Shown here: positions 1 to 64,000 of the stretch, piece by piece
Numbering within the stretch: position 1 is the first letter of the stretch
How the letters are laid out: each line of letters opens with the position of its first letter
Assembly: GCA_002414385.1 (NCBI GenBank)
Contig: DHZH01000002.1
Span: forward strand, 406,914-470,913
DNA: 64,000 nt
DNA from: Gammaproteobacteria bacterium UBA5109
GTDB lineage: Bacteria; Pseudomonadota; Gammaproteobacteria; Pseudomonadales; Pseudohongiellaceae
Direction of reading: 5' to 3'
Notes under the pieces: model-generated
Told to the model about the DNA's origin: nothing
Databases searched by the model: none
What the model saw: the letters and a program-made list of their open reading frames with translations, nothing else
Made by a program: the position numbers and the translations under genes

Positions 1-2126
1 GCAAGAAGTTAGCGGCTGGCGGTCTACTGAAATATATTCACGGCGGTGAATACCACATGATCAATCCGGATGTGGTTAAAACCCTGCAGGATGCAGCCAA
101 GAGTGGCGATTTTGAGAAGTACCGTAAATTTGCCCAGGTTGTTGATAATCGCCCGTTTTCAACCCTGCGCGATATGCTGGCCCTTCGGGAAGATGTCGAA
201 AGCATTGATGTTGATGAAGTCGAGCCGCTGGAAAATATTCTCAAGCGATTTGATTCAGCCGGAATGTCTCTGGGGGCATTGTCGCCCGAGGCACATGAAG
301 CCCTGGCTCAGGCCATGAACCGACTGGGCGGGCGTTCCAACTCCGGTGAAGGCGGGGAAGATCCAGTCCGCTATAACACTGACAAGGTTTCAAAAATCAA
401 ACAGGTTGCTTCCGGTCGTTTCGGAGTGACGCCACATTACCTGGTAAATGCTGAAGTCTTACAGATTAAAATAGCCCAGGGTGCAAAACCCGGTGAAGGC
501 GGTCAGTTACCCGGTCGTAAAGTGAATGAGCTGATAGCACGGTTACGTTATTCGGTGCCGGGTGTCACTCTTATTTCACCACCACCGCATCATGATATCT
601 ATTCTATTGAGGACCTGGCCCAGCTTATCTTTGATCTCAAGCAGGTTAATCCGGATGCCATGGTTTCAGTCAAACTGGTGGCAGGGCCGGGTGTGGGTAC
701 CATCGCCGCGGGTGTGGCCAAGGCCTACGCAGATTTCATCACCATCTCGGGGCATGACGGAGGAACCGGTGCCAGCCCCTTAACATCAATTCGTTACGCA
801 GGGTCTCCCTGGGAAATGGGTCTGAGCGAAGTACAGCAGGCTTTGCGAGCGAATGACCTGCGTGGACGTATCCGTTTACAGACTGACGGCGGACTGAAAA
901 CCGGACTGGATGTTATAAAAGCGGCAATTCTGGGTGCGGAAAGTTTTGGCTTCGGGACCATTCCAATGATTGCCATGGGTTGTAAATATCTGCGTATCTG
1001 CCATCTGAATAACTGTGCTACCGGTGTTGCGACACAGGACGACGTGCTGCGCGACAAGCATTTTATCGGTGAAGCAGAAATGGTAATGAATTATTTCAAA
1101 TTCGTGGCACAGGATACGCGGCAATGGATGGCACGCCTCGGGGTTAAAAACCTGGTAGACCTGATCGGTCGCACTGATTTATTTGAATTACTTGAGCCGC
1201 AGACAGAAAAGCAGGCCAATATTGATCTGTCCCGTCTGTTGTACAACGATCATATTCCGGCGGACAAGGATCAGTACTGCAAATTACCCAGCAATGATCC
1301 GCTGGATAAAGGTGAACTTGCCGAACGAATGGTCTCTGAAATTCTGCCGGCAATTGAAAGTAAAAGCGGTGGTATTTTTAATTATGAAGTGCAGAACTTC
1401 AACCGTTCCATCGGCGCCCGGCTTTCCGGGGAAATTGCCAAACGCTATGGAAATCAGGGCATGAATGATGCCCCGATCAATATCCGCCTGACCGGTTGTG
1501 TAGGGCAGAGTTTCGGCGTCTGGAATGCTGGCGGGCTGAATATGACTCTGGTAGGAGACGCCAATGACTATGTCGGTAAAGGCATGGCTGGCGGCAAGCT
1601 TGTCATCGTTCCGCCACCGGGAAGTACATTTCGCACCCAGGATACTTCGATTATCGGTAATACCTGCCTGTACGGAGCTACCGGCGGGAAACTATTTGTT
1701 TCGGGCTGTGCGGGTGAACGTTTTGCTGTGCGAAATTCCGGCGTACATGCAGTTGTTGAAGGTGCCGGGGATCACTGTTGTGAATATATGACCGGAGGTA
1801 TCGTCACGGTGCTGGGTAATACCGGGCATAATTTCGGAGCAGGTATGACTGGCGGATTTGCCTATGTACTGGATCAGGATAAAAACTTCGTCGATAAATA
1901 TAACCACCAGCTGGTTGAGGTTCACCGTATTCGCCAGGAAGGCATGGAAGAATACCGACATCATCTGCGCAGTGTGATAGCAGAATATGTCTATGAAACC
2001 GGCAGTGCTTGGGGTCAGGAAATTCTGGATAATTTTGTCGATTATCTGCGCAAGTTCTGGCTGGTGAAGCCTAAAGAGGCCAACATGAAAAACATGTTGG
2101 AAAATATTACCGTTGCCCCGCACTAG
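1..2126 (+). CDS. gltB: Glutamate synthase large subunit, C-terminal ~700 aa; 5' end lies outside the window
   Basis: The frame of ORF 57..2126 stays open back to base 3 ([23 protein letters not shown]). It carries synthase/FMN-domain motifs [36 protein letters not shown] and [13 protein letters not shown], plus a Gly-rich C-terminal beta-helix domain. gltD follows immediately. Confidence 0.95.
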
Positions 2127-2131
2127 GCTGA

Positions 2132-3571
<1,440 letters not shown>

Positions 3572-3573
3572 TA

Positions 3574-4638
3574 ATGAGTGAATTAAAAAACGACAGCTTC
3601 CTGAAAGCACTGTTACGTCAGGATGTTGATGTTACGCCAGTCTGGATGATGCGACAGGCCGGACGTTATCTACCCGAATATCGTAAAATCCGCGCAGAAG
3701 CCGGTAACTTCATGAATCTGTGTCAGAATCCCGAGCTGGCCTGCGAAGTTACCCTGCAGCCCCTGAGACGCTTTGATCTGGATGCTGCAATTCTGTTTTC
3801 CGATATCCTGACCATCCCCGATGCCATGGGTCTGGGTTTATATTTTGAAGCAGGCGAAGGCCCAAAGTTTCGTAAACCGGTTCGCACTGCTGCGGATATT
3901 GATGCCCTGCCGGTGGTCAATGCCGAACAGGATCTGGCCTATGTGATGGAGGCAGTGAAACTGATACGCCGTGAATTGAATGGTTCCGTGCCGTTAATCG
4001 GCTTTTCCGGCAGTCCATGGACGGTTGCGACCTATATGGTTGAAGGTGGCAGCAGCAAGGATTTCGCCACCGTCAAAGGCATGATGATGAATGCTCCGGA
4101 AATGATGCATGAGCTGCTGGGTAAAATAGCCGTCTCAGTGACAGATTATCTCAACGCCCAGATTCGTGCCGGTGCCCAGGCAGTACAGATATTTGATACC
4201 TGGGGCGGTGCTCTCAGTCCGCACAATTACCAGACTTTTTCTTTGAATTACATGGAAAAAATCATACAGGGACTGACTCGGGAAAATGATGGCAGACAGG
4301 TGCCGATTATCGTATTCACCAAGAATGGCGGATTATGGCTGGAGCAGATTGCCAATTGTGGCGCTGATTGTGTCGGTCTCGACTGGACCATAAATATAGC
4401 TGATGCCCGCAAACGTGTTGGTGACAAGGTCTCCCTGCAGGGCAATATGGACCCGGCGGTTCTCTATGCAAAGCCGGAAAAAATTCGCGAGGAAGTTGCC
4501 ATGATTCTGGAACAGTTCGGTACCGGCAACGGTCATGTATTCAATCTTGGCCACGGCATTCATCAGCATGTTGATCCGGAGCATGCAAAGGTATTTATTG
4601 ACACAGTGCATGAGCTGTCAAGCCAATACCACCGTTAA
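3574..4638 (+). CDS. hemE: Uroporphyrinogen decarboxylase
   Basis: 354 aa. The N-terminal signature [16 protein letters not shown], the [12 protein letters not shown] motif and the overall length are typical of HemE. Confidence 0.93.
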
Positions 4639-4958
4639 AAGCTAATACGCGCGTAACGCTTTATCCATCTATTAGATTGATCGTTAAATCTCTGAAAAAT
4701 TTTGAATTATTGGAGATATAAATTCCCTTCTGAATTTTAATTTTGCTTCGATTTTACTGCGTTTGAGGCGCTTTAAACTCACAATTGAAACACCTTTGAA
4801 TCCGAAAATGTGCTGATGGCGCATTCAACCAGGGATTTCAGCGATTATTTCCTACGGAAAAACTGATTTCAAGATTCTCTGAAGAAATGATGGGTTTACA
4901 TTGAATCGATGTAAAATTCATCTCGTCTTATCTGCCTATGAAGGGTTAGAATCGCCCT

Positions 4959-5459
4959 ATGCAGATTAGCAACTTTGGGGATTTTGCGTTTATCGGACTG
5001 GGTTCCAATCTGGGTTCGACTATCGGTTCGCCCCGGGAAAATATCCTGGAAGCCATCAGGCGCCTGGAAAAACTCAGCGATGATCCTTTAATTATTTCAT
5101 CCCTGCAGGAAACTGCACCGGTAGATTGTCCACCGGGTTCACCTGATTTCATCAATGCCGTAGTGGCACTTTTACCCCAGCAGGATGAAACAGCGGAAAG
5201 CCTGCTGCAGGCTATGCAGCGCATTGAAAGCAGTATGGGCAGGGTGCGAAGTGGTCTGCATAATGAAGCGCGGATCATTGACCTGGACCTATTACTTTTT
5301 CACGAGCAGCAGGTTAATACCGATGAACTGATCGTGCCACATCAGGGTATGCTGGACAGAAAATTTGTCATGGAGCCGCTGGCAGAAATTCTGGAAAAAG
5401 ATGAAGTACAGAAGGTAAAAACCTTTATCAAAAAAAACTCCGCTAAAAAGCGGAGTTAA
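4959..5459 (+). CDS. folK: 2-amino-4-hydroxy-6-hydroxymethyldihydropteridine pyrophosphokinase
   Basis: 166 aa. Motifs FIGLGSNLG, RIIDLDLLLF and PHQGMLDRKFVMEPL match the HPPK family. Confidence 0.85.
   Translation: MQISNFGDFAFIGLGSNLGSTIGSPRENILEAIRRLEKLSDDPLIISSLQETAPVDCPPGSPDFINAVVALLPQQDETAESLLQAMQRIESSMGRVRSGLHNEARIIDLDLLLFHEQQVNTDELIVPHQGMLDRKFVMEPLAEILEKDEVQKVKTFIKKNSAKKRS
5430..5456 (-). terminator. Candidate intrinsic terminator for bioA, read on the minus strand and embedded in the last codons of folK
   Basis: The minus strand reads ACTCCGC-ttttta-GCGGAGT followed by a T-run of 7-8. It lies ~160 nt downstream of the convergent bioA stop. On the plus strand no T-run follows. Confidence 0.5.
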
Positions 5460-5616
5460 TGAGTGACACCAGCTAAAGTCCCGAGAATACCAACTTCCAC
5501 ATCGAGCAACTGTGCACAGCAGTTCAAGTGGGGGAAGCACCTTGAATCGATATTTGAAGTTTAATACTCGTTCCAGGCCTTGAAGCGAACCAGTTCACAA
5601 AATCTGTAATTGGGGT

Positions 5617-6897
5617 TTATTTTCTGTGAAGCCGGCGACGGGTAAATTTATGCATGCTCTGGCTCAGCTGCTGCAGTTCTTCTGCTTCGATAATATAGGG
5701 CGGCATAATATAGACCAGCTTGCCAAAGGGCCGAATCCAGACGCCTTCATCGACAAAAAATTGCTGGGCTTCATGCAAATTTACCGCTTCATGCATTTCG
5801 ACAACGCCTATGGCGCCGAGTACCCGCACATCCTGGACCGACTCTTCCTGCAGACAGGGAGCCAGTTCCTGGCCTAACTGTTTTTCAATGGTCTCAATAC
5901 GGCTTTTCCAGTCTGATTCAAGCAGGAGCCTGATGCTGGCACAGGAGGCGGCACAGGCCAGGGGATTTGCCATAAATGTCGGACCATGCATCAAGACTCC
6001 GCCATCCCCGGAGATACCTTCACTGATACGGGAGTTACAAAGGGTTGCTGCCAGGCTCATATAGCCACCGGTCATGGCTTTACCAATGCACATGATGTCA
6101 GGGGCGATATCGGCATGCTCACAGGCAAATAATTTACCAGTGCGTCCAAAACCGGTCGCAATTTCATCGGCAATCAGCAAGACATCAAATTCATCACACA
6201 ATTGCCTTGCCTTAAGCAGATACTCCGCCGAATAGAACCACATGCCGCCGGCTCCCTGTACGATGGGTTCGAGTATAAGCGCAGCAATATCCTTATGGTG
6301 GGTTTCAAGCAGCGAACGAATACTGTGAAGATCCTCTTCAGTGCAGGGGCTGCCGAAGCGACAGGAAGGGCGTTCAGCAAAATAGTTTTGCGGCAGGATA
6401 CCTCTGAACAGTTCATGCATACCGGTGACCGGGTCACAGACCGACATCGCGGCAAAAGTGTCGCCATGATAGGCACCACGTAAACTGAGCAGTTTGTTTT
6501 TTTTATATTGCCCCTTGCTCATCCAGTATTGTTTGGCCATTTTGATGGCCACTTCCACGGCAACTGAACCGGAGTCGGAAATAAAAACCTGTTGCAGAGG
6601 GGCCGGAGTCAGGTTCACCAGCAGGCGGCAAAGTTCTATAGCAGGTTCATGAGTCAGTCCGCCGAACATGACATGTGACATCCGGTCAATTTGCTTTTTT
6701 ATTGCACTATTCAGTTCCGGGTTCTGGTAGCCGTGAATAACACTCCACCAGGAAGCCATACCATCAATCAGGCGTCTGCCGTCTTCCAGTTCAATGGTCA
6801 CGCCGTCTGCTGAAACCACCGGAAAAACAGGCAAGGGAGCCTGCATTGAGGTGTAGGGGTGCCAGATATGTGCCTTGTCAAATTCCAGATCAATCAT
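5617..6897 (-). CDS. bioA: Adenosylmethionine-8-amino-7-oxononanoate aminotransferase
   Basis: The class III aminotransferase begins MIDLEFDKAHIWHPYTS, the same pattern as the E. coli BioA N-terminus as I recall it. I prefer the internal ATG at 6897 over the ORF-track start at 6945. A PLP region (DEIATGFGRTGK) is present. Confidence 0.92.
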   Translation of the reverse strand: MIDLEFDKAHIWHPYTSMQAPLPVFPVVSADGVTIELEDGRRLIDGMASWWSVIHGYQNPELNSAIKKQIDRMSHVMFGGLTHEPAIELCRLLVNLTPAPLQQVFISDSGSVAVEVAIKMAKQYWMSKGQYKKNKLLSLRGAYHGDTFAAMSVCDPVTGMHELFRGILPQNYFAERPSCRFGSPCTEEDLHSIRSLLETHHKDIAALILEPIVQGAGGMWFYSAEYLLKARQLCDEFDVLLIADEIATGFGRTGKLFACEHADIAPDIMCIGKAMTGGYMSLAATLCNSRISEGISGDGGVLMHGPTFMANPLACAASCASIRLLLESDWKSRIETIEKQLGQELAPCLQEESVQDVRVLGAIGVVEMHEAVNLHEAQQFFVDEGVWIRPFGKLVYIMPPYIIEAEELQQLSQSMHKFTRRRLHRK

Positions 6898-7015
6898 GCC
6901 CGGCGATTGTACTTGAAAGCGCCGTATAATGCCCATAAGAGGCATTGGACTAATGCTGGAAGATTAGGTAGCCTTTGCTCCTCAAAACAAGAAAATCGCT
7001 GCTAGCGGAGGAAGT

Positions 7016-7387
7016 ATGAAATCAACGTTTAAGAGCTTTGGCCTGGGCTTTGCATTGTTCGCAATGACATCGTCTCTCGGATTTGCCCAGGATAGGCCTA
7101 TTGCCGGGGCCAACTGTGAGAACCCGGTACCACCCAGTATCACCAATTCATCAAGTCAGAATATGGATATGCTGCTGGATGCTCAGGATGCGGTTCAAGG
7201 TTTTATTGAAGCATCGAATAATTTTATTGCCTGTGTTGACCGGGTTATTGACCGTCGTTCAGAATCAGCAAGTCAGGAACAGCTGGATGCCTGGACTGCA
7301 CTGATCAATGATAATGTAGAAGCTCAGGAAACTGTTGCTGCTGCTTTTAATGAACAAGTACGCATGTTTAATGAAAGCCAGGAATAA
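7016..7387 (+). CDS. Small secreted/periplasmic protein of unknown function
   Basis: 123 aa with a clear signal peptide (MKSTFKSFGLGFALFAMTSSLGFA-QD) and two Cys. No family recognised. A hairpin terminator follows. Confidence 0.5.
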   Translation: MKSTFKSFGLGFALFAMTSSLGFAQDRPIAGANCENPVPPSITNSSSQNMDMLLDAQDAVQGFIEASNNFIACVDRVIDRRSESASQEQLDAWTALINDNVEAQETVAAAFNEQVRMFNESQE

Positions 7388-7401
7388 TTTTTACCGAGTT
7401 T

Positions 7402-7428
7402 AAAAAAAGGGCCTGGTGCCCTTTTTTT
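7402..7428. terminator. Bidirectional intrinsic terminator between convergent genes
   Basis: The sequence reads AAAAAAAGGGC-ctggt-GCCCTTTTTTT, a GC stem flanked by an A-run and a T-run. It lies between the 7016..7387 ORF (+) and dcp (-). Confidence 0.55.
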
Positions 7429-7449
7429 ATGCCACTTTTTTTGTATTGC

Positions 7450-9627
7450 TCAATTCAGTCCACGTCTTTCCAGCAGGGGAGCAACTTCCGCTTCCCTGCC
7501 ACGAAAATCGATATAAAGCGTCATGGCATCGACACTGCCACCTTTTGATAGAAGACTTTCACGAAAATGCTGGCCATTTTCACGACCAAGTCCGCCATTT
7601 TCCCGAAACCATTCCACAGTATCAGCATCCAGTACTTCGCTCCAGATATAGGAGTAGTACCCTGCTGCATAACCGCCCATGATGTGGGAAAAATAGGTCA
7701 AGCGGTAGCGTGGCGGTACTACCGACGGATCGAAACCGGCCTCCTGCAAAACACGTTCTTCAAAAGCCATGATTTCATTGGCAGCAGGCACTTCCTCCGG
7801 AGTCAGCTGATGCAGAGCCAAATCCGTTACAGATGCAGCAAGGTATTCAGTGGAAGCAAAACCCTGGTTAAATTGCATGGCTTCCAGCACCCGTTCCAGC
7901 AATTCTGCCGGCAGGGGTTCACCGGTTTCATAATGCACGGCATAGTTGCTCAAAACTTCAGGCCAGTCCGCCCACATTTCATTTACCTGGGAAGGAAACT
8001 CGACAAAATCACGCGGTACGCTGGTGCCGGAAAAAGATGGAAATCTTACATCGGAAAACATGCCATGCAGTGCATGGCCGAATTCATGAAACATGGTAAC
8101 GACTTCATCAAAACTCATCAGCGTAGCTTCACCGGGCGGGGGTTCGGTAATATTGAGGTGATTGGCCACCACAGGTTGCAAGCCCAGCAAATCTGACTGG
8201 CGTACATAAGAGTTCATCCAGGCGCCGCCGTTTTTGCTGGGCCGGGCGTACATGTCCATGATGAAAAATGCCAGGGTTGTGCCGTCATCAGAAAAGACCT
8301 CAAATACCCGGACATCTTCCTGGTACACCGGCAGGTCATTGCGTTCCTGAAAAGTTATCCCGTAGAGTTGTTCAGCAGCATAAAACACACCATTATGCAG
8401 AACGTTATTTACTTCGAAATAGGGACGTAACTGGCTTTCATCAAACTGATAGCGTTCCTGCCTGACTTTCTCTGCATAGTAGGCCCAGTCCCAGGCTGCC
8501 AGTTGAAAATCACCGCCCTCGGCATCAATCATGGCTTGCAGGTCAGCGGCTTCCTGACGCGCATTGCGCACTGCCGGTGTAGTCAGGTCAGCCAGTTGTT
8601 GATTAACAGCGGCCACACCAGGAGCAGTCTGGTTCTGCAGGATATATTCGGCATAGTTGTTAAAACCCAGTAACTGGGCTTTTTCCGCTCGCAACTGAGC
8701 TGTGCGGCTGAGTAAAGCCCGGTTATCAAATTCTCCACCCCGATGTCCGCGGGACAAAGAAGCCTCATGGATACGCTGTCGCAGGGCGCGGTTTTCCAGT
8801 GAAGCCAGCAGGGGCTGCCCACTGGTATTCAATAATGGTAAAACATATTTTCCGGCCAGGTCGCGACTCTCTGCTTCATCGGCTGCTGCCTGGATTTCAG
8901 CGGAGCTCAAACCGGCGAGTTCTGCTTCACTGTCCACGATTACCGCCATTGCATTGACTTCGTTGAGCACGTTCTGACCAAAACGGGTGCCAAGCTCAGC
9001 AAGTTCGCCGTTTAATTCTCGCAGCCTGGCCTGATCCTGTTCGGAAAGCCGGGCACCGGCGCGGATAAAATCTTTATGGGTTTCTACCAGCAGACGGAGT
9101 TGCTCATCATCAAGGTTGAGAGAGTCGCGTTGTTGATATAGGGAATCGATTCTGCTGAACAGCGAAGGGTTGAGATAAATCCGGTCATTGTGAGCAGACA
9201 GTTGCGGAGCCACTTCGGTTTCAATGGCATTGAGTGCATCATTGGTATGGGCCGAGGTCATGGAAAAAAACTGCGTGCTGACGCGGCTCAACAAGCGACC
9301 GGATTGTTCAAGCCTTACCAGCGTATTGTCAAATGTCGGCGCTGAACGCTGATTGGCGATAGCCTCGACTTCCTGCATATGTTCAGCCATGCCCTGCGCA
9401 AAAGCCGGTAGATAATGTTCAGGCCTGATCAGGTCAAACTGTGGGTATTCGAAAATCAGCGGGCTTGGACTTAACAGGGGATTATCATTATTCATGTTTT
9501 GCATATCATTGCTTGCTTCGGGTGCAGGACTGTTTGCCTGATTGTTCTGCTCGGGACCTTCGCCGGATTCACCGGAACAGGCGCCAAGGAGAAGGCCAAC
9601 TAACAGGGGAATGGCAATATTTTTCAT
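7450..9627 (-). CDS. dcp: M3-family peptidyl-dipeptidase (Dcp-like), lipoprotein
   Basis: 725 aa. Lipobox LLGAC near the N-terminus, zinc motif HEFGHALHG, and M3 family-like sequence throughout. Confidence 0.88.
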   Translation of the reverse strand: MKNIAIPLLVGLLLGACSGESGEGPEQNNQANSPAPEASNDMQNMNNDNPLLSPSPLIFEYPQFDLIRPEHYLPAFAQGMAEHMQEVEAIANQRSAPTFDNTLVRLEQSGRLLSRVSTQFFSMTSAHTNDALNAIETEVAPQLSAHNDRIYLNPSLFSRIDSLYQQRDSLNLDDEQLRLLVETHKDFIRAGARLSEQDQARLRELNGELAELGTRFGQNVLNEVNAMAVIVDSEAELAGLSSAEIQAAADEAESRDLAGKYVLPLLNTSGQPLLASLENRALRQRIHEASLSRGHRGGEFDNRALLSRTAQLRAEKAQLLGFNNYAEYILQNQTAPGVAAVNQQLADLTTPAVRNARQEAADLQAMIDAEGGDFQLAAWDWAYYAEKVRQERYQFDESQLRPYFEVNNVLHNGVFYAAEQLYGITFQERNDLPVYQEDVRVFEVFSDDGTTLAFFIMDMYARPSKNGGAWMNSYVRQSDLLGLQPVVANHLNITEPPPGEATLMSFDEVVTMFHEFGHALHGMFSDVRFPSFSGTSVPRDFVEFPSQVNEMWADWPEVLSNYAVHYETGEPLPAELLERVLEAMQFNQGFASTEYLAASVTDLALHQLTPEEVPAANEIMAFEERVLQEAGFDPSVVPPRYRLTYFSHIMGGYAAGYYSYIWSEVLDADTVEWFRENGGLGRENGQHFRESLLSKGGSVDAMTLYIDFRGREAEVAPLLERRGLN

Positions 9628-9631
9628 GGTA

Positions 9632-10015
9632 TTATTTTTTTAATTCTTCTGAAGACTTCAATGTAATCGGAAAATAGTACCTAAGCAACTGGGCCAGCAA
9701 TATTCCGCTGGCAATCCCGACACTGTTGGCCAGCATATCAGCCCATTCTCCATAACGGTTAAGGTATGGCTGTACAAGCTCGATTCCTCCGCTGTAGGCA
9801 AGATAGGCAAATATTACCAGCCACCAGTATCTGGGTTGACGAAAAGCCACAGGGAATGTGAGGGCTGCGAAGGCAATAAGGTGGTGCAGTTTGTCACTGC
9901 CTGGAAACGGTGGGAGCTGGTCCAGTGGCGTCAGGGTAAGTATGCCAATGGCTGCGAGTAAAAACAGACTCAGGGCCAGCCAGTATTGTGATACTAATCG
10001 CAGACTATATTGCAC
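9632..10015 (-). CDS. VanZ-like family membrane protein
   Basis: 127 aa with four hydrophobic segments. The DKLHHLIAFAAL and GGIELVQ motifs are typical of VanZ-like proteins. Confidence 0.7.
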   Translation of the reverse strand: MQYSLRLVSQYWLALSLFLLAAIGILTLTPLDQLPPFPGSDKLHHLIAFAALTFPVAFRQPRYWWLVIFAYLAYSGGIELVQPYLNRYGEWADMLANSVGIASGILLAQLLRYYFPITLKSSEELKK

Positions 10016-10025
10016 CGGGAATCAA

Positions 10026-10391
10026 TCAGGAATCAAGCCAGGCTTCTGCTGCTTCCCGCTCATTAAGATCAAAGGCTTTGATTTTCATCCAGGGCAGTAA
10101 CATGCCCTCCATTTCAGCAGCTTTCTGCAGCCAGAGCTTGTCTGTCAGTACCGCACCCCGGCTAAAGTTTTTAATCAGTGCGAACATGGCAGGTAAACGT
10201 GAAAACTCGTGGATAACAGCACTTAAAGTCGGCAAATGAAATTCAGTAACGGTATAAAGCATTTTGCCTTCACGTATATCACGGGCTTTATCTTCCAGTT
10301 CATCCAGCGCTGTTTTCATTTCATCCTTGTCGAGTTTACCGTTCAGTTCGATATCGATACGGTCTTCGGCAACTTTAATAATTCTGATCAT
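10026..10391 (-). CDS. STAS/SpoIIAA-like (DUF3478-type) protein
   Basis: 121 aa. The pattern IELNGKLDKDEM ... AVLTDKLWLQKAAEMEG resembles the STAS-like DUF3478 family. This call is from memory of the family. Confidence 0.55.
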   Translation of the reverse strand: MIRIIKVAEDRIDIELNGKLDKDEMKTALDELEDKARDIREGKMLYTVTEFHLPTLSAVIHEFSRLPAMFALIKNFSRGAVLTDKLWLQKAAEMEGMLLPWMKIKAFDLNEREAAEAWLDS

Positions 10392-10416
10392 AACTTCCTC
10401 AGTTTATAAGTAACTG

Positions 10417-10542
10417 TCACTGTAACAGGAACAGGCCGATTCCCGCGACTAACAGTACAGCGCTTGCCAGCACCAGCAAGCGAATAATTTTTTCCGCATT
10501 GTGAGGGTGATAATGCCTGATGAGTTTTACGATATGTAACAT
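10417..10542 (-). CDS. Possible 41-aa small membrane protein, not in the ORF track
   Basis: My own translation of the minus strand gives MLHIVKLIRHYHPHNAEKIIRLLVLASAVLLVAGIGLFLLQ*. It has a basic N-terminus and one TM helix, and fills an otherwise empty 220-nt gap. No homology evidence. Confidence 0.25.
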   Translation of the reverse strand: MLHIVKLIRHYHPHNAEKIIRLLVLASAVLLVAGIGLFLLQ

Positions 10543-10612
10543 GGCTTCACTATCTGGGTCTTTTTTTAATCCTATTACTGCTCAGGTCTGACAGCAAGCT
10601 AATATTAATGCT

Positions 10613-10861
10613 TTAATCTGCAGTGTCTTTTTCTATCGCGTAGATGGCTTCATCAATATTTTCAGCCATTTGCGTGAGGATGTCGCGTGCATCATATAAG
10701 CCGCGGTTATAAAAGTAGGGCCCTATCTGCTTGGTGAAAAAATCCAGCAGGAATTCGGCATCGAATTGACCGATCTCCTGCTTCAATTCATCCTCAAAAT
10801 AAGTTTTGATTTTCTCGATAATTCTTGATTTTTCTTCCTCAGTAAACTTGATATCAGACAT
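10613..10861 (-). CDS. DUF2164-family protein
   Basis: 82 aa. FDAEFLLDFFTKQIGPYFYNRGLYDA resembles the DUF2164 signature. Confidence 0.6.
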   Translation of the reverse strand: MSDIKFTEEEKSRIIEKIKTYFEDELKQEIGQFDAEFLLDFFTKQIGPYFYNRGLYDARDILTQMAENIDEAIYAIEKDTAD

Positions 10862-10874
10862 ATTGAACCAGTTT

Positions 10875-11540
10875 TCAAATGGATAGTGTGGTTATATCCC
10901 GGGGCTTGTTGCACAGGACTTTTGCGCCTGCAGTACATAATTCCTCCTCTGAACCATATCCCCAGAGCACACCCACGGGATAGATATGATTATCCCGGGC
11001 GCCATTAATGTCATGGTAACGGTCGCCAATCATTATTGTAAGCTCTTTATCCAGAGCGGAGTCATCAAGTACATGTGCAATCAAGTCACTTTTTAGATCA
11101 AATCGGCCATCCAGTTCGGCGCCATAGATAGCTTGAAAAAATTCAGCCAGGCCAAAATGCTGTATTATTTTTTCAGCATAAACTTGCGGTTTTGAGGTTG
11201 CGATATATAGTTTTCTGCCCTGTTCTGTCAGCGATGAAAGCATTTCTGGAATACCTTCATATACACTGTTTTCATACAGGCCCTTGGTCCGGAAGCGTTC
11301 GCGATAAATACTGACTGCCACCTCAATATCATTTTTATTGCTATGGGCCGGTAACAAGGCTTTGAAAACCTCTCTTAAAGAGGCGCCAATAAAGTTTTCG
11401 AGTGGCGTATCTGGAGAGGATGAAAGCTTGAGCTCCGACAGTGTGTGTTCAAGACAGGCAACTATTCCTGGCCTGGAGTCAGTCAGCGTACCGTCCAGGT
11501 CGAACAGAATATTCACTGGCTTACTTTCCTGTGACAACAC
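10875..11540 (-). CDS. HAD-superfamily hydrolase (phosphoglycolate phosphatase-like)
   Basis: 221 aa. HAD motif I is LFDLDGTLTDS, motif II is ATSK, and motif III/IV is GDRYHDINGA. Confidence 0.8.
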   Translation of the reverse strand: MLSQESKPVNILFDLDGTLTDSRPGIVACLEHTLSELKLSSSPDTPLENFIGASLREVFKALLPAHSNKNDIEVAVSIYRERFRTKGLYENSVYEGIPEMLSSLTEQGRKLYIATSKPQVYAEKIIQHFGLAEFFQAIYGAELDGRFDLKSDLIAHVLDDSALDKELTIMIGDRYHDINGARDNHIYPVGVLWGYGSEEELCTAGAKVLCNKPRDITTLSI

Positions 11541-11796
11541 GCCATTCCCGTATACGCCATTTAGTTACCAGCCCATTTTGCACATACGGGTCTTGCCTGA
11601 CAAACTCCTCAATATGCTCTTTATTCTCCGTTTTGAATACCAGAACTGCACCATCAACTGGATCAGCAAAGGCTCCGGCAAGCTGGATTTCACCTTGTTC
11701 CAGATACTCATTTACCAGAGCAAGATGCGCCTCTCTGTATGGAGTGCGCTTATCAACAACATTTTCAATGTAATCATAGAAAAGCAGGAAATACAT
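11521..11796 (-). CDS. YciI-like protein
   Basis: 91 aa. The pattern R.PYREAHLALV...G.I.LAGAF...G..LVF......I..FV..DPY matches the YciI family. Confidence 0.7.
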   Translation of the reverse strand: MYFLLFYDYIENVVDKRTPYREAHLALVNEYLEQGEIQLAGAFADPVDGAVLVFKTENKEHIEEFVRQDPYVQNGLVTKWRIREWRVVTGK

Positions 11797-11826
11797 ATAC
11801 CCTCCTTAATAAAATTTTAAGAGTAT

Positions 11827-12378
11827 TCAGTTTGATTTCATGACTTTGTCACCGGTCTTTATTGAGCCTGATTTAATGACCTTAGTGTTGATGCCACGCA
11901 GATTAAGTTTTTTGCCGTAGTCCGAATTTACAAATTTCATTGCTTCCAGTCCAAAACGGCTAACAAATTTTTTGCAGCCTGTATGGGGTACTGGTGTAAC
12001 TTCAATGATTGCGTTTCCAATCGACAATCGTGTGCCGGCAGGCAGATTTTCATTGCTCAAGTCCATGTCAATAAAAAGCTGATCGCCCGCCAGCGACCAG
12101 CGGCTCCTGTTTTGCGCTACCAGCTGGGCGACCCGGGAGTTCATGATAGTAAGCTGCATCTGTGGATCGGCGGAGCCGTCCGGCATGGACTTGCTACCAC
12201 GGCTCTTCCAGTTGTCACCGAGCAAGCCTTTATCGATATCCAGGCGAGCATTGTCAAGCACATGTCGCTTTGCAGTTTCTGGACGGGCAACAATTAACTC
12301 CAGAAGTCCGTTGTTTTCGGGAGAATCCAGTATGTGCTCCAGCCCGGCTTCAAGTTCTTCCCTGTCTGCTTGATCCAT
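11827..12378 (-). CDS. MOSC domain-containing protein
   Basis: 183 aa. The beta-barrel MOSC-like C-terminus (LSIGNAIIEVTPVPHTGCKKF) contains the conserved Cys. Confidence 0.7.
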   Translation of the reverse strand: MDQADREELEAGLEHILDSPENNGLLELIVARPETAKRHVLDNARLDIDKGLLGDNWKSRGSKSMPDGSADPQMQLTIMNSRVAQLVAQNRSRWSLAGDQLFIDMDLSNENLPAGTRLSIGNAIIEVTPVPHTGCKKFVSRFGLEAMKFVNSDYGKKLNLRGINTKVIKSGSIKTGDKVMKSN

Positions 12379-12411
12379 CGTATTACCCTGTGCGATTGAG
12401 TTCCTGTGTCA

Positions 12412-13482
12412 TTATTCCCTTGATTTAAACTTCCTGGAACTTTTCATGACACTTTTGTAAAAACGTCCCATGGCTTTGTCATTCTGTCGTCTTTGAACAA
12501 GGCTTGCACTATTTCGAGCCTGCTCAGCAAGCAGCTTATGGTAATTATCAAAACGTTGCTGCTCAAGCTTGCCGGATTCAAGTGCCTCAATAACTGCACA
12601 CCCGGGTTCACTCTGATGCTGACAATCCCTGAATCGGCATTTGCTGGCCAGTGCTTCGATGTCAGAAAAAGTGGCCTTGATGCCCGCTTCATTATCGACC
12701 ATCTGTAACTCGCGCATACCAGGACTATCCAGCAGCAGCCCGCCATCTGCTAAAACATGCAGACTTCTGGAGGTGGTGGTGTGTCGTCCCTTGCTGTCCT
12801 GTTCACGAATGGCCGCCGTCGACTGTTCCTGGTTCCCACTTAGGCTATTGGTGATGGTTGACTTGCCAACGCCTGATGAGCCAAGTAAAGCTACTGTCTG
12901 TCCGGGTGTAATCCATTTCTTCAGAGCTTCCAGGCTTGTTGCATCAGTGGCATTTACCTGCTCTACATGCAGTTGGGGCTGGGCATCCGCAAGTGCTGTA
13001 AGGAAAGGAGCGACATCCTCACACAGATCAACTTTTGTCAAAACCACGATGCAATGAATGCCAGACTCGGCAGCAATTGATAAATATCGGTCAATTCTGT
13101 TGATATTAAATTCATCATTGCACGAGGTAATAATAAATACAGTATCAATATTGGCAGCGATAAGCTGAATTGCGGATTCCTTACCGGGACTTCTGCGTTT
13201 GATGAGAGTTTTTCGTTCAAGGACTTTCAGGGCTTGATATTCAGTATCAAGCATTATCCAGTCGCCAACAGTCGGGTGAGCTTCCGGCGGCTCATTGCGC
13301 CAGTGATAGGCGGATATGTGTAACAGCTTTTGCCGGTTATCCCTGTCCAGGCCAAGGCACTCAAAAAGATCACGCTGCACGGCAATCACCCGGAATGGAA
13401 GTTGTGACCCAATTGCATCCAGGTCTAACTGGGACTGAAAGTAATTACTCCAGCCCAGGTCAAAAAGGTTATGAATTTGCAT
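12412..13482 (-). CDS. rsgA: Ribosome small-subunit-dependent GTPase A
   Basis: 356 aa. Circularly permuted GTPase motifs (TKVDL before GSSGVGKSTITNSL) and the C-terminal zinc finger CRFRDCQHQSEPGCAV. Confidence 0.85.
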   Translation of the reverse strand: MQIHNLFDLGWSNYFQSQLDLDAIGSQLPFRVIAVQRDLFECLGLDRDNRQKLLHISAYHWRNEPPEAHPTVGDWIMLDTEYQALKVLERKTLIKRRSPGKESAIQLIAANIDTVFIITSCNDEFNINRIDRYLSIAAESGIHCIVVLTKVDLCEDVAPFLTALADAQPQLHVEQVNATDATSLEALKKWITPGQTVALLGSSGVGKSTITNSLSGNQEQSTAAIREQDSKGRHTTTSRSLHVLADGGLLLDSPGMRELQMVDNEAGIKATFSDIEALASKCRFRDCQHQSEPGCAVIEALESGKLEQQRFDNYHKLLAEQARNSASLVQRRQNDKAMGRFYKSVMKSSRKFKSRE

Positions 13483-13951
13483 TGTTGTAATCCCAAAAAA
13501 TCTGTAACTGTTATTCGGGCAGTATCAGAAGTAGTTAAGTTTTTCTGATTAACCGAAAAGACTGGGATTCACTTGAATCCCGGCTGCGGGCCGGGGAGTT
13601 TGAAACTGGATCGAAGAGGCAGGGGAGTGAGTTTGCAAGCAAAGCTGTATCAGCGAATTACTCTTTCACCCCTTGCTGCTCCATGGTACTGACCCGATAC
13701 CGGCCTGAGAAATATTTAAGTACAATCATATGCATGCCTCCTGCTGAAATTCGTTGAACTTTCAGCCAGTATAGCACCAGGAATTCGGGATAGGTAAAGC
13801 TCCCGACATAAATATGCACAGGCAAAGTGCCTGAATCCGGTAAATTAAAACCAATCTGCCTTATATTTTCTGATAAAGGTTTGATATCGCATGAATCTGT
13901 GCCATATTTCAAAACACAAAAATAATCACAAACTTCAACGAGGGACGCTTC

Positions 13952-14347
13952 ATGTCGACAGATAATGCAAAACTCATATTACGTTTAACCCTGGGGATAT
14001 TGCTGTTGTTTCATGGCTGGGCCAAAGTGACTGGTGGTATCGGCTTTATCGAAGGTTTGCTGCAAAACAATGGGCTTCCCGGATTTCTGGGTTACCTGGT
14101 TTATGTCGGAGAAGTCGTGGCGCCATTATTGCTGCTGGCGGGGGCTTATGTTCGGGTAGGCGCTGCCCTGATTATTGGTAATATGGTGGTTGCAATTCTG
14201 CTGGTTCACACCGGGGATATTTTTGCCCTGAATGGCACCGGCGGATGGGCAATTGAGTTACAAATGTTTTATCTGATGAATGCTGTCGTAATTCTGATGC
14301 TGGGTGCTGGTAAATACAGCTTCATGCCAGCAAGTAAATGGAATTAA
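13952..14347 (+). CDS. DoxX-family membrane protein
   Basis: 131 aa with four TM segments. LRLTLGILLLFHGWAKV is the typical DoxX N-terminal motif. Confidence 0.75.
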   Translation: MSTDNAKLILRLTLGILLLFHGWAKVTGGIGFIEGLLQNNGLPGFLGYLVYVGEVVAPLLLLAGAYVRVGAALIIGNMVVAILLVHTGDIFALNGTGGWAIELQMFYLMNAVVILMLGAGKYSFMPASKWN

Positions 14348-15240
14348 TCCGCTGAATTTCGGGCCAGTAACCAGGCGGTCAGCAGTTTAATCTGCTGATC
14401 GTCCAGGGTTTCAGCAAAGGCTGGCATCTGTCCCATCCGGCCTTCAATTATTGTAGTGCGCACGCTGCCAATTTCATCGCCGTAAAGCCAGACATCATCA
14501 TTGAGGCGTGGTGCGCCAAGCACGGGATTACCGTCACCGTTTGGGCCGTGACAGGCTATACAGAATCTATCGTAGTAGCGTTTGCCTGGATGAGCAGCAT
14601 CAATACCATCGGACATCGATAACACAAATTCTGCCACATTCTGTAATTGACCTTCGCCGCCCAGTGCCGACAGCCAGCCAACCATGGCGGCATTACGGCC
14701 GTTACGAATGCTCTGTTCGATCTGTGCCGGCATGCCTCCCCATTGCCAGACGCCATCAGAGAGACTGGGAAACAGTCCGGCCTGACCCCGGGCATCAATT
14801 CCGTGACAGGCTGAGCAGTGCTCCTCAAAAATCCCGGCGGCAGTATTCATGGCTAATTCATTGCTCCCCAGCGCTTCATATGAGCTGGAGACGATTTGCT
14901 GTTCCAGTGGTTCAAATTCGGCATTGTAGGAAGCCTGACGCTCAGCCAGCTGGCCACCCTGTGACCACTGGAAAGCACCTTGGAATGAACCGAGTCCCGG
15001 ATAAAGCATCAGGTAGACCACACTGAATACCATCATCGCCAGGATAAGCCAGAACCACCACAAGGGTGCCGGGGTATTGCCTTCCTGAAGATTCTCATCC
15101 CATACCGGTTCTTCATGTAACTGATCATCACCAGAGCGCAGCAGGTAAATGCTGAGCACCAGCCAGGCAAGACCAAGCAGGCTGGTGACAGTAATGACAA
15201 TTATCCAGCCGCTCCAGAAATCGTTGGGCATGATTGCCAT
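14344..15240 (-). CDS. ccoP: cbb3-type cytochrome c oxidase subunit III (diheme)
   Basis: 298 aa with an N-terminal TM and two heme-binding motifs, CSACH and CIACH. It is the last gene of the ccoNOQP array. Confidence 0.9.
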   Translation of the reverse strand: MAIMPNDFWSGWIIVITVTSLLGLAWLVLSIYLLRSGDDQLHEEPVWDENLQEGNTPAPLWWFWLILAMMVFSVVYLMLYPGLGSFQGAFQWSQGGQLAERQASYNAEFEPLEQQIVSSSYEALGSNELAMNTAAGIFEEHCSACHGIDARGQAGLFPSLSDGVWQWGGMPAQIEQSIRNGRNAAMVGWLSALGGEGQLQNVAEFVLSMSDGIDAAHPGKRYYDRFCIACHGPNGDGNPVLGAPRLNDDVWLYGDEIGSVRTTIIEGRMGQMPAFAETLDDQQIKLLTAWLLARNSAD

Positions 15241-15242
15241 GC

Positions 15243-15374
15243 TTATTCGTCCTCCAGTGGAATACGGGCATGATGTTCAGCGGCTTCCTTACCATCCCGG
15301 GTAGTCACCCAGATCACCAGAACAGCCATGAAAAACATCACCAGCATGTCGCCAACAAACAAGAATAATGTCAT
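15243..15374 (-). CDS. ccoQ: cbb3-type oxidase small subunit CcoQ, not in the ORF track
   Basis: My own translation gives MTLFLFVGDMLVMFFMAVLVIWVTTRDGKEAAEHHARIPLEDE* (43 aa, one TM). Its ATG overlaps the ccoO stop (TAATG). Its stop lies 2 nt before the ccoP ATG, the canonical position for ccoQ. Confidence 0.65.
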   Translation of the reverse strand: MTLFLFVGDMLVMFFMAVLVIWVTTRDGKEAAEHHARIPLEDE

Positions 15375-16021
15375 TACATTCCCTCCATCGGGGCATCAGC
15401 CTGGGAAGCATCGAAGCTGGTCCCCAGCATTTGCAGATAACGAATCAGGGCTTCCATTTCAGTCAGTCCCTGCAAAGCAGCCTCTGCATTATTGATATCT
15501 TCAGGGCTGTAGGGGTGGCCCATGCTCTGCAGAACCTGCATTTTCCGCTGTATGTCGCCAGCCGCCGAGGCTGGACGTTCGCTCAGCCAGGGATAGGCAG
15601 GCATGATTGACTCAGGCACCACTGCTCTTGGATTCAGCAAATGGGTTTCGTGCCACTGGTCACTGTATTTGCCGCCTATACGATGTAAATCGGGTCCAGT
15701 ACGTTTCGAGCCCCACAGGAAAGGTCGGTCATATACAAATTCACCGGAACGTGAATATGGCCCGTAACGTTCTACTTCTGCCACCAGTGGTCGTATCTGC
15801 TGGGAATGACAGACATGACAGCCTTCACGAATATAAATATCACGCCCGGTTAATTCGACTGCATCATAGACACGGGTATTCATTGTCGGTGTGCTCAGGG
15901 TTTCATCATTAAGACTCGGCAGAATCTGTACCAGACCGCCTATTGAGGATATAAACAGAATGCCGAAAATCAGCAGACCGGTGTTCTGTTCCAGGATCCG
16001 GTGTAGTTTGAGTGCATTCAT
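15374..16021 (-). CDS. ccoO: cbb3-type cytochrome c oxidase subunit II (monoheme)
   Basis: 215 aa with an N-terminal TM and the heme motif CHVCHSQ. It overlaps the ccoN stop by 4 nt. Confidence 0.93.
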   Translation of the reverse strand: MNALKLHRILEQNTGLLIFGILFISSIGGLVQILPSLNDETLSTPTMNTRVYDAVELTGRDIYIREGCHVCHSQQIRPLVAEVERYGPYSRSGEFVYDRPFLWGSKRTGPDLHRIGGKYSDQWHETHLLNPRAVVPESIMPAYPWLSERPASAAGDIQRKMQVLQSMGHPYSPEDINNAEAALQGLTEMEALIRYLQMLGTSFDASQADAPMEGM

Positions 16022-17505
16022 GCGGCGGGGACTCCCGGAGCAATAGTGGTTTCATCCTTGCCAGCCTTTCGGTCGAGGCGGAATTTCTCCGGTACCGGAG
16101 GTGGAGTGACCGGGACAGTATTACGTCCCCGCATCGTCATTCCCAGATTCCAGGCCATCAGAATGGTGCCGATGAAAAAGATCAGGCCGGCAATCAGGCG
16201 CAGCCCGTAATAGGAGGTCATGGATGCCATGATTTCCCGGAAGCTGAAACTCAGCTGACCGTAATCATCTACGCTGAGCCACATCAGGCCCTGTGACACG
16301 CCACCGGCCCACATGGAAAGGATATATAAAATGGTTCCGGACAGTGCCAGCCAGAAATGGATATTTGCCAGTCGGATACTGTGCAGAGGCTGACCGACCA
16401 GTTTCGGTACCAGAAAGTAGAAAGTGCCGTAGGTAATCATGGCATTCCACCCCAAGGCACCGGAATGCACATGGCCAATAGTCCAGTCTGTAAAATGACT
16501 GACTACATTGACGCTGCGGATAGCCATCATCGGGCCTTCAAAAGTTGCCAGACCGTAAAACGCCAGTGACAGGACGATAAATTTGAGTGCCGGATCAACC
16601 CTAAGCTTTTGCCAGGCCTTACTTACTGTCATGATGCCGTTAATCATGGTTGCCCAGGATGGCGCCAGCAGAATCAGGCTCATTACCATACCCAGTGACT
16701 GCACCCATTCGGGAATCGAGTTGTAATGCAAGTGATGCGGCCCGGCCCAGATATAAGAGTAGGTAAATGCCCAGAAGGAAATGACCGAGAGCCGGTAACT
16801 CCAGATTGGCTGCTCGGAATGCTTGGGCAAAAAGTAATACAGCATGCCAAGAAAACCGCCGGTCAGTAAAAAGCCGACCGCATTATGTCCGTACCACCAT
16901 TGCACGATAGCATCCTGGGCGCCGGCATAAAGTGAATAGGATTTTCCGAAGGTAACCGGAATGGCCAGATTGTTGACGATATGGAGCATGGCAATGACGA
17001 TGATCAGGCCGCCATAAAACCAGTTGGAAATATAAATCGGCCGGATACGCCGGGTGGCGATAGTGCCGAAAAACACTACACCGAAGCAAACCCAGATAAT
17101 CGCGATAGCAATATCAAAAGGCCATTCAAGTTCGGCATATTCCTTGCTGGAGGTCCAGCCGGCCAGCAGGGAAATAGCTCCGAGTATGACCAGTAGCTGC
17201 CAGGCATAACAGCAAAACCAGGCCAGTTTGGGCATAAACAGTGGAACATGGGAAGTACGCTGTACACTGTAGAAAGCTGTTGCCATCAGGGCACTGACAC
17301 CGAAACCGAAAATGATGCCGTTGGTGTGTACTGGACGTAGTCGGCCAAAGGAAAGCCAGAACTGACCAAAATCAATTGTAGGCCATATAAATTCTGCAGC
17401 CAGATAGACGCCGGCTCCCATGGCAATAATTACCCAGAATACTGAAAACTGTATCAGGCGCTTGACTACTGCGTCATGATAAATTTCCTGGTTACTTTGT
17501 GACAT
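16018..17505 (-). CDS. ccoN: cbb3-type cytochrome c oxidase subunit I
   Basis: 495 aa polytopic heme-copper oxidase. His ligand regions are present (GHNAVGF, WAGPHHLHY, IGHVHSGALGW). An AGGAG RBS lies upstream. Confidence 0.95.
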   Translation of the reverse strand: MSQSNQEIYHDAVVKRLIQFSVFWVIIAMGAGVYLAAEFIWPTIDFGQFWLSFGRLRPVHTNGIIFGFGVSALMATAFYSVQRTSHVPLFMPKLAWFCCYAWQLLVILGAISLLAGWTSSKEYAELEWPFDIAIAIIWVCFGVVFFGTIATRRIRPIYISNWFYGGLIIVIAMLHIVNNLAIPVTFGKSYSLYAGAQDAIVQWWYGHNAVGFLLTGGFLGMLYYFLPKHSEQPIWSYRLSVISFWAFTYSYIWAGPHHLHYNSIPEWVQSLGMVMSLILLAPSWATMINGIMTVSKAWQKLRVDPALKFIVLSLAFYGLATFEGPMMAIRSVNVVSHFTDWTIGHVHSGALGWNAMITYGTFYFLVPKLVGQPLHSIRLANIHFWLALSGTILYILSMWAGGVSQGLMWLSVDDYGQLSFSFREIMASMTSYYGLRLIAGLIFFIGTILMAWNLGMTMRGRNTVPVTPPPVPEKFRLDRKAGKDETTIAPGVPAA

Positions 17506-17519
17506 TCATGCTCCTGAAT

Positions 17520-18122
17520 TTATACAGCGATAGATGGTCCGATGCCGACTGTCCATAAGCCAACCGATATTCCCAGAATGCTGACAGCACCAACCAGCAG
17601 CCAGCCTACCAGTGAAGTAGACATAAGCATGCCACGCTCCGGCGGAATTTCCAGTGCCACCGGCAAGCCTCGATATAAAAGGCTCATGCACCAGATAAGT
17701 GTCGGCAAAAGAATCAGCACATTGAAAAAGCCGTTCGGATAAATGTGCGCAATACTGGCCACAGTGATAGGAAAGAACACGACCGTGAGCAAGGAAAAAT
17801 AAGCGCGGCTGCTTTTTTTAACGCCGTAAGTGCTGCCCATCCACTGCGCAATATAAACAGTTCCGAAAAAACCGATACACAGAGCCCCGAAATAACTCAG
17901 GCTGATGATCAGTCGCACCGTATTTTCCATGTAGAGGGGGCTTGCCGAACCCAGCCGCCAGCCAAACATGCCGGTCCCGAGCCATAAAAATAGTGGTGGC
18001 AGAATCAGCAGAACAGGTAACATGAAAGCCAGTGCTGGAGAAGAAAAAGCGTTGCCTTTGGCTATCTCGGTAAAGATCAGTCCGGGTCTGAACAAGGGGT
18101 AGAAAAAATTTGCTTTTTGCAT
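17520..18122 (-). CDS. Yip1-family (DUF1282-like) membrane protein, apparently co-transcribed with ccoNOQP
   Basis: 200 aa with five hydrophobic segments. Its stop is only 14 nt upstream of the ccoN ATG. The family call is by topology and general resemblance only. Confidence 0.55.
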   Translation of the reverse strand: MQKANFFYPLFRPGLIFTEIAKGNAFSSPALAFMLPVLLILPPLFLWLGTGMFGWRLGSASPLYMENTVRLIISLSYFGALCIGFFGTVYIAQWMGSTYGVKKSSRAYFSLLTVVFFPITVASIAHIYPNGFFNVLILLPTLIWCMSLLYRGLPVALEIPPERGMLMSTSLVGWLLVGAVSILGISVGLWTVGIGPSIAV

Positions 18123-18186
18123 AGCTCGGTTCAGTGATCAATTTACCAACAAGTGTTAATTCTATCAGGATTATTACGCGCGCAGC

Positions 18187-18200
18187 TTGATAATAGTCAA
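18187..18200. promoter_or_regulatory. FNR/Anr-like box
   Basis: TTGATaataGTCAA differs at one position from the TTGAT-N4-ATCAA consensus. Its centre is ~71 nt upstream of the Yip1-like ATG that heads the cco unit. Confidence 0.35.
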
Positions 18201-18310
18201 TATCACCTTATCAAAAATATTAATTTTACTAAACAATGTTTTCTGGCTGAAAACAGTCTTTTTGTTTGTCTGTCTGTTTATGTTCTCGATCTTTGCTTGA
18301 ATAATGGCTG

Positions 18311-19471
18311 TTAAACACTTGCCTGGTCGATTCTTTCCCGGGTCAGAATTGGCCAGTAGGTAATGATAAAAACCAGAAAACCCAGGCTCCAAGCCAGGCC
18401 GGATATAGTCAGAATAACAGCCGAGGAATGAATTCCCAGTCCGTAAGCCAGACGGCAGATTGCAGCTAGTGTAATCAGGTAATAACTGAATACACTGTAA
18501 GGAGGTAACTTCAACTGTCTGCCAGTGTGCCCCAGGGAAACTCTGGTCATAACACCGATAATCATAGTGCCGATAGCTCCCAGGCCGAGAGCATGAATCC
18601 ACACGGAAGGGGTAATGAACGGAAAAAACAGCCCCATGCCCTTCAGAAAGAGAGCAAGAATCACCCAGAAATAGCCTAGATGCAGGACCCACAAAAGTGG
18701 CTCACTAAAGGTTAACCAGCCCTTCCAACCGAGCAGACGGGCTAGCAACAATACAGAGCTAAGCAGTGCCAGGTATGCACTGATCATTGTCGCAGCCAGA
18801 AACACATCGGCAATGAGGAGCAGAAACAGGCAGGAAAAGCAGGAGATATCCAGTAACTTGCTGGATTTTATAAGGCTGCGCTCCTGGCCCTTTCTTGCCA
18901 GCCAGTTTGCCGTAAATGCGGGGATGATTCTTCCGCCAACCAACACGATCAATATGAGAATAACCTCCAGTGAAAAGAGCCTGCCTCTTGTGGAGAGGAT
19001 GAGATTGTCAGTATTGATGCCCCAGTGAATAACGATATTTGCGCATAACAACAGGAGCAACAAGCAACTCATCGGCAGATTACGCCAGTTTCTATGCTTG
19101 AAAAGGATGTAGCTTACGTACAGCAGAAGAAAAAGCAGGAACAGGATATCCAGTAGGGAAACCAGCTTCACGCCAAAAACACCGGGAAACAAAAAGGCGA
19201 TTCTTCCTAGCAGCCATATCCCCACAACAACACCCAGATATTTACCGCTTAATGGCTGGGAACCTGTCCAGGTACAGATGGCTGTCAGCATAAAGCCGGC
19301 AACGGCAGCCAATACAAAGCCAAAAATTAATTCGTGAGAATGCCAGATAAAAAGCGGAACCGGATCAACAGAAATTAGACCGGAAAAAAAAATACCCAGC
19401 CAAAGCGGCACTATAAGCACCGCATAAGCGGCGGTAAGGAGAAAAAAGATTCTAAAAGGAAAAGCTAACAA
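18311..19471 (-). CDS. nnrS: NnrS-family heme/copper membrane protein (NO-stress associated)
   Basis: 386 aa with ~12 TM segments. The conserved WHSHELIFGF motif is typical of NnrS. Confidence 0.8.
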   Translation of the reverse strand: MLAFPFRIFFLLTAAYAVLIVPLWLGIFFSGLISVDPVPLFIWHSHELIFGFVLAAVAGFMLTAICTWTGSQPLSGKYLGVVVGIWLLGRIAFLFPGVFGVKLVSLLDILFLLFLLLYVSYILFKHRNWRNLPMSCLLLLLLCANIVIHWGINTDNLILSTRGRLFSLEVILILIVLVGGRIIPAFTANWLARKGQERSLIKSSKLLDISCFSCLFLLLIADVFLAATMISAYLALLSSVLLLARLLGWKGWLTFSEPLLWVLHLGYFWVILALFLKGMGLFFPFITPSVWIHALGLGAIGTMIIGVMTRVSLGHTGRQLKLPPYSVFSYYLITLAAICRLAYGLGIHSSAVILTISGLAWSLGFLVFIITYWPILTRERIDQASV

Positions 19472-19647
19472 ATTCCTACCTGGTATATTTTTCGCAAATT
19501 CAGATAGAGCAATCTACAGGTCTCGTCGTTTTCCTTGCAGAAAGCTCTCTCTTCAGTCAGCAGCGTGCCTTTGCAGAATTTTGCTGAACTGATGACGCTG
19601 GACTCGTTCAGATCATAGTTTTCATTGACAAAGCTTATTATAATTCA

Positions 19648-19672
19648 AATAATGTATTTTAAATACATTATT
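19648..19672. promoter_or_regulatory. NsrR-like (Rrf2 family, NO-responsive) operator
   Basis: A 12-1-12 palindrome reads AATAATGTATTT-t-AAATACATTATT. Its core ATGTATTTTAAATACAT matches the gammaproteobacterial NsrR motif as I recall it (AAGATGyATTT-N-AAATrCATCTT). It lies between divergent nnrS and the 19703 membrane-protein gene. Confidence 0.55.
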
Positions 19673-19702
19673 ATATGTGCCGTGTTTCCAGTGAAGCTTT
19701 CT

Positions 19703-20149
19703 ATGAAGATTCAGCTCGAAAAATCCATCATATTTAGCGTTATTTGTCTGGTCTGGATTGGCTTGGTGCTGGGTGTTTCCTTTCTTGCCACGCCGGTAAA
19801 GTTCATGGCACCCAGTCTGTCCTTGTCGGTGGCTCTCGATATAGGGAGGCAAACATTTAAGGTATTTAATGTCCTGGAATTAATGTTGGTTTTTTGTGTA
19901 CTGACACTGGGCTTTTTACTGGGCAGAAAACGGATACATGTTTACATCGCGCTGCTTGCGCTTATCATCTTTCTCCAGACAGTTTGGCTCTTGCCTGTGC
20001 TTGACGACCGTGTCGAAGTGATAATGGGAGGAGGAGCGGTCGATGAATCATCCCTGCACAGTATCTATATCGTGTTGGAATTTATGAAGCTTGTTTTATT
20101 ATTCTGCATGGCTTTTAGCGGCATGAAAGTTTCTACTGTGGCGAAATAG
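19703..20149 (+). CDS. Four-TM membrane protein, DUF4149-like
   Basis: I prefer the start MKIQLEKS at 19703; the ORF-track start at 19625 would overlap the operator. SFLATPVKFMAPSL and DIGRQTFKVF resemble DUF4149. Confidence 0.5.
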   Translation: MKIQLEKSIIFSVICLVWIGLVLGVSFLATPVKFMAPSLSLSVALDIGRQTFKVFNVLELMLVFCVLTLGFLLGRKRIHVYIALLALIIFLQTVWLLPVLDDRVEVIMGGGAVDESSLHSIYIVLEFMKLVLLFCMAFSGMKVSTVAK

Positions 20150-20167
20150 GGAAGCTGCATGTTTTTC

Positions 20168-20905
20168 TCAGACTTTTCTGAGAGCTCTTGCCAGAGACCA
20201 GGCATGAATTTCTTCGGCGCCATATTTCCTTAGAATTTTGCACAGCGACTGGATGCTGGCCGTGGTCGTTATAACATCATCAACAATTGCAACACAGGCT
20301 GGCAGGCTGATGGAATTATTCCGGCAGGTAAATGCTCTATGCAGGTTACTGCGGCGCTGTTGTATATTCAGTCCTTCCTGCGGACTGGTATACCTGTTGC
20401 GGGTAAAATTCTGGTAGTCGATGGGAATATCCAGATTGCGGCCCAGTATTCTGGCAATTTCCAGCGCCTGGTTATAGCCACGCTCACGCACACGCTTTGC
20501 ATGTAAGGGCATGGGGATCAGCAGGTCCGGCAACGGGCGATGCTGGTAGACAACTTCAAGTTTTTGCAGCAGCAGCTCTGAGAGCACCCTGCCATAAGCA
20601 AGTTTATCGGCGTATTTGAAAGCGCTGATCAGGGAATTGACGGGCTCGGCATAATTAAATGCTGAAATGATCCGTGTATAGGGCGGCGTTTTGTTGATAC
20701 AGCGTCCGCAAATATCTCCTTTGTAAGATCCTGTTCTCAAGGGTAGGCCGCAACAGAGACAGGGGGAAGCAGGCCTGGGAAGATTCGCCTCACAGTCCAG
20801 ACACAAATCAAGCTGGCGATAGGAAGCCTTGTCGCATATGACACAGGTTCCCGGAAACAAACAAAACTGGATATTATTTAACCACCTGTTAACTTTTGCC
20901 ATCAA
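20168..20905 (-). CDS. comF: ComF-family protein (phosphoribosyltransferase-like)
   Basis: 245 aa. N-terminal Cys-rich zinc-finger region (CVICD...CLDCE...CLCCG...CGRC) and the PRTase motif VAIVDDVITTTAS. Confidence 0.8.
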   Translation of the reverse strand: MMAKVNRWLNNIQFCLFPGTCVICDKASYRQLDLCLDCEANLPRPASPCLCCGLPLRTGSYKGDICGRCINKTPPYTRIISAFNYAEPVNSLISAFKYADKLAYGRVLSELLLQKLEVVYQHRPLPDLLIPMPLHAKRVRERGYNQALEIARILGRNLDIPIDYQNFTRNRYTSPQEGLNIQQRRSNLHRAFTCRNNSISLPACVAIVDDVITTTASIQSLCKILRKYGAEEIHAWSLARALRKV

Positions 20906-20988
20906 ATCAGTTGACCTGTAGAATTCTTGCTTTAATTCAGGGTAGTTGAAGCTATCCGGCTATCCACTTTTCGGCAGGAACAAATTTT

Positions 20989-22008
20989 ATGAGTACACTT
21001 CGCCACGACTGGAGCACTGACGAAATTCAGGGCCTGTTTGATTTACCTTTTAACGATCTTTTGTTTCGTGCACAGTCAGTGCATCGTCAGTACTTTGATC
21101 CCAATGAAGTGCAGGTCAGCACACTCCTGTCGATTAAAACCGGAGCCTGTCCGGAAGACTGCAAATACTGCTCTCAGAGTGGCCACTACAACACCGAGCT
21201 GGAAAAAGAAAAGCTGATGGAAGTTGAGCAGGTACTTGATGAAGCCAGAAAGGCCAAACAAAACGGTGCCTCGCGTTTTTGCATGGGCGCGGCCTGGAAG
21301 CATCCCTCGAAAAAAGATTTTCCGCATGTGCTAGCCATGGTTGAAGGGGTTAAGGAACTGGGTCTGGAGACCTGCATGACTCTGGGCATGTTGAGTACGG
21401 AGCAGACAGAGGCTCTCGCCGATGCCGGACTGGATTACTACAACCATAATATAGACACCTCACGGGAATATTACGAAAAAATTATCAGCACTCGAAGCTT
21501 TGATGATCGACTGGATACACTGGCACGTGTTCGCGATGCAGGCATCAAGGTCTGTTGTGGTGGTATCGTAGGCATGGGTGAAAATGCCAGAGACCGAATC
21601 AATTTTCTGCGTGAACTGGCTAACCTGCCGCAACATCCTGAATCTGTTCCCATCAACAATCTGGTGAAAATTAAAGGTACACCTTTACAGGACGTAGAAG
21701 ACATAGAAGCTTTTGATTTTGTTCGCATGATTGCGGTAGCACGAATATTGATGCCGAAATCACATGTGCGTTTATCGGCTGGTCGCGAAGGCATGAACGA
21801 ACAGCTACAGTCTCTGTGTTTCTTTGCCGGAGCAAATTCAATTTTCTACGGTGAGAAGCTGCTCACCACATCCAATCCGCTGGAAAACGAAGACATGACG
21901 TTGTTTGCCAAACTGGGTATCAGGCCGGAAGAAAAACAGCACGATGTCATGCCACCCGAATCCTTGCCGGAAAAAAGCCAGACATACTATGATGCAATGC
22001 CCCAGTGA
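20989..22008 (+). CDS. bioB: Biotin synthase
   Basis: 339 aa. The radical-SAM motif [11 protein letters not shown] and BioB-like sequence throughout. Confidence 0.95.
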
Positions 22009-23219
22009 AAACTTTTTCACAACAGTTAAAAGTGGCACTGACTGAGCGGCAGTCGCAGGATCTTTACCGCAACAGACGTTCCCTGGAATCGCCCCAGACC
22101 ACCACTATTATAATGGACGGTAAAAAGCTGCTGAATTTTTGCAGCAATGATTACCTGGGACTTGCCAGTCATCCAGAAGTCATCAGGGCCTGCAGGAATG
22201 GACTGGATAAATATGGTGTTGGCAGTGGAGCCTCCCATCTGGTTGTCGGGCACAGTCATGCCCACCATGCCCTTGAAGAAGAACTGGCCGCTTTTACCGG
22301 CCGCAGTCGGGCATTGCTGTTTTCTTCCGGCTATCTGGCCAATGTCGGTACCCTGACGGCTTTGCTTGATAAAAAAGACCGGGTCTTTGAAGACAAGCTT
22401 AATCATGCTTCCCTGTTGGATGGAGGCCTGTTTTCCGGTGCCCGCTTTCAGCGCTATTCCCATCTTGATACTGAAAGACTTGACAGGATGCTTGGCAATA
22501 ACCCGGGAACGAATGATTCCTTTATTGTCAGTGACGGTATATTCAGCATGGATGGAGACTGTGCAGCCTTGCCGGAATTGATTGCTCTTGGAAAAAAGCA
22601 TCACGCACAGCTAATGCTTGATGATGCACACGGCTTTGGGGTATTGGGTAAGCAGGGAGGAGGAAGTGTTGAACATTTCAGGGAGCAGGGCGCAGTTATT
22701 GATGAACAGAATCTCCCCATATTGATAGCTACTCTGGGCAAGGCTTTTGGGACACAGGGAGCATTTGTAAGCGGCAGTGAAGAATTGATCGAATATCTGA
22801 TCCAGTTTTGCCGACCCTATATCTACACGACTGCACTGTCACCAGCACTGGCTGAAGCGACCCGTTGCAGCCTGAAACTTTTGCAGCAGGAACAATGGCG
22901 AAGGGAAAAGCTGCAATCACTGATTAAAAAATTTCGTAGGTGTTGTGAAGAGCTGGGTTTTACACTGACAGATTCCTTCACCCCGATTCAGGGGCTGATA
23001 CTGGGTGATGCCCGTACGACTATACAGGCCAGTCAGATGCTTGAAGCCGAGGGTGTTTATGTCAGCGCCATTCGTCCACCAACAGTACCGGCAGGAACAG
23101 CGAGACTTCGTTTTACTTTCAGTGCAGAGCACAGTGATGAACAGTTACAGTTTCTGCTGGCTGCTCTGGAAAAGATCCAGCCTCTGATTCAGATGGAAAC
23201 AAAACATGCTACAGGCTGA
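22005..23219 (+). CDS. bioF: 8-amino-7-oxononanoate synthase
   Basis: 404 aa PLP-dependent acyltransferase ([24 protein letters not shown]). It overlaps the bioB stop by 4 nt. Confidence 0.92.
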
Positions 23220-24012
23220 ATACCGGATAGCAAAAAATGAAGTGGCTCGCTCGTTTAACCAGGCGGTGAAAAGCTACGATGCACATGCATCATTGCAGCG
23301 TGAAGTGGCCGATAAACTACTGGGAAAAATTCAGGCAGATGACCGGGTAAAACGCTTGCTGGATCTGGGAAGTGGTACCGGTTATTGCACAGCGAGTCTA
23401 CAAAAGCTGTTCCCTGCTGCAGAAATTGTCAGCCTGGATATCGCCGAGGGCATGCTGGGTTTTGCCGCCCGTCAACATCAGCAGGAAAATCTTAATGAAT
23501 ATTTTGTCTGCGCCGACGCTGAAAACCTGCCTTTCAGGGATAACAGTTTTGACCTGATTTTTTCATCACTGGCTATTCAATGGTGTCAGAATTATCCTGC
23601 GCTGTTTAATGACCTGCACCGGGTAATGCAGAATGATGGCAAAATATTCATGACTACCTTCGGGCCGGGAACACTGGTTGAGCTTGAACAGGCCTGGCAA
23701 AAAATTGATGATGCCGTGCATGTTAATCATTTTCATGATGATGTGGCTTTACGGAATGTGCTTGAGCACGCAGGTTTTCAAAAACCTGTTCTGCAGGGTG
23801 AAAAAAAACTGCGTTACTATCCAAACCTGGCAGCGCTGACTCGCGAGCTTAAATCCATTGGTGCACGCAACTTGAATGCCGGGCGGGGTCGGGGGCTGAA
23901 TGGTCGTAACAAGATTGTCAGACTAAAACAGGCCTTTGAGGGGAACTCTGAAACCGGGCGTGGCATTCCGGTGACTTATCAGCTGCAGTACCTGAGTGCC
24001 GGAGTAGTGTAG
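23206..24012 (+). CDS. bioC: Malonyl-ACP O-methyltransferase
   Basis: 268 aa with the SAM motif LLDLGSGTGY, the AENLPF motif and LAIQWC. It sits between bioF and bioD. Confidence 0.85.
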   Translation: MLQAEYRIAKNEVARSFNQAVKSYDAHASLQREVADKLLGKIQADDRVKRLLDLGSGTGYCTASLQKLFPAAEIVSLDIAEGMLGFAARQHQQENLNEYFVCADAENLPFRDNSFDLIFSSLAIQWCQNYPALFNDLHRVMQNDGKIFMTTFGPGTLVELEQAWQKIDDAVHVNHFHDDVALRNVLEHAGFQKPVLQGEKKLRYYPNLAALTRELKSIGARNLNAGRGRGLNGRNKIVRLKQAFEGNSETGRGIPVTYQLQYLSAGVV

Positions 24013-24013
24013 G

Positions 24014-24661
24014 GTGCATACGGGGACTTACTTTGTAACTGGTACCGACACTGGTGTTGGGAAAACCCATGTTGCTTGCACCCTGTTAAAATCAGCGCAG
24101 CAGGCAGGATACTCCACGGCAGCATTTAAACCCCTGGCAGCTGGAGGAGAAGCCACTCCTTCGGGCATGCAAAATGAGGATGCACTGCGTTTGCAGCAGG
24201 CCTGTACCCTGTCATTGTCATATGAAGAAATTAATCCACTGTGCCTGCAACAGGCTATTGCCCCGCACCTTGCTGCACAACTGGAAGGTATTACCCTGAG
24301 CGTGAAAGAACTCGGGCGCTTGTGCCTGGAGGCCACAGCCAGGGATGTTGATTTCATGCTGATTGAAGGAGCCGGTGGCTGGAAGGTCCCGTTAAATGAA
24401 TCTGAAACTATGGCTGATCTGGTCAGAGTGCTGAATATTCCGGTGATCCTGGTAGTCGGCATGCGTCTGGGCTGTATCAATCATGCCCTGCTCAGCGCTG
24501 CAGCAATCAAGGAAGACGGGCTCAAACTCTATGGTTGGATTGCCAATCAACTTGATCCGGCCATGCCAGCTTACCGGGAAAATATAACCACGCTCGAACA
24601 CATGATTGATGCACCGATGCTGGCTGAAATCGGCTGGGAGCATGGTCCGCAGTCAGCCTGA
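24014..24661 (+). CDS. bioD: Dethiobiotin synthetase (GTG start)
   Basis: 215 aa. P-loop FVTGTDTGVGKT and the EGAGGW motif. Confidence 0.9.
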   Translation: MHTGTYFVTGTDTGVGKTHVACTLLKSAQQAGYSTAAFKPLAAGGEATPSGMQNEDALRLQQACTLSLSYEEINPLCLQQAIAPHLAAQLEGITLSVKELGRLCLEATARDVDFMLIEGAGGWKVPLNESETMADLVRVLNIPVILVVGMRLGCINHALLSAAAIKEDGLKLYGWIANQLDPAMPAYRENITTLEHMIDAPMLAEIGWEHGPQSA

Positions 24662-24785
24662 TGGAATATGACCGACCCCGGCAAGTTCGTGGTTCATACC
24701 GCTCCTACCCTGTTTGGCACAATTTGTTATAATCCCGCCCGCATTTTGCTCCGGATTTACGCTCCGACTCGCAAAGGTAAAAACG

Positions 24786-25784
24786 ATGAACAAGCCCAAC
24801 ATTATCGTCTGCGCACTGTATCATTTTGTCAGGCTCGACGAATTCGAAAAACTGCAGCAACCGCTGCTGGACCTGATGCTGGCGCAAAAGGTCAAAGGTA
24901 CCCTGCTTCTGGCTCATGAAGGTATTAATGGCACCATTGCCGGCTCCCGAGAGGGAATTGATGCCGTCATTGCCTGGTTAAAAGCTGATCCGCGACTGCA
25001 AGACCTCGACTACAAGGAATCTTTTGATGATGATTACCCCTTTTATCGCAGCAAGGTAAAGCTGAAAAAGGAAATCGTTACTATGGGGGTTGAGGATATT
25101 GATCCCAGGCGCAAAGTTGGAACCCATGTTGATCCGGAGTACTGGAATGAACTTATTTCAGACCCGGAAGTGCTGCTGATTGATACCCGAAATGATTATG
25201 AAGTGGCAATCGGCACCTTTAAAAATGCTGTGAACCCGAATACCAAAGCCTTCCGTGACTTCCCGGATTATGTCAGGGCCAATCTGAATCCGGACAAACA
25301 TAAGAAAATAGCCATGTTTTGTACTGGCGGCATTCGTTGCGAGAAGTCCACTGCCTATCTAAAGGAAAAGGGATTTGATGAGGTTTATCACCTGAAGGGA
25401 GGCATCCTTAAATATCTGGAAGAGATTCCGCAGGATGAATCACTGTGGGAAGGTGAATGTTTTGTGTTTGATAACCGGGTGTCAGTGGATCACGGCTTGC
25501 AAAAAGGTACCTATGATCAGTGCCATGCCTGTCGTCTGCCCATTACCGAAGCGGACAAACAGCATGAACACTATGAGAAAGGCGTCTCCTGCCCGCAATG
25601 TTACGAGCATTTAAGCCCCGCGCAAAAGCAGGCCTTCAAGGAACGTCAGCGACAGATAGACCTGGCACTGAGTCGTGGTGAAGTTCATCTGGGATCGGAG
25701 GTCAGTGAAACCATTGCCCAGCGCAAGCAAAGCAAACTGGCTTTCAAGGAAAAACAAAAAAGGGCCAATACCGGTCAAATTTAA
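24786..25784 (+). CDS. trhO: Rhodanese-domain tRNA uridine(34) hydroxylase (YceA/TrhO family)
   Basis: I prefer the start [14 protein letters not shown] at 24786. The rhodanese active-site loop CTGGIRCEK is present, with a C-terminal Cys-rich tail (CHACRLP...CPQC). Confidence 0.85.
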
Positions 25785-25843
25785 TTCGCAATTCAATGTT
25801 AAAATCGCCTCCGTTTTGTTGGCAGAACGATAAAGGAAAATAA

Positions 25844-26704
25844 ATGAATAAAAAACTACTATCCCTGCTTGTCTCATTAGTCGTGGTTGTTGGAGGCCTT
25901 TACTGGGTCTTTGGCTTGCCCGCTGTCGGTAACCCGGAAATTCCGACTTCTCCGGAAGCTATCGCACGTGGCGAGTATCTCTACAATGCTGCTGGTTGTA
26001 ATGCCTGTCACCAAACAGGAGATGCAGAGGGACCAAGTGGGGGTTATGAAATCGAATCGCCCTTTGGCGGACATTTTGTCACACCAAACATTACCCCGGA
26101 TGAAGAAACCGGAATTGGTGGCTGGACCGGGCGTGATTTTATTCTGGCCATTAAACATGGTCGTTCCCCAGACGGCGGGTTCTACTGGCCGGCTTTTCCA
26201 TATCGTTCATACATGGGTATGAGCGATGAAGAGGTGCTGGATATTGCTGCCTACATGGTGACCCTGTCACCGATTGCCAGTGAAAGTTACCAGCATGAAC
26301 TGCCAGCCTGGCAATTCAGCTGGATGATGAGTGGCTGGAATATCATGGCTGATTTCATGGAAGGGGAACCACCGGCGGTGGCGGATGACCCACAGCTGCA
26401 ACGAGGTGCACATCTGGCCCGTCATTTCAGCCACTGTGGCGAATGCCATACCCCGAGAAATGCCCTGGGTATTTCTGACCTGAGCAATGAGTTTGCCGGT
26501 CAGGAAGGTGTTGCGTCAGCACCACTGACCCCCGAAGGCCTGGCCGATTATTCCTATGATGATTTTGTATACTTTCTGGAAGATGGATTCACCATGAACT
26601 TCGAACAGGTTGGTGGTGAAATGCTGGATGTTATCGAACATACCAGTCAGCTGTCGCAGGAAGACCGTGAAGCCCTGGCGGCTTTTCTGATGCGTGACAG
26701 GTAA
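25844..26704 (+). CDS. Membrane-anchored diheme c-type cytochrome
   Basis: 286 aa with an N-terminal TM/signal and two CxxCH motifs (CNACH, CGECH). Confidence 0.8.
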   Translation: MNKKLLSLLVSLVVVVGGLYWVFGLPAVGNPEIPTSPEAIARGEYLYNAAGCNACHQTGDAEGPSGGYEIESPFGGHFVTPNITPDEETGIGGWTGRDFILAIKHGRSPDGGFYWPAFPYRSYMGMSDEEVLDIAAYMVTLSPIASESYQHELPAWQFSWMMSGWNIMADFMEGEPPAVADDPQLQRGAHLARHFSHCGECHTPRNALGISDLSNEFAGQEGVASAPLTPEGLADYSYDDFVYFLEDGFTMNFEQVGGEMLDVIEHTSQLSQEDREALAAFLMRDR

Positions 26705-26735
26705 GAGTTAAAGCTTATATAGAAATACAGAGCAT

Positions 26736-26764
26736 AAAAAAAGGCAGCCTGGGCTGCCTTTTTT
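26736..26764. terminator. Bidirectional intrinsic terminator
   Basis: AAAAAAAGGCAGC-ctgg-GCTGCCTTTTTT lies between the convergent diheme cytochrome gene (+) and the class II cytochrome c gene (-). Confidence 0.65.
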
Positions 26765-26793
26765 AATTCCGGTAATACTGATTCTAGTCAGTA

Positions 26794-27261
26794 TTATTCA
26801 GCACGATATGCATCGTGGCAGGCGCCACACATTGGGCCAACCTGCTGAATAGCTGAGCGCACACCACCGGCACCCTCACTGTTGAGAGTTTCAATAGCGG
26901 CATTAGCACCATCAACCAGGTCCATTGCAGCCTGTTCAAAACCACCCATATCGCCCCAGATGCGATCAAGCGCACGGGTCTCAACGTTAAAACCACTTGT
27001 ATCCGCTCCGAAAGTCGGAACAATCATACTGGCCAGCACTTCGATGTTTTCCAGTGCTCCGATTGCAACTTCAGCATTGTAATCACCGCCACGAGCCATA
27101 CCCTGCAGAGGGGCCATGTTGAATGCCAGCAATTTAAATACAGCCTGTCTGGTTTCAGTATCTACCACAGCCTGCTCTTCGGCAGAGCGGTTCTGGGCAA
27201 AGCTATTGATGGAAAGAATTGAGCCAAAAACGGCTACTGCGATCAAGATTGCACGTTTCAT
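26794..27261 (-). CDS. Class II cytochrome c (cytochrome c-prime / c-556 family)
   Basis: 155 aa with a signal peptide. A single CxxCH sits at the extreme C-terminus (CGACHDAYR), the hallmark of four-helix-bundle class II cytochromes. Confidence 0.8.
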   Translation of the reverse strand: MKRAILIAVAVFGSILSINSFAQNRSAEEQAVVDTETRQAVFKLLAFNMAPLQGMARGGDYNAEVAIGALENIEVLASMIVPTFGADTSGFNVETRALDRIWGDMGGFEQAAMDLVDGANAAIETLNSEGAGGVRSAIQQVGPMCGACHDAYRAE

Positions 27262-27615
27262 AATGTTTTCCCCATTCTATAAACGTTAATAGTCTCTTAA
27301 ATAATGTTCTTTATCAGACAGGCCTGGGACAGCCTGAATTTTTATACCACTGTATGTCGTGGGGCCGCTAGTGTAACAGCAGACTGTTGTGAAAGTCACT
27401 AGCTACGGGACTCTCTTGGTTTCCCTCCATGGCCAATTAGGTGTTTCATTATCATCGATATTGGCACTCAAGTATCGTTCAAATATGCAAATTAAATGAA
27501 TTTTAGGAAAAGTGCGCATGGCTGAGTTTGTGGCTCTTGGGTATACAGTGATTGACCTCAACCGCCCTCTCCGCTAGGGTTCGCTATCCTGACAAGCGAA
27601 ATAACGAGATCGCTG

Positions 27616-27861
27616 ATGAGCACTAAAAAAGCCAAATTCAACTTTGAAGATGCGATTGAGCAGCTTGAAGAGCTGGTAGAGGCGCTGGAAGAGGGTGAAC
27701 TGAGTCTGGAAGAGTCTCTCAAAGCCTTTGAAGACGGTATAAAACTGACCCGAGAGTGCCAGGTGGCACTGGAAAAAGCTGAACAGCGTATTCAGTTGCT
27801 TACCAAGGACAGTGATTTACCTGAAGCGGAAGCCTTTGAACCTGATTCCGATGATGATTAG
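27616..27861 (+). CDS. xseB: Exodeoxyribonuclease VII small subunit
   Basis: 81 aa. FEDAIEQLEELVEALEEGELSLEESLKAFEDGIKLTRECQ is the typical XseB helical hairpin. The conserved xseB-ispA-dxs order is present. Confidence 0.9.
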   Translation: MSTKKAKFNFEDAIEQLEELVEALEEGELSLEESLKAFEDGIKLTRECQVALEKAEQRIQLLTKDSDLPEAEAFEPDSDDD

Positions 27862-27890
27862 CAGCGGTCTGGGTCCGCCAGCATAAATCA

Positions 27891-28778
27891 ATGAAAATCG
27901 AGCAATACCTGAGGGCAAAAAAAAGTCGTATTGAACGTTTACTGGATGAAATTCTTTCATCCGGAGAGCATAAGTCACGGCTTGATCAGGCTATGCATTA
28001 TGCCGTGATGAATGGCGGCAAGCGCTTACGACCGGTGTTGGCCTATGCCAGTGCCGAAGCGCTGGGGGCTGAAGCAGATTGTGCTGATATTCCAGCATGT
28101 GTGGTAGAACTGATTCATGCCTATTCCCTGATTCATGATGATCTGCCGGCCATGGACGATGATGCACTCAGGCGCGGTAATCCGACCTGTCATATCGAAT
28201 ACGATGAAGCCACAGCAATACTTGCCGGTGATGCATTACAAAGCCTGGCCTTTGAGTTGCTCAGCGAGCACAGCTCCCTGCAGGTAGCGGACAGGCTGCG
28301 GGTTGAGATGATTGTTACCCTGAGCAGGGCAATCGGACGCAGTGGCATGGCAGGTGGACAGACTATCGATTTTTTTGAGACCGGACAGGTCATGACGGAA
28401 ACAGATTTAGCTATAATGCATGGCCTCAAAACCGGCGCCCTGATCAAGGCCAGCGTCAGGCTGGGGGCATTGAGTACCGGACATGCCGAACGAGCACAAC
28501 TGGACGCACTGGATAATTATGCAAGTGCGCTGGGACTGGCTTTCCAGGTACAGGATGACATCCTTGATGTTGAGGGTGATACTGCCATACTTGGCAAACA
28601 ACAGGGCAAGGATGAGGCGCTGGGTAAGGTTACCTATCCCAGTATTCTGGGGCTAGAAGCTGCCCGTGACAAAGCCCGGCAACTTTGTGAAGAAGCCATT
28701 GCTGCCCTGGAAAAATTTGATGCTGCCGCACAGCCTTTACGGGACCTGGCAGCTTATGTAGTACACAGAAGTTACTAG
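27891..28778 (+). CDS. ispA: Farnesyl diphosphate synthase
   Basis: 295 aa with two Asp-rich motifs, LIHDDLPAMDDDALRRG and FQVQDDILD. Confidence 0.92.
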   Translation: MKIEQYLRAKKSRIERLLDEILSSGEHKSRLDQAMHYAVMNGGKRLRPVLAYASAEALGAEADCADIPACVVELIHAYSLIHDDLPAMDDDALRRGNPTCHIEYDEATAILAGDALQSLAFELLSEHSSLQVADRLRVEMIVTLSRAIGRSGMAGGQTIDFFETGQVMTETDLAIMHGLKTGALIKASVRLGALSTGHAERAQLDALDNYASALGLAFQVQDDILDVEGDTAILGKQQGKDEALGKVTYPSILGLEAARDKARQLCEEAIAALEKFDAAAQPLRDLAAYVVHRSY

Positions 28779-28795
28779 TTCTATAAAGAAGAAGT

Positions 28796-30682
28796 ATGTT
28801 TGAAGAAATTCCACAGGAGCGGCCGCAAACACCGCTGCTGGATAGCATTAATGCCCCCGCCGATCTGCGTGAACTTGAAGCAGAACAACTGGAGCAACTG
28901 GCAACAGAGTTGCGGGCCTTTCTGTTGTATTCAGTTGGTAAATCCGGCGGCCATTTTGGAGCCGGCCTTGGCGTGGTGGAACTGACCATCGCCCTGCATT
29001 ATGTTCTGAATACTCCTGATGACAGACTGGTCTGGGATGTCGGACACCAGTCCTACCCGCACAAAATCCTCACAGGTCGCCGTGACCGCATGCATACCAT
29101 CCGGCAAAAAGACGGGCTGGCAGCTTTCAACAACCGTGAAGAAAGTGAATACGATACCTTCGGTGTTGGTCATTCAAGCACATCCATTTCTGCCGCGCTG
29201 GGAATGATGGTAGCCAAACGTAAAAGTGGCAGTGAGCATAAAATTGTTGCTGTCATTGGTGACGGCGCCATGACTGCCGGAATGGCATTTGAGGCCCTGA
29301 ATCATGCCTGTGAACTGGATGACGATATTCTGGTCATTCTTAATGACAACAACATGTCGATATCCAAAAATGTCGGCGGGCTGTCAAGCTACTTTGCCCG
29401 GATGTGGGCCAGCAAACCGTACAATTTTCTGCGTTCCGGGAGCAAGAAAGTGTTATCGAAAGTGCCTCAGGCCTGGAAAGCAGCACATCGTGCCGAGGAA
29501 TACATGAAAGGCATGGTGTCGCCAGCGACAATTTTTGAAGAACTGGGCTTTAATTATTTTGGCCTGATAGACGGACATGACATTGATGGCCTGGTCGATA
29601 TTCTTGAAAATATCAGGAATCTCAAAGGGCCGTTGTTATTGCATGTGGTAACCCAGAAAGGCAAAGGGTATCTGCCCGCTGAGGAAGATCCTTATGGTAT
29701 GCATGCGCTCAACAAGCTGGTGCCTGAGGAAGAAAAGCAGCAGCCGGCAAGTAACATTCCGACCTACTCAAAAATATTTGGTCAGTGGCTTTGTGAGACG
29801 GCTGAACAGGATGCCAGGCTTATGGCGATCACACCGGCAATGGGTGAGGGTTCAGGCATGCGTGAGTTTGAGGAAAAATTTCCAGAACGCTTCTTTGATG
29901 TTGCTATTGCCGAGCAGCATGCGCTGACCTTTGCAGCAGGTATGGCCTGTGACGGGCTCAAACCGGTTGTCGCCATTTATTCAACATTCCTGCAGCGGGC
30001 ATATGATCAGTTGATTCATGATATTGCCCTGCAGGATCTTGATGTGCTGTTTGCCATCGACCGTGCAGGTCTGGTTGGTGCAGACGGACCGACACATGCT
30101 GGCAGTTTTGATTTGAGTTATCTGCGCTGTATTCCCAATCTGGTAGTCATGGCGCCCAGTGATGAAAATGAAATGCGTCATATGCTTTATACCGGTTTTC
30201 AACTTCCCGGTCCTGTGGCTGTGCGTTATCCACGTGGCAGCGCAAGAGGGTTTGAGCTGGATGATGAGCTACACCAGCTGGAGCCAGGTAAAGCGATTAT
30301 TCGTCGGCACGGAAAACAGGTAGCGATTCTGGTTTTTGGTACTTTACTCAAGAATACGATCAAGTGTGCGGAAGAACTGAATGCAACCCTGGTCGATATG
30401 CGTTTTGTCAAGCCGCTGGACGAGGCGCTGATTGCCGAGCTGGCAGCGGAATATGATTTACTGGTAACGGTAGAAGAAAATGTGATCAAGGGCGGTGCAG
30501 GCTCTGCAGTCAATGAATTCCTTGAAGCAAGAGGCCTGAGTGTGCCAATACTGAACCTGGGCTTGCCCGACAAGTTTCTCGGACATGGAAAAGTTGCGGA
30601 GCTACTGGCAGATTGCGGCCTCGACGAAGCAGGAATCAGTCAGTCTGTAAGCAAAAGACTGCAACAGCTCAAGCAAGCCTAA
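28796..30682 (+). CDS. dxs: 1-deoxy-D-xylulose-5-phosphate synthase
   Basis: 628 aa. The TPP motif region [15 protein letters not shown] and DXS-like sequence throughout. Confidence 0.96.
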
Positions 30683-31680
30683 AGCAGTTTCGAGCCAAAC
30701 TGAATTTCACCATCCGGAATTTGCGGAACAGGTTCCTCGACAGGCGCTGATGTAGCAGCGCTGATATTGGTTTCCCAACTGTCTTCCGAGTATTCAGAAA
30801 TAGCCAGGAAAGCCAGCCGACCACTGTTATCTTCCGAGTAGGTGCCGACATAAATATCATACTCACCTGATTCGGGTGACGAGAAATAATATCCTCCGTT
30901 CAGGTTTTCCAGGCTGGAATTGTCATCATTGCAAAACCAGGAACCGCCGGGAGACTGAATGGAAATCGTCGTATCGTAGTCTGCACTGGTATAGATTCCC
31001 AACCCCAGACTACTGGTAGTACTGGGAGAATAATTAAGGCGATAAGTCGGTCCGTCACTAACATAACCGGCACAACCGTTACTTAAGTTATCTGCATCGT
31101 TGGGTCCACCAGCTACCACTTCAAAAACATAAGGATCAGGAAGGAACCCCCCGGACAGGCTGATTTCCGGGGAAGCTGCCTGTAAATCTGTTTCCCAGCT
31201 GCTTTCAGAAAACTCAGTGATTGCCAGAATCGCATTTCTGTTGGTATTGCTTTCTGAATAGGTTCCCACCCAGATGTCATACTGCCCGGATGCCGGGTCA
31301 CTGAAGTAATAGCCTGAATTCAGGTTATTCAGATCGCTGTGGTCATCATTACAATACCAGTCACCGTTAGGGTTATTGATCAGCAGGGTAGTATCGTATT
31401 CGGCATTGACATAAATACCCAGGCCGAGGCTGCCAGGGCTGAAATTCAAACGGTAAGTAGGTTCGTCAGTGATATAGCCATTACAGGAAGAATCAGCATC
31501 ATCGGCATCAAAGCTGCCCCCGGCCAGTACAGAAATGACGTTCGGGTCTGGAGTAAATCCGCCACTAAGTGATCCCGTTCCAAAACGCGGAGTGAGAGAA
31601 AAATCCTGGGCCATTGCCATAGAGCAAACAAAGGTACCAGTTGTAATAAGTAATAATCTGCTTTTATGAAAAGTCATCAC
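30679..31680 (-). CDS. Secreted protein made of two tandem ~140-aa PPC-like modules (island gene 8 of the minus operon)
   Basis: 333 aa with signal peptide [26 protein letters not shown]. Two internal repeats lie at roughly 31186..31608 and 30750..31185. Both share GGF.PDP....V.AGG..DA......C.GY..D.PTYRLN(F/Y)SP...LGLGIY...DYDTT..I..P.G.W.CNDD...L.NLN.GYYF..P.SG.YDI.VGTYSE. The start is 15 nt after the kinase stop. Confidence 0.75.
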
Positions 31681-31695
31681 TGAACCTCTATGGTC

Positions 31696-33702
31696 TTAAC
31701 GGGCAAGTCGAAAACCGGAGCTGGAACTGGCCTGAGTGGCCGGCATCCAGTTGCGGAAAGAAATTCGGCCCTGATGTTCACTGCTGTTCCAGCCACCACC
31801 GCGCAGTATTCGGCTGCAGCCACTTTCTCCGGTCCAGGCAGAACCATCATCCGGGGCACCGTTATAATTGTTACGAGCACAATCCTGTACCCATTCCCAG
31901 GCATTCCCGTGCATGTCAAACAGACCCCAGTCATTGGCAGGATAATTCATGACTTCCGCAGTACCGGCTTCACCACAGTTATTCATTTTTGCCAGGGCAC
32001 ACTGATGGGTATTACCCCAGTGATACTGAGCGGTGCTGCCGGCACGAGCAGCATATTCCCATTCGGCTTCTGTAGGGAGTCGATACCCGGCTCCGGTTTG
32101 ACCGTTAAGCCAGTCAATATAGGTTTGTACCTGATTCCAGTTGGCGTTGGTTACCGGCCGCAATTCCCTGCGCCCTGTACCCTGGTCATTGAGTTGGGCA
32201 CAAATACCAGCCTGCACACAGGAATCCCATTGCGCAAAAGTGACCTCATGTTCCATCAATTCAAAGTTATCGATGAATACTGTATGTACCGGTAGTTCAT
32301 CGCTGTCCCCGGTACCGGAGAGATCGCCCATATCAAAAAAACCGGAGGGGATGGAAATCATCTGGCCAAGATCAGCAATTGCCTGACTCAGTTGTTCCTG
32401 TTGCTGTTGTTGGCGCTGCTGGTTTTGTTGTTGCTGTTCCAGCCGCTCCTGTTCCAGTCTTTCCTGCTCGGCCTGTTCCGCTTCAGCCTGGAGTCTTTCC
32501 TGTTCGAGGCGCTCGGCTTCAGCCTGTTCCGCAACTTCCAGGGCAGCAGCAGCTTCTGCTGCAGCTTCCGCTGCAAGCTCTTCGGCACGCTGGCGCTCAG
32601 CTTCCGCCTGTAAACGCAATTCTTCGTTTTGCTGGTAAACCGTGAATCCGTAATAGCCTCCACCGGCAAGTATTATCAGCAATACTGCGGCAATGGCGTA
32701 CTTCCCGGCAGAGGATTGCTGTCCGGCAGGCTTGCTTACGGTGCTGGCTGCTGCTTTTTCCGGCTTTGCCTGTGGCGGGGGAGCAGATGCAGCAGCCTGT
32801 TCATTACCGTCAAGAAAACCGAGGACATCTTCGACAGACTGGAAGCGGTCTTCCTCATTAAGGCAGAGACATTTATCAATTGCCTTGAGTAAATTTTCTG
32901 AATATTTACCTTTGCCCAGTTCGAGCGCGGAAGTCATCGGGTCCGGCCGGTTACGGGTTACTGCACTCATGCGATTTTCTACCTGGGGCGGGTTCTGACT
33001 GGCGATAATGCGCCACATGACACCGCCAATGGCATAAATGTCAGTCCAGGGGCCGAGATTGCCGTCACTCTCTACCTGCTCAATAGCAGCATAGCCCGGA
33101 CTGTATGGCGCCATGGATTTACTGTGTTCGGTAAAATTCTGCTTGGCTGCACCGAAGTCGATTAATACCGGCTGTTCGTCGCTGCGGCGAATAAAAATAT
33201 TGCCCGGCTTGATATCGCGGTGCAGGACGTGCTGTTTATGTACAACACCGAGGCCTTTAAGCAAGGGAGTAATGATGCGACGCAGTTCATCTTCGGAAAA
33301 GCTCTGCTGGTTCTTTTCCCGGCCGCGAATCAGGTCCGATAGGGGCAGGCCATCTTCAAAGCTCATGACCAGGTAGGCTGTGCCGTTTTCTTCGATAAAG
33401 TCCTGGCAGTTAACAATGTTTGGATGATTTTCAAACTGTACCAGTTGCTTTGCTTCCGCCAGGAAGCGGTCAAGACCAGTCTGAAAATCGACCTGTTCAC
33501 GGGTACCAAGGGGGTGCACGGTACCGGATTCGCGTGTCGCCAGTTCCTGAGGCAGATATTCCTTGATTGCCAGCCAGTTTCCGAGGCGCATATGCTGGGC
33601 TTTATAGACAATGCCGAATCCGCCATAACCGAGCACGCTTTCGATACGGTATTGATTGATAACTGTGCCTTTCGGCAAGGCTAATCGATGTTCGGTATCC
33701 AT
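31696..33702 (-). CDS. Hanks-type Ser/Thr protein kinase, then TM, periplasmic coiled coil and FGE-sulfatase (SUMF1-type) domain
   Basis: 668 aa. Kinase motifs are GYGGFGIVY (aa 25-33), AIKE (K47), HRDIKPGN (aa 161-168), DFG (aa 182-184) and SPGYAAIEQ. The TM is YAIAAVLLIILAGGGYYGFTVY (aa 335-356). An E/Q/A/R-rich coil spans aa 357-445. The C-terminal domain (31699..32364) carries RLPTEAEWEYAARAG, GLFDMHGNAWEWVQD and RILRGGGW...SGFRLAR, typical of the FGE-sulfatase family. Confidence 0.9.
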   Translation of the reverse strand: MDTEHRLALPKGTVINQYRIESVLGYGGFGIVYKAQHMRLGNWLAIKEYLPQELATRESGTVHPLGTREQVDFQTGLDRFLAEAKQLVQFENHPNIVNCQDFIEENGTAYLVMSFEDGLPLSDLIRGREKNQQSFSEDELRRIITPLLKGLGVVHKQHVLHRDIKPGNIFIRRSDEQPVLIDFGAAKQNFTEHSKSMAPYSPGYAAIEQVESDGNLGPWTDIYAIGGVMWRIIASQNPPQVENRMSAVTRNRPDPMTSALELGKGKYSENLLKAIDKCLCLNEEDRFQSVEDVLGFLDGNEQAAASAPPPQAKPEKAAASTVSKPAGQQSSAGKYAIAAVLLIILAGGGYYGFTVYQQNEELRLQAEAERQRAEELAAEAAAEAAAALEVAEQAEAERLEQERLQAEAEQAEQERLEQERLEQQQQNQQRQQQQQEQLSQAIADLGQMISIPSGFFDMGDLSGTGDSDELPVHTVFIDNFELMEHEVTFAQWDSCVQAGICAQLNDQGTGRRELRPVTNANWNQVQTYIDWLNGQTGAGYRLPTEAEWEYAARAGSTAQYHWGNTHQCALAKMNNCGEAGTAEVMNYPANDWGLFDMHGNAWEWVQDCARNNYNGAPDDGSAWTGESGCSRILRGGGWNSSEHQGRISFRNWMPATQASSSSGFRLAR

Positions 33703-33767
33703 GATGCTTTCTGCAACCTGCCTCTTGTTTAACTGATTATATTGTCACATTTTTTAATTGTTACTAT

Positions 33768-34634
33768 TTAGATAGTTACAATGGCCATGATAATGCTCGC
33801 CAGCATGGACTGCCCGCTGGTGCTGTCAATAAATTCACCCTGACCACTTTGTGCCAGACGTCGTAAATATTCCTCAGCCTGATCACTGCCAACCATTACG
33901 GTGGACAGGTAATGTTCCGGGCTTGTGGTGGCGCTGAAATTCTGTGCGGTAGCAAAGGTTGTGTTCAGCAATTCCGGGTAGGCCGGCGCATCTGTCACTA
34001 CAATTATGTAGCGTCGCTGACTTTGCGGCCGCCAGTTCATTACTACGGCCTGATTGAGAGCAGCCGACAGGGCCTCCGGGTTGTCATCATTTGAGCCGCC
34101 ACCGAGACCCATATTGGCTTCCAGCTGATTGATGAAACTTTCAATCTGGGCAAAGTTGGTGGTCGGATATATCTGCTGGAAATTAAGCGGTTGATCCCAG
34201 AGTCGGTCGCCATACCAGACGATACCAATCCCGACTGACGGTGATAGACGGTCCAGCACTGTGGCCAGGTCGGCAATCTGCTGTTTCATCTGATCAATGT
34301 ATTCACCCATGCTGCCGGAAACATCCAGACAGATGACAATGTCCAGTTCGGGAATCCTGATGCGAGCCAGTTCAGAAGAAAGTTCACCGGCTTCCTGCTG
34401 AGACTGGGACAAATCACTTTGTGTCTGGGACAGTTCTTCCTGGGTTTGTTCCAGTTCCTGCTGTGCCTGTTCCAGCGCTTCGGCTACTTCCGCAACCAGT
34501 TCCGGGGAATCACCAGTGTTGGGGAAAAAGGGCAGGGCGGCAATTGTCAGCAACATAAAAGCACCCAGTGCCGAGGCAAACAGATCAAGTGCCGACATGC
34601 TGAAAATATTTATTTCGCGAGAGCGAATTTTCAC
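33768..34634 (-). CDS. vWA-domain protein with an N-terminal MotB/TolR/ExbD-like TM helix and a juxtamembrane coiled coil
   Basis: 288 aa. The N-terminus reads MKIRSREINIFSMSALDLFASALGAFMLLTIAALP, with basic residues and then a TM carrying Asp17. A Q/E-rich coil spans aa 43-90. The vWA MIDAS is DVSGSM (D104-S106-S108; nt 34311..34325), with a later VVTDAP. It overlaps the upstream gene stop by 4 nt. Confidence 0.85.
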   Translation of the reverse strand: MKIRSREINIFSMSALDLFASALGAFMLLTIAALPFFPNTGDSPELVAEVAEALEQAQQELEQTQEELSQTQSDLSQSQQEAGELSSELARIRIPELDIVICLDVSGSMGEYIDQMKQQIADLATVLDRLSPSVGIGIVWYGDRLWDQPLNFQQIYPTTNFAQIESFINQLEANMGLGGGSNDDNPEALSAALNQAVVMNWRPQSQRRYIIVVTDAPAYPELLNTTFATAQNFSATTSPEHYLSTVMVGSDQAEEYLRRLAQSGQGEFIDSTSGQSMLASIIMAIVTI

Positions 34635-36565
34635 TCCTGTTTCTCCAGCAGATTGACCTGATAGGTCACCAGGCCGACTTTAAGTGAATCTCCGGCATTC
34701 AGTTCATACTGCTGGCCGGGACTTAATACTGAGCCATTGATGGCGGTACCGTTGGCACTTTGCAGATCTTCAACATAAATTTTGTGATCCCGAACCATGA
34801 CGCGCAAATGTTTACGCGATACGGTTTCGATATTGAGTACATAGTCAGCATGTTGTGCCGAGCGACCGATAAGCTGACCGTTTTCTGACCGGATCAGCGC
34901 ATTACCGTTAATTTTCAGGCGTGACTCGGCGCCCTGTTCATCTTTGCCGAGTAAGACAATGTCGGGAAATTCAGCGGATGCCTTCTGTAGTTGTTCTTCA
35001 ATTTCCTGGCTCTGCTGCTTCACTTGCTGAATATTTTTTTCTGCTTCGTCCTGGCTTCGGCGACGTTTGCGGACCTGCATGACGACAAAGCCAAACAGGG
35101 CAATAACAACTATGCCAAAACCGCTCCACTGATACATGCGATTGCGCGCATCGACTTCTTGCTGGCGTGCTGCCTCTGCAAGCGCTTCTTCTCGTTCTTG
35201 TGCTTCCTGCTCGAGCTGTTCCTGTCTTTCCTGCAATTCAAGTTGTTCGGCTTCAGCCTGGGCAATGGCTTCCTGGCTGGCTTCAAGCTCCGCTTCCCGG
35301 GCCTGTAGTTCTTCCAGTCTTGCCTGATTTTCTGCCGCCAGTGCTTCCTGTTCGGCCAGTAATTCTTCTGTTGCTTCCTGGAGTCGCAGTCTTTCCTCTT
35401 CGAGAATTTCCTGTTCTTCAAACAAATCAATCAGAATTGCTTCCTGTTCCCTGATCTTGTCTTCTGCCAGTGCCAGAAGCTCGGCTTCTGACAGACAAAC
35501 ATCAAAGGCTTCATAGTAATCAACATTATTACTGGTCAGGAAAGTCCTGATACTGTCCAGGTTGGCACTGAATGCAAAATCCTGGTCTGGTCGCAAACGG
35601 TTGGAGAGCACCGGACTGGAATGCTGGCTGATACCGATCATTTCACCGCAATTATTTAACAGGGCAGCACCGTATTCCCCATCATCAGCCAGCGCGGTAT
35701 GACGAATCTGGCTTATGCCCTGATCAGTTTCAACAATACTCTGCAGGACACCCTGACGGTTTTCCTGCGCCAGGCCCAGAGCAATATTTCTGCCGGTTTC
35801 GGGGAAATCGTAGGATAGATTTATCGGACTGCCTTCAATACCGTTAACGGTTAACAATGCCAGACCGGCAGTTTCATCAGTGGCAGTAATACTGGCAACC
35901 AGAGAGGCACCATTCTGCGGGTTTTCGATAATCCACTGGTCACCCTGGGCGACCAGTGCTTCATTGGTAATAACCATATTATCTGTGACCAGGGTAGCCA
36001 GTCCGGTCTGCACTTCATTACCATTATTCAACACTCTCAGGCTGAAGATGTTGCTGGAAAAATTTGGCGAAAGGTCTATTTGCCAGTTGTCTTCGGGAGA
36101 TTCGGTGATAGCCAGAACCGCATCACCAAAAACATCTTCTTCAAAATAGGCACCTACCCAGATGTTGTATTCGCCGCTTTGCGGGTCATCAAAATAATAA
36201 CCGGCATTGAGATTTGCCAGGTTGTAATTATCATCATTACAGACCCACTCCCCGTCAGGAGTATTGATTAAAATTGTGGTATCCAGTTCCGAGCTTGTAT
36301 AAATTCCCAGCCCCCAGCCCGCGGCCTGGTAATCAAGGCGGTAATCAGGAGCATCAGAGATATAACCGTAGCAACTCGAATCTGCGTTGCCGGCATCAAG
36401 CTCGCCCCCAATGGCGACTTCAACAAGCTGTGGATCAGGCAGAAAACCGGCACTTAAATCGGTGCTGCCATAGTTAGGATCCATCCTGACATCCTGTGCA
36501 ACAGCCAGGCTACTTAAAACAGTGCCGCTTATCACAGTTAACACTATCAGTGGTCTAGTTTTCAT
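34631..36565 (-). CDS. Membrane-anchored protein: signal peptide, PPC-like module, degenerate trypsin-like domain, coiled coil, TM, cytoplasmic FHA
   Basis: I prefer the start MKTRPLIVLTVISGTVLSSLAVA-QD at 36565, which overlaps PP2C by 11 nt; the ORF-track start at 36682 would overlap it by 128 nt. The PPC-like module is ~36071..36496. The trypsin-2-like region has VITNEALV, ETAGLALLTV and GEYGAALLN. The E/Q/A coil is ~35140..35485 and the TM is WSGFGIVVIALFGFVVMQV. The FHA reads LIGRSAQHADYVLNIETVSRKHLRVMVRDHKIYVEDLQSANGTAINGSVL. Confidence 0.8.
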   Translation of the reverse strand: MKTRPLIVLTVISGTVLSSLAVAQDVRMDPNYGSTDLSAGFLPDPQLVEVAIGGELDAGNADSSCYGYISDAPDYRLDYQAAGWGLGIYTSSELDTTILINTPDGEWVCNDDNYNLANLNAGYYFDDPQSGEYNIWVGAYFEEDVFGDAVLAITESPEDNWQIDLSPNFSSNIFSLRVLNNGNEVQTGLATLVTDNMVITNEALVAQGDQWIIENPQNGASLVASITATDETAGLALLTVNGIEGSPINLSYDFPETGRNIALGLAQENRQGVLQSIVETDQGISQIRHTALADDGEYGAALLNNCGEMIGISQHSSPVLSNRLRPDQDFAFSANLDSIRTFLTSNNVDYYEAFDVCLSEAELLALAEDKIREQEAILIDLFEEQEILEEERLRLQEATEELLAEQEALAAENQARLEELQAREAELEASQEAIAQAEAEQLELQERQEQLEQEAQEREEALAEAARQQEVDARNRMYQWSGFGIVVIALFGFVVMQVRKRRRSQDEAEKNIQQVKQQSQEIEEQLQKASAEFPDIVLLGKDEQGAESRLKINGNALIRSENGQLIGRSAQHADYVLNIETVSRKHLRVMVRDHKIYVEDLQSANGTAINGSVLSPGQQYELNAGDSLKVGLVTYQVNLLEKQE

Positions 36566-37469
36566 CGCCCATGCTCTCATTATCTGCGTTTTCATCATTA
36601 TGCTCATCGGCATTATCTGAATCTGTCGGAGTTTCGTTATTGTTTTTGCCACGCAGGGTCTGTACATGAGCCTGGTCACCAAGAATGCGAATAATATTCA
36701 GGGTCGAGTTGTCCTGGGAAGGGCGCTGGTGCTCAGTGACTTTCTGTAAAATGATTTCGACCAGTTTTTCAGCATCACTCAAGGAATTCCCCTGTTCGGC
36801 AGCAAGCAGGCTCTGTAATTCTTCAACTGAGCAGGTTTCCACTCCATCACTGGCCAGGATAAATATATCACCTGCCTCTACACTGAATGTTTCATCAGGC
36901 AAATCAACCAGCTTGATGTCCCGGCCCAGGACTGCTTCCAGCAACTGGCTTCTTTCCGGCGAAGTTGCGGCTTCTTCAGCACTGATAAGACCTTGTTCCA
37001 CCTGTTTGGACAGTTCTTCGGCCATGGAGTGATTTTCATTAAGCCGGCTTAGCTTACCCTGACGATATAACCACAAGGGGCTGTCTCCGACGCTGATCCA
37101 TTGCACGGCATTGCCGTCAAAGATGAGAGCCAGAAAGGTAGAGCCCATGCCCTCCATTTCCGGGTTTTGTTTGACGTATTCGTAAACGGCCAGGTTTGCT
37201 GCACTCAGACCTTCCAGAAAACGGTCTTTGATTTCTTCTTTCTCTGAGGCAACAAAGCTTTCACGGAAAGTACTTACTACCAGCTGACTGGCTTCGGCAC
37301 CACCGACATGCCCGCCCATGCCATCGGCGAGAATATGCAGTGAAAAACCATTGGGCCAGCTGACGATAGCTGCCCGGTCCTGCTGGGATTTACGGCTGCC
37401 AATTATCTGACCCCAGGCTGAATCGGTGGTCAGGTTCGCAAGCTCTTTGGCACCCTCAGCAGCCATCAT
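36555..37469 (-). CDS. PP2C-family Ser/Thr phosphatase (soluble) with an acidic C-terminal tail
   Basis: 304 aa. Motifs are SRKSQQDRAAI, ILADGMGGHVGGAEAS, ILASDGV and QDNSTLNIIRI. The tail is rich in D/E/N. Confidence 0.9.
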   Translation of the reverse strand: MMAAEGAKELANLTTDSAWGQIIGSRKSQQDRAAIVSWPNGFSLHILADGMGGHVGGAEASQLVVSTFRESFVASEKEEIKDRFLEGLSAANLAVYEYVKQNPEMEGMGSTFLALIFDGNAVQWISVGDSPLWLYRQGKLSRLNENHSMAEELSKQVEQGLISAEEAATSPERSQLLEAVLGRDIKLVDLPDETFSVEAGDIFILASDGVETCSVEELQSLLAAEQGNSLSDAEKLVEIILQKVTEHQRPSQDNSTLNIIRILGDQAHVQTLRGKNNNETPTDSDNADEHNDENADNESMGDEN

Positions 37470-37477
37470 GCACCTGC

Positions 37478-38197
37478 TTATTCTTCATCCCAAGTGAAGT
37501 TTTCACCGCATAGCGGAACAAATAAAAGTGTGGTTTCACCCAGTGTGATACGGCTACCAGGGCTTAACTGGGCAGGAGCAAGCACCGGGCTGTTATTCAG
37601 GTAGGCCAGATTGGTACCGGAACCCTGCTGAATATAAAAGCTCAGGCCGCGCGGATCAAAAGTCAGAATGGCATGATTGGCACGGGAAATCTGCTCATCC
37701 CCGAAATCCAGTTTGACGCGTTCGGTTGGGCCACGGCCTATACTGTTCTGGCCGTTACCCAGCTTGAGATAATTGCCTTTTCCGGGACCGTCGATAACAA
37801 CCAGCCAGCCAACCACCGGATCGGCCATGGCATCAACCGGGCCGGACTGGGGTTCTTCCTGGGTATGGGGCTGCCGGGCTTTGCTGTGGCCTCCGGCTAT
37901 TACAGTAGCAGGCTCATCGCTTGCAGGAGCAGTTGATGATGCTGCCTGGGTTTCTTTCGAGCTGCCAGAGCTGTCTCCGGCTTTAACGGTAGGTGGCTCA
38001 TCAGCAAAAAGGCTGCCACCGGGAGACTGCTGATTGACTTCAGTTGGCGCATCGTCGTTATTGCCAGGACTTGATGTATTATCAAACAGGGAAGTCGGTG
38101 CTTCACTTCCTGCATTGCCTGACGACTGCTTGGATTTTTCATGCATGACGGACGGGACATCTACCGGTACACCGTCTGGGCCTCGTTTAACTGCCAT
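37478..38197 (-). CDS. FHA-domain protein with a long Ser/Thr/Pro-rich disordered N-terminal half
   Basis: 239 aa. The C-terminal FHA reads GWLVVIDGPGKGNYLKLGNGQNSIGRGPTERVKLDFGDEQISRANHAILTF...GTNLAYLNNSPV. The N-terminal ~130 aa are low complexity and S/T/P/A/G/D-rich. Confidence 0.85.
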   Translation of the reverse strand: MAVKRGPDGVPVDVPSVMHEKSKQSSGNAGSEAPTSLFDNTSSPGNNDDAPTEVNQQSPGGSLFADEPPTVKAGDSSGSSKETQAASSTAPASDEPATVIAGGHSKARQPHTQEEPQSGPVDAMADPVVGWLVVIDGPGKGNYLKLGNGQNSIGRGPTERVKLDFGDEQISRANHAILTFDPRGLSFYIQQGSGTNLAYLNNSPVLAPAQLSPGSRITLGETTLLFVPLCGENFTWDEE

Positions 38198-38223
38198 AAT
38201 GATCCTCCGGGAAAAATTTCAGT

Positions 38224-39039
38224 TTATTTTTCTTCATAAAGTCGGTTGATTAAATTATCCATACAATACTGGCCGGTGTTGTTGAGTGCGGATTCTTCCC
38301 GTCCCTGCGCCAGGTGCATAAAAAACACCAGAATTGCAGACATAACCAGCGCCAGCAGGGTCGTATTGAACGCCACACCAAGTTTGGTGGTAAGCACGCC
38401 CATCCAGACGCGAATTGCATCACTTTGTCCCAGGTCTGGCATATCGGATGCTTCCGACAATGACAGGGCGATACCGATAACTGTTCCGATAAAGCCGATA
38501 GTCGGAATCAGCCAGACCAGGTAACGAACCATGTTGTATTTCAGGTCGATCTCATGCTGCATCAACTCCAGACTGGAATTCATCAGGTTGTTGGACTGGT
38601 CTATGGACTGGCTGTTCTGGAACTGCAGAATAATACGGTGAATCAGCCGTGGCAGGAAAAAATAACGGGTATGCTTGTTATCAACCACTGAGCTGAAAAT
38701 CGGAACCAGCTCTTTGGCACGCAGCATTGTCGTATCATCTTCCGGCAACAGGCCGCGTTTGAGCTGGGCAATTTCTTTCTTGCCGCGGTCAAAACGGACC
38801 CAGAGTTCACCAAAGCCGATCATGAACAGCAGCCACATGATATTCTGGATGGTCAAGGGATAGGGGAAGACGTCTGTGGAGCGGTCGAAAAGAATATCTG
38901 CGAGTACCAGCTCTCCGACAACATCTTCAGACGGTGAGCTTATCAGTGACATGATGGCAATGAAAACCGCACCGATCATGATAGCAACCAGGGCAACAAT
39001 TACACGGTAGGTTGTTTCCTGTTGTTCAAGATTATTCAT
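38224..39039 (-). CDS. MotA/TolQ/ExbB-family proton-channel protein with no cognate MotB/ExbD/TolR gene adjacent
   Basis: 271 aa. It has two N-terminal TMs, a ~90-aa cytoplasmic loop, then the family signature LIPTIGFIGTVIGIALSL ... LGVAFNTTLLALVMSAILVFF. Confidence 0.85.
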   Translation of the reverse strand: MNNLEQQETTYRVIVALVAIMIGAVFIAIMSLISSPSEDVVGELVLADILFDRSTDVFPYPLTIQNIMWLLFMIGFGELWVRFDRGKKEIAQLKRGLLPEDDTTMLRAKELVPIFSSVVDNKHTRYFFLPRLIHRIILQFQNSQSIDQSNNLMNSSLELMQHEIDLKYNMVRYLVWLIPTIGFIGTVIGIALSLSEASDMPDLGQSDAIRVWMGVLTTKLGVAFNTTLLALVMSAILVFFMHLAQGREESALNNTGQYCMDNLINRLYEEK

Positions 39040-39100
39040 AGCTTAATTCCGCTTTCTCAGGCAACGAAAGGCTTTCCCTGGCTGCCGGACAAGTTATGGA

Positions 39101-39379
39101 TCAGTGCTTAATCGAATGCACCAGCTGCCGGACCTGAACTTCTTCTTTGCCGAGCAGCAGGATGTCACTTTCATTAACAAAGCCCTGTTTCATTAATTCC
39201 CAGGATTCGCCTTTCCTTATGCGGGTACCAGCTGTGGAATTAGCATCTATCAGGTAGTATTTGCCATCATCAGTACGTGTCAGCTCCAGATGTTTGCGGG
39301 AAACACTCTGGCCATTGATCTGGATATCAGCATCTGAAGCTCTACCGACTGAAAAAGTTCTGAATGACATGCATACCAC
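39101..39379 (-). CDS. Stand-alone FHA-domain protein, first gene of the minus operon
   Basis: 92 aa, with an alternative ATG at 39370 giving MSFRTF. The FHA motif reads FSVGRASDADIQINGQSVSRKHLELTRTDDGKYYLIDANSTAGTRI. Confidence 0.85.
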   Translation of the reverse strand: MVCMSFRTFSVGRASDADIQINGQSVSRKHLELTRTDDGKYYLIDANSTAGTRIRKGESWELMKQGFVNESDILLLGKEEVQVRQLVHSIKH

Positions 39380-39398
39380 CCTGAGTTTATGCAGACGC

Positions 39399-39414
39399 TT
39401 ATTCTATAGAATAA
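39399..39414. promoter_or_regulatory. Perfect 16-bp palindrome in the divergent promoter region of the island
   Basis: TTATTCTATAGAATAA is its own reverse complement. It lies 20-30 nt upstream of the FHA gene start and ~90 nt upstream of the PP2C-PepSY gene. Confidence 0.4.
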
Positions 39415-39505
39415 TTCGGGATTGCGCCAAATCTGCGACAGTTATATTTTCTGATAAAAAACTGGTGTTGAGGAAAGCCTGTAAAAGGGCTATCGTTAAC
39501 TTCCT

Positions 39506-41242
39506 TTGATTGGCCAGAAGAAGCAGCTAATGGCAGTTCTTGATAAGTGTTCTATCACTTGTTTTAGCCATATTGGGAACCGCGAAGAAAATCAGGATCG
39601 ATTTTGCGTTTTGCAGCATCCGCAAGGTAAGGCCATATTGTGCCTGGTTGCCGATGGTATGGGTGGTCACCGTGGCGGCGCACTGGCAGCACAGACTATT
39701 GTCGAGACCGCTGAAGCCCAGTGGCAGGAACACATTTCAGCAGACAGCCTTGATAATGATGCAGTCGAAGCATTCCTCAATCAGCTGATTACTGAAAGCC
39801 ACCAGGCAGTAAAAATGGCTGGTTTGGCTGAGGAAATTGAGCCCCGTTCCACAGTCGTTGCCCTTTACCTCTTTCATGACAAAGGCAGCATGCATGCCAT
39901 CTCCATTCATGCCGGAGACAGCCGTGCCGTGCAGTATTCTTCTTCTGGAAAAATAACCAGAACCATTGATCACTCCATGGCGCAGCTGAAAGTACTGCAA
40001 GGCAAAATAAGTGAAGAAGAAATGGCAACTGACCCTGATCAGGGCACTGTAATTTCAAATATTGGTGGTGAAGACGAGCCTGAGTCGGAAATTACTCACT
40101 GGAACCTGCAGCAGGGCAATTGTTTTACCATCTGCAGTGATGGCTTCTGGGAAATCTTTACTGATGAAGAAGTACTGGAATTATTTTCTCAGTTGCCGGA
40201 AGACAGAGAGATACAGCTGGAAAAAATATTTATCGAAAAAATCAAACAACTTCCCAAGCATGACAACACAACGGTTATAATGCTTGAAATTCCCGATAGC
40301 AAACCCGATAACAAAAAGGGTCCTTCCATGAGTGATACTGATAAACCTGATTCATCCACGCCGGATGTAGAAGATCCGGTAACCAATCCCGGCAAGACGG
40401 CGCCTGCCCCTGAGTCAGCCCCGCTTGGACAGGATGATGTTGCTGTCGGTACGGGCAACAATAACAAGAAACTGATTATCGGTATTGGCGTGGTAATCAT
40501 AGTCATTGCCCTGTTATTTGTGACACGTGGCGGCCAGGAGTCGGACGGGGAAAATGCTGGAGAAAATAGCGATGCGGGACAGGTAGCACAGGAGCAGGTG
40601 CCGGCTCCTGCACAGGAAGGGACAGAAGGGGCTGGTGAAGGAGAAGCAAATACTGAAGGAGGGGATGCTCCTGCACAGCCGGATGAAGTTGTGGCTGGTA
40701 ACGATGAGGGTGCAGCCGGCCAGGACAGGGTGCTTGACTCCCTGGAACTGGATACCGACATTTCGGTCAGCAGTGATGAAGAATTGGTCGCAGAAGTAAC
40801 CGATTTACTGGTGCTTACCGGCAGCCTTGGTCCGGATGATGCGTTGACGATCAGCAGTGAAGCCGAAGCCGGAGGCAACCGGATAATCCGTATGCAGCAA
40901 AGACATCAGGGCATCCCGGTGTTCGGCGGTGAGGTAATCGCTGTGGAAAACAATGGCAATGTCTTTAATGTCAGCGGCTCTACAGGTGCTGATATTGAAA
41001 TAGATGTCGAACCGGCCCTTACTTACGAACAGGCTCTGGAGATAGCCGGGGCGGCGCTGAACCAGGCACTTGGTTCCAGAAATGAAGACGCAGCACAACT
41101 GCTGATACTTGAAGTTGAAGATAATTATCATTTGGCCTGGTATAGCGTTCTGCTGATTGATGGCAGGGAAGAAAGGGTGTTTCTGGATGCCAATGATGGA
41201 TCGGTACTGTTACGACTGCCTACAGTGATAGGAGAGGCCTGA
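39506..41242 (+). CDS. PP2C Ser/Thr phosphatase, then TM, acidic linker and extracytoplasmic FTP/PepSY (M4-propeptide-like) domain
   Basis: 578 aa with a TTG start at 39506 and an alternative ATG at 39530. PP2C motifs are GNREENQDRFCV, LVADGMGGHRGGALAA, ICSDGFWE and HDNTTVIML. The TM is LIIGIGVVIIVIALLFV (aa 323-339, nt 40472..40522), followed by a D/E/G/A-rich linker. The FTP-like region reads RIIRMQQRHQGIPVFGGEVIAV. The PepSY-like region reads LTYEQALEIAGAAL...YHLAWYSVLLIDGREERVFLDANDGSVL (about 40838..41215). Confidence 0.85.
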   Translation: MIGQKKQLMAVLDKCSITCFSHIGNREENQDRFCVLQHPQGKAILCLVADGMGGHRGGALAAQTIVETAEAQWQEHISADSLDNDAVEAFLNQLITESHQAVKMAGLAEEIEPRSTVVALYLFHDKGSMHAISIHAGDSRAVQYSSSGKITRTIDHSMAQLKVLQGKISEEEMATDPDQGTVISNIGGEDEPESEITHWNLQQGNCFTICSDGFWEIFTDEEVLELFSQLPEDREIQLEKIFIEKIKQLPKHDNTTVIMLEIPDSKPDNKKGPSMSDTDKPDSSTPDVEDPVTNPGKTAPAPESAPLGQDDVAVGTGNNNKKLIIGIGVVIIVIALLFVTRGGQESDGENAGENSDAGQVAQEQVPAPAQEGTEGAGEGEANTEGGDAPAQPDEVVAGNDEGAAGQDRVLDSLELDTDISVSSDEELVAEVTDLLVLTGSLGPDDALTISSEAEAGGNRIIRMQQRHQGIPVFGGEVIAVENNGNVFNVSGSTGADIEIDVEPALTYEQALEIAGAALNQALGSRNEDAAQLLILEVEDNYHLAWYSVLLIDGREERVFLDANDGSVLLRLPTVIGEA

Positions 41243-43503
41243 TGAAAAAAACTTTACTAAGCCTTCTGCTATTTGCCGGTACTTTCTCAATTGGCGGCAA
41301 TGTCTACCCACAGGATAGTGAAGTTTTTTTTGATGGATTTGGCGAGAATACCCGGACTTTTTCCAGTGATGAAGAAATTATTCAGTGGCTCAGCACTGAC
41401 CTGCATGCCGAGTTGAACCTTGGTCCCGCCGACGAGTTAATGCTCAGTGAACAGAGTGCGAGCATTAACAATTTCAGCATTCATACCGTCCAGCAAAACC
41501 ATCAGGGCTATCCTGTCGTAGGGTTTCAGTCGCGCCTGATTCTGGATGCCCAGGGGAATCAGCTTGCCTTGCTCGGCCAGCATCAGGCTTTTCCGGAAGA
41601 CACACCCAGTGAGGCCAGTGTAAGTATAGAAGATGCAATTACAGCATCAGGCTTGAGTGATACATCTTTCAGTTCTGATACACCGGTATATATGGTTGTT
41701 GATGATGAATTAAGACTGAGCTGGCAGCTGGAAGGTAATTCCGATGGTGCCTCTGGCGCCACACAGGAAAGAATTTTTGTTGATGCACTCAATGGTGAAG
41801 TGATCGCCAGCTATCCGATGGTTTATACCGCCTTGATTCGCGAAGTCGGTGATATGGAAGCTGCCTGCAGGGCAGCAGGTATCACATTTCCCCTGGATCC
41901 GCAGTCAGCATTTGAAATTGAGCTGATGGTTGAGGAAGAACAGTACCATCGAAGTGAAGGTGAAGCATCCAGCGGGGCGGGCCATGTAGATGAACTTTAC
42001 GATACTCTTGGGGATGCCTATGAGTTTATGAGCAGTGTGCTGGGCATGGACAGTCTTGATGACAATGGGCTGCGACTAAAAGCCATTGCCGGAGTTCATT
42101 ATTTTCAGGGTGACCCATGGAATCAGTGTGTCGGTGACTCATTTAATGCCATGTGGAGTTCGCAGTGGAACGAGCTGTACATTCCTGAAGTTGCCATTCC
42201 CTTTATTGAAGTCGTTGCACATGAACTGGCCCACGGCATTGTTTCCAATGGCAGTGACCTGGTTTATGAGTTTGAATCTGGAGCCATGGATGAAGCCATA
42301 TCTGATGCCATCGGTGTGTCCTTCAGGGCCTGGCGTGATGCCGGTGGCCGTATGGGGTCAAGTCCGACCAATATCCCGACCTATCCTGCACTCTGGGAGT
42401 TACGCTCTGATACCGGCCCGCTGCGCAGCATGAGCAACCCGAAAAGCGTCAACAGCGGCTTGCCTGGAGGTTACCCGGATCACTACAACCAGTTTTTTGA
42501 TTTATCCATTGAGGAAGATCAGGGTGGGGTGCATATCAATTCATCCATCATTAATCAGGCTTTTTATATTCTGGTTGAGGGTGGTCAGCACCCGCGCCTG
42601 GGTACTGGCCCGAACGTGCAGGGAATTGGGATCGCCAATGCCAGCCAGATTTTCGCACTGGCCGGATCCCAGTTGCTAACTCCTTTTGCTGATTTTCAGG
42701 CAGGCCGCAACGCCTTTGCCCTGGCTGCAGAAATTCTGCACGGTAAACATTCCGAGATCTGGATTGCAGTTCATGAAGCCATGGATGCAGTAGGAATTCC
42801 GGGAAGCTGGCAACGACAGCCCCCCACACCACCACCGGTAATTCTGCCGACTCCGGTTCCGCAACCTGATCCGGCACCACCGTCGGCCCCTGATCCGGCT
42901 CCTGCTCCTGATACTCAGGCTCCGGATCCCGGCCCGGTTTCAACACCGGCACCGGGAAACCCACCACTGCCCAGTGAACCGCTTGTGCTAGAGAATAACA
43001 ATGCCCTGTATATAGGCCTGGGTATCGGATTCCTGGTCATTGCTTTCTTTGTCCTGAGCCGTTTACGTCCCCAATACAGTGCAAACGCGCCGGAATACCG
43101 GCGGGCATCAGCAGAACCGGCGCGACCGACACCTGCAACAGCTCCTGAACCACGGCTCAATCAGCAACAGATTGCAGTCAGCAGGGGAGCCAGTCTTGGC
43201 AAACTGGTCGGTTCCGGCACCAGTGCATCCATAGCGCTTGATGACTCATTACTGGCTTCACGTGAAGGACTGGTGATTGGTCGTTCGGCAAAACTGAACC
43301 ATGTTATTCTGGATGATTCCAGGGTTTCCCGACGGCACGCCCGCTTGCGCAAGGAAGGCCACCTGATTGTGCTTGAAGATCTGAATTCGACTCATGGCAC
43401 TGCAGTTAATGGCAAGAAGCTGCAGCCGTTTTCACAGGAAGTCATCCGGCAGGGTGACAGTGTGGAAATAGCTGGCATTAGATTTACCTGTGATCTGAGC
43501 TAA
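41242..43503 (+). CDS. Membrane-anchored M4 (thermolysin-family) metalloprotease with its own FTP/PepSY propeptide, Pro-rich linker, TM and cytoplasmic FHA
   Basis: 753 aa. The ATG overlaps the upstream stop (TGATG), and a signal peptide is present. The propeptide shows FSIHTVQQNHQGYPVVGF and LRLSWQL...IFVDALNGEVI. The zinc site is VVAHELAHGIV (HELAH at nt 42220..42234) plus ESGAMDEAISDAIG. GGVHINSSIINQAFYIL is close to thermolysin as I recall it. Then come the PPTPPPVILPTPVPQPDPAPP linker and the TM ALYIGLGIGFLVIAFFVLS (~43003..43062). The FHA reads LVIGRSAKLNHVILDDSRVSRRHARLRKEGHLIVLEDLNSTHGTAVNGKKL (~43265..43490). Confidence 0.9.
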   Translation: MKKTLLSLLLFAGTFSIGGNVYPQDSEVFFDGFGENTRTFSSDEEIIQWLSTDLHAELNLGPADELMLSEQSASINNFSIHTVQQNHQGYPVVGFQSRLILDAQGNQLALLGQHQAFPEDTPSEASVSIEDAITASGLSDTSFSSDTPVYMVVDDELRLSWQLEGNSDGASGATQERIFVDALNGEVIASYPMVYTALIREVGDMEAACRAAGITFPLDPQSAFEIELMVEEEQYHRSEGEASSGAGHVDELYDTLGDAYEFMSSVLGMDSLDDNGLRLKAIAGVHYFQGDPWNQCVGDSFNAMWSSQWNELYIPEVAIPFIEVVAHELAHGIVSNGSDLVYEFESGAMDEAISDAIGVSFRAWRDAGGRMGSSPTNIPTYPALWELRSDTGPLRSMSNPKSVNSGLPGGYPDHYNQFFDLSIEEDQGGVHINSSIINQAFYILVEGGQHPRLGTGPNVQGIGIANASQIFALAGSQLLTPFADFQAGRNAFALAAEILHGKHSEIWIAVHEAMDAVGIPGSWQRQPPTPPPVILPTPVPQPDPAPPSAPDPAPAPDTQAPDPGPVSTPAPGNPPLPSEPLVLENNNALYIGLGIGFLVIAFFVLSRLRPQYSANAPEYRRASAEPARPTPATAPEPRLNQQQIAVSRGASLGKLVGSGTSASIALDDSLLASREGLVIGRSAKLNHVILDDSRVSRRHARLRKEGHLIVLEDLNSTHGTAVNGKKLQPFSQEVIRQGDSVEIAGIRFTCDLS

Positions 43504-43566
43504 ACCCAGGTTTAAAATCCGGTATCACTCAGGCGATGCCAACAAATATTAAAATAAGGAAAGTAT

Positions 43567-44739
43567 ATGAGTGATACAAAGACTGCACGTAAATATCAGC
43601 ATTTTTCAATTTTCCTGCTGCTGGCACTTGCTGTCCTGGTTTTTTATATTGCCTTCATGCAAAGCACCGGTTCCGGTCTGGACTTTGGTGATGATAGTGG
43701 GGCACTTGCCATAAACGGTTCCTGTGAAGATATCCGTTTCCGTGGTCCGGGAATGGGAGATATGTCAGATGAGACTGGCAGCCTGAATGACGCCACTGAC
43801 TGCAGTACTTTATTTACCGAAGGGTCCATTTTTCTGGGCAGTGATGCCGCAGCCCTGGCATTGACTGCCATTAATTTTGGTGATGATGCGGGAACCTGGC
43901 CGGTTGATGGTGAGTGTGATGATCCACGCTTTGAAGGGGCCGGTGTTTCATTCAGTGCCGATAGCGACGAGATCATGCATGATGCAACTGACTGTCGCAA
44001 TTTGATGTTTCAGGGGCAGATTGCCTTCACCGGTGAACCGGAAGAATATATTCGTGACGGTATCGACTTTGGTGATAATTTCGGTACCTACGCTAATGAC
44101 AATGAATGCGATGATACCCGCTTCACCGGACCGGGGATGGCCGATGAAAGCACCTTCGAAGTCAGCAATATTCGCCATGATGCTGCAGACTGTTTAGCGC
44201 TTTATGATGAAGGCATGGTGGTATTGCAGGAAATGCAGATTATTGACGGTATAAATTTCGGAGATGACCAGGGGTCCTGGGCTAATGATGCTGAATGTGA
44301 TGATCCACGTTTTACTGGTGGAGGCACAGCGGAAACCCTGCTACAAGAAGATGCGATGCATGATGCAAGTGATTGTCGCAGTCTTTATCTGGCAGGGGGG
44401 ATAAGCTATATCGGCAACCCGGAAAACAGAATAATCGAAACCGGGGCGCTGGAAGTTACAGATGATCAAATAGAATCTGACAAGTACGTGGACGCCTATT
44501 CGTTTACAGGCACCCAGAATCAGCGGGTGGCTTTTGATCTGGTGTCCGATGAGTTTGATACTTATCTGATTGTCACTTCTCCGTCCGGAGAAGTTTTCGA
44601 GAATGACGATTTCGAGAGTGATACATCGCGTTCACTGATTTCAATGAGCCTGCCGGAAAGCGGCACCTATGCAATTCAGGTGACCAGCTACTCAAGCGAG
44701 TCATTCGGCACCTATACCCTGGAGATTAATGCTGAATAG
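43567..44739 (+). CDS. N-terminally anchored protein with four Cys/Asp-rich ~55-aa repeats and a C-terminal PPC-like domain
   Basis: 390 aa with the TM FSIFLLLALAVLVFYIAFM. Four repeats fit (L/I)(D/N)FGDD.G.W..D.ECDD.RF.G.G...(H/N)DA.DC..L (about 43678..44427). The C-terminal module (44428..44736) reads DAYSFTGTQNQRVAFDL...DTYLIVTSPSGEVFENDD...GTYAIQVTSY...GTYTLEI. Confidence 0.75.
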   Translation: MSDTKTARKYQHFSIFLLLALAVLVFYIAFMQSTGSGLDFGDDSGALAINGSCEDIRFRGPGMGDMSDETGSLNDATDCSTLFTEGSIFLGSDAAALALTAINFGDDAGTWPVDGECDDPRFEGAGVSFSADSDEIMHDATDCRNLMFQGQIAFTGEPEEYIRDGIDFGDNFGTYANDNECDDTRFTGPGMADESTFEVSNIRHDAADCLALYDEGMVVLQEMQIIDGINFGDDQGSWANDAECDDPRFTGGGTAETLLQEDAMHDASDCRSLYLAGGISYIGNPENRIIETGALEVTDDQIESDKYVDAYSFTGTQNQRVAFDLVSDEFDTYLIVTSPSGEVFENDDFESDTSRSLISMSLPESGTYAIQVTSYSSESFGTYTLEINAE

Positions 44740-44745
44740 GGTCAT

Positions 44746-44768
44746 CCCGGCCGGGGTGTGCAGCCGGG
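44746..44768. terminator. GC-rich inverted repeat between convergent genes; possible weak terminator
   Basis: CCCGGC-cggggtgtgca-GCCGGG sits in the 39-nt gap between the island's last plus-strand gene and korB. No T-run follows. Confidence 0.3.
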
Positions 44769-44778
44769 GAAGTCAGTT

Positions 44779-45795
44779 TCAGGCGACTTCCCAGGTATGC
44801 CCGCTGCGTAGCAGTGAATTGATATCGCCGTTGCCCCTGGCTTCCTTAACTTTAATACGCTGGTCAAACAGCGCATCGATATAGGCAGCTTTGGGCTGAT
44901 AATAAAGTACCCCGACAGCTACAGGGAAATCCTTACCACCCATTGCCGCTAGCAGATGAGCCTGTGCCTTGTTGCTTTCATCATGAACCAGCACTTCTTC
45001 CAGCGGGCAATCCTCACCGATAGTAACAACTTCCAGCGTAAGGTTTTCCCGGTTCAGGCGGATACCTTTATTGCTTTCCTTGCCAAAAACCAGTGGTTTC
45101 CCGTGTTCCACTTCAACCCGGAAGTCTGCTGCAATTTTCTTGTCCTTTACAGATTCAAAAATACCGTCATTGTAGATTGGGCAGTTCTGTAAAATTTCGA
45201 CAAAGGATGCACCCTTATGTTCATAGGCGCGGGTTATCACGGCGCTGAGATGTTTCATTTCTGTATCAATGGAGCGCGCAATAAAAGGTGCACCTGACCC
45301 TAATGCAATCCCGCAGGGGGACAGAGGTTCGTCAACTGATCCTTCCGGTGTTGAGGGTGAGCGTGTCCCGACTTTGGACGTCGGGGAATACTGCCCCTTG
45401 GTAAGACCATAGATCTCATTGTTGAACAACAGCATGGTCAAATCGACATTCCGACGCAGGGCATGCATGGTGTGATTGCCGCCAATACTCAGGGCATCGC
45501 CGTCTCCAGTAATAACCCATACGTCGAGTTCTGGATTGGCAAGTTTCACACCGGTGGCAATTGAAGGTGCGCGACCATGAATAGTATGGAAGCCGTAGGT
45601 GTTCATGTAATACGGGAAGCGCGATGAACAGCCAATGCCTGAGACAAATACCTGGTTCTCTTTTGGCTGGTCCAGTTCCGGCATCAGCTTCTGAATTGTT
45701 TTCAGAATGGCATAATCACCGCAACCCGGGCACCAACGAACTTCCTGGTCAGAGCTGTAGTCCTTAATAGTAAGTTTTTCGACTGCCTGGTTCAT
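44779..45795 (-). CDS. korB: 2-oxoglutarate/2-oxoacid:ferredoxin oxidoreductase beta subunit (TPP-binding)
   Basis: 338 aa. Motifs are RWCPGCGDYAIL, the TPP-binding GIGCSSRFPYY, and GDGDALSIGGNH. Confidence 0.88.
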   Translation of the reverse strand: MNQAVEKLTIKDYSSDQEVRWCPGCGDYAILKTIQKLMPELDQPKENQVFVSGIGCSSRFPYYMNTYGFHTIHGRAPSIATGVKLANPELDVWVITGDGDALSIGGNHTMHALRRNVDLTMLLFNNEIYGLTKGQYSPTSKVGTRSPSTPEGSVDEPLSPCGIALGSGAPFIARSIDTEMKHLSAVITRAYEHKGASFVEILQNCPIYNDGIFESVKDKKIAADFRVEVEHGKPLVFGKESNKGIRLNRENLTLEVVTIGEDCPLEEVLVHDESNKAQAHLLAAMGGKDFPVAVGVLYYQPKAAYIDALFDQRIKVKEARGNGDINSLLRSGHTWEVA

Positions 45796-45819
45796 AATTT
45801 GCTCCGCAGTTTTGCTGCT

Positions 45820-47658
45820 CTATTCAAGCTCAGCCTTGATCGCATGAACAATTTCATTAATTTTAAACGGTTGACCGGAAACTTTGTTACAGCCGTGAGC
45901 ATCAATCAGATATTCTGATCGTAATACTTTTACCAGTTGCCCGGTATTCATTTCTGGCACCAGTACTTTGTCATATCCTGATAACAGTTCTTTCAGGTTA
46001 GCGGGTAATGGCCACAGATGTCTAATATGTATATGGGCAACGTCCAGTCCTTCTTTAAGACAACGTTTCACGCCCTGATGAATCGCGCCATAGGTGGACC
46101 CCCATCCGACTACTGCCAGTTTGCCGCTGTTATTGCCCATGGCGACTTCCTGCAGGGGAATATCGTCGGCGATATTGTCGATTTTGGCCTTACGGGTATC
46201 AGTCATTTTCTGATGGTTGTCCGGATCATACGAGATGTCACCGGTCTCATAACTTTTCTCGATACCTCCCACACGATGCTCCAGGCCTGCTGTACCGGGT
46301 TTGGCCCAGATACGCGCCAGTGTTTCGGCATCGCGCAATGAAGGTGAGAAGCCTTCCGGCTGATCATGGAACTTGACCGGGAAAGGCTGGTAATCATTGA
46401 TATCCGGAATTAGCCAGGGTTCGGAAGCATTGGCGATATAACCGTCTGACAACAGCATCACCGGTGTCATGTATTTGGTGGCCAAGCGCACTGCTTCAAT
46501 AGCAGTATCAAAACAGTCACCGGGGTGACTGGAGGCAATAACCGGTACCGGAGTGTCGCCGTGACGGCCATATACGGCCTGCAGGAGGTCGGACTGTTCA
46601 GTCTTGGTGGGTAAGCCGGTTGAAGGCCCGCCGCGCTGAGTATTGACAACAACCAGTGGTAACTCGGCAGAAACCGCCAGCGAAATGGCCTCCATTTTCA
46701 GGGCGATACCCGGACCGGCACTTGAGGTCACCCCCAGAGAACCGGCAAAGGAAGCACCAACAGCGGCACAGACAGCAGCAATTTCATCTTCAGCCTGAAA
46801 GGTAAGGACATCAAACTCCTTGCGTGCCGCCAGTGTGTGCAGAAGATTGGAAGCCGGAGTTATCGGATAGGATGCAAACAGAATCGGTAAACCTGCAAGC
46901 TGGCCGCCGGCGAGCAGCCCCCAGGCCAGGGCAGTGGTACCATTCATATTGCGGTAGGTACCCGGTTTCTGTTCAGCTTTCGGTATTTTATAAACTTCAA
47001 TACCACTGGGCAGCTCTGCTGTTTCAGCAAATGCATACCCGGCATTCAAGGCGGCAATGTTGGCACCGGCAATTTCCGGACGACTGGCAAATTTGCTTTG
47101 CAGCATGTCGATAGTGCTCTGCTTTTCCCGGTCGAAAAGCCAGAACATCAGACCGAGCGTCCACATGTTTTTACAGCGTAATGCCATTTTGTGGCCAAGC
47201 TCGAACTCTTCTACGGCAGCAATAACCTGTGAAGAAATATCTATCGACAGAAGCTTGTAGCCATCCAGTGAACCATCTTCAAGCGGATTACTGTTGTATT
47301 TGGCCTTGGCAAGATTTTTGGCATTAAAGGCGCCGCTATCGACAATAATCAATCCACCCTGTACCAGGTTTTTAAGATTGGTTATCAGTGCAGCGGGATT
47401 CATTGCTACCAGCACTTCAACGGCATCACCGGCAGTGGTGACATCTTCGGAGCCAAAATATATCTGAAAAGCGGAAACCCCAAAAGTTGCGCCCGCAGGA
47501 GCGCGAATTTCGGCGGGGAAATCCGGAAATGTTGAAAGATCGTTGCCGTGCAATGCTGTGGCCAGGGTGAAGTTGGTTCCGGTCAGCTGCATGCCATCAC
47601 CGGAGTCACCGGCAAAGCGAACTACGATACTTTGATGTTGTTCAGTCTCTACAGACAT
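45820..47658 (-). CDS. korA: 2-oxoglutarate/2-oxoacid:ferredoxin oxidoreductase alpha subunit
   Basis: 612 aa fused gamma/alpha-type subunit (VVRFAGDSGDGMQLTG ... ASYPITPAS ... QRGGPSTGLPTKTEQSDL). It sits directly upstream of korB. Confidence 0.88.
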   Translation of the reverse strand: MSVETEQHQSIVVRFAGDSGDGMQLTGTNFTLATALHGNDLSTFPDFPAEIRAPAGATFGVSAFQIYFGSEDVTTAGDAVEVLVAMNPAALITNLKNLVQGGLIIVDSGAFNAKNLAKAKYNSNPLEDGSLDGYKLLSIDISSQVIAAVEEFELGHKMALRCKNMWTLGLMFWLFDREKQSTIDMLQSKFASRPEIAGANIAALNAGYAFAETAELPSGIEVYKIPKAEQKPGTYRNMNGTTALAWGLLAGGQLAGLPILFASYPITPASNLLHTLAARKEFDVLTFQAEDEIAAVCAAVGASFAGSLGVTSSAGPGIALKMEAISLAVSAELPLVVVNTQRGGPSTGLPTKTEQSDLLQAVYGRHGDTPVPVIASSHPGDCFDTAIEAVRLATKYMTPVMLLSDGYIANASEPWLIPDINDYQPFPVKFHDQPEGFSPSLRDAETLARIWAKPGTAGLEHRVGGIEKSYETGDISYDPDNHQKMTDTRKAKIDNIADDIPLQEVAMGNNSGKLAVVGWGSTYGAIHQGVKRCLKEGLDVAHIHIRHLWPLPANLKELLSGYDKVLVPEMNTGQLVKVLRSEYLIDAHGCNKVSGQPFKINEIVHAIKAELE

Positions 47659-47819
47659 ATTTGCTTGTCTCAGTCAGTACCATTCAACCAGACTCCATTG
47701 AGGAATCAGCCTGTCAGCCTACTTACTCTTTAAGGAAGTCAGACTCAGCTAGTCTGGACCAGTCTGGATAGGAGCGGGAAAAACAGGGGGCGCATTATAA
47801 CAATCTCGGGGGAAATATT

Positions 47820-47881
47820 GCTATAGCTCTTGGCATTGTCTGTTTCCGGTGCTATAGCTGTTGGCATTGTCTGTTTCCGGT
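47820..47881. repeat. Tandem direct repeat, 2 x 31 bp with one mismatch
   Basis: GCTATAGCTcTTGGCATTGTCTGTTTCCGGT (47820..47850) is immediately followed by GCTATAGCTgTTGGCATTGTCTGTTTCCGGT (47851..47881). It lies in the divergent korA / dsbA-like intergenic region. Confidence 0.9.
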
Positions 47882-47928
47882 ACAATTAACCAGGGTTCTT
47901 TCAGGCAACACAGGCGGATGACACGCAA

Positions 47929-48624
47929 ATGACAAAAAGCTCAGACAAGAAAGCAAGACGTGAAGCAAAGAAACAACAGGCCAAACGCCGCGAGAGAGTG
48001 CAGCAACTGTTGTTCAGGGCGGCAATTGTAGTCATTGTGCCAATTGCCCTGTTTGTGTTTTATCAGGGAATTTTTGGCGGCGCACCGGTGTATCCGCCGG
48101 AACAGGTATCCGCCAGTGATCATGTACTTGGACCGGATAATGCCGCACTTACCCTTACAGTTTATGGGGACTTTCAGTGTCCTAACTGTGCCACCGAAGC
48201 AATGGTTATTTCCCAGGCCTGGCCACGCATCAGTAATCGGGTGCAACTGGTTTTCAGACATTTTCCACTGGATACCTATCCACACTCTTTCGAAGCTGCC
48301 CGTTTTGCCGAAGCCGCAGGACGCCAGGGCATGTTCTGGGAATTTTATAATCTGCTATACGGTGACCAGGCTTCCTGGTCGGGACTGCCTGATGCCACTG
48401 CGGCCTTTGAAGATTATGCCGAGCAACTTGGCCTGGACCTTGAACAGCTCAGGGCCGATGCCGCTTTACCGGAAGTGCGCGAAAAAATTCTTGCCGACCA
48501 GCGCGGCGGAATCAGGGCAGGGGTACGGGGAACGCCAACCATGTATTTTAATGGTGAAATTATGCCCAATCCGCGAACAGCGATTGAGTTGACCGGAATG
48601 ATAAACGAATTTTTAGCAGAATAA
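47929..48624 (+). CDS. DsbA-family thioredoxin-fold protein, membrane-anchored
   Basis: 231 aa with a Lys/Arg-rich N-terminus, one TM, and the redox motif FQCPNC. Confidence 0.75.
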   Translation: MTKSSDKKARREAKKQQAKRRERVQQLLFRAAIVVIVPIALFVFYQGIFGGAPVYPPEQVSASDHVLGPDNAALTLTVYGDFQCPNCATEAMVISQAWPRISNRVQLVFRHFPLDTYPHSFEAARFAEAAGRQGMFWEFYNLLYGDQASWSGLPDATAAFEDYAEQLGLDLEQLRADAALPEVREKILADQRGGIRAGVRGTPTMYFNGEIMPNPRTAIELTGMINEFLAE

Positions 48625-48705
48625 GCCTGCAAGGTATAAGCGCTGCTTCGCTCATGACGGCTTAATTTTGTAAAAAGAATAATCGACCCTTGTATGCTTC
48701 GTTCC

Positions 48706-49125
48706 CTAGCTACTCAGGTTTCGTTGTTCGGGGATATCACTAAGGTACTCAACAAATTCCACTTCAAAGCCTGCCGGATCTTCAAAATAAACGTTTTTGC
48801 GCCAGGGCTCCTGAGCGCCGTCCTTGGAGATACTGAAACCTGCCTTCTCTAGTCTGCTGATCAGTTCGTCCAGGTTGCTGGTGCTAAAAGCAAAATGAGC
48901 CAGGCCAATTTGATGGCCTTCCAGCTTGCGGTTTTCTCCTTCTCCGTGATCATTGAAGGTCAGATATTGAAATTCATCACCAAAATGCAGCCATTTTCGG
49001 GGTTTGCCGTACCAGTCCCCCTCTCCGGTGGCTCTTACATGCCAGTGCGGAAATGCTGCCTGATAGAACGCAAGGACTGCAGGAATGTCACTTACAACCA
49101 GATTAATATGTTCAATTTTTATCAT
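48706..49125 (-). CDS. VOC/glyoxalase-bleomycin-resistance family protein, probable SoxR target
   Basis: 139 aa. IEHINLVVSD ... GLAHFAF ... FEDPAGFEVEF is typical of the VOC fold. It is divergent from soxR, with a SoxR box in its promoter. Confidence 0.8.
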   Translation of the reverse strand: MIKIEHINLVVSDIPAVLAFYQAAFPHWHVRATGEGDWYGKPRKWLHFGDEFQYLTFNDHGEGENRKLEGHQIGLAHFAFSTSNLDELISRLEKAGFSISKDGAQEPWRKNVYFEDPAGFEVEFVEYLSDIPEQRNLSS

Positions 49126-49162
49126 TTTCAGCTCCTCACAAGAATTTAGTCGGCATCTTAAT

Positions 49163-49182
49163 ACCTCAAGTTAACTTGAGGT
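49163..49182. promoter_or_regulatory. SoxR operator embedded in a long-spacer promoter facing the VOC gene
   Basis: The perfect palindrome ACCTCAAGTTAACTTGAGGT is essentially the sequence I recall for the E. coli soxS SoxR box (CCTCAAGTTAACTTGAGG). On the minus strand it reads cTTTACCTCAAGTTAACTTGAGGTATTAAg, with -35-like and -10-like elements flanking the palindrome. Confidence 0.8.
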
Positions 49183-49223
49183 AAAGCTTTTTATAAAATA
49201 TTATTGGATTTTTTTGGGCGATT

Positions 49224-49691
49224 ATGGCCGATTCAGTCTGGACGGTAGGTAAAGTTGCCAAACGTTGCGGCGTTAAGGTAAGCACTCTGCATTTTTATGA
49301 AAGCAAAGGCCTGATACACAGTACGCGTAGTAGTGGAAATCAACGTCTGTATAAGTCAGATGTCTTACGCAGGGTGTCTGTGATCAAAGCGGCGCAAAAG
49401 ATGGGAATAAGTTTGGCTTCAATCAGTGAAGCTTTTTCCACACTGCCTGACCGAAGAACACCAACACAAAAAGACTGGCAGAAGTTATCGTCAAAGTGGC
49501 AGGCTGAATTAAATGAACGTATAGGTTATCTGGAGAAACTGAGGGATTTGTTAACCGGATGTATCGGCTGTGGATGTTTATCGATGAAGAACTGCCCTAT
49601 TTACAATGCTGATGACAAGTTAAATACCGAGGGCTCAGGAGGGGTCCTACTGGAAAAACAATTTACAGGAAGAAAATCAGATAGACTTTAG
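49224..49691 (+). CDS. soxR: Redox-sensitive MerR-family activator SoxR
   Basis: 155 aa. N-terminal MerR HTH (VGKVAKRCGVKVSTLHFYESKGL) and the [2Fe-2S] ligand motif CIGCGCLSMKNCP. Confidence 0.88.
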   Translation: MADSVWTVGKVAKRCGVKVSTLHFYESKGLIHSTRSSGNQRLYKSDVLRRVSVIKAAQKMGISLASISEAFSTLPDRRTPTQKDWQKLSSKWQAELNERIGYLEKLRDLLTGCIGCGCLSMKNCPIYNADDKLNTEGSGGVLLEKQFTGRKSDRL

Positions 49692-49750
49692 CCTGGCCTG
49701 AATCTGACAGAGCTAAATTATTGTCTGAGGTGAGCGCAGCAGGGTTATTA

Positions 49751-50980
49751 TTATTCAGAAGTGGCGAGCACTCGCAGAGTGGTCAGCAATTCATAGGAAG
49801 CATAACCATCCGTTGGCATGCCGTTGGCGTCCTGAAAATCTCTTACTGCGGCACGGGTTCTTGAACCCAGAATGCCGTCGGGCTCACCAACGTCATATCC
49901 CAGAGCAGCAAGAATTTCCTGTAACTCGATGACTTCATCGCGTCTTAATGCGCGCTCATCAGTTTCCGGCCAGTGCTGAATTGGTCCGCCGCCAACAAAA
50001 CGGTCAGCCAGATGGCCAACTGAAATGGCGTAGTAGGTAGAGCGATTCCAGATCATGGTAGTTCGGAAATTATTGTAGGTAAGAAAGACCGGTCCAGTGG
50101 CGCCGGCAGGAAGCATGACTGAAGCCTGTAAATCAGCATTTCCCAGAGGACTGCCGTCAGCTCTGCGGACACCCAGTCGGTTCCATTCAGTGACGGTTTT
50201 TCTGACATTATTGCCAGTTTGCGTGTAGTCAAATCCATCCGGAAGAATAATTTCCCGGCCCCAGCGTTCGGTCGCATTCCAGCCGGATTCCGATAAAAAG
50301 TTGGCTGCTGAAGCAAAAATATCCGGTAGTGAGTTCCAGATATCAATGCGCCCGTCTCCGTCTCCATCAACTGCGTAACGGTCAAAGGTTGAGGGCATGA
50401 ACTGGCATTGCCCCATGGCACCTGCCCAGGATCCTGACATGTCGTCAATACCGATATGCCCCTCGTCCAGAATTTTCAGTGCAGTAAGTAGCTCACGACG
50501 GAAAAAACCACTGCGGCGGGGGTCATAAGCCAGAGTCGCCAGAGCATTGATTACTGAAAAGCCACCGGTGTAATCACCAAAATTGCTTTCCAGCGCCCAG
50601 AAAGACACCAGGTAATGAGGCTGAACACCATATTCATTGTAGATTCGGGTAAACAGTTCGCTGTGTTCTTCCAGCAGTGAACGGCCACGATCAATACGCC
50701 CCTGGCTGAGGCGGTTGTTCATGTAATCGGCGAAGGTCTGGACAAATTCCGGCTGACTGCGGTCAAGTTCGATAACCCGGGGTGTTGGTTCTTCAACGGT
50801 AGCCAGTGCCGCATCAACTATTTCGGGACGAATACCACTGGCAATTGCTTCGGCACGAAGTTCTTCCAGCCATTCAGCAAATGGTTGCTGTTCGGGCTCC
50901 TGTGCCTGACTGCACAGACTGAAAGTCAGCAATAAAACTGCCGGGAAAAGCCTGGATAATCCATGAAATATGTTGTGCAT
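49751..50980 (-). CDS. Lytic murein transglycosylase (MltB/Slt35-like) with a C-terminal peptidoglycan-binding domain
   Basis: I prefer the start MHNIFHGLSRLFPAVLLLTFSLCSQA at 50980, just after the response-regulator stop. Motifs include ALESNFG, GAMGQCQFMPSTF, and the PG_binding_1-like tail ILAALGYDVGEPDGILGSRTRAAVRDFQ. Confidence 0.82.
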   Translation of the reverse strand: MHNIFHGLSRLFPAVLLLTFSLCSQAQEPEQQPFAEWLEELRAEAIASGIRPEIVDAALATVEEPTPRVIELDRSQPEFVQTFADYMNNRLSQGRIDRGRSLLEEHSELFTRIYNEYGVQPHYLVSFWALESNFGDYTGGFSVINALATLAYDPRRSGFFRRELLTALKILDEGHIGIDDMSGSWAGAMGQCQFMPSTFDRYAVDGDGDGRIDIWNSLPDIFASAANFLSESGWNATERWGREIILPDGFDYTQTGNNVRKTVTEWNRLGVRRADGSPLGNADLQASVMLPAGATGPVFLTYNNFRTTMIWNRSTYYAISVGHLADRFVGGGPIQHWPETDERALRRDEVIELQEILAALGYDVGEPDGILGSRTRAAVRDFQDANGMPTDGYASYELLTTLRVLATSE

Positions 50981-50981
50981 T

Positions 50982-51653
50982 TTAGCTCCACTCAAATTTA
51001 TAACCGACTGCATACAATGAGTGTATCAGTTCAACATCAGGTAACTGTACCGCAATTTTTTTACGCAATTTCTTGATGTGGCTGTCGATTGTACGATCAC
51101 TGACAACTCGGCCATCGCTATAAATTTTGTCAACCAGCACTGCACGTGAAAAAATTCGGCCGGGCTGGTCGGACAGCACTTTCAACAACTGGAATTCAAC
51201 AGCCGTCAGATCAAGGTCATTACCGTTGATAGTGGCCTTGTAGGTATCGGTATCAAGTTTCAGGCCTTTTTCTTCAAGTCTTTCCGGGCTTTCGCTGCGG
51301 CGCAGTACGGCTTTGACACGGGCCACAACTTCACGGGGGCTGAACGGTTTGCAGATGATATAGTCATCCGCTCCCAGTTCGAGGCCAAGCAGGCGGTCGA
51401 TTTCTTCGACCTTGGCAGTGACCATAATGATCGGAAGGCTGGAATTTCGACGAATTTCCTTGCAGATATCCATACCGCCAATGCCTGGCAACATCAGATC
51501 CAGCAGCACCAGATCCGGTTTATTCTGCTCAAGCCAGGGCATGACTTCGTCACCATGATTCAACATGGTCGATTTAAAACAGTTACGTTCCAGGTAATCT
51601 TTAAGCAGGGTTGCCAGTTTTACTTCATCTTCAACTATCAAGATATGCTGCAT
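50982..51653 (-). CDS. OmpR-family response regulator
   Basis: 223 aa. Receiver motifs are ILIVEDE and DLVLLDLMLPG. The winged-helix C-terminus reads TIDSHIKKLRKKI...IHSLYAVGYKF. Confidence 0.9.
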   Translation of the reverse strand: MQHILIVEDEVKLATLLKDYLERNCFKSTMLNHGDEVMPWLEQNKPDLVLLDLMLPGIGGMDICKEIRRNSSLPIIMVTAKVEEIDRLLGLELGADDYIICKPFSPREVVARVKAVLRRSESPERLEEKGLKLDTDTYKATINGNDLDLTAVEFQLLKVLSDQPGRIFSRAVLVDKIYSDGRVVSDRTIDSHIKKLRKKIAVQLPDVELIHSLYAVGYKFEWS

Positions 51654-51712
51654 AATGCTATTCCAAACTGTAAGCTAGCGGCCAGTGTAAGTCCTGATTC
51701 ATTACTGAGCAA

Positions 51713-53239
51713 CTAGCGCTGACAACGCGGAAGTCTGATTACCAGGCTCAAGCCGCCTATATCAGAATTTTCGGCCTTGATTGAACCTTCATGGGCTTCG
51801 ACAATATTTTTGCAAATAGCCAGACCCAGGCCGGAACCACCTTCCTTGCGGTTTCGTGATGCTTCAATTCTGTAAAGGCGGGTAAACAGTTTTTCCAGAT
51901 CCTCCGAAGCAACTCCGGGTTCGGAATCACACCAGCGAATGATGACTTCATCTGCCGTTTCCTCAATCTGGATTTTTAACCTGCCACCATCATTGGTGTA
52001 GCGACAGGTGTTCTGCAGCAGATTATCAAACAGTTGCTTGAGGCGTTTAGGGTCGCCGAATACCATGATCTGGTTTTTATCCTTGAAGCTGCTGACATGA
52101 CGGGAGACTTTAATGTCATGCTGTTTAATCAGGTTCTGGTACATCTCCATGGACTGATCTATCACGGACAGCAGATCAACCCGTTCCTTTTCATAAACCA
52201 GTGCTCCAAGGTCAGACATCGACAGTTCATGCAGGTCATTGACCAGGGTATTCAGATGTACAACTTCCTGATGCCAGGAATTCAGGCTTTCCGGATTCAG
52301 CGGACGGATTCCGTCCTGGGCAGCTTCCAGTTCGCCGCGCAGAATAGCCAGGGGAGTTCTCAGCTCATGAGAAATATCGGCAATCCACTGCCGCCGTGCA
52401 GTCTGGTTCTGGTCAAGTGTCAGTGCCAGGGTATTGAAGTCCTGGGAGAGCTGGCTGAGTTCATCCGAGCCGCGAATCTTGATCCGGGAATTGTAGTCTC
52501 CAGCGGTAAGTGAGCGTGTACCTCTGACCAGATCCTGAATTGGCCTGACCAGATAGCTGGATGCCGGCAGGGCAATCAGGGCTGAAATAGCGACCAGTAC
52601 GATACCAAAAATAAAAAAGGAACTTGTCTGTGATTGCACAAAAAGCTGGTCGGCCCGTTCCGATAGCTCCTGGCGGCTGGTGACCGCGAGATAACCGACT
52701 GTCTGGTCATTAACAATAATCGGATTCAGGTCTGCCAGCGGCAGGGCTTCCTGGTCACCGAAAATAATTTCCTGATTGGAATCCAGTAGCAGCAGATGAG
52801 GCCGGGCAGGGCTGTATTCTGAAGAAAAATACCAGTCATCTTCAGCGACCAGGGGAGGCGGTCGCCGGAAAGCGTCCAGCGCGCTCGGGTCGTTGGTCAG
52901 AATGTTGCGGTCTTCCAGTGCAGACTGAATCAGCCGGTTATTAGTGACCTGTCCCAATTCCAGAACCTCGCCGGAAGCCTGCGAGCGAGCCACACTGTCG
53001 CGGATAATAATGTTCCAGAGACTGACATTACCCCGTAACAGGTCCCAGCCGTCACGATTGGCATACCAGCGCTCAAGGCCGTCAATCAGTGCCGGAATCT
53101 GCTGTTCTTCAATTCGGCTGATATAGTCGATAAAGCCATTGTTAAACTGCGCCCGGCCAATACTGTACATCGACGCATATACAATAATATGCGCAGACAG
53201 AATCGCCAGCAGCAATTTGTATTTAATCTTTAAACCCAT
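51713..53239 (-). CDS. Sensor histidine kinase (periplasmic sensor, HAMP, HisKA, HATPase_c), BaeS/CpxA-like
   Basis: 508 aa with two TMs flanking a ~170-aa periplasmic domain. The H-box is ADISHELRTPLA, with N/G boxes (LLQNTCRYT, GGSGLGLAICK). Confidence 0.88.
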   Translation of the reverse strand: MGLKIKYKLLLAILSAHIIVYASMYSIGRAQFNNGFIDYISRIEEQQIPALIDGLERWYANRDGWDLLRGNVSLWNIIIRDSVARSQASGEVLELGQVTNNRLIQSALEDRNILTNDPSALDAFRRPPPLVAEDDWYFSSEYSPARPHLLLLDSNQEIIFGDQEALPLADLNPIIVNDQTVGYLAVTSRQELSERADQLFVQSQTSSFFIFGIVLVAISALIALPASSYLVRPIQDLVRGTRSLTAGDYNSRIKIRGSDELSQLSQDFNTLALTLDQNQTARRQWIADISHELRTPLAILRGELEAAQDGIRPLNPESLNSWHQEVVHLNTLVNDLHELSMSDLGALVYEKERVDLLSVIDQSMEMYQNLIKQHDIKVSRHVSSFKDKNQIMVFGDPKRLKQLFDNLLQNTCRYTNDGGRLKIQIEETADEVIIRWCDSEPGVASEDLEKLFTRLYRIEASRNRKEGGSGLGLAICKNIVEAHEGSIKAENSDIGGLSLVIRLPRCQR

Positions 53240-53507
53240 GAATTTTAACTATCCCGCTTTTCTAAGCCATAACTATACGCATGCCGGCAAAAATTCGGGC
53301 TCGCTTTTTATTATATATGCTTGAATTCCTTAATATTTGCACAATAATCCGGCATCCGGGTAAAAGCATCCAGCGCATCCTTGGAATAGTACCAATGCGG
53401 CACGCTATGCTAAGCTAGCTCCGACAGGGTAGCAGAGTACCATTATCCGGGTCTTTGACGGTATCGAATGTCTCTTGTAGGTCAGTATCAGTTGCAAGGA
53501 GCAATAG

Positions 53508-54635
53508 TTGAAGATTAAAGAATCTAATGCGGCAGTTGATGAGTTCGATGTCGAGCAAATTGAGCTGAAGGGTTTCGCCCGTAGCATTGCTGAAATCGAG
53601 TGGCTGCTGCTGCTTCTGGTATTGCTTTACTATATTTCCCCGGATGCGCAGGTTGCCAGTCCGGCAGGTCTGTTGATCTGCATGGAGGTCTTCGGCGCCT
53701 TCATTCTCGGTTTTCACTATGTAAATTTCAATCTGCCCCATTTCAAGTGGAAGCTGACTATAGAAACCTGGGTCATGATTCTGTTCATCACCCTGGTGGT
53801 CTGGAATACAGGCAGCACTGAAAGTCCCTTGCTAAACCTGTATCTGCTGGTCATCATTTCAAGCTCCATCACCTTGGGCAAGGCAGTCACGGTTGCCGAA
53901 ATTGTCATTATTTCACTGGTGTATTTCTTTCTGGCATCACGCACGGGGCTGGATTATTCACTGGTTGCCTACACAGAGTTCCTGGTGTTTTTCCTGCCCT
54001 TCATGCTGGTGGCCTACATCACGACCATGCTGGCGGCAGACGTAAATTACGGCAAGGAAATGTTTAAGGTACTTTCCGAGACTGATGAGATGACCGGCTT
54101 GCTGAACAAGCGCTCATTCAGTCCCATGCTGAATAAGGCCACTGAAGTTGCTGTGCAATATTCCCAGCCCCTGTCCATCATGATGATTGATGCGGATAAC
54201 CTGAAAACAGTGAATGACACCCACGGGCATAAGGCCGGCGACAAGCTGATAGAAACCATTGCCGGCGCAATCCGTGATTGCCTGCGAACCTCAGATATAA
54301 CCTGTCGTTACGGCGGAGATGAATTTGTTGCCTTGTTGCCTCATCTGCCTTCCAAAAAAGCCAGGGAAACAGCAGAGCGTTTGCGCAGTGCTGTGGAAAG
54401 CACCTCTTTTGACGTGGACGGCGTGAGGATCAGCACCACGGTCAGTGTTGGGGTTGCCAGTTACCCTGATGAAGTCAAGATCGCGGATGAATTGATGGAA
54501 AAAGCCGATGAAGCACTATATAAAAGCAAGGCTTCAGGACGTAATTGTGTTATTACTTATTCCCAACTCAAGGAAGAAGCTAACAAGCCTGTAATTGAAC
54601 AGCGCCAGCCATTGGAACGCAGAACTTCAGAATAG
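53508..54635 (+). CDS. Membrane-bound diguanylate cyclase (GGDEF)
   Basis: 375 aa with a TTG start. The N-terminal half has ~5 TMs. The GGDEF domain has an intact active site RYGGDEF and DADNLKTVNDTHGH. Confidence 0.88.
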   Translation: MKIKESNAAVDEFDVEQIELKGFARSIAEIEWLLLLLVLLYYISPDAQVASPAGLLICMEVFGAFILGFHYVNFNLPHFKWKLTIETWVMILFITLVVWNTGSTESPLLNLYLLVIISSSITLGKAVTVAEIVIISLVYFFLASRTGLDYSLVAYTEFLVFFLPFMLVAYITTMLAADVNYGKEMFKVLSETDEMTGLLNKRSFSPMLNKATEVAVQYSQPLSIMMIDADNLKTVNDTHGHKAGDKLIETIAGAIRDCLRTSDITCRYGGDEFVALLPHLPSKKARETAERLRSAVESTSFDVDGVRISTTVSVGVASYPDEVKIADELMEKADEALYKSKASGRNCVITYSQLKEEANKPVIEQRQPLERRTSE

Positions 54636-54649
54636 TATTCCGGAAAACC

Positions 54650-55309
54650 ATGTCAGTTAAAAAAATCGACCAAGTTGCCAGCATTGAAAACCTGGTGAAA
54701 GCCTCACCCGGACCGAAATCCTCTGATGCCCGCCGTGCCGATGCTTCCAGAGACCATGTCGATGTCATCAACCAGATCTTCGCTGAATTTGAGCTGGCAT
54801 ATCACAACCAGTATCGCAAAGCCTATCCAGACGAAGCGGCGGTAAAACTGGGCAAGAAATACTGGCTGGAATGCCTGTCAGATTATCCAGCCACCCTGCT
54901 TCTGCAGGCGACACGTGAACTGGTCAAGACGCACAGCTATCTGCCGACCGTGGCTGATCTGGTCAATGTCTGTAAGCGCGGTGTACATTTGTTTGGCTTA
55001 CCCGAACCACGTCAGGCCTATCTTGAGGCCTGTCGTGCAGCATCACCCAAAGCTGCGCAAAAATGGAGTCATACAGCGGTCTATCTGGCCGGGAAAAATA
55101 CCGGCTGGTTTGAACTGGCCAATAAGCCGGAAGGCCAGATCTTTCCCCTGTTTGAATACAATTATTCACAGTTATGCCAGCGCGTGCTCGCCGGTGAAGA
55201 CCTGCATTACCAGCAAGACAAAGCGCTTTCGCAGGAAACTACCAGTCCTCTGAGTAATAAAGACAACCTGTCCCGGCTGGAAAAACTCCGCAAGGACCTG
55301 TTCTCTTAA
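54650..55309 (+). CDS. Lambda replication-protein-P-like protein (lone gene)
   Basis: 219 aa. By eye it aligns colinearly with phage lambda P as I recall it: VINQIFAEF vs IINGVFSQL, KKYWLECL vs RRQWVLAF, YLPTVADLVNVCKR vs FLPSPGQFVAWCRE, and GLPEPRQAYLEAC vs GLPNVSELVDMVYEYC. No search was run. Confidence 0.45.
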   Translation: MSVKKIDQVASIENLVKASPGPKSSDARRADASRDHVDVINQIFAEFELAYHNQYRKAYPDEAAVKLGKKYWLECLSDYPATLLLQATRELVKTHSYLPTVADLVNVCKRGVHLFGLPEPRQAYLEACRAASPKAAQKWSHTAVYLAGKNTGWFELANKPEGQIFPLFEYNYSQLCQRVLAGEDLHYQQDKALSQETTSPLSNKDNLSRLEKLRKDLFS

Positions 55310-56970
55310 GCCAGTTTTTTGTACCTGACCCGGGTTGGCTCCTCATCGCCTTTACGTTTTTTACGATCAGCTTCGTAATCACTGTAATTTCCCTCGTGAT
55401 AGACAACTTCACTGTCGCCTTCAAAAGCCAGAATATGCGTGGCTATCCGGTCAAGAAACCAGCGGTCATGGGAGACAATAATCACGGTGCCGGGAAAGGC
55501 CAGCAAGCCTTCCTCAAGTGCCCGCAGGGTTTCCACATCCAGATCATTGGTCGGTTCATCCAGCAAGAGCACATTGGCTCCGCGCTTCAGTAACTTGGCA
55601 AGATGCAGGCGGTTGCGCTCCCCGCCGGAAAGCTGCTTGACCAGTTTCTGCTGGTCGCCCCCCTTGAAATTGAAGCGGCTGACATAGGCTCTCGAGGCGA
55701 TTTCATAGTTACCGATTTGCAGTGTATCGAGGCCATCAGAGATTTCCTGCCATACTGTATTCTCATCTTTCAGCGCATCCCGGCTCTGGTCGACATAGGC
55801 CATATCAACAGTTTCACCGATTCGGATCGTGCCTGAATCAGGTTGTTCCTGACCCATCAGCATTTTCAGAAAAGTGGTTTTACCGGCGCCGTTACCACCG
55901 ATAATTCCGACGATACTGCCTCGCGGTATTTTCAGACTGAGATTATCGATCAGAGTTTTGTCATCAAAGCCTTTTGAAATACCGTCTACTTCAATCACCA
56001 GTTCCCCGAGGCGCGGACCGGGCGGAATATAGAGTTCCAGTGTTTCATTACGGTTCTGATACTCCTTCGACGACAGTTCTTCAAAACGCGCCAGACGTGC
56101 CTTGCTTTTTGCCTGTCTGCCTTTCGGGTTGGCACGTACCCATTCCAGCTCAGCCTTGATGGTTTTGGCCATGGAAACCTGCTGTTTTTCTTCCACTTCC
56201 AGGCGTTTTTCCTTGGCTTCCAGCCATTCGCTGTAATTACCTTCGTAAGGGATGCCGTGTCCGCGATCCAGTTCCAGTATCCAGCCGGCCGCATGGTCCA
56301 GAAAATAGCGATCATGGGTAATGGCAACCACAGTGCCGGGATATTCCTGCAGGAATTTTTCCAGCCAGGCAACCGAGGCGGCATCGAGATGGTTGGTCGG
56401 CTCATCCAGCAGGAGCATGTCAGGTTTGGATAGCAACAGCCGGCACAGGGCGACCCGGCGTTTTTCACCTCCGGACAGGGTATCCACTCTGGCATTCCAA
56501 GGCGGCAGGCGCAGCGCATCGGCTGCAATTTCCAGGGTGCGTTCGAGATCCCAGCCGTCACAGGCATCAATCTGGGTCTGTAATTCTCCCTGACGTTCAA
56601 GCAGGGCATTCATTTCTTCATCACTCATTGGTTCAGCAAACTTGTCGCTGATGCCGTTGAATTCATCAAGCAGATCCTTGATTTCGCGGATCCCGTCTTC
56701 AACATTGCCCCTGACGTCCTTGTCGGTATCCAGTTCCGGTTCCTGCGGCAGATATCCAACCTTGAGATCCGGCTGGGGGCGCGCTTCGCCCTGAATATCC
56801 TTATCGATACCGGCCATGATGCGCAACAAAGTGGATTTGCCAGCGCCATTCAGGCCCAGTACGCCGATTTTGGCGCCGGGGAAGAAAGACAGGGAGATAT
56901 CTTTGAGAATTTCACGTTTCGGTGGGACAATCTTTCCCACGCGGTTCATGGTAAATACATACTGTGCCAT
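55306..56970 (-). CDS. ettA: Energy-dependent translational throttle ABC-F ATPase
   Basis: 554 aa. The N-terminus MAQYVFTMNRVGKIVPPKREILKDISLSFFPGAKIGVLGLNGAGKSTLLRIMAG is typical of EttA. There are two ABC cassettes (LSGGEKRRVALCRLL, LSGGERNRLHLAKLL). Confidence 0.93.
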   Translation of the reverse strand: MAQYVFTMNRVGKIVPPKREILKDISLSFFPGAKIGVLGLNGAGKSTLLRIMAGIDKDIQGEARPQPDLKVGYLPQEPELDTDKDVRGNVEDGIREIKDLLDEFNGISDKFAEPMSDEEMNALLERQGELQTQIDACDGWDLERTLEIAADALRLPPWNARVDTLSGGEKRRVALCRLLLSKPDMLLLDEPTNHLDAASVAWLEKFLQEYPGTVVAITHDRYFLDHAAGWILELDRGHGIPYEGNYSEWLEAKEKRLEVEEKQQVSMAKTIKAELEWVRANPKGRQAKSKARLARFEELSSKEYQNRNETLELYIPPGPRLGELVIEVDGISKGFDDKTLIDNLSLKIPRGSIVGIIGGNGAGKTTFLKMLMGQEQPDSGTIRIGETVDMAYVDQSRDALKDENTVWQEISDGLDTLQIGNYEIASRAYVSRFNFKGGDQQKLVKQLSGGERNRLHLAKLLKRGANVLLLDEPTNDLDVETLRALEEGLLAFPGTVIIVSHDRWFLDRIATHILAFEGDSEVVYHEGNYSDYEADRKKRKGDEEPTRVRYKKLA

Positions 56971-57351
56971 GGAGTTAACCTGCTACTGATTATGCTGTTT
57001 TGCTGATAGTGAACTTTATCGACGAATTACTCTGTAATTGTCTGAAATATATTCTGTGGCTGGTCAAAAGACCCGCAGTCCAGCCACTCTTTACAGACGG
57101 CTGTTTGACTGACCACAAAGCAATGCTTTGTACACGCTTGTTGTGCTTATGTACAGGCTGGACTGCTTAGTCTGACCGACCTGGATGCTGCCAATGCCGC
57201 CCTGTCGCCAGTTCGTCACGGAGCATCCAGGATCATATAGGTATTGAGCCAGCACCAAATTGAGTATTTTATTCTTCCCGACACGTAAAGTAAGGTAGAA
57301 TAGCGCTTTTTTTCAGAGCCCCATTTAAACAGACACTTCCAGAGGAGAAAA

Positions 57352-58608
57352 ATGTTAAGTAAAGATATGACGATCGCCGGGTTTGATGATGAGTTGGCTG
57401 ATGCCATCGCCAGTGAAGAAAGACGTCAGCAGGAACACCTTGAGTTGATCGCCTCTGAGAACTACGCCAGCCCTCGCGTACTGGAAGCACAGGGCTCTGT
57501 ATTAACCAACAAATATGCCGAAGGCTATCCTGGCAAGCGCTACTATGGTGGCTGCGAATATGTCGATATCGTGGAAAACCTGGCGATTGAACGTGCCAAG
57601 AAGTTATTTGGTGCCGGTTACGCCAATGTGCAGCCGCATTCGGGTTCGCAGGCGAATTCAGCTGTTTATCTGGCCTTGCTGAAGCCCGGTGACACCCTGT
57701 TGGGAATGAGCCTGGCTGACGGTGGACACCTGACGCATGGAGCTCCAGTCTCTTCCTCCGGGCGAATCTACAATGCAGTGCAATACGGTCTGAATGATAA
57801 GACCGGTGAAATTGACTACGAAGAAATGGAAAGGCTCGCCCTGCAACACAAACCTAAATTGATCGTTGCCGGTTTCTCGGCTTATTCCAGAATCGTTGAC
57901 TGGGAGCGGGTGCGCGGCATCGCCGATAAAATCGGCGCTTATTTCATGGTGGACATGGCTCATATAGCCGGGCTTGTTGCTGCCGGGGTTTATCCGAATC
58001 CGGTACCTCATGCCCATGTCACGACTACCACCACCCATAAAACACTGGGTGGCCCCCGCGGTGGGCTGATACTGACACCGGGTGGTGATGAAGAACTGAA
58101 CAAACGCCTGAACTTTGCTGTTTTCCCTGAAAGTCAGGGCGGCCCCTTGATGCATGTAATTGCTGCCAAGGCCGTATGCTTCAAGGAGGCAATGTCCGAT
58201 GAGTTCAAAAGCTATCAGCAACAGGTGGTAAAAAATGCCCGTGCCATGGTGGCAGTTTTTCAGGAGCGTGGCTTTGATATCGTCTCCGGAGGAACCGATG
58301 ATCATCTGTTTTTGCTGAGCCTGGTTGGCCGCGAAGTTACCGGGAAGGAAGCTGAAGAAACACTGGGGCGGGCGAATATAACCGTGAATAAAAACGCGGT
58401 ACCGAATGATCCTCGTTCGCCATTTGTCACCAGCGGTCTGCGACTGGGGTCTCCGGCCTTGACCCGTCGGGGGTTTAAAGAAGAGCATGTGGCAGATATT
58501 TCCAACATGGTCTGTGATATCGTTGAAGATATTAATAACGAGGAAGTGATTAATTCGGTGAAACAGAAAGTACTTACCCTGTGTAAGAATCACCCTGTTT
58601 ATACCTGA
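57352..58608 (+). CDS. glyA: Serine hydroxymethyltransferase
   Basis: 418 aa. Motifs include ELIASENY, the PLP-Lys region [14 protein letters not shown], and [17 protein letters not shown]. Confidence 0.96.
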
Positions 58609-58629
58609 ACAAATTACAAGGCGTAAAAT

Positions 58630-59091
58630 ATGCATTGTCCTTTTTGTCATGCTATTGATACCAAAGTAATTGATTCCAGGCTGGTTGCAGAAGGCAATCA
58701 GGTACGCCGTCGGCGTGAATGCCTGACCTGCAATGAGCGCTTTACGACTTTTGAAGGTGCCGAGCTGGTCATGCCCCGAGTCATCAAACACAATGGTGAC
58801 AGGGAACCTTTTGATGAAGACAAACTACGCAAGGGGATATTAAAAGCGCTGGAAAAAAGACCGGTGAGTGTTGACAAGGTTGAAGAAGCTATCACACATA
58901 TCAATCACACTCTCAGGGCTTCCGGGGAACGTGAAGTTTCCAGTGAAATTGTCGGAGAAAAAGTAATGCATGAATTACGTAAACTGGATGAAGTAGCCTA
59001 TGTGCGTTTTGCCTCGGTGTATAAAAGTTTTAAAGATCTGAACGAGTTTCGTGACGCAATTGACAAAATTGCACAAACATCCAAAGACTAG
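58630..59091 (+). CDS. nrdR: Transcriptional repressor NrdR
   Basis: 153 aa. Zinc ribbon MHCPFCHA...[16 protein letters not shown] followed by an ATP-cone. Confidence 0.95.
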
Positions 59092-59161
59092 GATTCCTGC
59101 TGTTTTTTCTTTTTTCTCCGGCTAAGATTTCCATCTGCTAATAAAGCCTGCCTGAATAAAT

Positions 59162-60262
59162 ATGGTTTCTGAAAACGATAACAAATTAATGCTGCGTTGT
59201 ACCGAGCTGGCTCTCAAGGGAGAGTATAGCTGCAAACCAAATCCACGCGTCGGCAGTATTATCGTAAAAGACCAGCAGATTATTGCAGAAGGCTGGCATC
59301 AATATGCCGGCGAATTGCACGCTGAAGTCGATGCCCTGGAAAAAGCTGGCAGTAACGCCGAGGGAGCCAGTTTATATGTCACTCTGGAACCCTGCTCTCA
59401 TCATGGCAGAACTTCACCATGTTGTGATGCAATTATAGCAGCCGGTATCAGCAAAGTATTTTATGGAATGATTGATCCCAACCCGAAGGTTGCCGGGAAA
59501 GGGATCAGTAAACTCAAACAGGCCGGTATTGAAGTCATCGGCCCATTAATGCCGAGGCAATGTGAAGATTTAAACCCGGGCTTTATCAGGCGAATGACCA
59601 GCGGCCGTCCTTATGTCCGCTGTAAGATGGCCATGAGCCTGGATGGCAGAACCGCAATGGCCAGTGGAGAAAGTCAGTGGATTACTGGAGAGGATTCCAG
59701 AACAGATGTACATCGCTGGCGGGCAAAAAGCAGTGCCATCATTACCGGAGTGGAGAGCGTTTTAAAAGATGATCCTTTCCTGAACGCCAGGCTGGAACAT
59801 GATGCACTGATACAGCCACTTCGGGTTATCTGCGACTCACAGTTGCGTACTCCGGACAGCGCAAAAACCATGCAGATTCCCGGACATGTATTGCTGGTTA
59901 GCGCTTCCGACAGGAAGTTTGGGATGGACAAGCAGCAAACGGCAGAAGTTGAGCAGGTGAATCTGCCCGGGAAGAATAACAGAACTGATCTTGCTGCATT
60001 ACTGACGTTGTTGGCGCAGGAAAAGGAATGCAATGAAGTGCTGATTGAAGCCGGACCGACTCTGGCAGGTGCCTTTATCGAACAGGGACTGGTTGATGAA
60101 CTGTTAATTTATACGGCACCAATATTACTGGGTCATCAGGCGCAGCCCCTGTTCAAACTGCATGGCATGGAAAAAATTGCCGATCAGATCAAGCTTGAAT
60201 TTATCGATGTCGTTTCCCTGGGTAAAGATTGTAGAATACGAAGTCGAATTGATAATAAATAA
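59162..60262 (+). CDS. ribD: Bifunctional diaminohydroxyphosphoribosylaminopyrimidine deaminase / 5-amino-6-(5-phosphoribosylamino)uracil reductase
   Basis: 366 aa. Deaminase zinc motifs are HAEVDAL and LEPCSHHGRTSPCC, followed by a reductase domain. Confidence 0.93.
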   Translation: MVSENDNKLMLRCTELALKGEYSCKPNPRVGSIIVKDQQIIAEGWHQYAGELHAEVDALEKAGSNAEGASLYVTLEPCSHHGRTSPCCDAIIAAGISKVFYGMIDPNPKVAGKGISKLKQAGIEVIGPLMPRQCEDLNPGFIRRMTSGRPYVRCKMAMSLDGRTAMASGESQWITGEDSRTDVHRWRAKSSAIITGVESVLKDDPFLNARLEHDALIQPLRVICDSQLRTPDSAKTMQIPGHVLLVSASDRKFGMDKQQTAEVEQVNLPGKNNRTDLAALLTLLAQEKECNEVLIEAGPTLAGAFIEQGLVDELLIYTAPILLGHQAQPLFKLHGMEKIADQIKLEFIDVVSLGKDCRIRSRIDNK

Positions 60263-60275
60263 ATGAATACAAAAC

Positions 60276-60962
60276 ATGTTTACCGGATTAATAGAAGCTA
60301 CAGGGTTGATCAGTTCGCTGCAAGGCAGCGATGAGTCCTGTCGGCTTGTAATCGGTTCTGACACACTGGATTTCAGTGATGTCATGACAGGAGACAGTAT
60401 AGCCGTAAACGGTGTCTGCCTGACTGCCACTGAAGTCAGTGAAAATGAATTTCAGGCAGATGTATCGGTGGAAACTTTACGGTGCACCAGTCTGGGTAAG
60501 CTGCAGGTTGGGGCCAGAGTAAACCTGGAAAAAGCCCTGAAAGTTGATCAGCGGCTTGGCGGACATATAGTCAGCGGGCATGTTGATGGCCTGGCAAAAC
60601 TGGAAAATAAACAAAAGCACGGTGACAATTTACTGCTGAACTTTTCGGTGCCAATGGGGTTGGCTCACTATATAGCAAAAAAAGGATCGGTTTGCCTGGA
60701 TGGTGTCAGCCTGACAGTCAATGAAGTGGATGGTGCTGAATTTTCAGTGATAATCATTCCGCATACAGCCAGCGAAACAATCATTGAATCCTATGAGCCA
60801 GGCGATGAAATCAATCTGGAAGTTGATTTGCTTGGCCGCTACCTGGAACGCTTATTACAGAAACAGGAAATGGCAGTGTCAAATACTGATGCTGGACAGG
60901 GCACAGGTCTGACTCTGGAAAAACTAATTGCTTCCGGGTTTATAAAAGGAAGCTCTGACTAA
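60276..60962 (+). CDS. ribE: Riboflavin synthase (alpha chain)
   Basis: 228 aa. MFTGLIEATG at the N-terminus and two internal barrel repeats (GDSIAVNGVCLT / GSVCLDGVSLTV). The symbol follows B. subtilis-style nomenclature (E. coli ribC). Confidence 0.92.
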   Translation: MFTGLIEATGLISSLQGSDESCRLVIGSDTLDFSDVMTGDSIAVNGVCLTATEVSENEFQADVSVETLRCTSLGKLQVGARVNLEKALKVDQRLGGHIVSGHVDGLAKLENKQKHGDNLLLNFSVPMGLAHYIAKKGSVCLDGVSLTVNEVDGAEFSVIIIPHTASETIIESYEPGDEINLEVDLLGRYLERLLQKQEMAVSNTDAGQGTGLTLEKLIASGFIKGSSD

Positions 60963-60964
60963 TT

Positions 60965-62083
60965 ATGCAACTAAACACGACAGCAGAACTGATTGAAGAT
61001 ATCCGCCAGGGAAAAATGGTAATCCTGATGGATGATGAGGATCGTGAAAATGAAGGCGATCTGATTATTGCAGCGGATCAGGTCAAGGCGGCAGATATCA
61101 ACTTCATGGCAACCTATGCCCGGGGGCTGATATGCCTGACGCTCACCCCTGCGCGTTGTCAGCAACTGGAATTGCCATTGATGGTTAAAACCAGTCAGAC
61201 TCCTTTTGGCTGTAATTTTACAATTTCGATTGAAGCAGCTGAAGGAGTCACAACCGGAATATCCGCAGCCGACAGGGCACGAACCATACAGGCTGCAGTC
61301 GCGGCAGATGCTTCACCAAAAGATGTTGTGCAGCCGGGGCATATTTTCCCGGTAATGGCGAAGGACGGAGGTGTACTGCGTCGTGCCGGTCATACGGAAG
61401 CCGGGTGTGATCTGGCCAGGCTTGCCGGATGCACACCTGCTGCAGCAATCTGTGAAGTCATGAATGAAGATGGTTCAATGGCACGCCGCCCGGATCTGGA
61501 AAAGTTTGCCCGGCAACATGGGCTAAAGATCGGCACCATTGTGGACCTGGTACATTACCGCATTGAAAACGAACAGACAGTTGAACGTATCAAGCACTAC
61601 CAGCTGCCAACCGAATATGGTGATTTTGAGGTATTCTGTTACCGGGATACGATCAAAGAGGGCAAGCCCACCCACCTGGCCCTGGTAAAAGGTGAGATTA
61701 AAAAGGATGAACCGGTTCTGGCCCGGGTGCTGGAGACCAATACAATTCGGGATCTGCTGGGGGTTGCCAATCCACAGCGTCCAAGCTGGTCACTGCATCA
61801 GGCCATGAAAAAAATCAGCGAGGAAGGCAAGGGAGTTGTGGTGATTCTTGCCAATGATAATGAAAAATCAAGCCTGGCCGATGAACTTGAACAGTTCCAT
61901 GAACTGACTGAAGTCAAAAAATTACCATCACATCCACAGGGGATGTACCTCAATGTAGGAACAGGTTCCCAGATTCTGCGAGACCTGGGTGTCGGGAAAA
62001 TGCGCCTGTTGAGCTACCCGACCAAGTACGCTATTTCAGGCTTTGACCTTGAAGTGGTGGAATATATACCCTGTGAGGAATAA
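60965..62083 (+). CDS. ribB: 3,4-dihydroxy-2-butanone-4-phosphate synthase fused to a degenerate GTP cyclohydrolase II-like domain (RibBX type)
   Basis: 372 aa. The N-terminal DHBPS is intact (DDEDRENEGDLI, GHTEAG). The C-terminal domain aligns with RibA, but PVLARVLETNTIRDLLGVANPQRP replaces [24 protein letters not shown], so the zinc-binding cysteines are absent. Confidence 0.9.
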   Translation: MQLNTTAELIEDIRQGKMVILMDDEDRENEGDLIIAADQVKAADINFMATYARGLICLTLTPARCQQLELPLMVKTSQTPFGCNFTISIEAAEGVTTGISAADRARTIQAAVAADASPKDVVQPGHIFPVMAKDGGVLRRAGHTEAGCDLARLAGCTPAAAICEVMNEDGSMARRPDLEKFARQHGLKIGTIVDLVHYRIENEQTVERIKHYQLPTEYGDFEVFCYRDTIKEGKPTHLALVKGEIKKDEPVLARVLETNTIRDLLGVANPQRPSWSLHQAMKKISEEGKGVVVILANDNEKSSLADELEQFHELTEVKKLPSHPQGMYLNVGTGSQILRDLGVGKMRLLSYPTKYAISGFDLEVVEYIPCEE

Positions 62084-62137
62084 GCTGGGAATCTATCCTG
62101 GAATTGTCCGATAACAGAAGCAGAGCTTGAGAATTCT

Positions 62138-62608
62138 ATGAGTGAAATAAAAACCCTGGAAGGTGAATTTAACGGAGCCAGTGCAAATTATGCATTACTG
62201 GTCAGCCGCTTTAACAGTTTTATTGTTGATAGTCTTGAAAGTGGGGCAGTTGATTGCCTGCAAAGGCATGGTGTTTCAGCTGCTTCCATTACCTGCATCA
62301 AGGTGCCGGGTGCATTTGAATTACCTCTGGCGGCTCAAAAAGCAGCCCAGACCGAGGAATTTGATGCCATTATCGCATTGGGAGCGGTAATTCGCGGCAG
62401 TACGCCGCACTTTGATTATGTCTGCAGTGAGTGCAGCCGCGGGCTTGGTGAAGTCAGTCTCAAGTATGATATTCCGGTTGCCTTTGGTGTGCTGACAGTC
62501 GATAACATTGAGCAGGCAATAGAACGTGCAGGTACAAAGGCCGGGAATAAAGGGGCCGATGCCGCGATGACAGCATTGGAAATGGTTTCACTGCTGCGTA
62601 AATTCTGA
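62138..62608 (+). CDS. ribH: 6,7-dimethyl-8-ribityllumazine synthase
   Basis: 156 aa. Motifs include [30 protein letters not shown] and GNKG. Confidence 0.95.
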
Positions 62609-63054
62609 TGCCGGAAGCCAGCACCACACCCCGGATATCTCACCGTAAAAAGGCCAGAAACCTCCTCGTGCAAGCCATGTATCAATGGCAGATGGCTGGT
62701 GGACTGCGTCCGGACATAGAAGCCCAGTTTCGTGGTGATAACCAGGGCAAGATTGACTGGGACTTTTTTCACAAAGCATTAATATACATAACCGAGGAAG
62801 CAGATAGCCTTGATCAGGCTTTCAGCGGAAAACTCGACAGGGACTTAAGCCAGTTGGACCCGATTGAACTGGCAATCCTGAGACTGGGCACATATGAATT
62901 CAAGGAGTGCCTCGACGTTCCCTACAAAGTTGTGCTCAATGAATATATTGAGCTTGCCAAACGCTACGGCGCTACTGACAGCCACAAATATATTAACGGT
63001 GTGCTTGATAAGCTTGCCAGAGAGCTGCGACAGGTAGAAACAGGCAGGCACTGA
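62608..63054 (+). CDS. nusB: Transcription antitermination factor NusB
   Basis: 148 aa. RKKARNLLVQAMYQWQM and the ELAKRYG...KYINGVLDK motifs. The start overlaps the ribH stop (TGATG). Confidence 0.93.
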   Translation: MPEASTTPRISHRKKARNLLVQAMYQWQMAGGLRPDIEAQFRGDNQGKIDWDFFHKALIYITEEADSLDQAFSGKLDRDLSQLDPIELAILRLGTYEFKECLDVPYKVVLNEYIELAKRYGATDSHKYINGVLDKLARELRQVETGRH

Positions 63055-63061
63055 GGCGCTA

Positions 63062-64000
63062 ATGAGCATCTCGGAATTCGACATTATCAGCAAATATTTC
63101 AATCAGGCTGGTATTACGCCTGAAGCCGGCTCCACTCTTGTCTACGGCATTGGCGATGATTGTGCGATTGTTGATGTTCCTGAGGGAAAACAGCTGGTAC
63201 TGACGATGGATACGCTGGTAGCAGATGTACACTTTTTTTCAGGTGATGAGCCTGCAGCAATTGCCCGCCGTGCAATGGTTGCCAATATCAGTGACCTTGC
63301 TGCCATGGGGGCTGATGCTCTCGCCTTCACTTTGTCATTAACAATGCCCAAAGCAGATGAAGCCTGGTTGGAGTCTTTCAGCGAAGGTTTGCGGCAGATG
63401 GTTAAAACTTACTCCTGTCCCCTGATCGGTGGAGACCTTACACAGGGACCACTTAGTATTACCATTCAGGCTCATGGTCTGGTGGAAAAAAACCGGGCTC
63501 TGATGCGCAGCGGTGCCAGGCCAGGGGATCTGGTTTTTGTTACCGGGGAACTCGGAGCGGCCGGACTGGCGGTCAGTCTGATAAAAAATGGCATGTCCCT
63601 GCAGCAGCAGGATCGACAGGATCTATATCAAGCTTATTACAATCCACAGGCACGCCTGGAATTTGCCCGACAGGGTCGGGAGAAAATCAGTGCCGCCATT
63701 GATATTTCAGATGGTTTACTGGCGGATGCCGCTCATATAGCCTTAATGAGTTCTGTGAACCTGGAATTACAGGCCAGCAGGATTCCCGTAGCCGGAGCTG
63801 TAAAAAGCATCCTTGGTAATCTTGGTGATCGCAGTAAAGGGCTCAATCATGCGCTGACAGCAGGCGACGATTATGAATTGCTGTTCACCGCTTCTGCGGA
63901 TCAGGAATCCGCCTTGATGGAAATAGCAGCAGGCATGAAACTTAAACTGAGCAGGATCGGACTTGTCGTTGAAAGCAAGGGCGCAGATCGAATGAACAGA
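63062..64000 (+). CDS. thiL: Thiamine-monophosphate kinase; 3' end runs off the window, not in the ORF track
   Basis: My own translation from the ATG at 63062 gives MSISEFDIISKYFNQ...YGIGDDCAIVDVPEGKQLVLTMDTLVADVHFF...ANISDLAAMGA...GGDLTQGP. I read no in-frame stop through base 64000. It follows the conserved nusB-thiL order. Confidence 0.88.
   Translation, partial: MSISEFDIISKYFNQAGITPEAGSTLVYGIGDDCAIVDVPEGKQLVLTMDTLVADVHFFSGDEPAAIARRAMVANISDLAAMGADALAFTLSLTMPKADEAWLESFSEGLRQMVKTYSCPLIGGDLTQGPLSITIQAHGLVEKNRALMRSGARPGDLVFVTGELGAAGLAVSLIKNGMSLQQQDRQDLYQAYYNPQARLEFARQGREKISAAIDISDGLLADAAHIALMSSVNLELQASRIPVAGAVKSILGNLGDRSKGLNHALTAGDDYELLFTASADQESALMEIAAGMKLKLSRIGLVVESKGADRMNR

Follow-up and report, generated by a model that had tools for sequence, protein, structure and literature searches.

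Two adjacent genes in the window (the whole 64,000-nt stretch of DNA that was analysed; GCA_002414385.1, contig DHZH01000002.1, positions 406,914 to 470,913, forward strand) of Gammaproteobacteria bacterium UBA5109 (Pseudomonadales; Pseudohongiellaceae), a marine bacterium, probably encode a two-chain, membrane-tethered M4 zymogen that is wired into Ser/Thr phospho-signalling, a reading to which a probability of roughly 60% is given on the basis of sequence comparison. Gene 1 (39530..41242, + strand) was resolved by ORF and Pfam analysis into a PP2C phosphatase, a transmembrane (TM) helix, an acidic linker and an M4-type prodomain (FTP plus PepSY), and gene 2 (41242..43503, + strand; 753 aa) into a signal peptide, a divergent prodomain, an M4 protease, a Pro-rich linker, a TM helix and an FHA domain. 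The pairing points to a link between proteolysis on the outer side of the membrane and protein phosphorylation within the cell. It appears to be undescribed, as no curated family, defence-system model or publication describing the pair or its gene cluster was found. The first-pass annotation had recognised both architectures and proposed a protease-inhibitor interaction with a cytoplasmic read-out; its observation was confirmed, its interpretation was partly supported, and no result refuted it.

A phosphatase and a tethered protease

Both ORFs and every motif quoted for them in the first-pass annotation were found in the translations, with one correction: the start of gene 1 had been placed at TTG 39506 (578 aa), but database gene calls begin at ATG 39530 (570 aa). 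As had been noted, gene 2 starts on the stop codon of gene 1, its ATG overlapping the TGA in a TGATG (41240..41244, + strand) with a GGAGAGG Shine-Dalgarno sequence just 5′ of it. The overlap marks the two genes as translationally coupled. In relatives, too, the PP2C/M4-FHA boundary shows an overlap (-1/-4) or a gap just a few bases long.

The PP2C (PPM) catalytic domain of gene 1 is assigned to the cytoplasm and spans residues 21-260 (39566..40285, + strand; Pfam PP2C_2 1.5e-15), with the motifs ADGMGGH at 49-55, SDGFWE at 211-216 and DNTTV at 253-257. The metal-binding positions D31, D50-G51, D138, D212-G213 and D253-N254 are kept in 33-36 of 36 family members, and the phosphatase looks active and intact by its sequence; the homologous domain in the model of a fused relative (P0029) matches PstP 1txo and Stp1 at ~1e-12. 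About 45 homologous clusters carry PP2C_2(+FTP). The single TM helix (residues 322-340; 40469..40525, + strand; Kyte-Doolittle score 2.86 in a 19-residue window), for which the fused relative's model has a helix at 361-383, is directly followed by the acidic linker.

Beyond this linker lies the extracytoplasmic M4 prodomain homologue (residues 426-578, with FTP at 457-492 and PepSY at 505-568; 40781..41239, + strand). The FTP/PepSY assignment made by eye was upheld by Pfam: FTP scored 8e-9 in the full protein (35.6 bits against a cut-off of 21) and 38 bits when the ectodomain was scanned alone, whereas PepSY remained below its cut-off of 24 in the full protein (20 bits) and passed it in the isolated ectodomain (24.4 bits). 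The ectodomain aligns end to end with the propeptides of thermolysin, LasB and MCP-02, its family profile matching those of prepro-thermolysin (5a3y_A, 1.6e-12), MCP-02 (3nqy_A, 2e-10) and pro-LasB (8cr3_A, 2e-8), as well as the propeptides in 37 ordinary M4 ORFs. In a junction alignment, gene 1 stops where the prodomain of an M4 enzyme is normally cut from the mature protease. By homology, the ectodomain is a complete M4 prodomain, FTP and PepSY included.

Gene 2 was likewise said to carry a propeptide of its own, and this was borne out by evidence other than Pfam. The region (residues 40-192; 41359..41817, + strand) was identified as a paralogue of the gene 1 ectodomain by BLASTP (28% over 137 aa, E 3e-8) and by hhalign of one family against the other (99.4% probability, E 2e-21), and in the AF2 model it matches the MCP-02 propeptide chains 3nqz_A/3nqy_A in Foldseek (E 5e-8/1e-7); the Pfam scan, however, detected neither FTP nor PepSY in it. 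Its pLDDT is mostly 80-93 and dips to 64-70 over residues 161-180 (mean of the whole model 78.4), and values are low at the junction loops of both the gene 2 and the P0029 fusion models. Among 32 ordinary M4 ORFs matched by both HMMs, that of the gene 1 ectodomain outscored that of the gene 2 pro-region in 30.

The thermolysin-type catalytic domain follows at residues 200-521 (41839..42804, + strand; Pfam Peptidase_M4_C 3.9e-32), the N-lobe model Peptidase_M4 scoring 21.3 bits against a cut-off of 22.4. It matches thermolysin both by sequence (4m65_A, 4.4e-26) and by Foldseek (1esp, 5e-19), and it shares the HExxH...E catalytic domain and two-lobe fold of thermolysin, LasB/pseudolysin and vibriolysin MCP-02. 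The motifs HELAH (327-331), ESGAMDEAISD (345-355) and GGVHINSS (428-435) supply H327, E328, H331, E351 and H431, which are invariant in 28 sequences; on these residues the protease is judged catalytically intact. A Pro-rich periplasmic stalk (523-587) leads into the TM helix (588-606; together 42808..43059, + strand, from sequence and topology; Kyte-Doolittle score 2.41, model helix 588-607). Because four K/R residues lie on the C-terminal side of this helix, the FHA domain (678-743; 43273..43470, + strand; Pfam 9e-17), whose presence in the tail had been proposed in the first-pass annotation, is placed in the cytoplasm. Gene 2 also has an N-terminal signal peptide. Prodomain and protease both come to lie outside the membrane in the predicted topology, as had been assumed. 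The FHA residues G680, R681, S696, R697 and H699 are invariant in the family alignment, and the fold resembles FhaA 3poa, DgcB, EmbR and OdhI (~1e-6 by Foldseek). The family alignments of the two genes revealed no Thr motif conserved within the cytoplasmic linkers.

Pairing, fusion and prodomain loss

Across ~40 related loci, which belong to Gammaproteobacteria and Acidobacteriota, the PP2C-prodomain gene lies directly upstream of the M4-FHA gene. For about 33 of 41 M4-FHA genes, the PP2C gene is the next one upstream, frequently with 1-4 nt shared, and three further ones are complete fusions with PP2C, a count that leaves out a fourth fusion (L039) which ends at a contig end. Independently chosen PP2C-prodomain homologues were followed by M4-FHA in 3 of 3 cases, and no PP2C, FHA or kinase gene was present within 10 kb at 36 ordinary M4 loci. 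Exceptions include a PP2C without the ectodomain (L016) and an M4-FHA gene without an adjacent PP2C (L017). The two architectures co-occur, side by side, almost without exception in other genomes, as the reading in the first-pass annotation required, and the pair is co-inherited in two phyla.

The single-chain order PP2C-TM-FTP/PepSY-M4-TM-FHA was seen in P0029, P0338, P0349, L023, L025 and L039. In these fusions the two parts meet precisely at the boundary between prodomain and mature enzyme, at the end of PepSY, and there is neither a signal peptide nor a second prodomain. The M4 tree, a rough NJ tree without support values, gives fusion at least two origins. In other M4-FHA proteins (L035, L026, L027 and L030), the catalytic domain comes straight after the signal peptide and the protease's own prodomain is gone, and in L033 and L043 a 240-aa TM-anchored prodomain-only gene stands upstream of M4-FHA. 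The protease's own prodomain was lost several times, with a PP2C-borne or membrane-anchored copy remaining. These natural variants, fused and trans-only, provide what we consider the strongest evidence for a prodomain role in trans, and the fusions at the junction together with the prodomain-less proteases lend strong, if comparative, support to the periplasmic prodomain-protease interaction suggested in the first-pass annotation. From them it follows that the gene 1 ectodomain is most likely a trans chaperone-inhibitor of the M4 protease. Since gene 2 in the window keeps its own prodomain, the PP2C-borne copy may not be strictly needed for folding there.

Proposed mechanism and related systems

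In the proposed mechanism, the PP2C-borne prodomain would bind the M4 catalytic domain in the periplasm, as chaperone and inhibitor, and the resulting transmembrane heterodimer would let PP2C and FHA meet on the cytoplasmic face. There, phosphothreonines produced by the cluster kinase would be bound by FHA, which would thereby target the phosphatase. If the prodomain were released or degraded, the protease would become active and PP2C would at the same time be separated from FHA; just as well, the protease could be under control from the cytoplasmic side, through clustering that depends on phosphorylation. Signalling might thus run outside-in, or control the protease inside-out, and PP2C and FHA would provide the cytoplasmic read-out.

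Plant KAPP, whose PP2C is guided to phosphorylated kinases by an FHA domain, and Deinococcus DRA0334 could serve as precedents for an FHA-guided phosphatase. The latter is an FHA-directed PP2C within a VWA-kinase-FHA-PP2C operon (bioRxiv 10.64898/2026.01.23.701218). The fused PP2C...FHA variants resemble both in having the two domains on one chain, whereas the window pair consists of two chains joined only through the predicted extracytoplasmic prodomain-protease contact; KAPP and DRA0334 have neither a protease nor a membrane topology.

For the inhibitor step, the cis prodomains of LasB, vibriolysin and thermolysin and the membrane-anchored YpeB of SleB would be the precedents. In M4 enzymes, an FTP plus PepSY prodomain both assists folding and inhibits activity, and it remains attached once autoprocessing has taken place; YpeB, a membrane-anchored PepSY protein of Bacillus spores, is separately encoded, co-transcribed and proposed as the chaperone-inhibitor of SleB (PMC13556211). 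Thermolysin, LasB and MCP-02 are soluble, secreted and have the prodomain in cis, whereas gene 2 has a C-terminal TM anchor and a cytoplasmic FHA, and here a prodomain is also placed on a separate membrane protein with a cytoplasmic PP2C. YpeB-SleB shares with genes 1 and 2 a membrane-anchored PepSY partner encoded beside its extracytoplasmic hydrolase client, but this client is a lytic transglycosylase rather than an M4 enzyme, YpeB lacks an enzyme domain on the cytoplasmic side, SleB lacks both a TM helix and an FHA, and there is no kinase/phosphatase context.

Site-1 proteases cleave anti-sigma factors, and in a parallel manner the M4 protease could cleave the PP2C ectodomain as a substrate, the phosphatase being degraded or released and the prodomain fold serving as mere bait. 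We regard this as possible, though clearly less probable than the zymogen. The gene pairing would fit it equally well, the second protease of the cluster (trypsin-TM-FHA, see below) could join a cascade, and M4 prodomains are in the end broken down, either by the enzyme they belong to or by another protease (PMC5078317, PMC13556211); the variants, both fused and trans-only, nevertheless argue that the ectodomain also replaces the prodomain in folding or latency. Cleavage is compatible with the zymogen model and may be its activation step.

Mycobacterial PstP, like gene 1, is encoded with FHA proteins (FhaA, FhaB/FipA) and transmembrane Hanks kinases (PknA/PknB). The gene 2 FHA tail matches FhaA (TB39.8) at 1.6e-8 by sequence, and the NCBIfam match to FhaB/FipA is sub-threshold (48.7 bits against a cut-off of 125). 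The PstP operon, from another phylum, has no protease, and its partners are RodA/PbpA instead of MotA-ExbB/VWA/trypsin; to our knowledge, no homology links the PstP ectodomain to M4 prodomains. PstP itself has a PP2C-TM-ectodomain architecture, and its ectodomain has an unassigned function (PMC3052367), which would leave room for a generic ligand or sensor domain in gene 1 as well, the M4 adjacency reflecting shared regulation only. In unrelated proteins, PepSY-like domains do bind ligands outside the cell (PMC12419801). We nonetheless find this improbable, as the ectodomain spans the whole M4 prodomain and is nearer to canonical propeptides than the gene 2 pro-region, independent fusions occurred at the exact processing junction, the protease prodomain was repeatedly lost, and ordinary M4 genes have no PP2C nearby.

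The surrounding gene cluster

The pair had been treated as self-contained; instead, it is one optional module of a conserved 10-11 gene Ser/Thr kinase/PP2C/FHA/VWA/MotA-ExbB cluster. On the - strand, a Hanks-type Ser/Thr kinase (31696..33702; Pkinase 1.2e-37) carries a TM helix (331-349) and an FGE-sulfatase-like ectodomain (6.3e-48), and beside it a secreted protein (30679..31680), which also adjoins the kinase in L002/L003, consists of two copies of the N-terminal domain of the trypsin-TM-FHA protein (BLASTP 52-54% identity, E 1e-57 and 9e-44). The latter (34631..36565; probable start at M40) is composed of a signal peptide, this N-domain, a trypsin-like protease (Trypsin_2 3.5e-6), a coiled coil, a TM helix and an FHA domain (8e-15, both Pfam), and is a second protease built on the gene 2 design. 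It is conserved, as are a VWA-domain protein with an N-terminal hydrophobic segment (33768..34634; VWA_2 4.9e-12), a second, soluble PP2C (304 aa; 36555..37469; PP2C_2 8.6e-13) and a 239-aa FHA protein whose S/T/P-rich N-terminus is disordered (37478..38197; FHA 7e-9). The most conserved member is a MotA/ExbB-like 3-TM protein (38224..39039; Pfam 3e-11), found at phmmer E 1e-80 to 1e-166 across loci and in 1713 clusters at E<1e-10. A small FHA protein (92 aa; 39101..39379, - strand; 8e-14), divergent from gene 1, occurs in most related loci.

The type VI secretion PpkA-PppA-Fha1/TagH pathway shares kinase, PP2C, FHA and VWA components with the cluster, and the PP2C fold of the P0029 model matches PppA 6jkv. 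This threonine-phosphorylation pathway lacks proteases and a MotA/ExbB protein, the TagH model reaches 25.8 where its cut-off is 120, and no T6SS structural genes were seen within the cluster.

That the whole cluster is an anti-phage or conflict module with the tethered proteases as effectors seems slightly more doubtful still than the sensor reading. At L001, AAA_15/DUF4276 pairs and DndB lie in among the genes of the cluster, the kinase is generically like PADLOC defence kinases, and there is a weak similarity of the MotA-like protein to ZorA (3.8e-6); against this, PADLOC system models match neither the pair nor the FHA, trypsin and VWA proteins, the proteases face the periplasm and not the cytoplasm, and the window cluster is not atypical in composition and is flanked by dxs/ispA and 2-oxoacid:ferredoxin oxidoreductase genes. 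Least probable of all, and very unlikely, is that at least one enzymatic domain is a pseudoenzyme and the pair just scaffolds FHA-phosphothreonine complexes at the membrane: the Peptidase_M4 N-lobe model falls slightly below its cut-off and the NCBIfam equivalog models for Stp1 and thermolysin far below theirs, but the zinc/catalytic and metal-binding residues vary little or not at all between members from two phyla, and the folds resemble active enzymes.

Downstream of gene 2, a periplasmic protein that is anchored in the membrane and combines four Cys-containing repeats with a PPC domain (43567..44739, + strand; PPC 4.3e-6; TM 13-31) is conserved in the closest clade only (L002-L005).

The gene pair: coordinates, topology and domains

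The two genes lie on the forward strand of the window, gene 1 at 39506-41242 when its frame is read from a TTG and gene 2 at 41242-43503, and they are translationally coupled, overlapping in TGATG with GGAGAGG immediately 5′. Both products are annotated as "hypothetical protein" in the source, a metagenome-assembled genome (MAG) of an uncultured marine gammaproteobacterium. ORF calling returned both frames where the first-pass annotation had placed them. For gene 1 the mechanical start at 39506 is probably too far upstream; in public records the gene begins with the ATG at 39530 (570 aa). A scan of 39000-44900 for promoters and terminators gave the same counts as shuffled controls. By hydropathy, gene 1 has one TM helix (residues 322-340) and, after it, a strongly acidic linker, and gene 2, which begins with a signal peptide, has one at residues 588-606 followed by four K/R residues. 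Because of this pattern of helices and charges, together with the signal peptide of gene 2, the PP2C and FHA domains are predicted to be cytoplasmic, and the protease and both prodomain regions to lie on the outer side of the membrane, which is the arrangement first proposed for the PepSY-bearing ectodomain and the FHA tail. Conserved Thr-containing motifs were sought in the cytoplasmic linkers of both families, and no column reached 90%.

The cytoplasmic part of gene 1 is recognized by Pfam as PP2C_2 (residues 21-227, E 1.5e-15, 57.8 bits against a cut-off of 24), and each of its metal-binding residues (D31, D50, D138, D212 and D253) is kept by 33-36 of the 36 PP2C-prodomain sequences compared. 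The model of a homologue matches PstP and Stp1, and by this fold and the metal-coordinating aspartates of motifs 1, 2, 8 and 11 gene 1 is a predicted PPM/PP2C phosphatase. Its score with the Stp1/IreP equivalog NF033484 of NCBIfam (121.8 bits against a cut-off of 230) indicates a relative of that group, not a member.

The extracytoplasmic end of gene 1 (residues 426-578, here the ectodomain) had been read as an FTP/PepSY region, and profile searches bear this out. FTP (residues 457-492) scores 35.6 bits in the full protein and 38 in the ectodomain alone (Pfam cut-off 21), and PepSY (residues 505-568) scores 20.0 bits at full length and a borderline 24.4 against 24 in the ectodomain alone; in the ectodomain family, Pfam detects FTP in 20 of 21 members. 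A profile of 21 PP2C ectodomains matched the propeptides of prepro-thermolysin (5a3y_A, residues 78-220, 1.6e-12), MCP-02 (3nqy_A, residues 38-176, 2e-10) and pro-LasB (8cr3_A, residues 52-193, 2e-8), and in the fetched loci the ectodomain HMM also matched ordinary M4 enzymes of the Bacillus type at their propeptides. These comparisons identify the ectodomain as a predicted complete M4 prodomain (FTP, PF07504, plus PepSY, PF03413), with the PepSY part borderline. In the Aliiglaciecola/Idiomarina/Marinobacter group it was overlooked by single-sequence phmmer and found by the family HMM (1e-4 to 1e-12). In the alignment, gene 1 ends (…LLRLPTVIGEA) where gene 2 has its prodomain/mature junction (…VIASYPMVYTA before it, LIREVGDMEAAC… after it), a low-confidence loop in the AF2 models of both gene 2 and the single-chain fusion P0029, and gene 1 would therefore be, in effect, an already-cleaved, membrane-anchored prodomain.

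Gene 2 encodes a protein of 753 aa in which Peptidase_M4_C is detected at 3.9e-32 (111.9 bits against a Pfam cut-off of 24.4) and the Peptidase_M4 N-lobe at 21.3 bits, marginally below its cut-off of 22.4. That every catalytic motif is kept, as had been claimed from the one sequence, holds across the family: throughout 28 full-length M4-FHA sequences the residues that bind zinc or act in catalysis (H327, E328, H331, E351 and H431) do not vary, and D426 reaches at least 90% conservation. The catalytic domain matches thermolysin/neutral protease by sequence (4.4e-26) and by Foldseek (5e-19); the AF2 model of gene 2 has a mean pLDDT of 78.4. By its HExxH zinc motif with the further Glu ligand, its catalytic His/Asp pair and its two-lobe fold gene 2 belongs to peptidase family M4 (thermolysin-like), and it departs from the soluble, secreted form of that family in having the C-terminal TM helix and a cytoplasmic FHA domain. 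Cys 209 and Cys 296 (window 41866-41868 and 42127-42129), invariant in 28/28 M4-FHA sequences, could form a periplasmic disulfide.

The FHA tail, also part of the original description, scores 61.7 bits in Pfam (9e-17, cut-off 20.7). Foldseek matches it at ~1e-6 to FhaA (3poa), DgcB and EmbR, with target-normalised TM-scores of ~0.8 for FhaA and DgcB and 0.24 for EmbR, which is a longer chain, and the gene 2 sequence also matches the FHA domain of M. tuberculosis FhaA among solved structures. Its phosphothreonine-binding residues (G680, R681, S696, R697 and H699) are invariant in the 28 sequences; score, residues and fold together point to an FHA domain that is predicted to bind phosphothreonine.

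The first-pass annotation had further given gene 2 an FTP/PepSY propeptide of its own, a claim that fails in Pfam and is favoured by profile-profile and fold comparison. Neither domain was found by Pfam in the N-terminal 199 residues, even at E<=10. The region matches the gene 1 ectodomain in BLASTP (E 3e-8), its family aligns with the FTP-positive ectodomain family in hhalign (99.4%, E 2e-21, 143 columns), and in Foldseek the AF2 model of gene 2 matches the propeptide of vibriolysin MCP-02, a chain of its own after autoprocessing (3nqz_A, 5e-8; 3nqy_A, 1e-7). By sequence, the N-terminal region of gene 2 is judged a paralogue of the gene 1 ectodomain and is a putative prodomain in cis. The PP2C-borne prodomain looks the more canonical of the two, its HMM outscoring that of the gene 2 pro-region on 30 of 32 ordinary M4 propeptides.

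Distribution and architectural variants

In a collection of 5.8 billion proteins, those that combine M4_C and FHA fall into 38 clusters when grouped at 90% identity. An exhaustive search of 1.84 billion representatives found the FHA tail in roughly 60-75 representatives at 50% identity, the weaker matches beyond these being ordinary secreted M4s with PKD, PPC or F5/8 tails. The ~42 M4-FHA loci recovered by scanning one genome per species come from Gammaproteobacteria (a SAR86-like clade, Alteromonas, Aliiglaciecola, Idiomarina/Pseudidiomarina, Halioxenophilus, Cellvibrionaceae, Marinobacter, Ketobacter and Ca. Rariloculaceae) and from Acidobacteriota (Bryobacterales and Terriglobia). Several carriers are in culture (Alteromonas stellipolaris, Alteromonas lipotrueae, Aliiglaciecola lipolytica E3, Halioxenophilus, Ketobacter and Pseudidiomarina mangrovi), which makes experiments feasible.

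The two architectures are co-inherited and occur together in other genomes, as the original claim had implied. A PP2C-prodomain gene lies directly upstream of M4-FHA, often overlapping it, in ~33 of 41 cases, and complete single-chain fusions account for three of the 41, a fourth (L039) being cut by the contig end. Two exceptions are real (L016 and L017), and the remaining cases are contig edges or gaps. Starting from the opposite direction, M4-FHA comes next in all three PP2C-prodomain homologues chosen, and no PP2C, FHA or kinase occurs within 10 kb at 36 ordinary M4 control loci. Some genomes carry the module in 2-3 copies (L011, L017 and L042 on one Bryobacterales chromosome, L023 and L025 on one Rariloculaceae chromosome), and in many it is adjoined by arrays of 3-5 transmembrane Ser/Thr kinases; one or the other also holds for loci L007, L016, L020 and L040-41.

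The module occurs in four forms. The window has the double form (PP2C-TM-prodomain plus signal peptide-prodomain-M4-TM-FHA). At L035, L026, L027 and L030 the signal peptide of the protease leads directly into M4 and the sole prodomain is on the PP2C, i.e., available in trans only. At L033 and L043 a gene upstream of M4-FHA encodes a 240-aa TM protein that consists only of the prodomain, which the protease itself lacks, and the PP2C gene has another place in the cluster; the M4-FHA proteins of L026, L027, L030, L033, L035 and L043 accordingly have no prodomain of their own. The fused form (P0029/L001, L023, L025, L039, P0338 and P0349) is a chain of 1028-1159 aa, PP2C-TM-FTP/PepSY-M4-TM-FHA, joined exactly where PepSY ends and having neither a signal peptide nor a second prodomain. 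That the fusions are artefacts of frameshift or assembly was considered and rejected, since ~200 residues (signal peptide and second prodomain) are missing and they come from several unrelated assemblies. The AF2 model of P0029 (mean pLDDT 82.5) shows every domain with confidence and two TM helices, which fits a predicted in-out-in topology, and it matches thermolysin-type enzymes and PstP/Stp1/PppA in Foldseek. A rough NJ tree of catalytic domains sets the M4-FHA family apart from Bacillus M4 as a monophyletic group. On this tree the double form has a wide spread, the fusion arose at least twice, and the protease lost its own prodomain in at least three further events.

The fused and trans-only variants, with the adjacency of the two genes, are indirect evidence on what the PP2C ectodomain does. 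Such variants would be expected of a prodomain that, from its place on the PP2C, binds and services the M4 catalytic domain, and are hard to explain if the ectodomain were an unrelated sensor. We give a partnership between the PP2C-borne prodomain and the M4 protease a probability of roughly 0.6.

The surrounding cluster

The first-pass annotation had seen the adjacency of the two genes and had overlooked their setting: the pair stands at one end of a conserved cluster of 10-11 genes (window 30679-44739) common to Gammaproteobacteria and Acidobacteriota. On the opposite (-) strand it comprises two FHA proteins, one small and the other with a disordered N-terminus, on either side of a MotA/ExbB-like protein; then a soluble PP2C, a protease (signal peptide-trypsin-coiled coil-TM-FHA) that shares the design of gene 2, a VWA protein, and a Hanks kinase with an FGE-sulfatase-like ectodomain. 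The start of the trypsin-TM-FHA ORF (34631-36682, -) is most likely near M40 (~36565), just ahead of the signal peptide. A secreted 333-aa protein (30679-31680, -) consists of two tandem copies of the ~130-aa domain found at the N-terminus of this protease (52-54% identity, E 1e-57 and 9e-44), so that for the second time in the cluster a tethered protease has its N-terminal domain duplicated on another protein. Downstream of the pair (43567-44739, +) is a membrane-anchored protein of 390 aa, conserved in no clade but the closest (L002-L005). Four repeats (FGDDxGxWxxDxECDDPRFxGxG ... HDAxDCxxL) precede its C-terminal PPC domain; PPC domains normally stand at the C-terminus of secreted proteases, M4s included.

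The core cluster is kept in nearly all related loci. Its most conserved protein is the MotA/ExbB-like member, for which the cluster encodes no ExbD/MotB-type partner; the family of this member (1713 clusters) is far larger than that of M4-FHA. At L081 the core includes two trypsin-TM-FHA genes, a kinase-FHA fusion, MotA/ExbB, two PP2Cs and a kinase-FGE, with no M4 pair. Since the core can stand without it and the MotA/ExbB-like family is so much larger, the M4 pair is taken as an optional module, and from L081 the protease-TM-FHA modules appear interchangeable.

Directly after M4-FHA in Ketobacter (L080, 2866-5301) there is an FHA-FHA-ABC transporter of ~811 aa, assigned by Pfam, and the FHA-bearing proteins of 814-843 aa at the same position in Alteromonas (L008, 12228-14672; L028, 12409-14940) are probably of the same kind. 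M. tuberculosis Rv1747 has this design. On the Tara scaffold L001, the cluster with the fused gene is interleaved with AAA_15/DUF4276 pairs and DndB (3985-6033 and 16461-19351), genes that are typical of defence islands.

Known systems and a proposed coupling

Membership in a described system was sought with several resources. PADLOC 2.0 gave only a generic PP2C (PDC-M21C), a kinase and a weak ZorA on the MotA-like neighbour; its models matched none of M4-FHA, the FHA proteins, trypsin or VWA, and it made no system-level assignment. The cluster differs from the T6SS TagH/Fha pathway, for the TagH model TIGR03354 scores 25.8 against a cut-off of 120.25 and no T6SS components occur among the cluster genes. 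NCBIfam gave no equivalog or curated family for the pair or the cluster, and a search of a full-text literature library returned no description of M4+FHA, of PepSY+PP2C or of the cluster's domain set.

Each part is nevertheless of a known kind. Plant KAPP is a PP2C brought to phosphorylated kinases by an FHA domain. PP2Cs can be steered in this manner to phosphorylated kinases (bioRxiv 10.64898/2026.01.23.701218), and PstP, which has the order PP2C-TM-ectodomain, shares its locus with genes for FHA proteins and kinases (PMC3052367). The FTP+PepSY prodomains of M4 enzymes are chaperones and inhibitors that remain bound after autoprocessing, and YpeB is a separately encoded membrane PepSY protein with a proposed chaperone-inhibitor role for SleB (PMC13556211; also PMC5078317). 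What appears new is the combination: a phosphatase that bears a protease prodomain as its ectodomain, an M4 protease with an FHA tether, and their repeated fusion.

In the mechanism that we propose, the PP2C-borne prodomain would bind the M4 domain in the periplasm, and the resulting heterodimer would hold the PP2C beside the FHA domain in the cytoplasm. The cluster kinase would make phosphothreonines on which the FHA docks, bringing the phosphatase with it, and loss of the prodomain would leave an active protease and an uncoupled phosphatase. Alternatively, the protease may be controlled from inside by phosphorylation-dependent assembly; any particular direction of signalling deserves much less weight than the partnership of prodomain and protease itself. 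In its widest form, which we put forward tentatively and at somewhat below even odds, the pair would be a zymogen split over two chains, the inhibitor being at the same time a protein phosphatase and the enzyme bearing a phosphothreonine reader, so that the latent or active state of the periplasmic protease and cytoplasmic Ser/Thr phosphorylation are reciprocally coupled. It would then constitute an unrecognised transmembrane signalling device within a widespread kinase/PP2C/FHA/MotA-ExbB envelope system of marine Gammaproteobacteria and soil Acidobacteriota, which is also equipped with the trypsin-TM-FHA protease and, in some genomes, with FHA-gated ABC transporters.

To our knowledge, the coupling of Hanks-type kinases, PP2C and FHA proteins to extracytoplasmic events is poorly understood, as is the function of membrane PP2C ectodomains such as that of PstP. 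The ectodomain described here has an identifiable candidate partner and a well-studied biochemistry, the inhibition of an M4 protease by its prodomain, and the natural fused, split and reduced versions make the coupling of extracytoplasmic proteolysis to cytoplasmic phosphorylation a testable hypothesis. M4 proteases are usually viewed as secreted degradative enzymes or virulence factors; by this account they can be parts of membrane signalling complexes. If the partnership is true, the idea of a trans-acting, membrane-anchored PepSY chaperone-inhibitor, as in YpeB-SleB, extends to the original client class, the M4 proteases.

Stand-alone prodomain-like ORFs of 230-260 aa were also seen directly upstream of ordinary M4 proteases of >1100 aa, in a Binatia MAG (L077, 7941-8729) and a Thiotrichaceae MAG (L079, 8639-9337), and because of these ORFs separately encoded M4 prodomains may be more general than the M4-FHA family.
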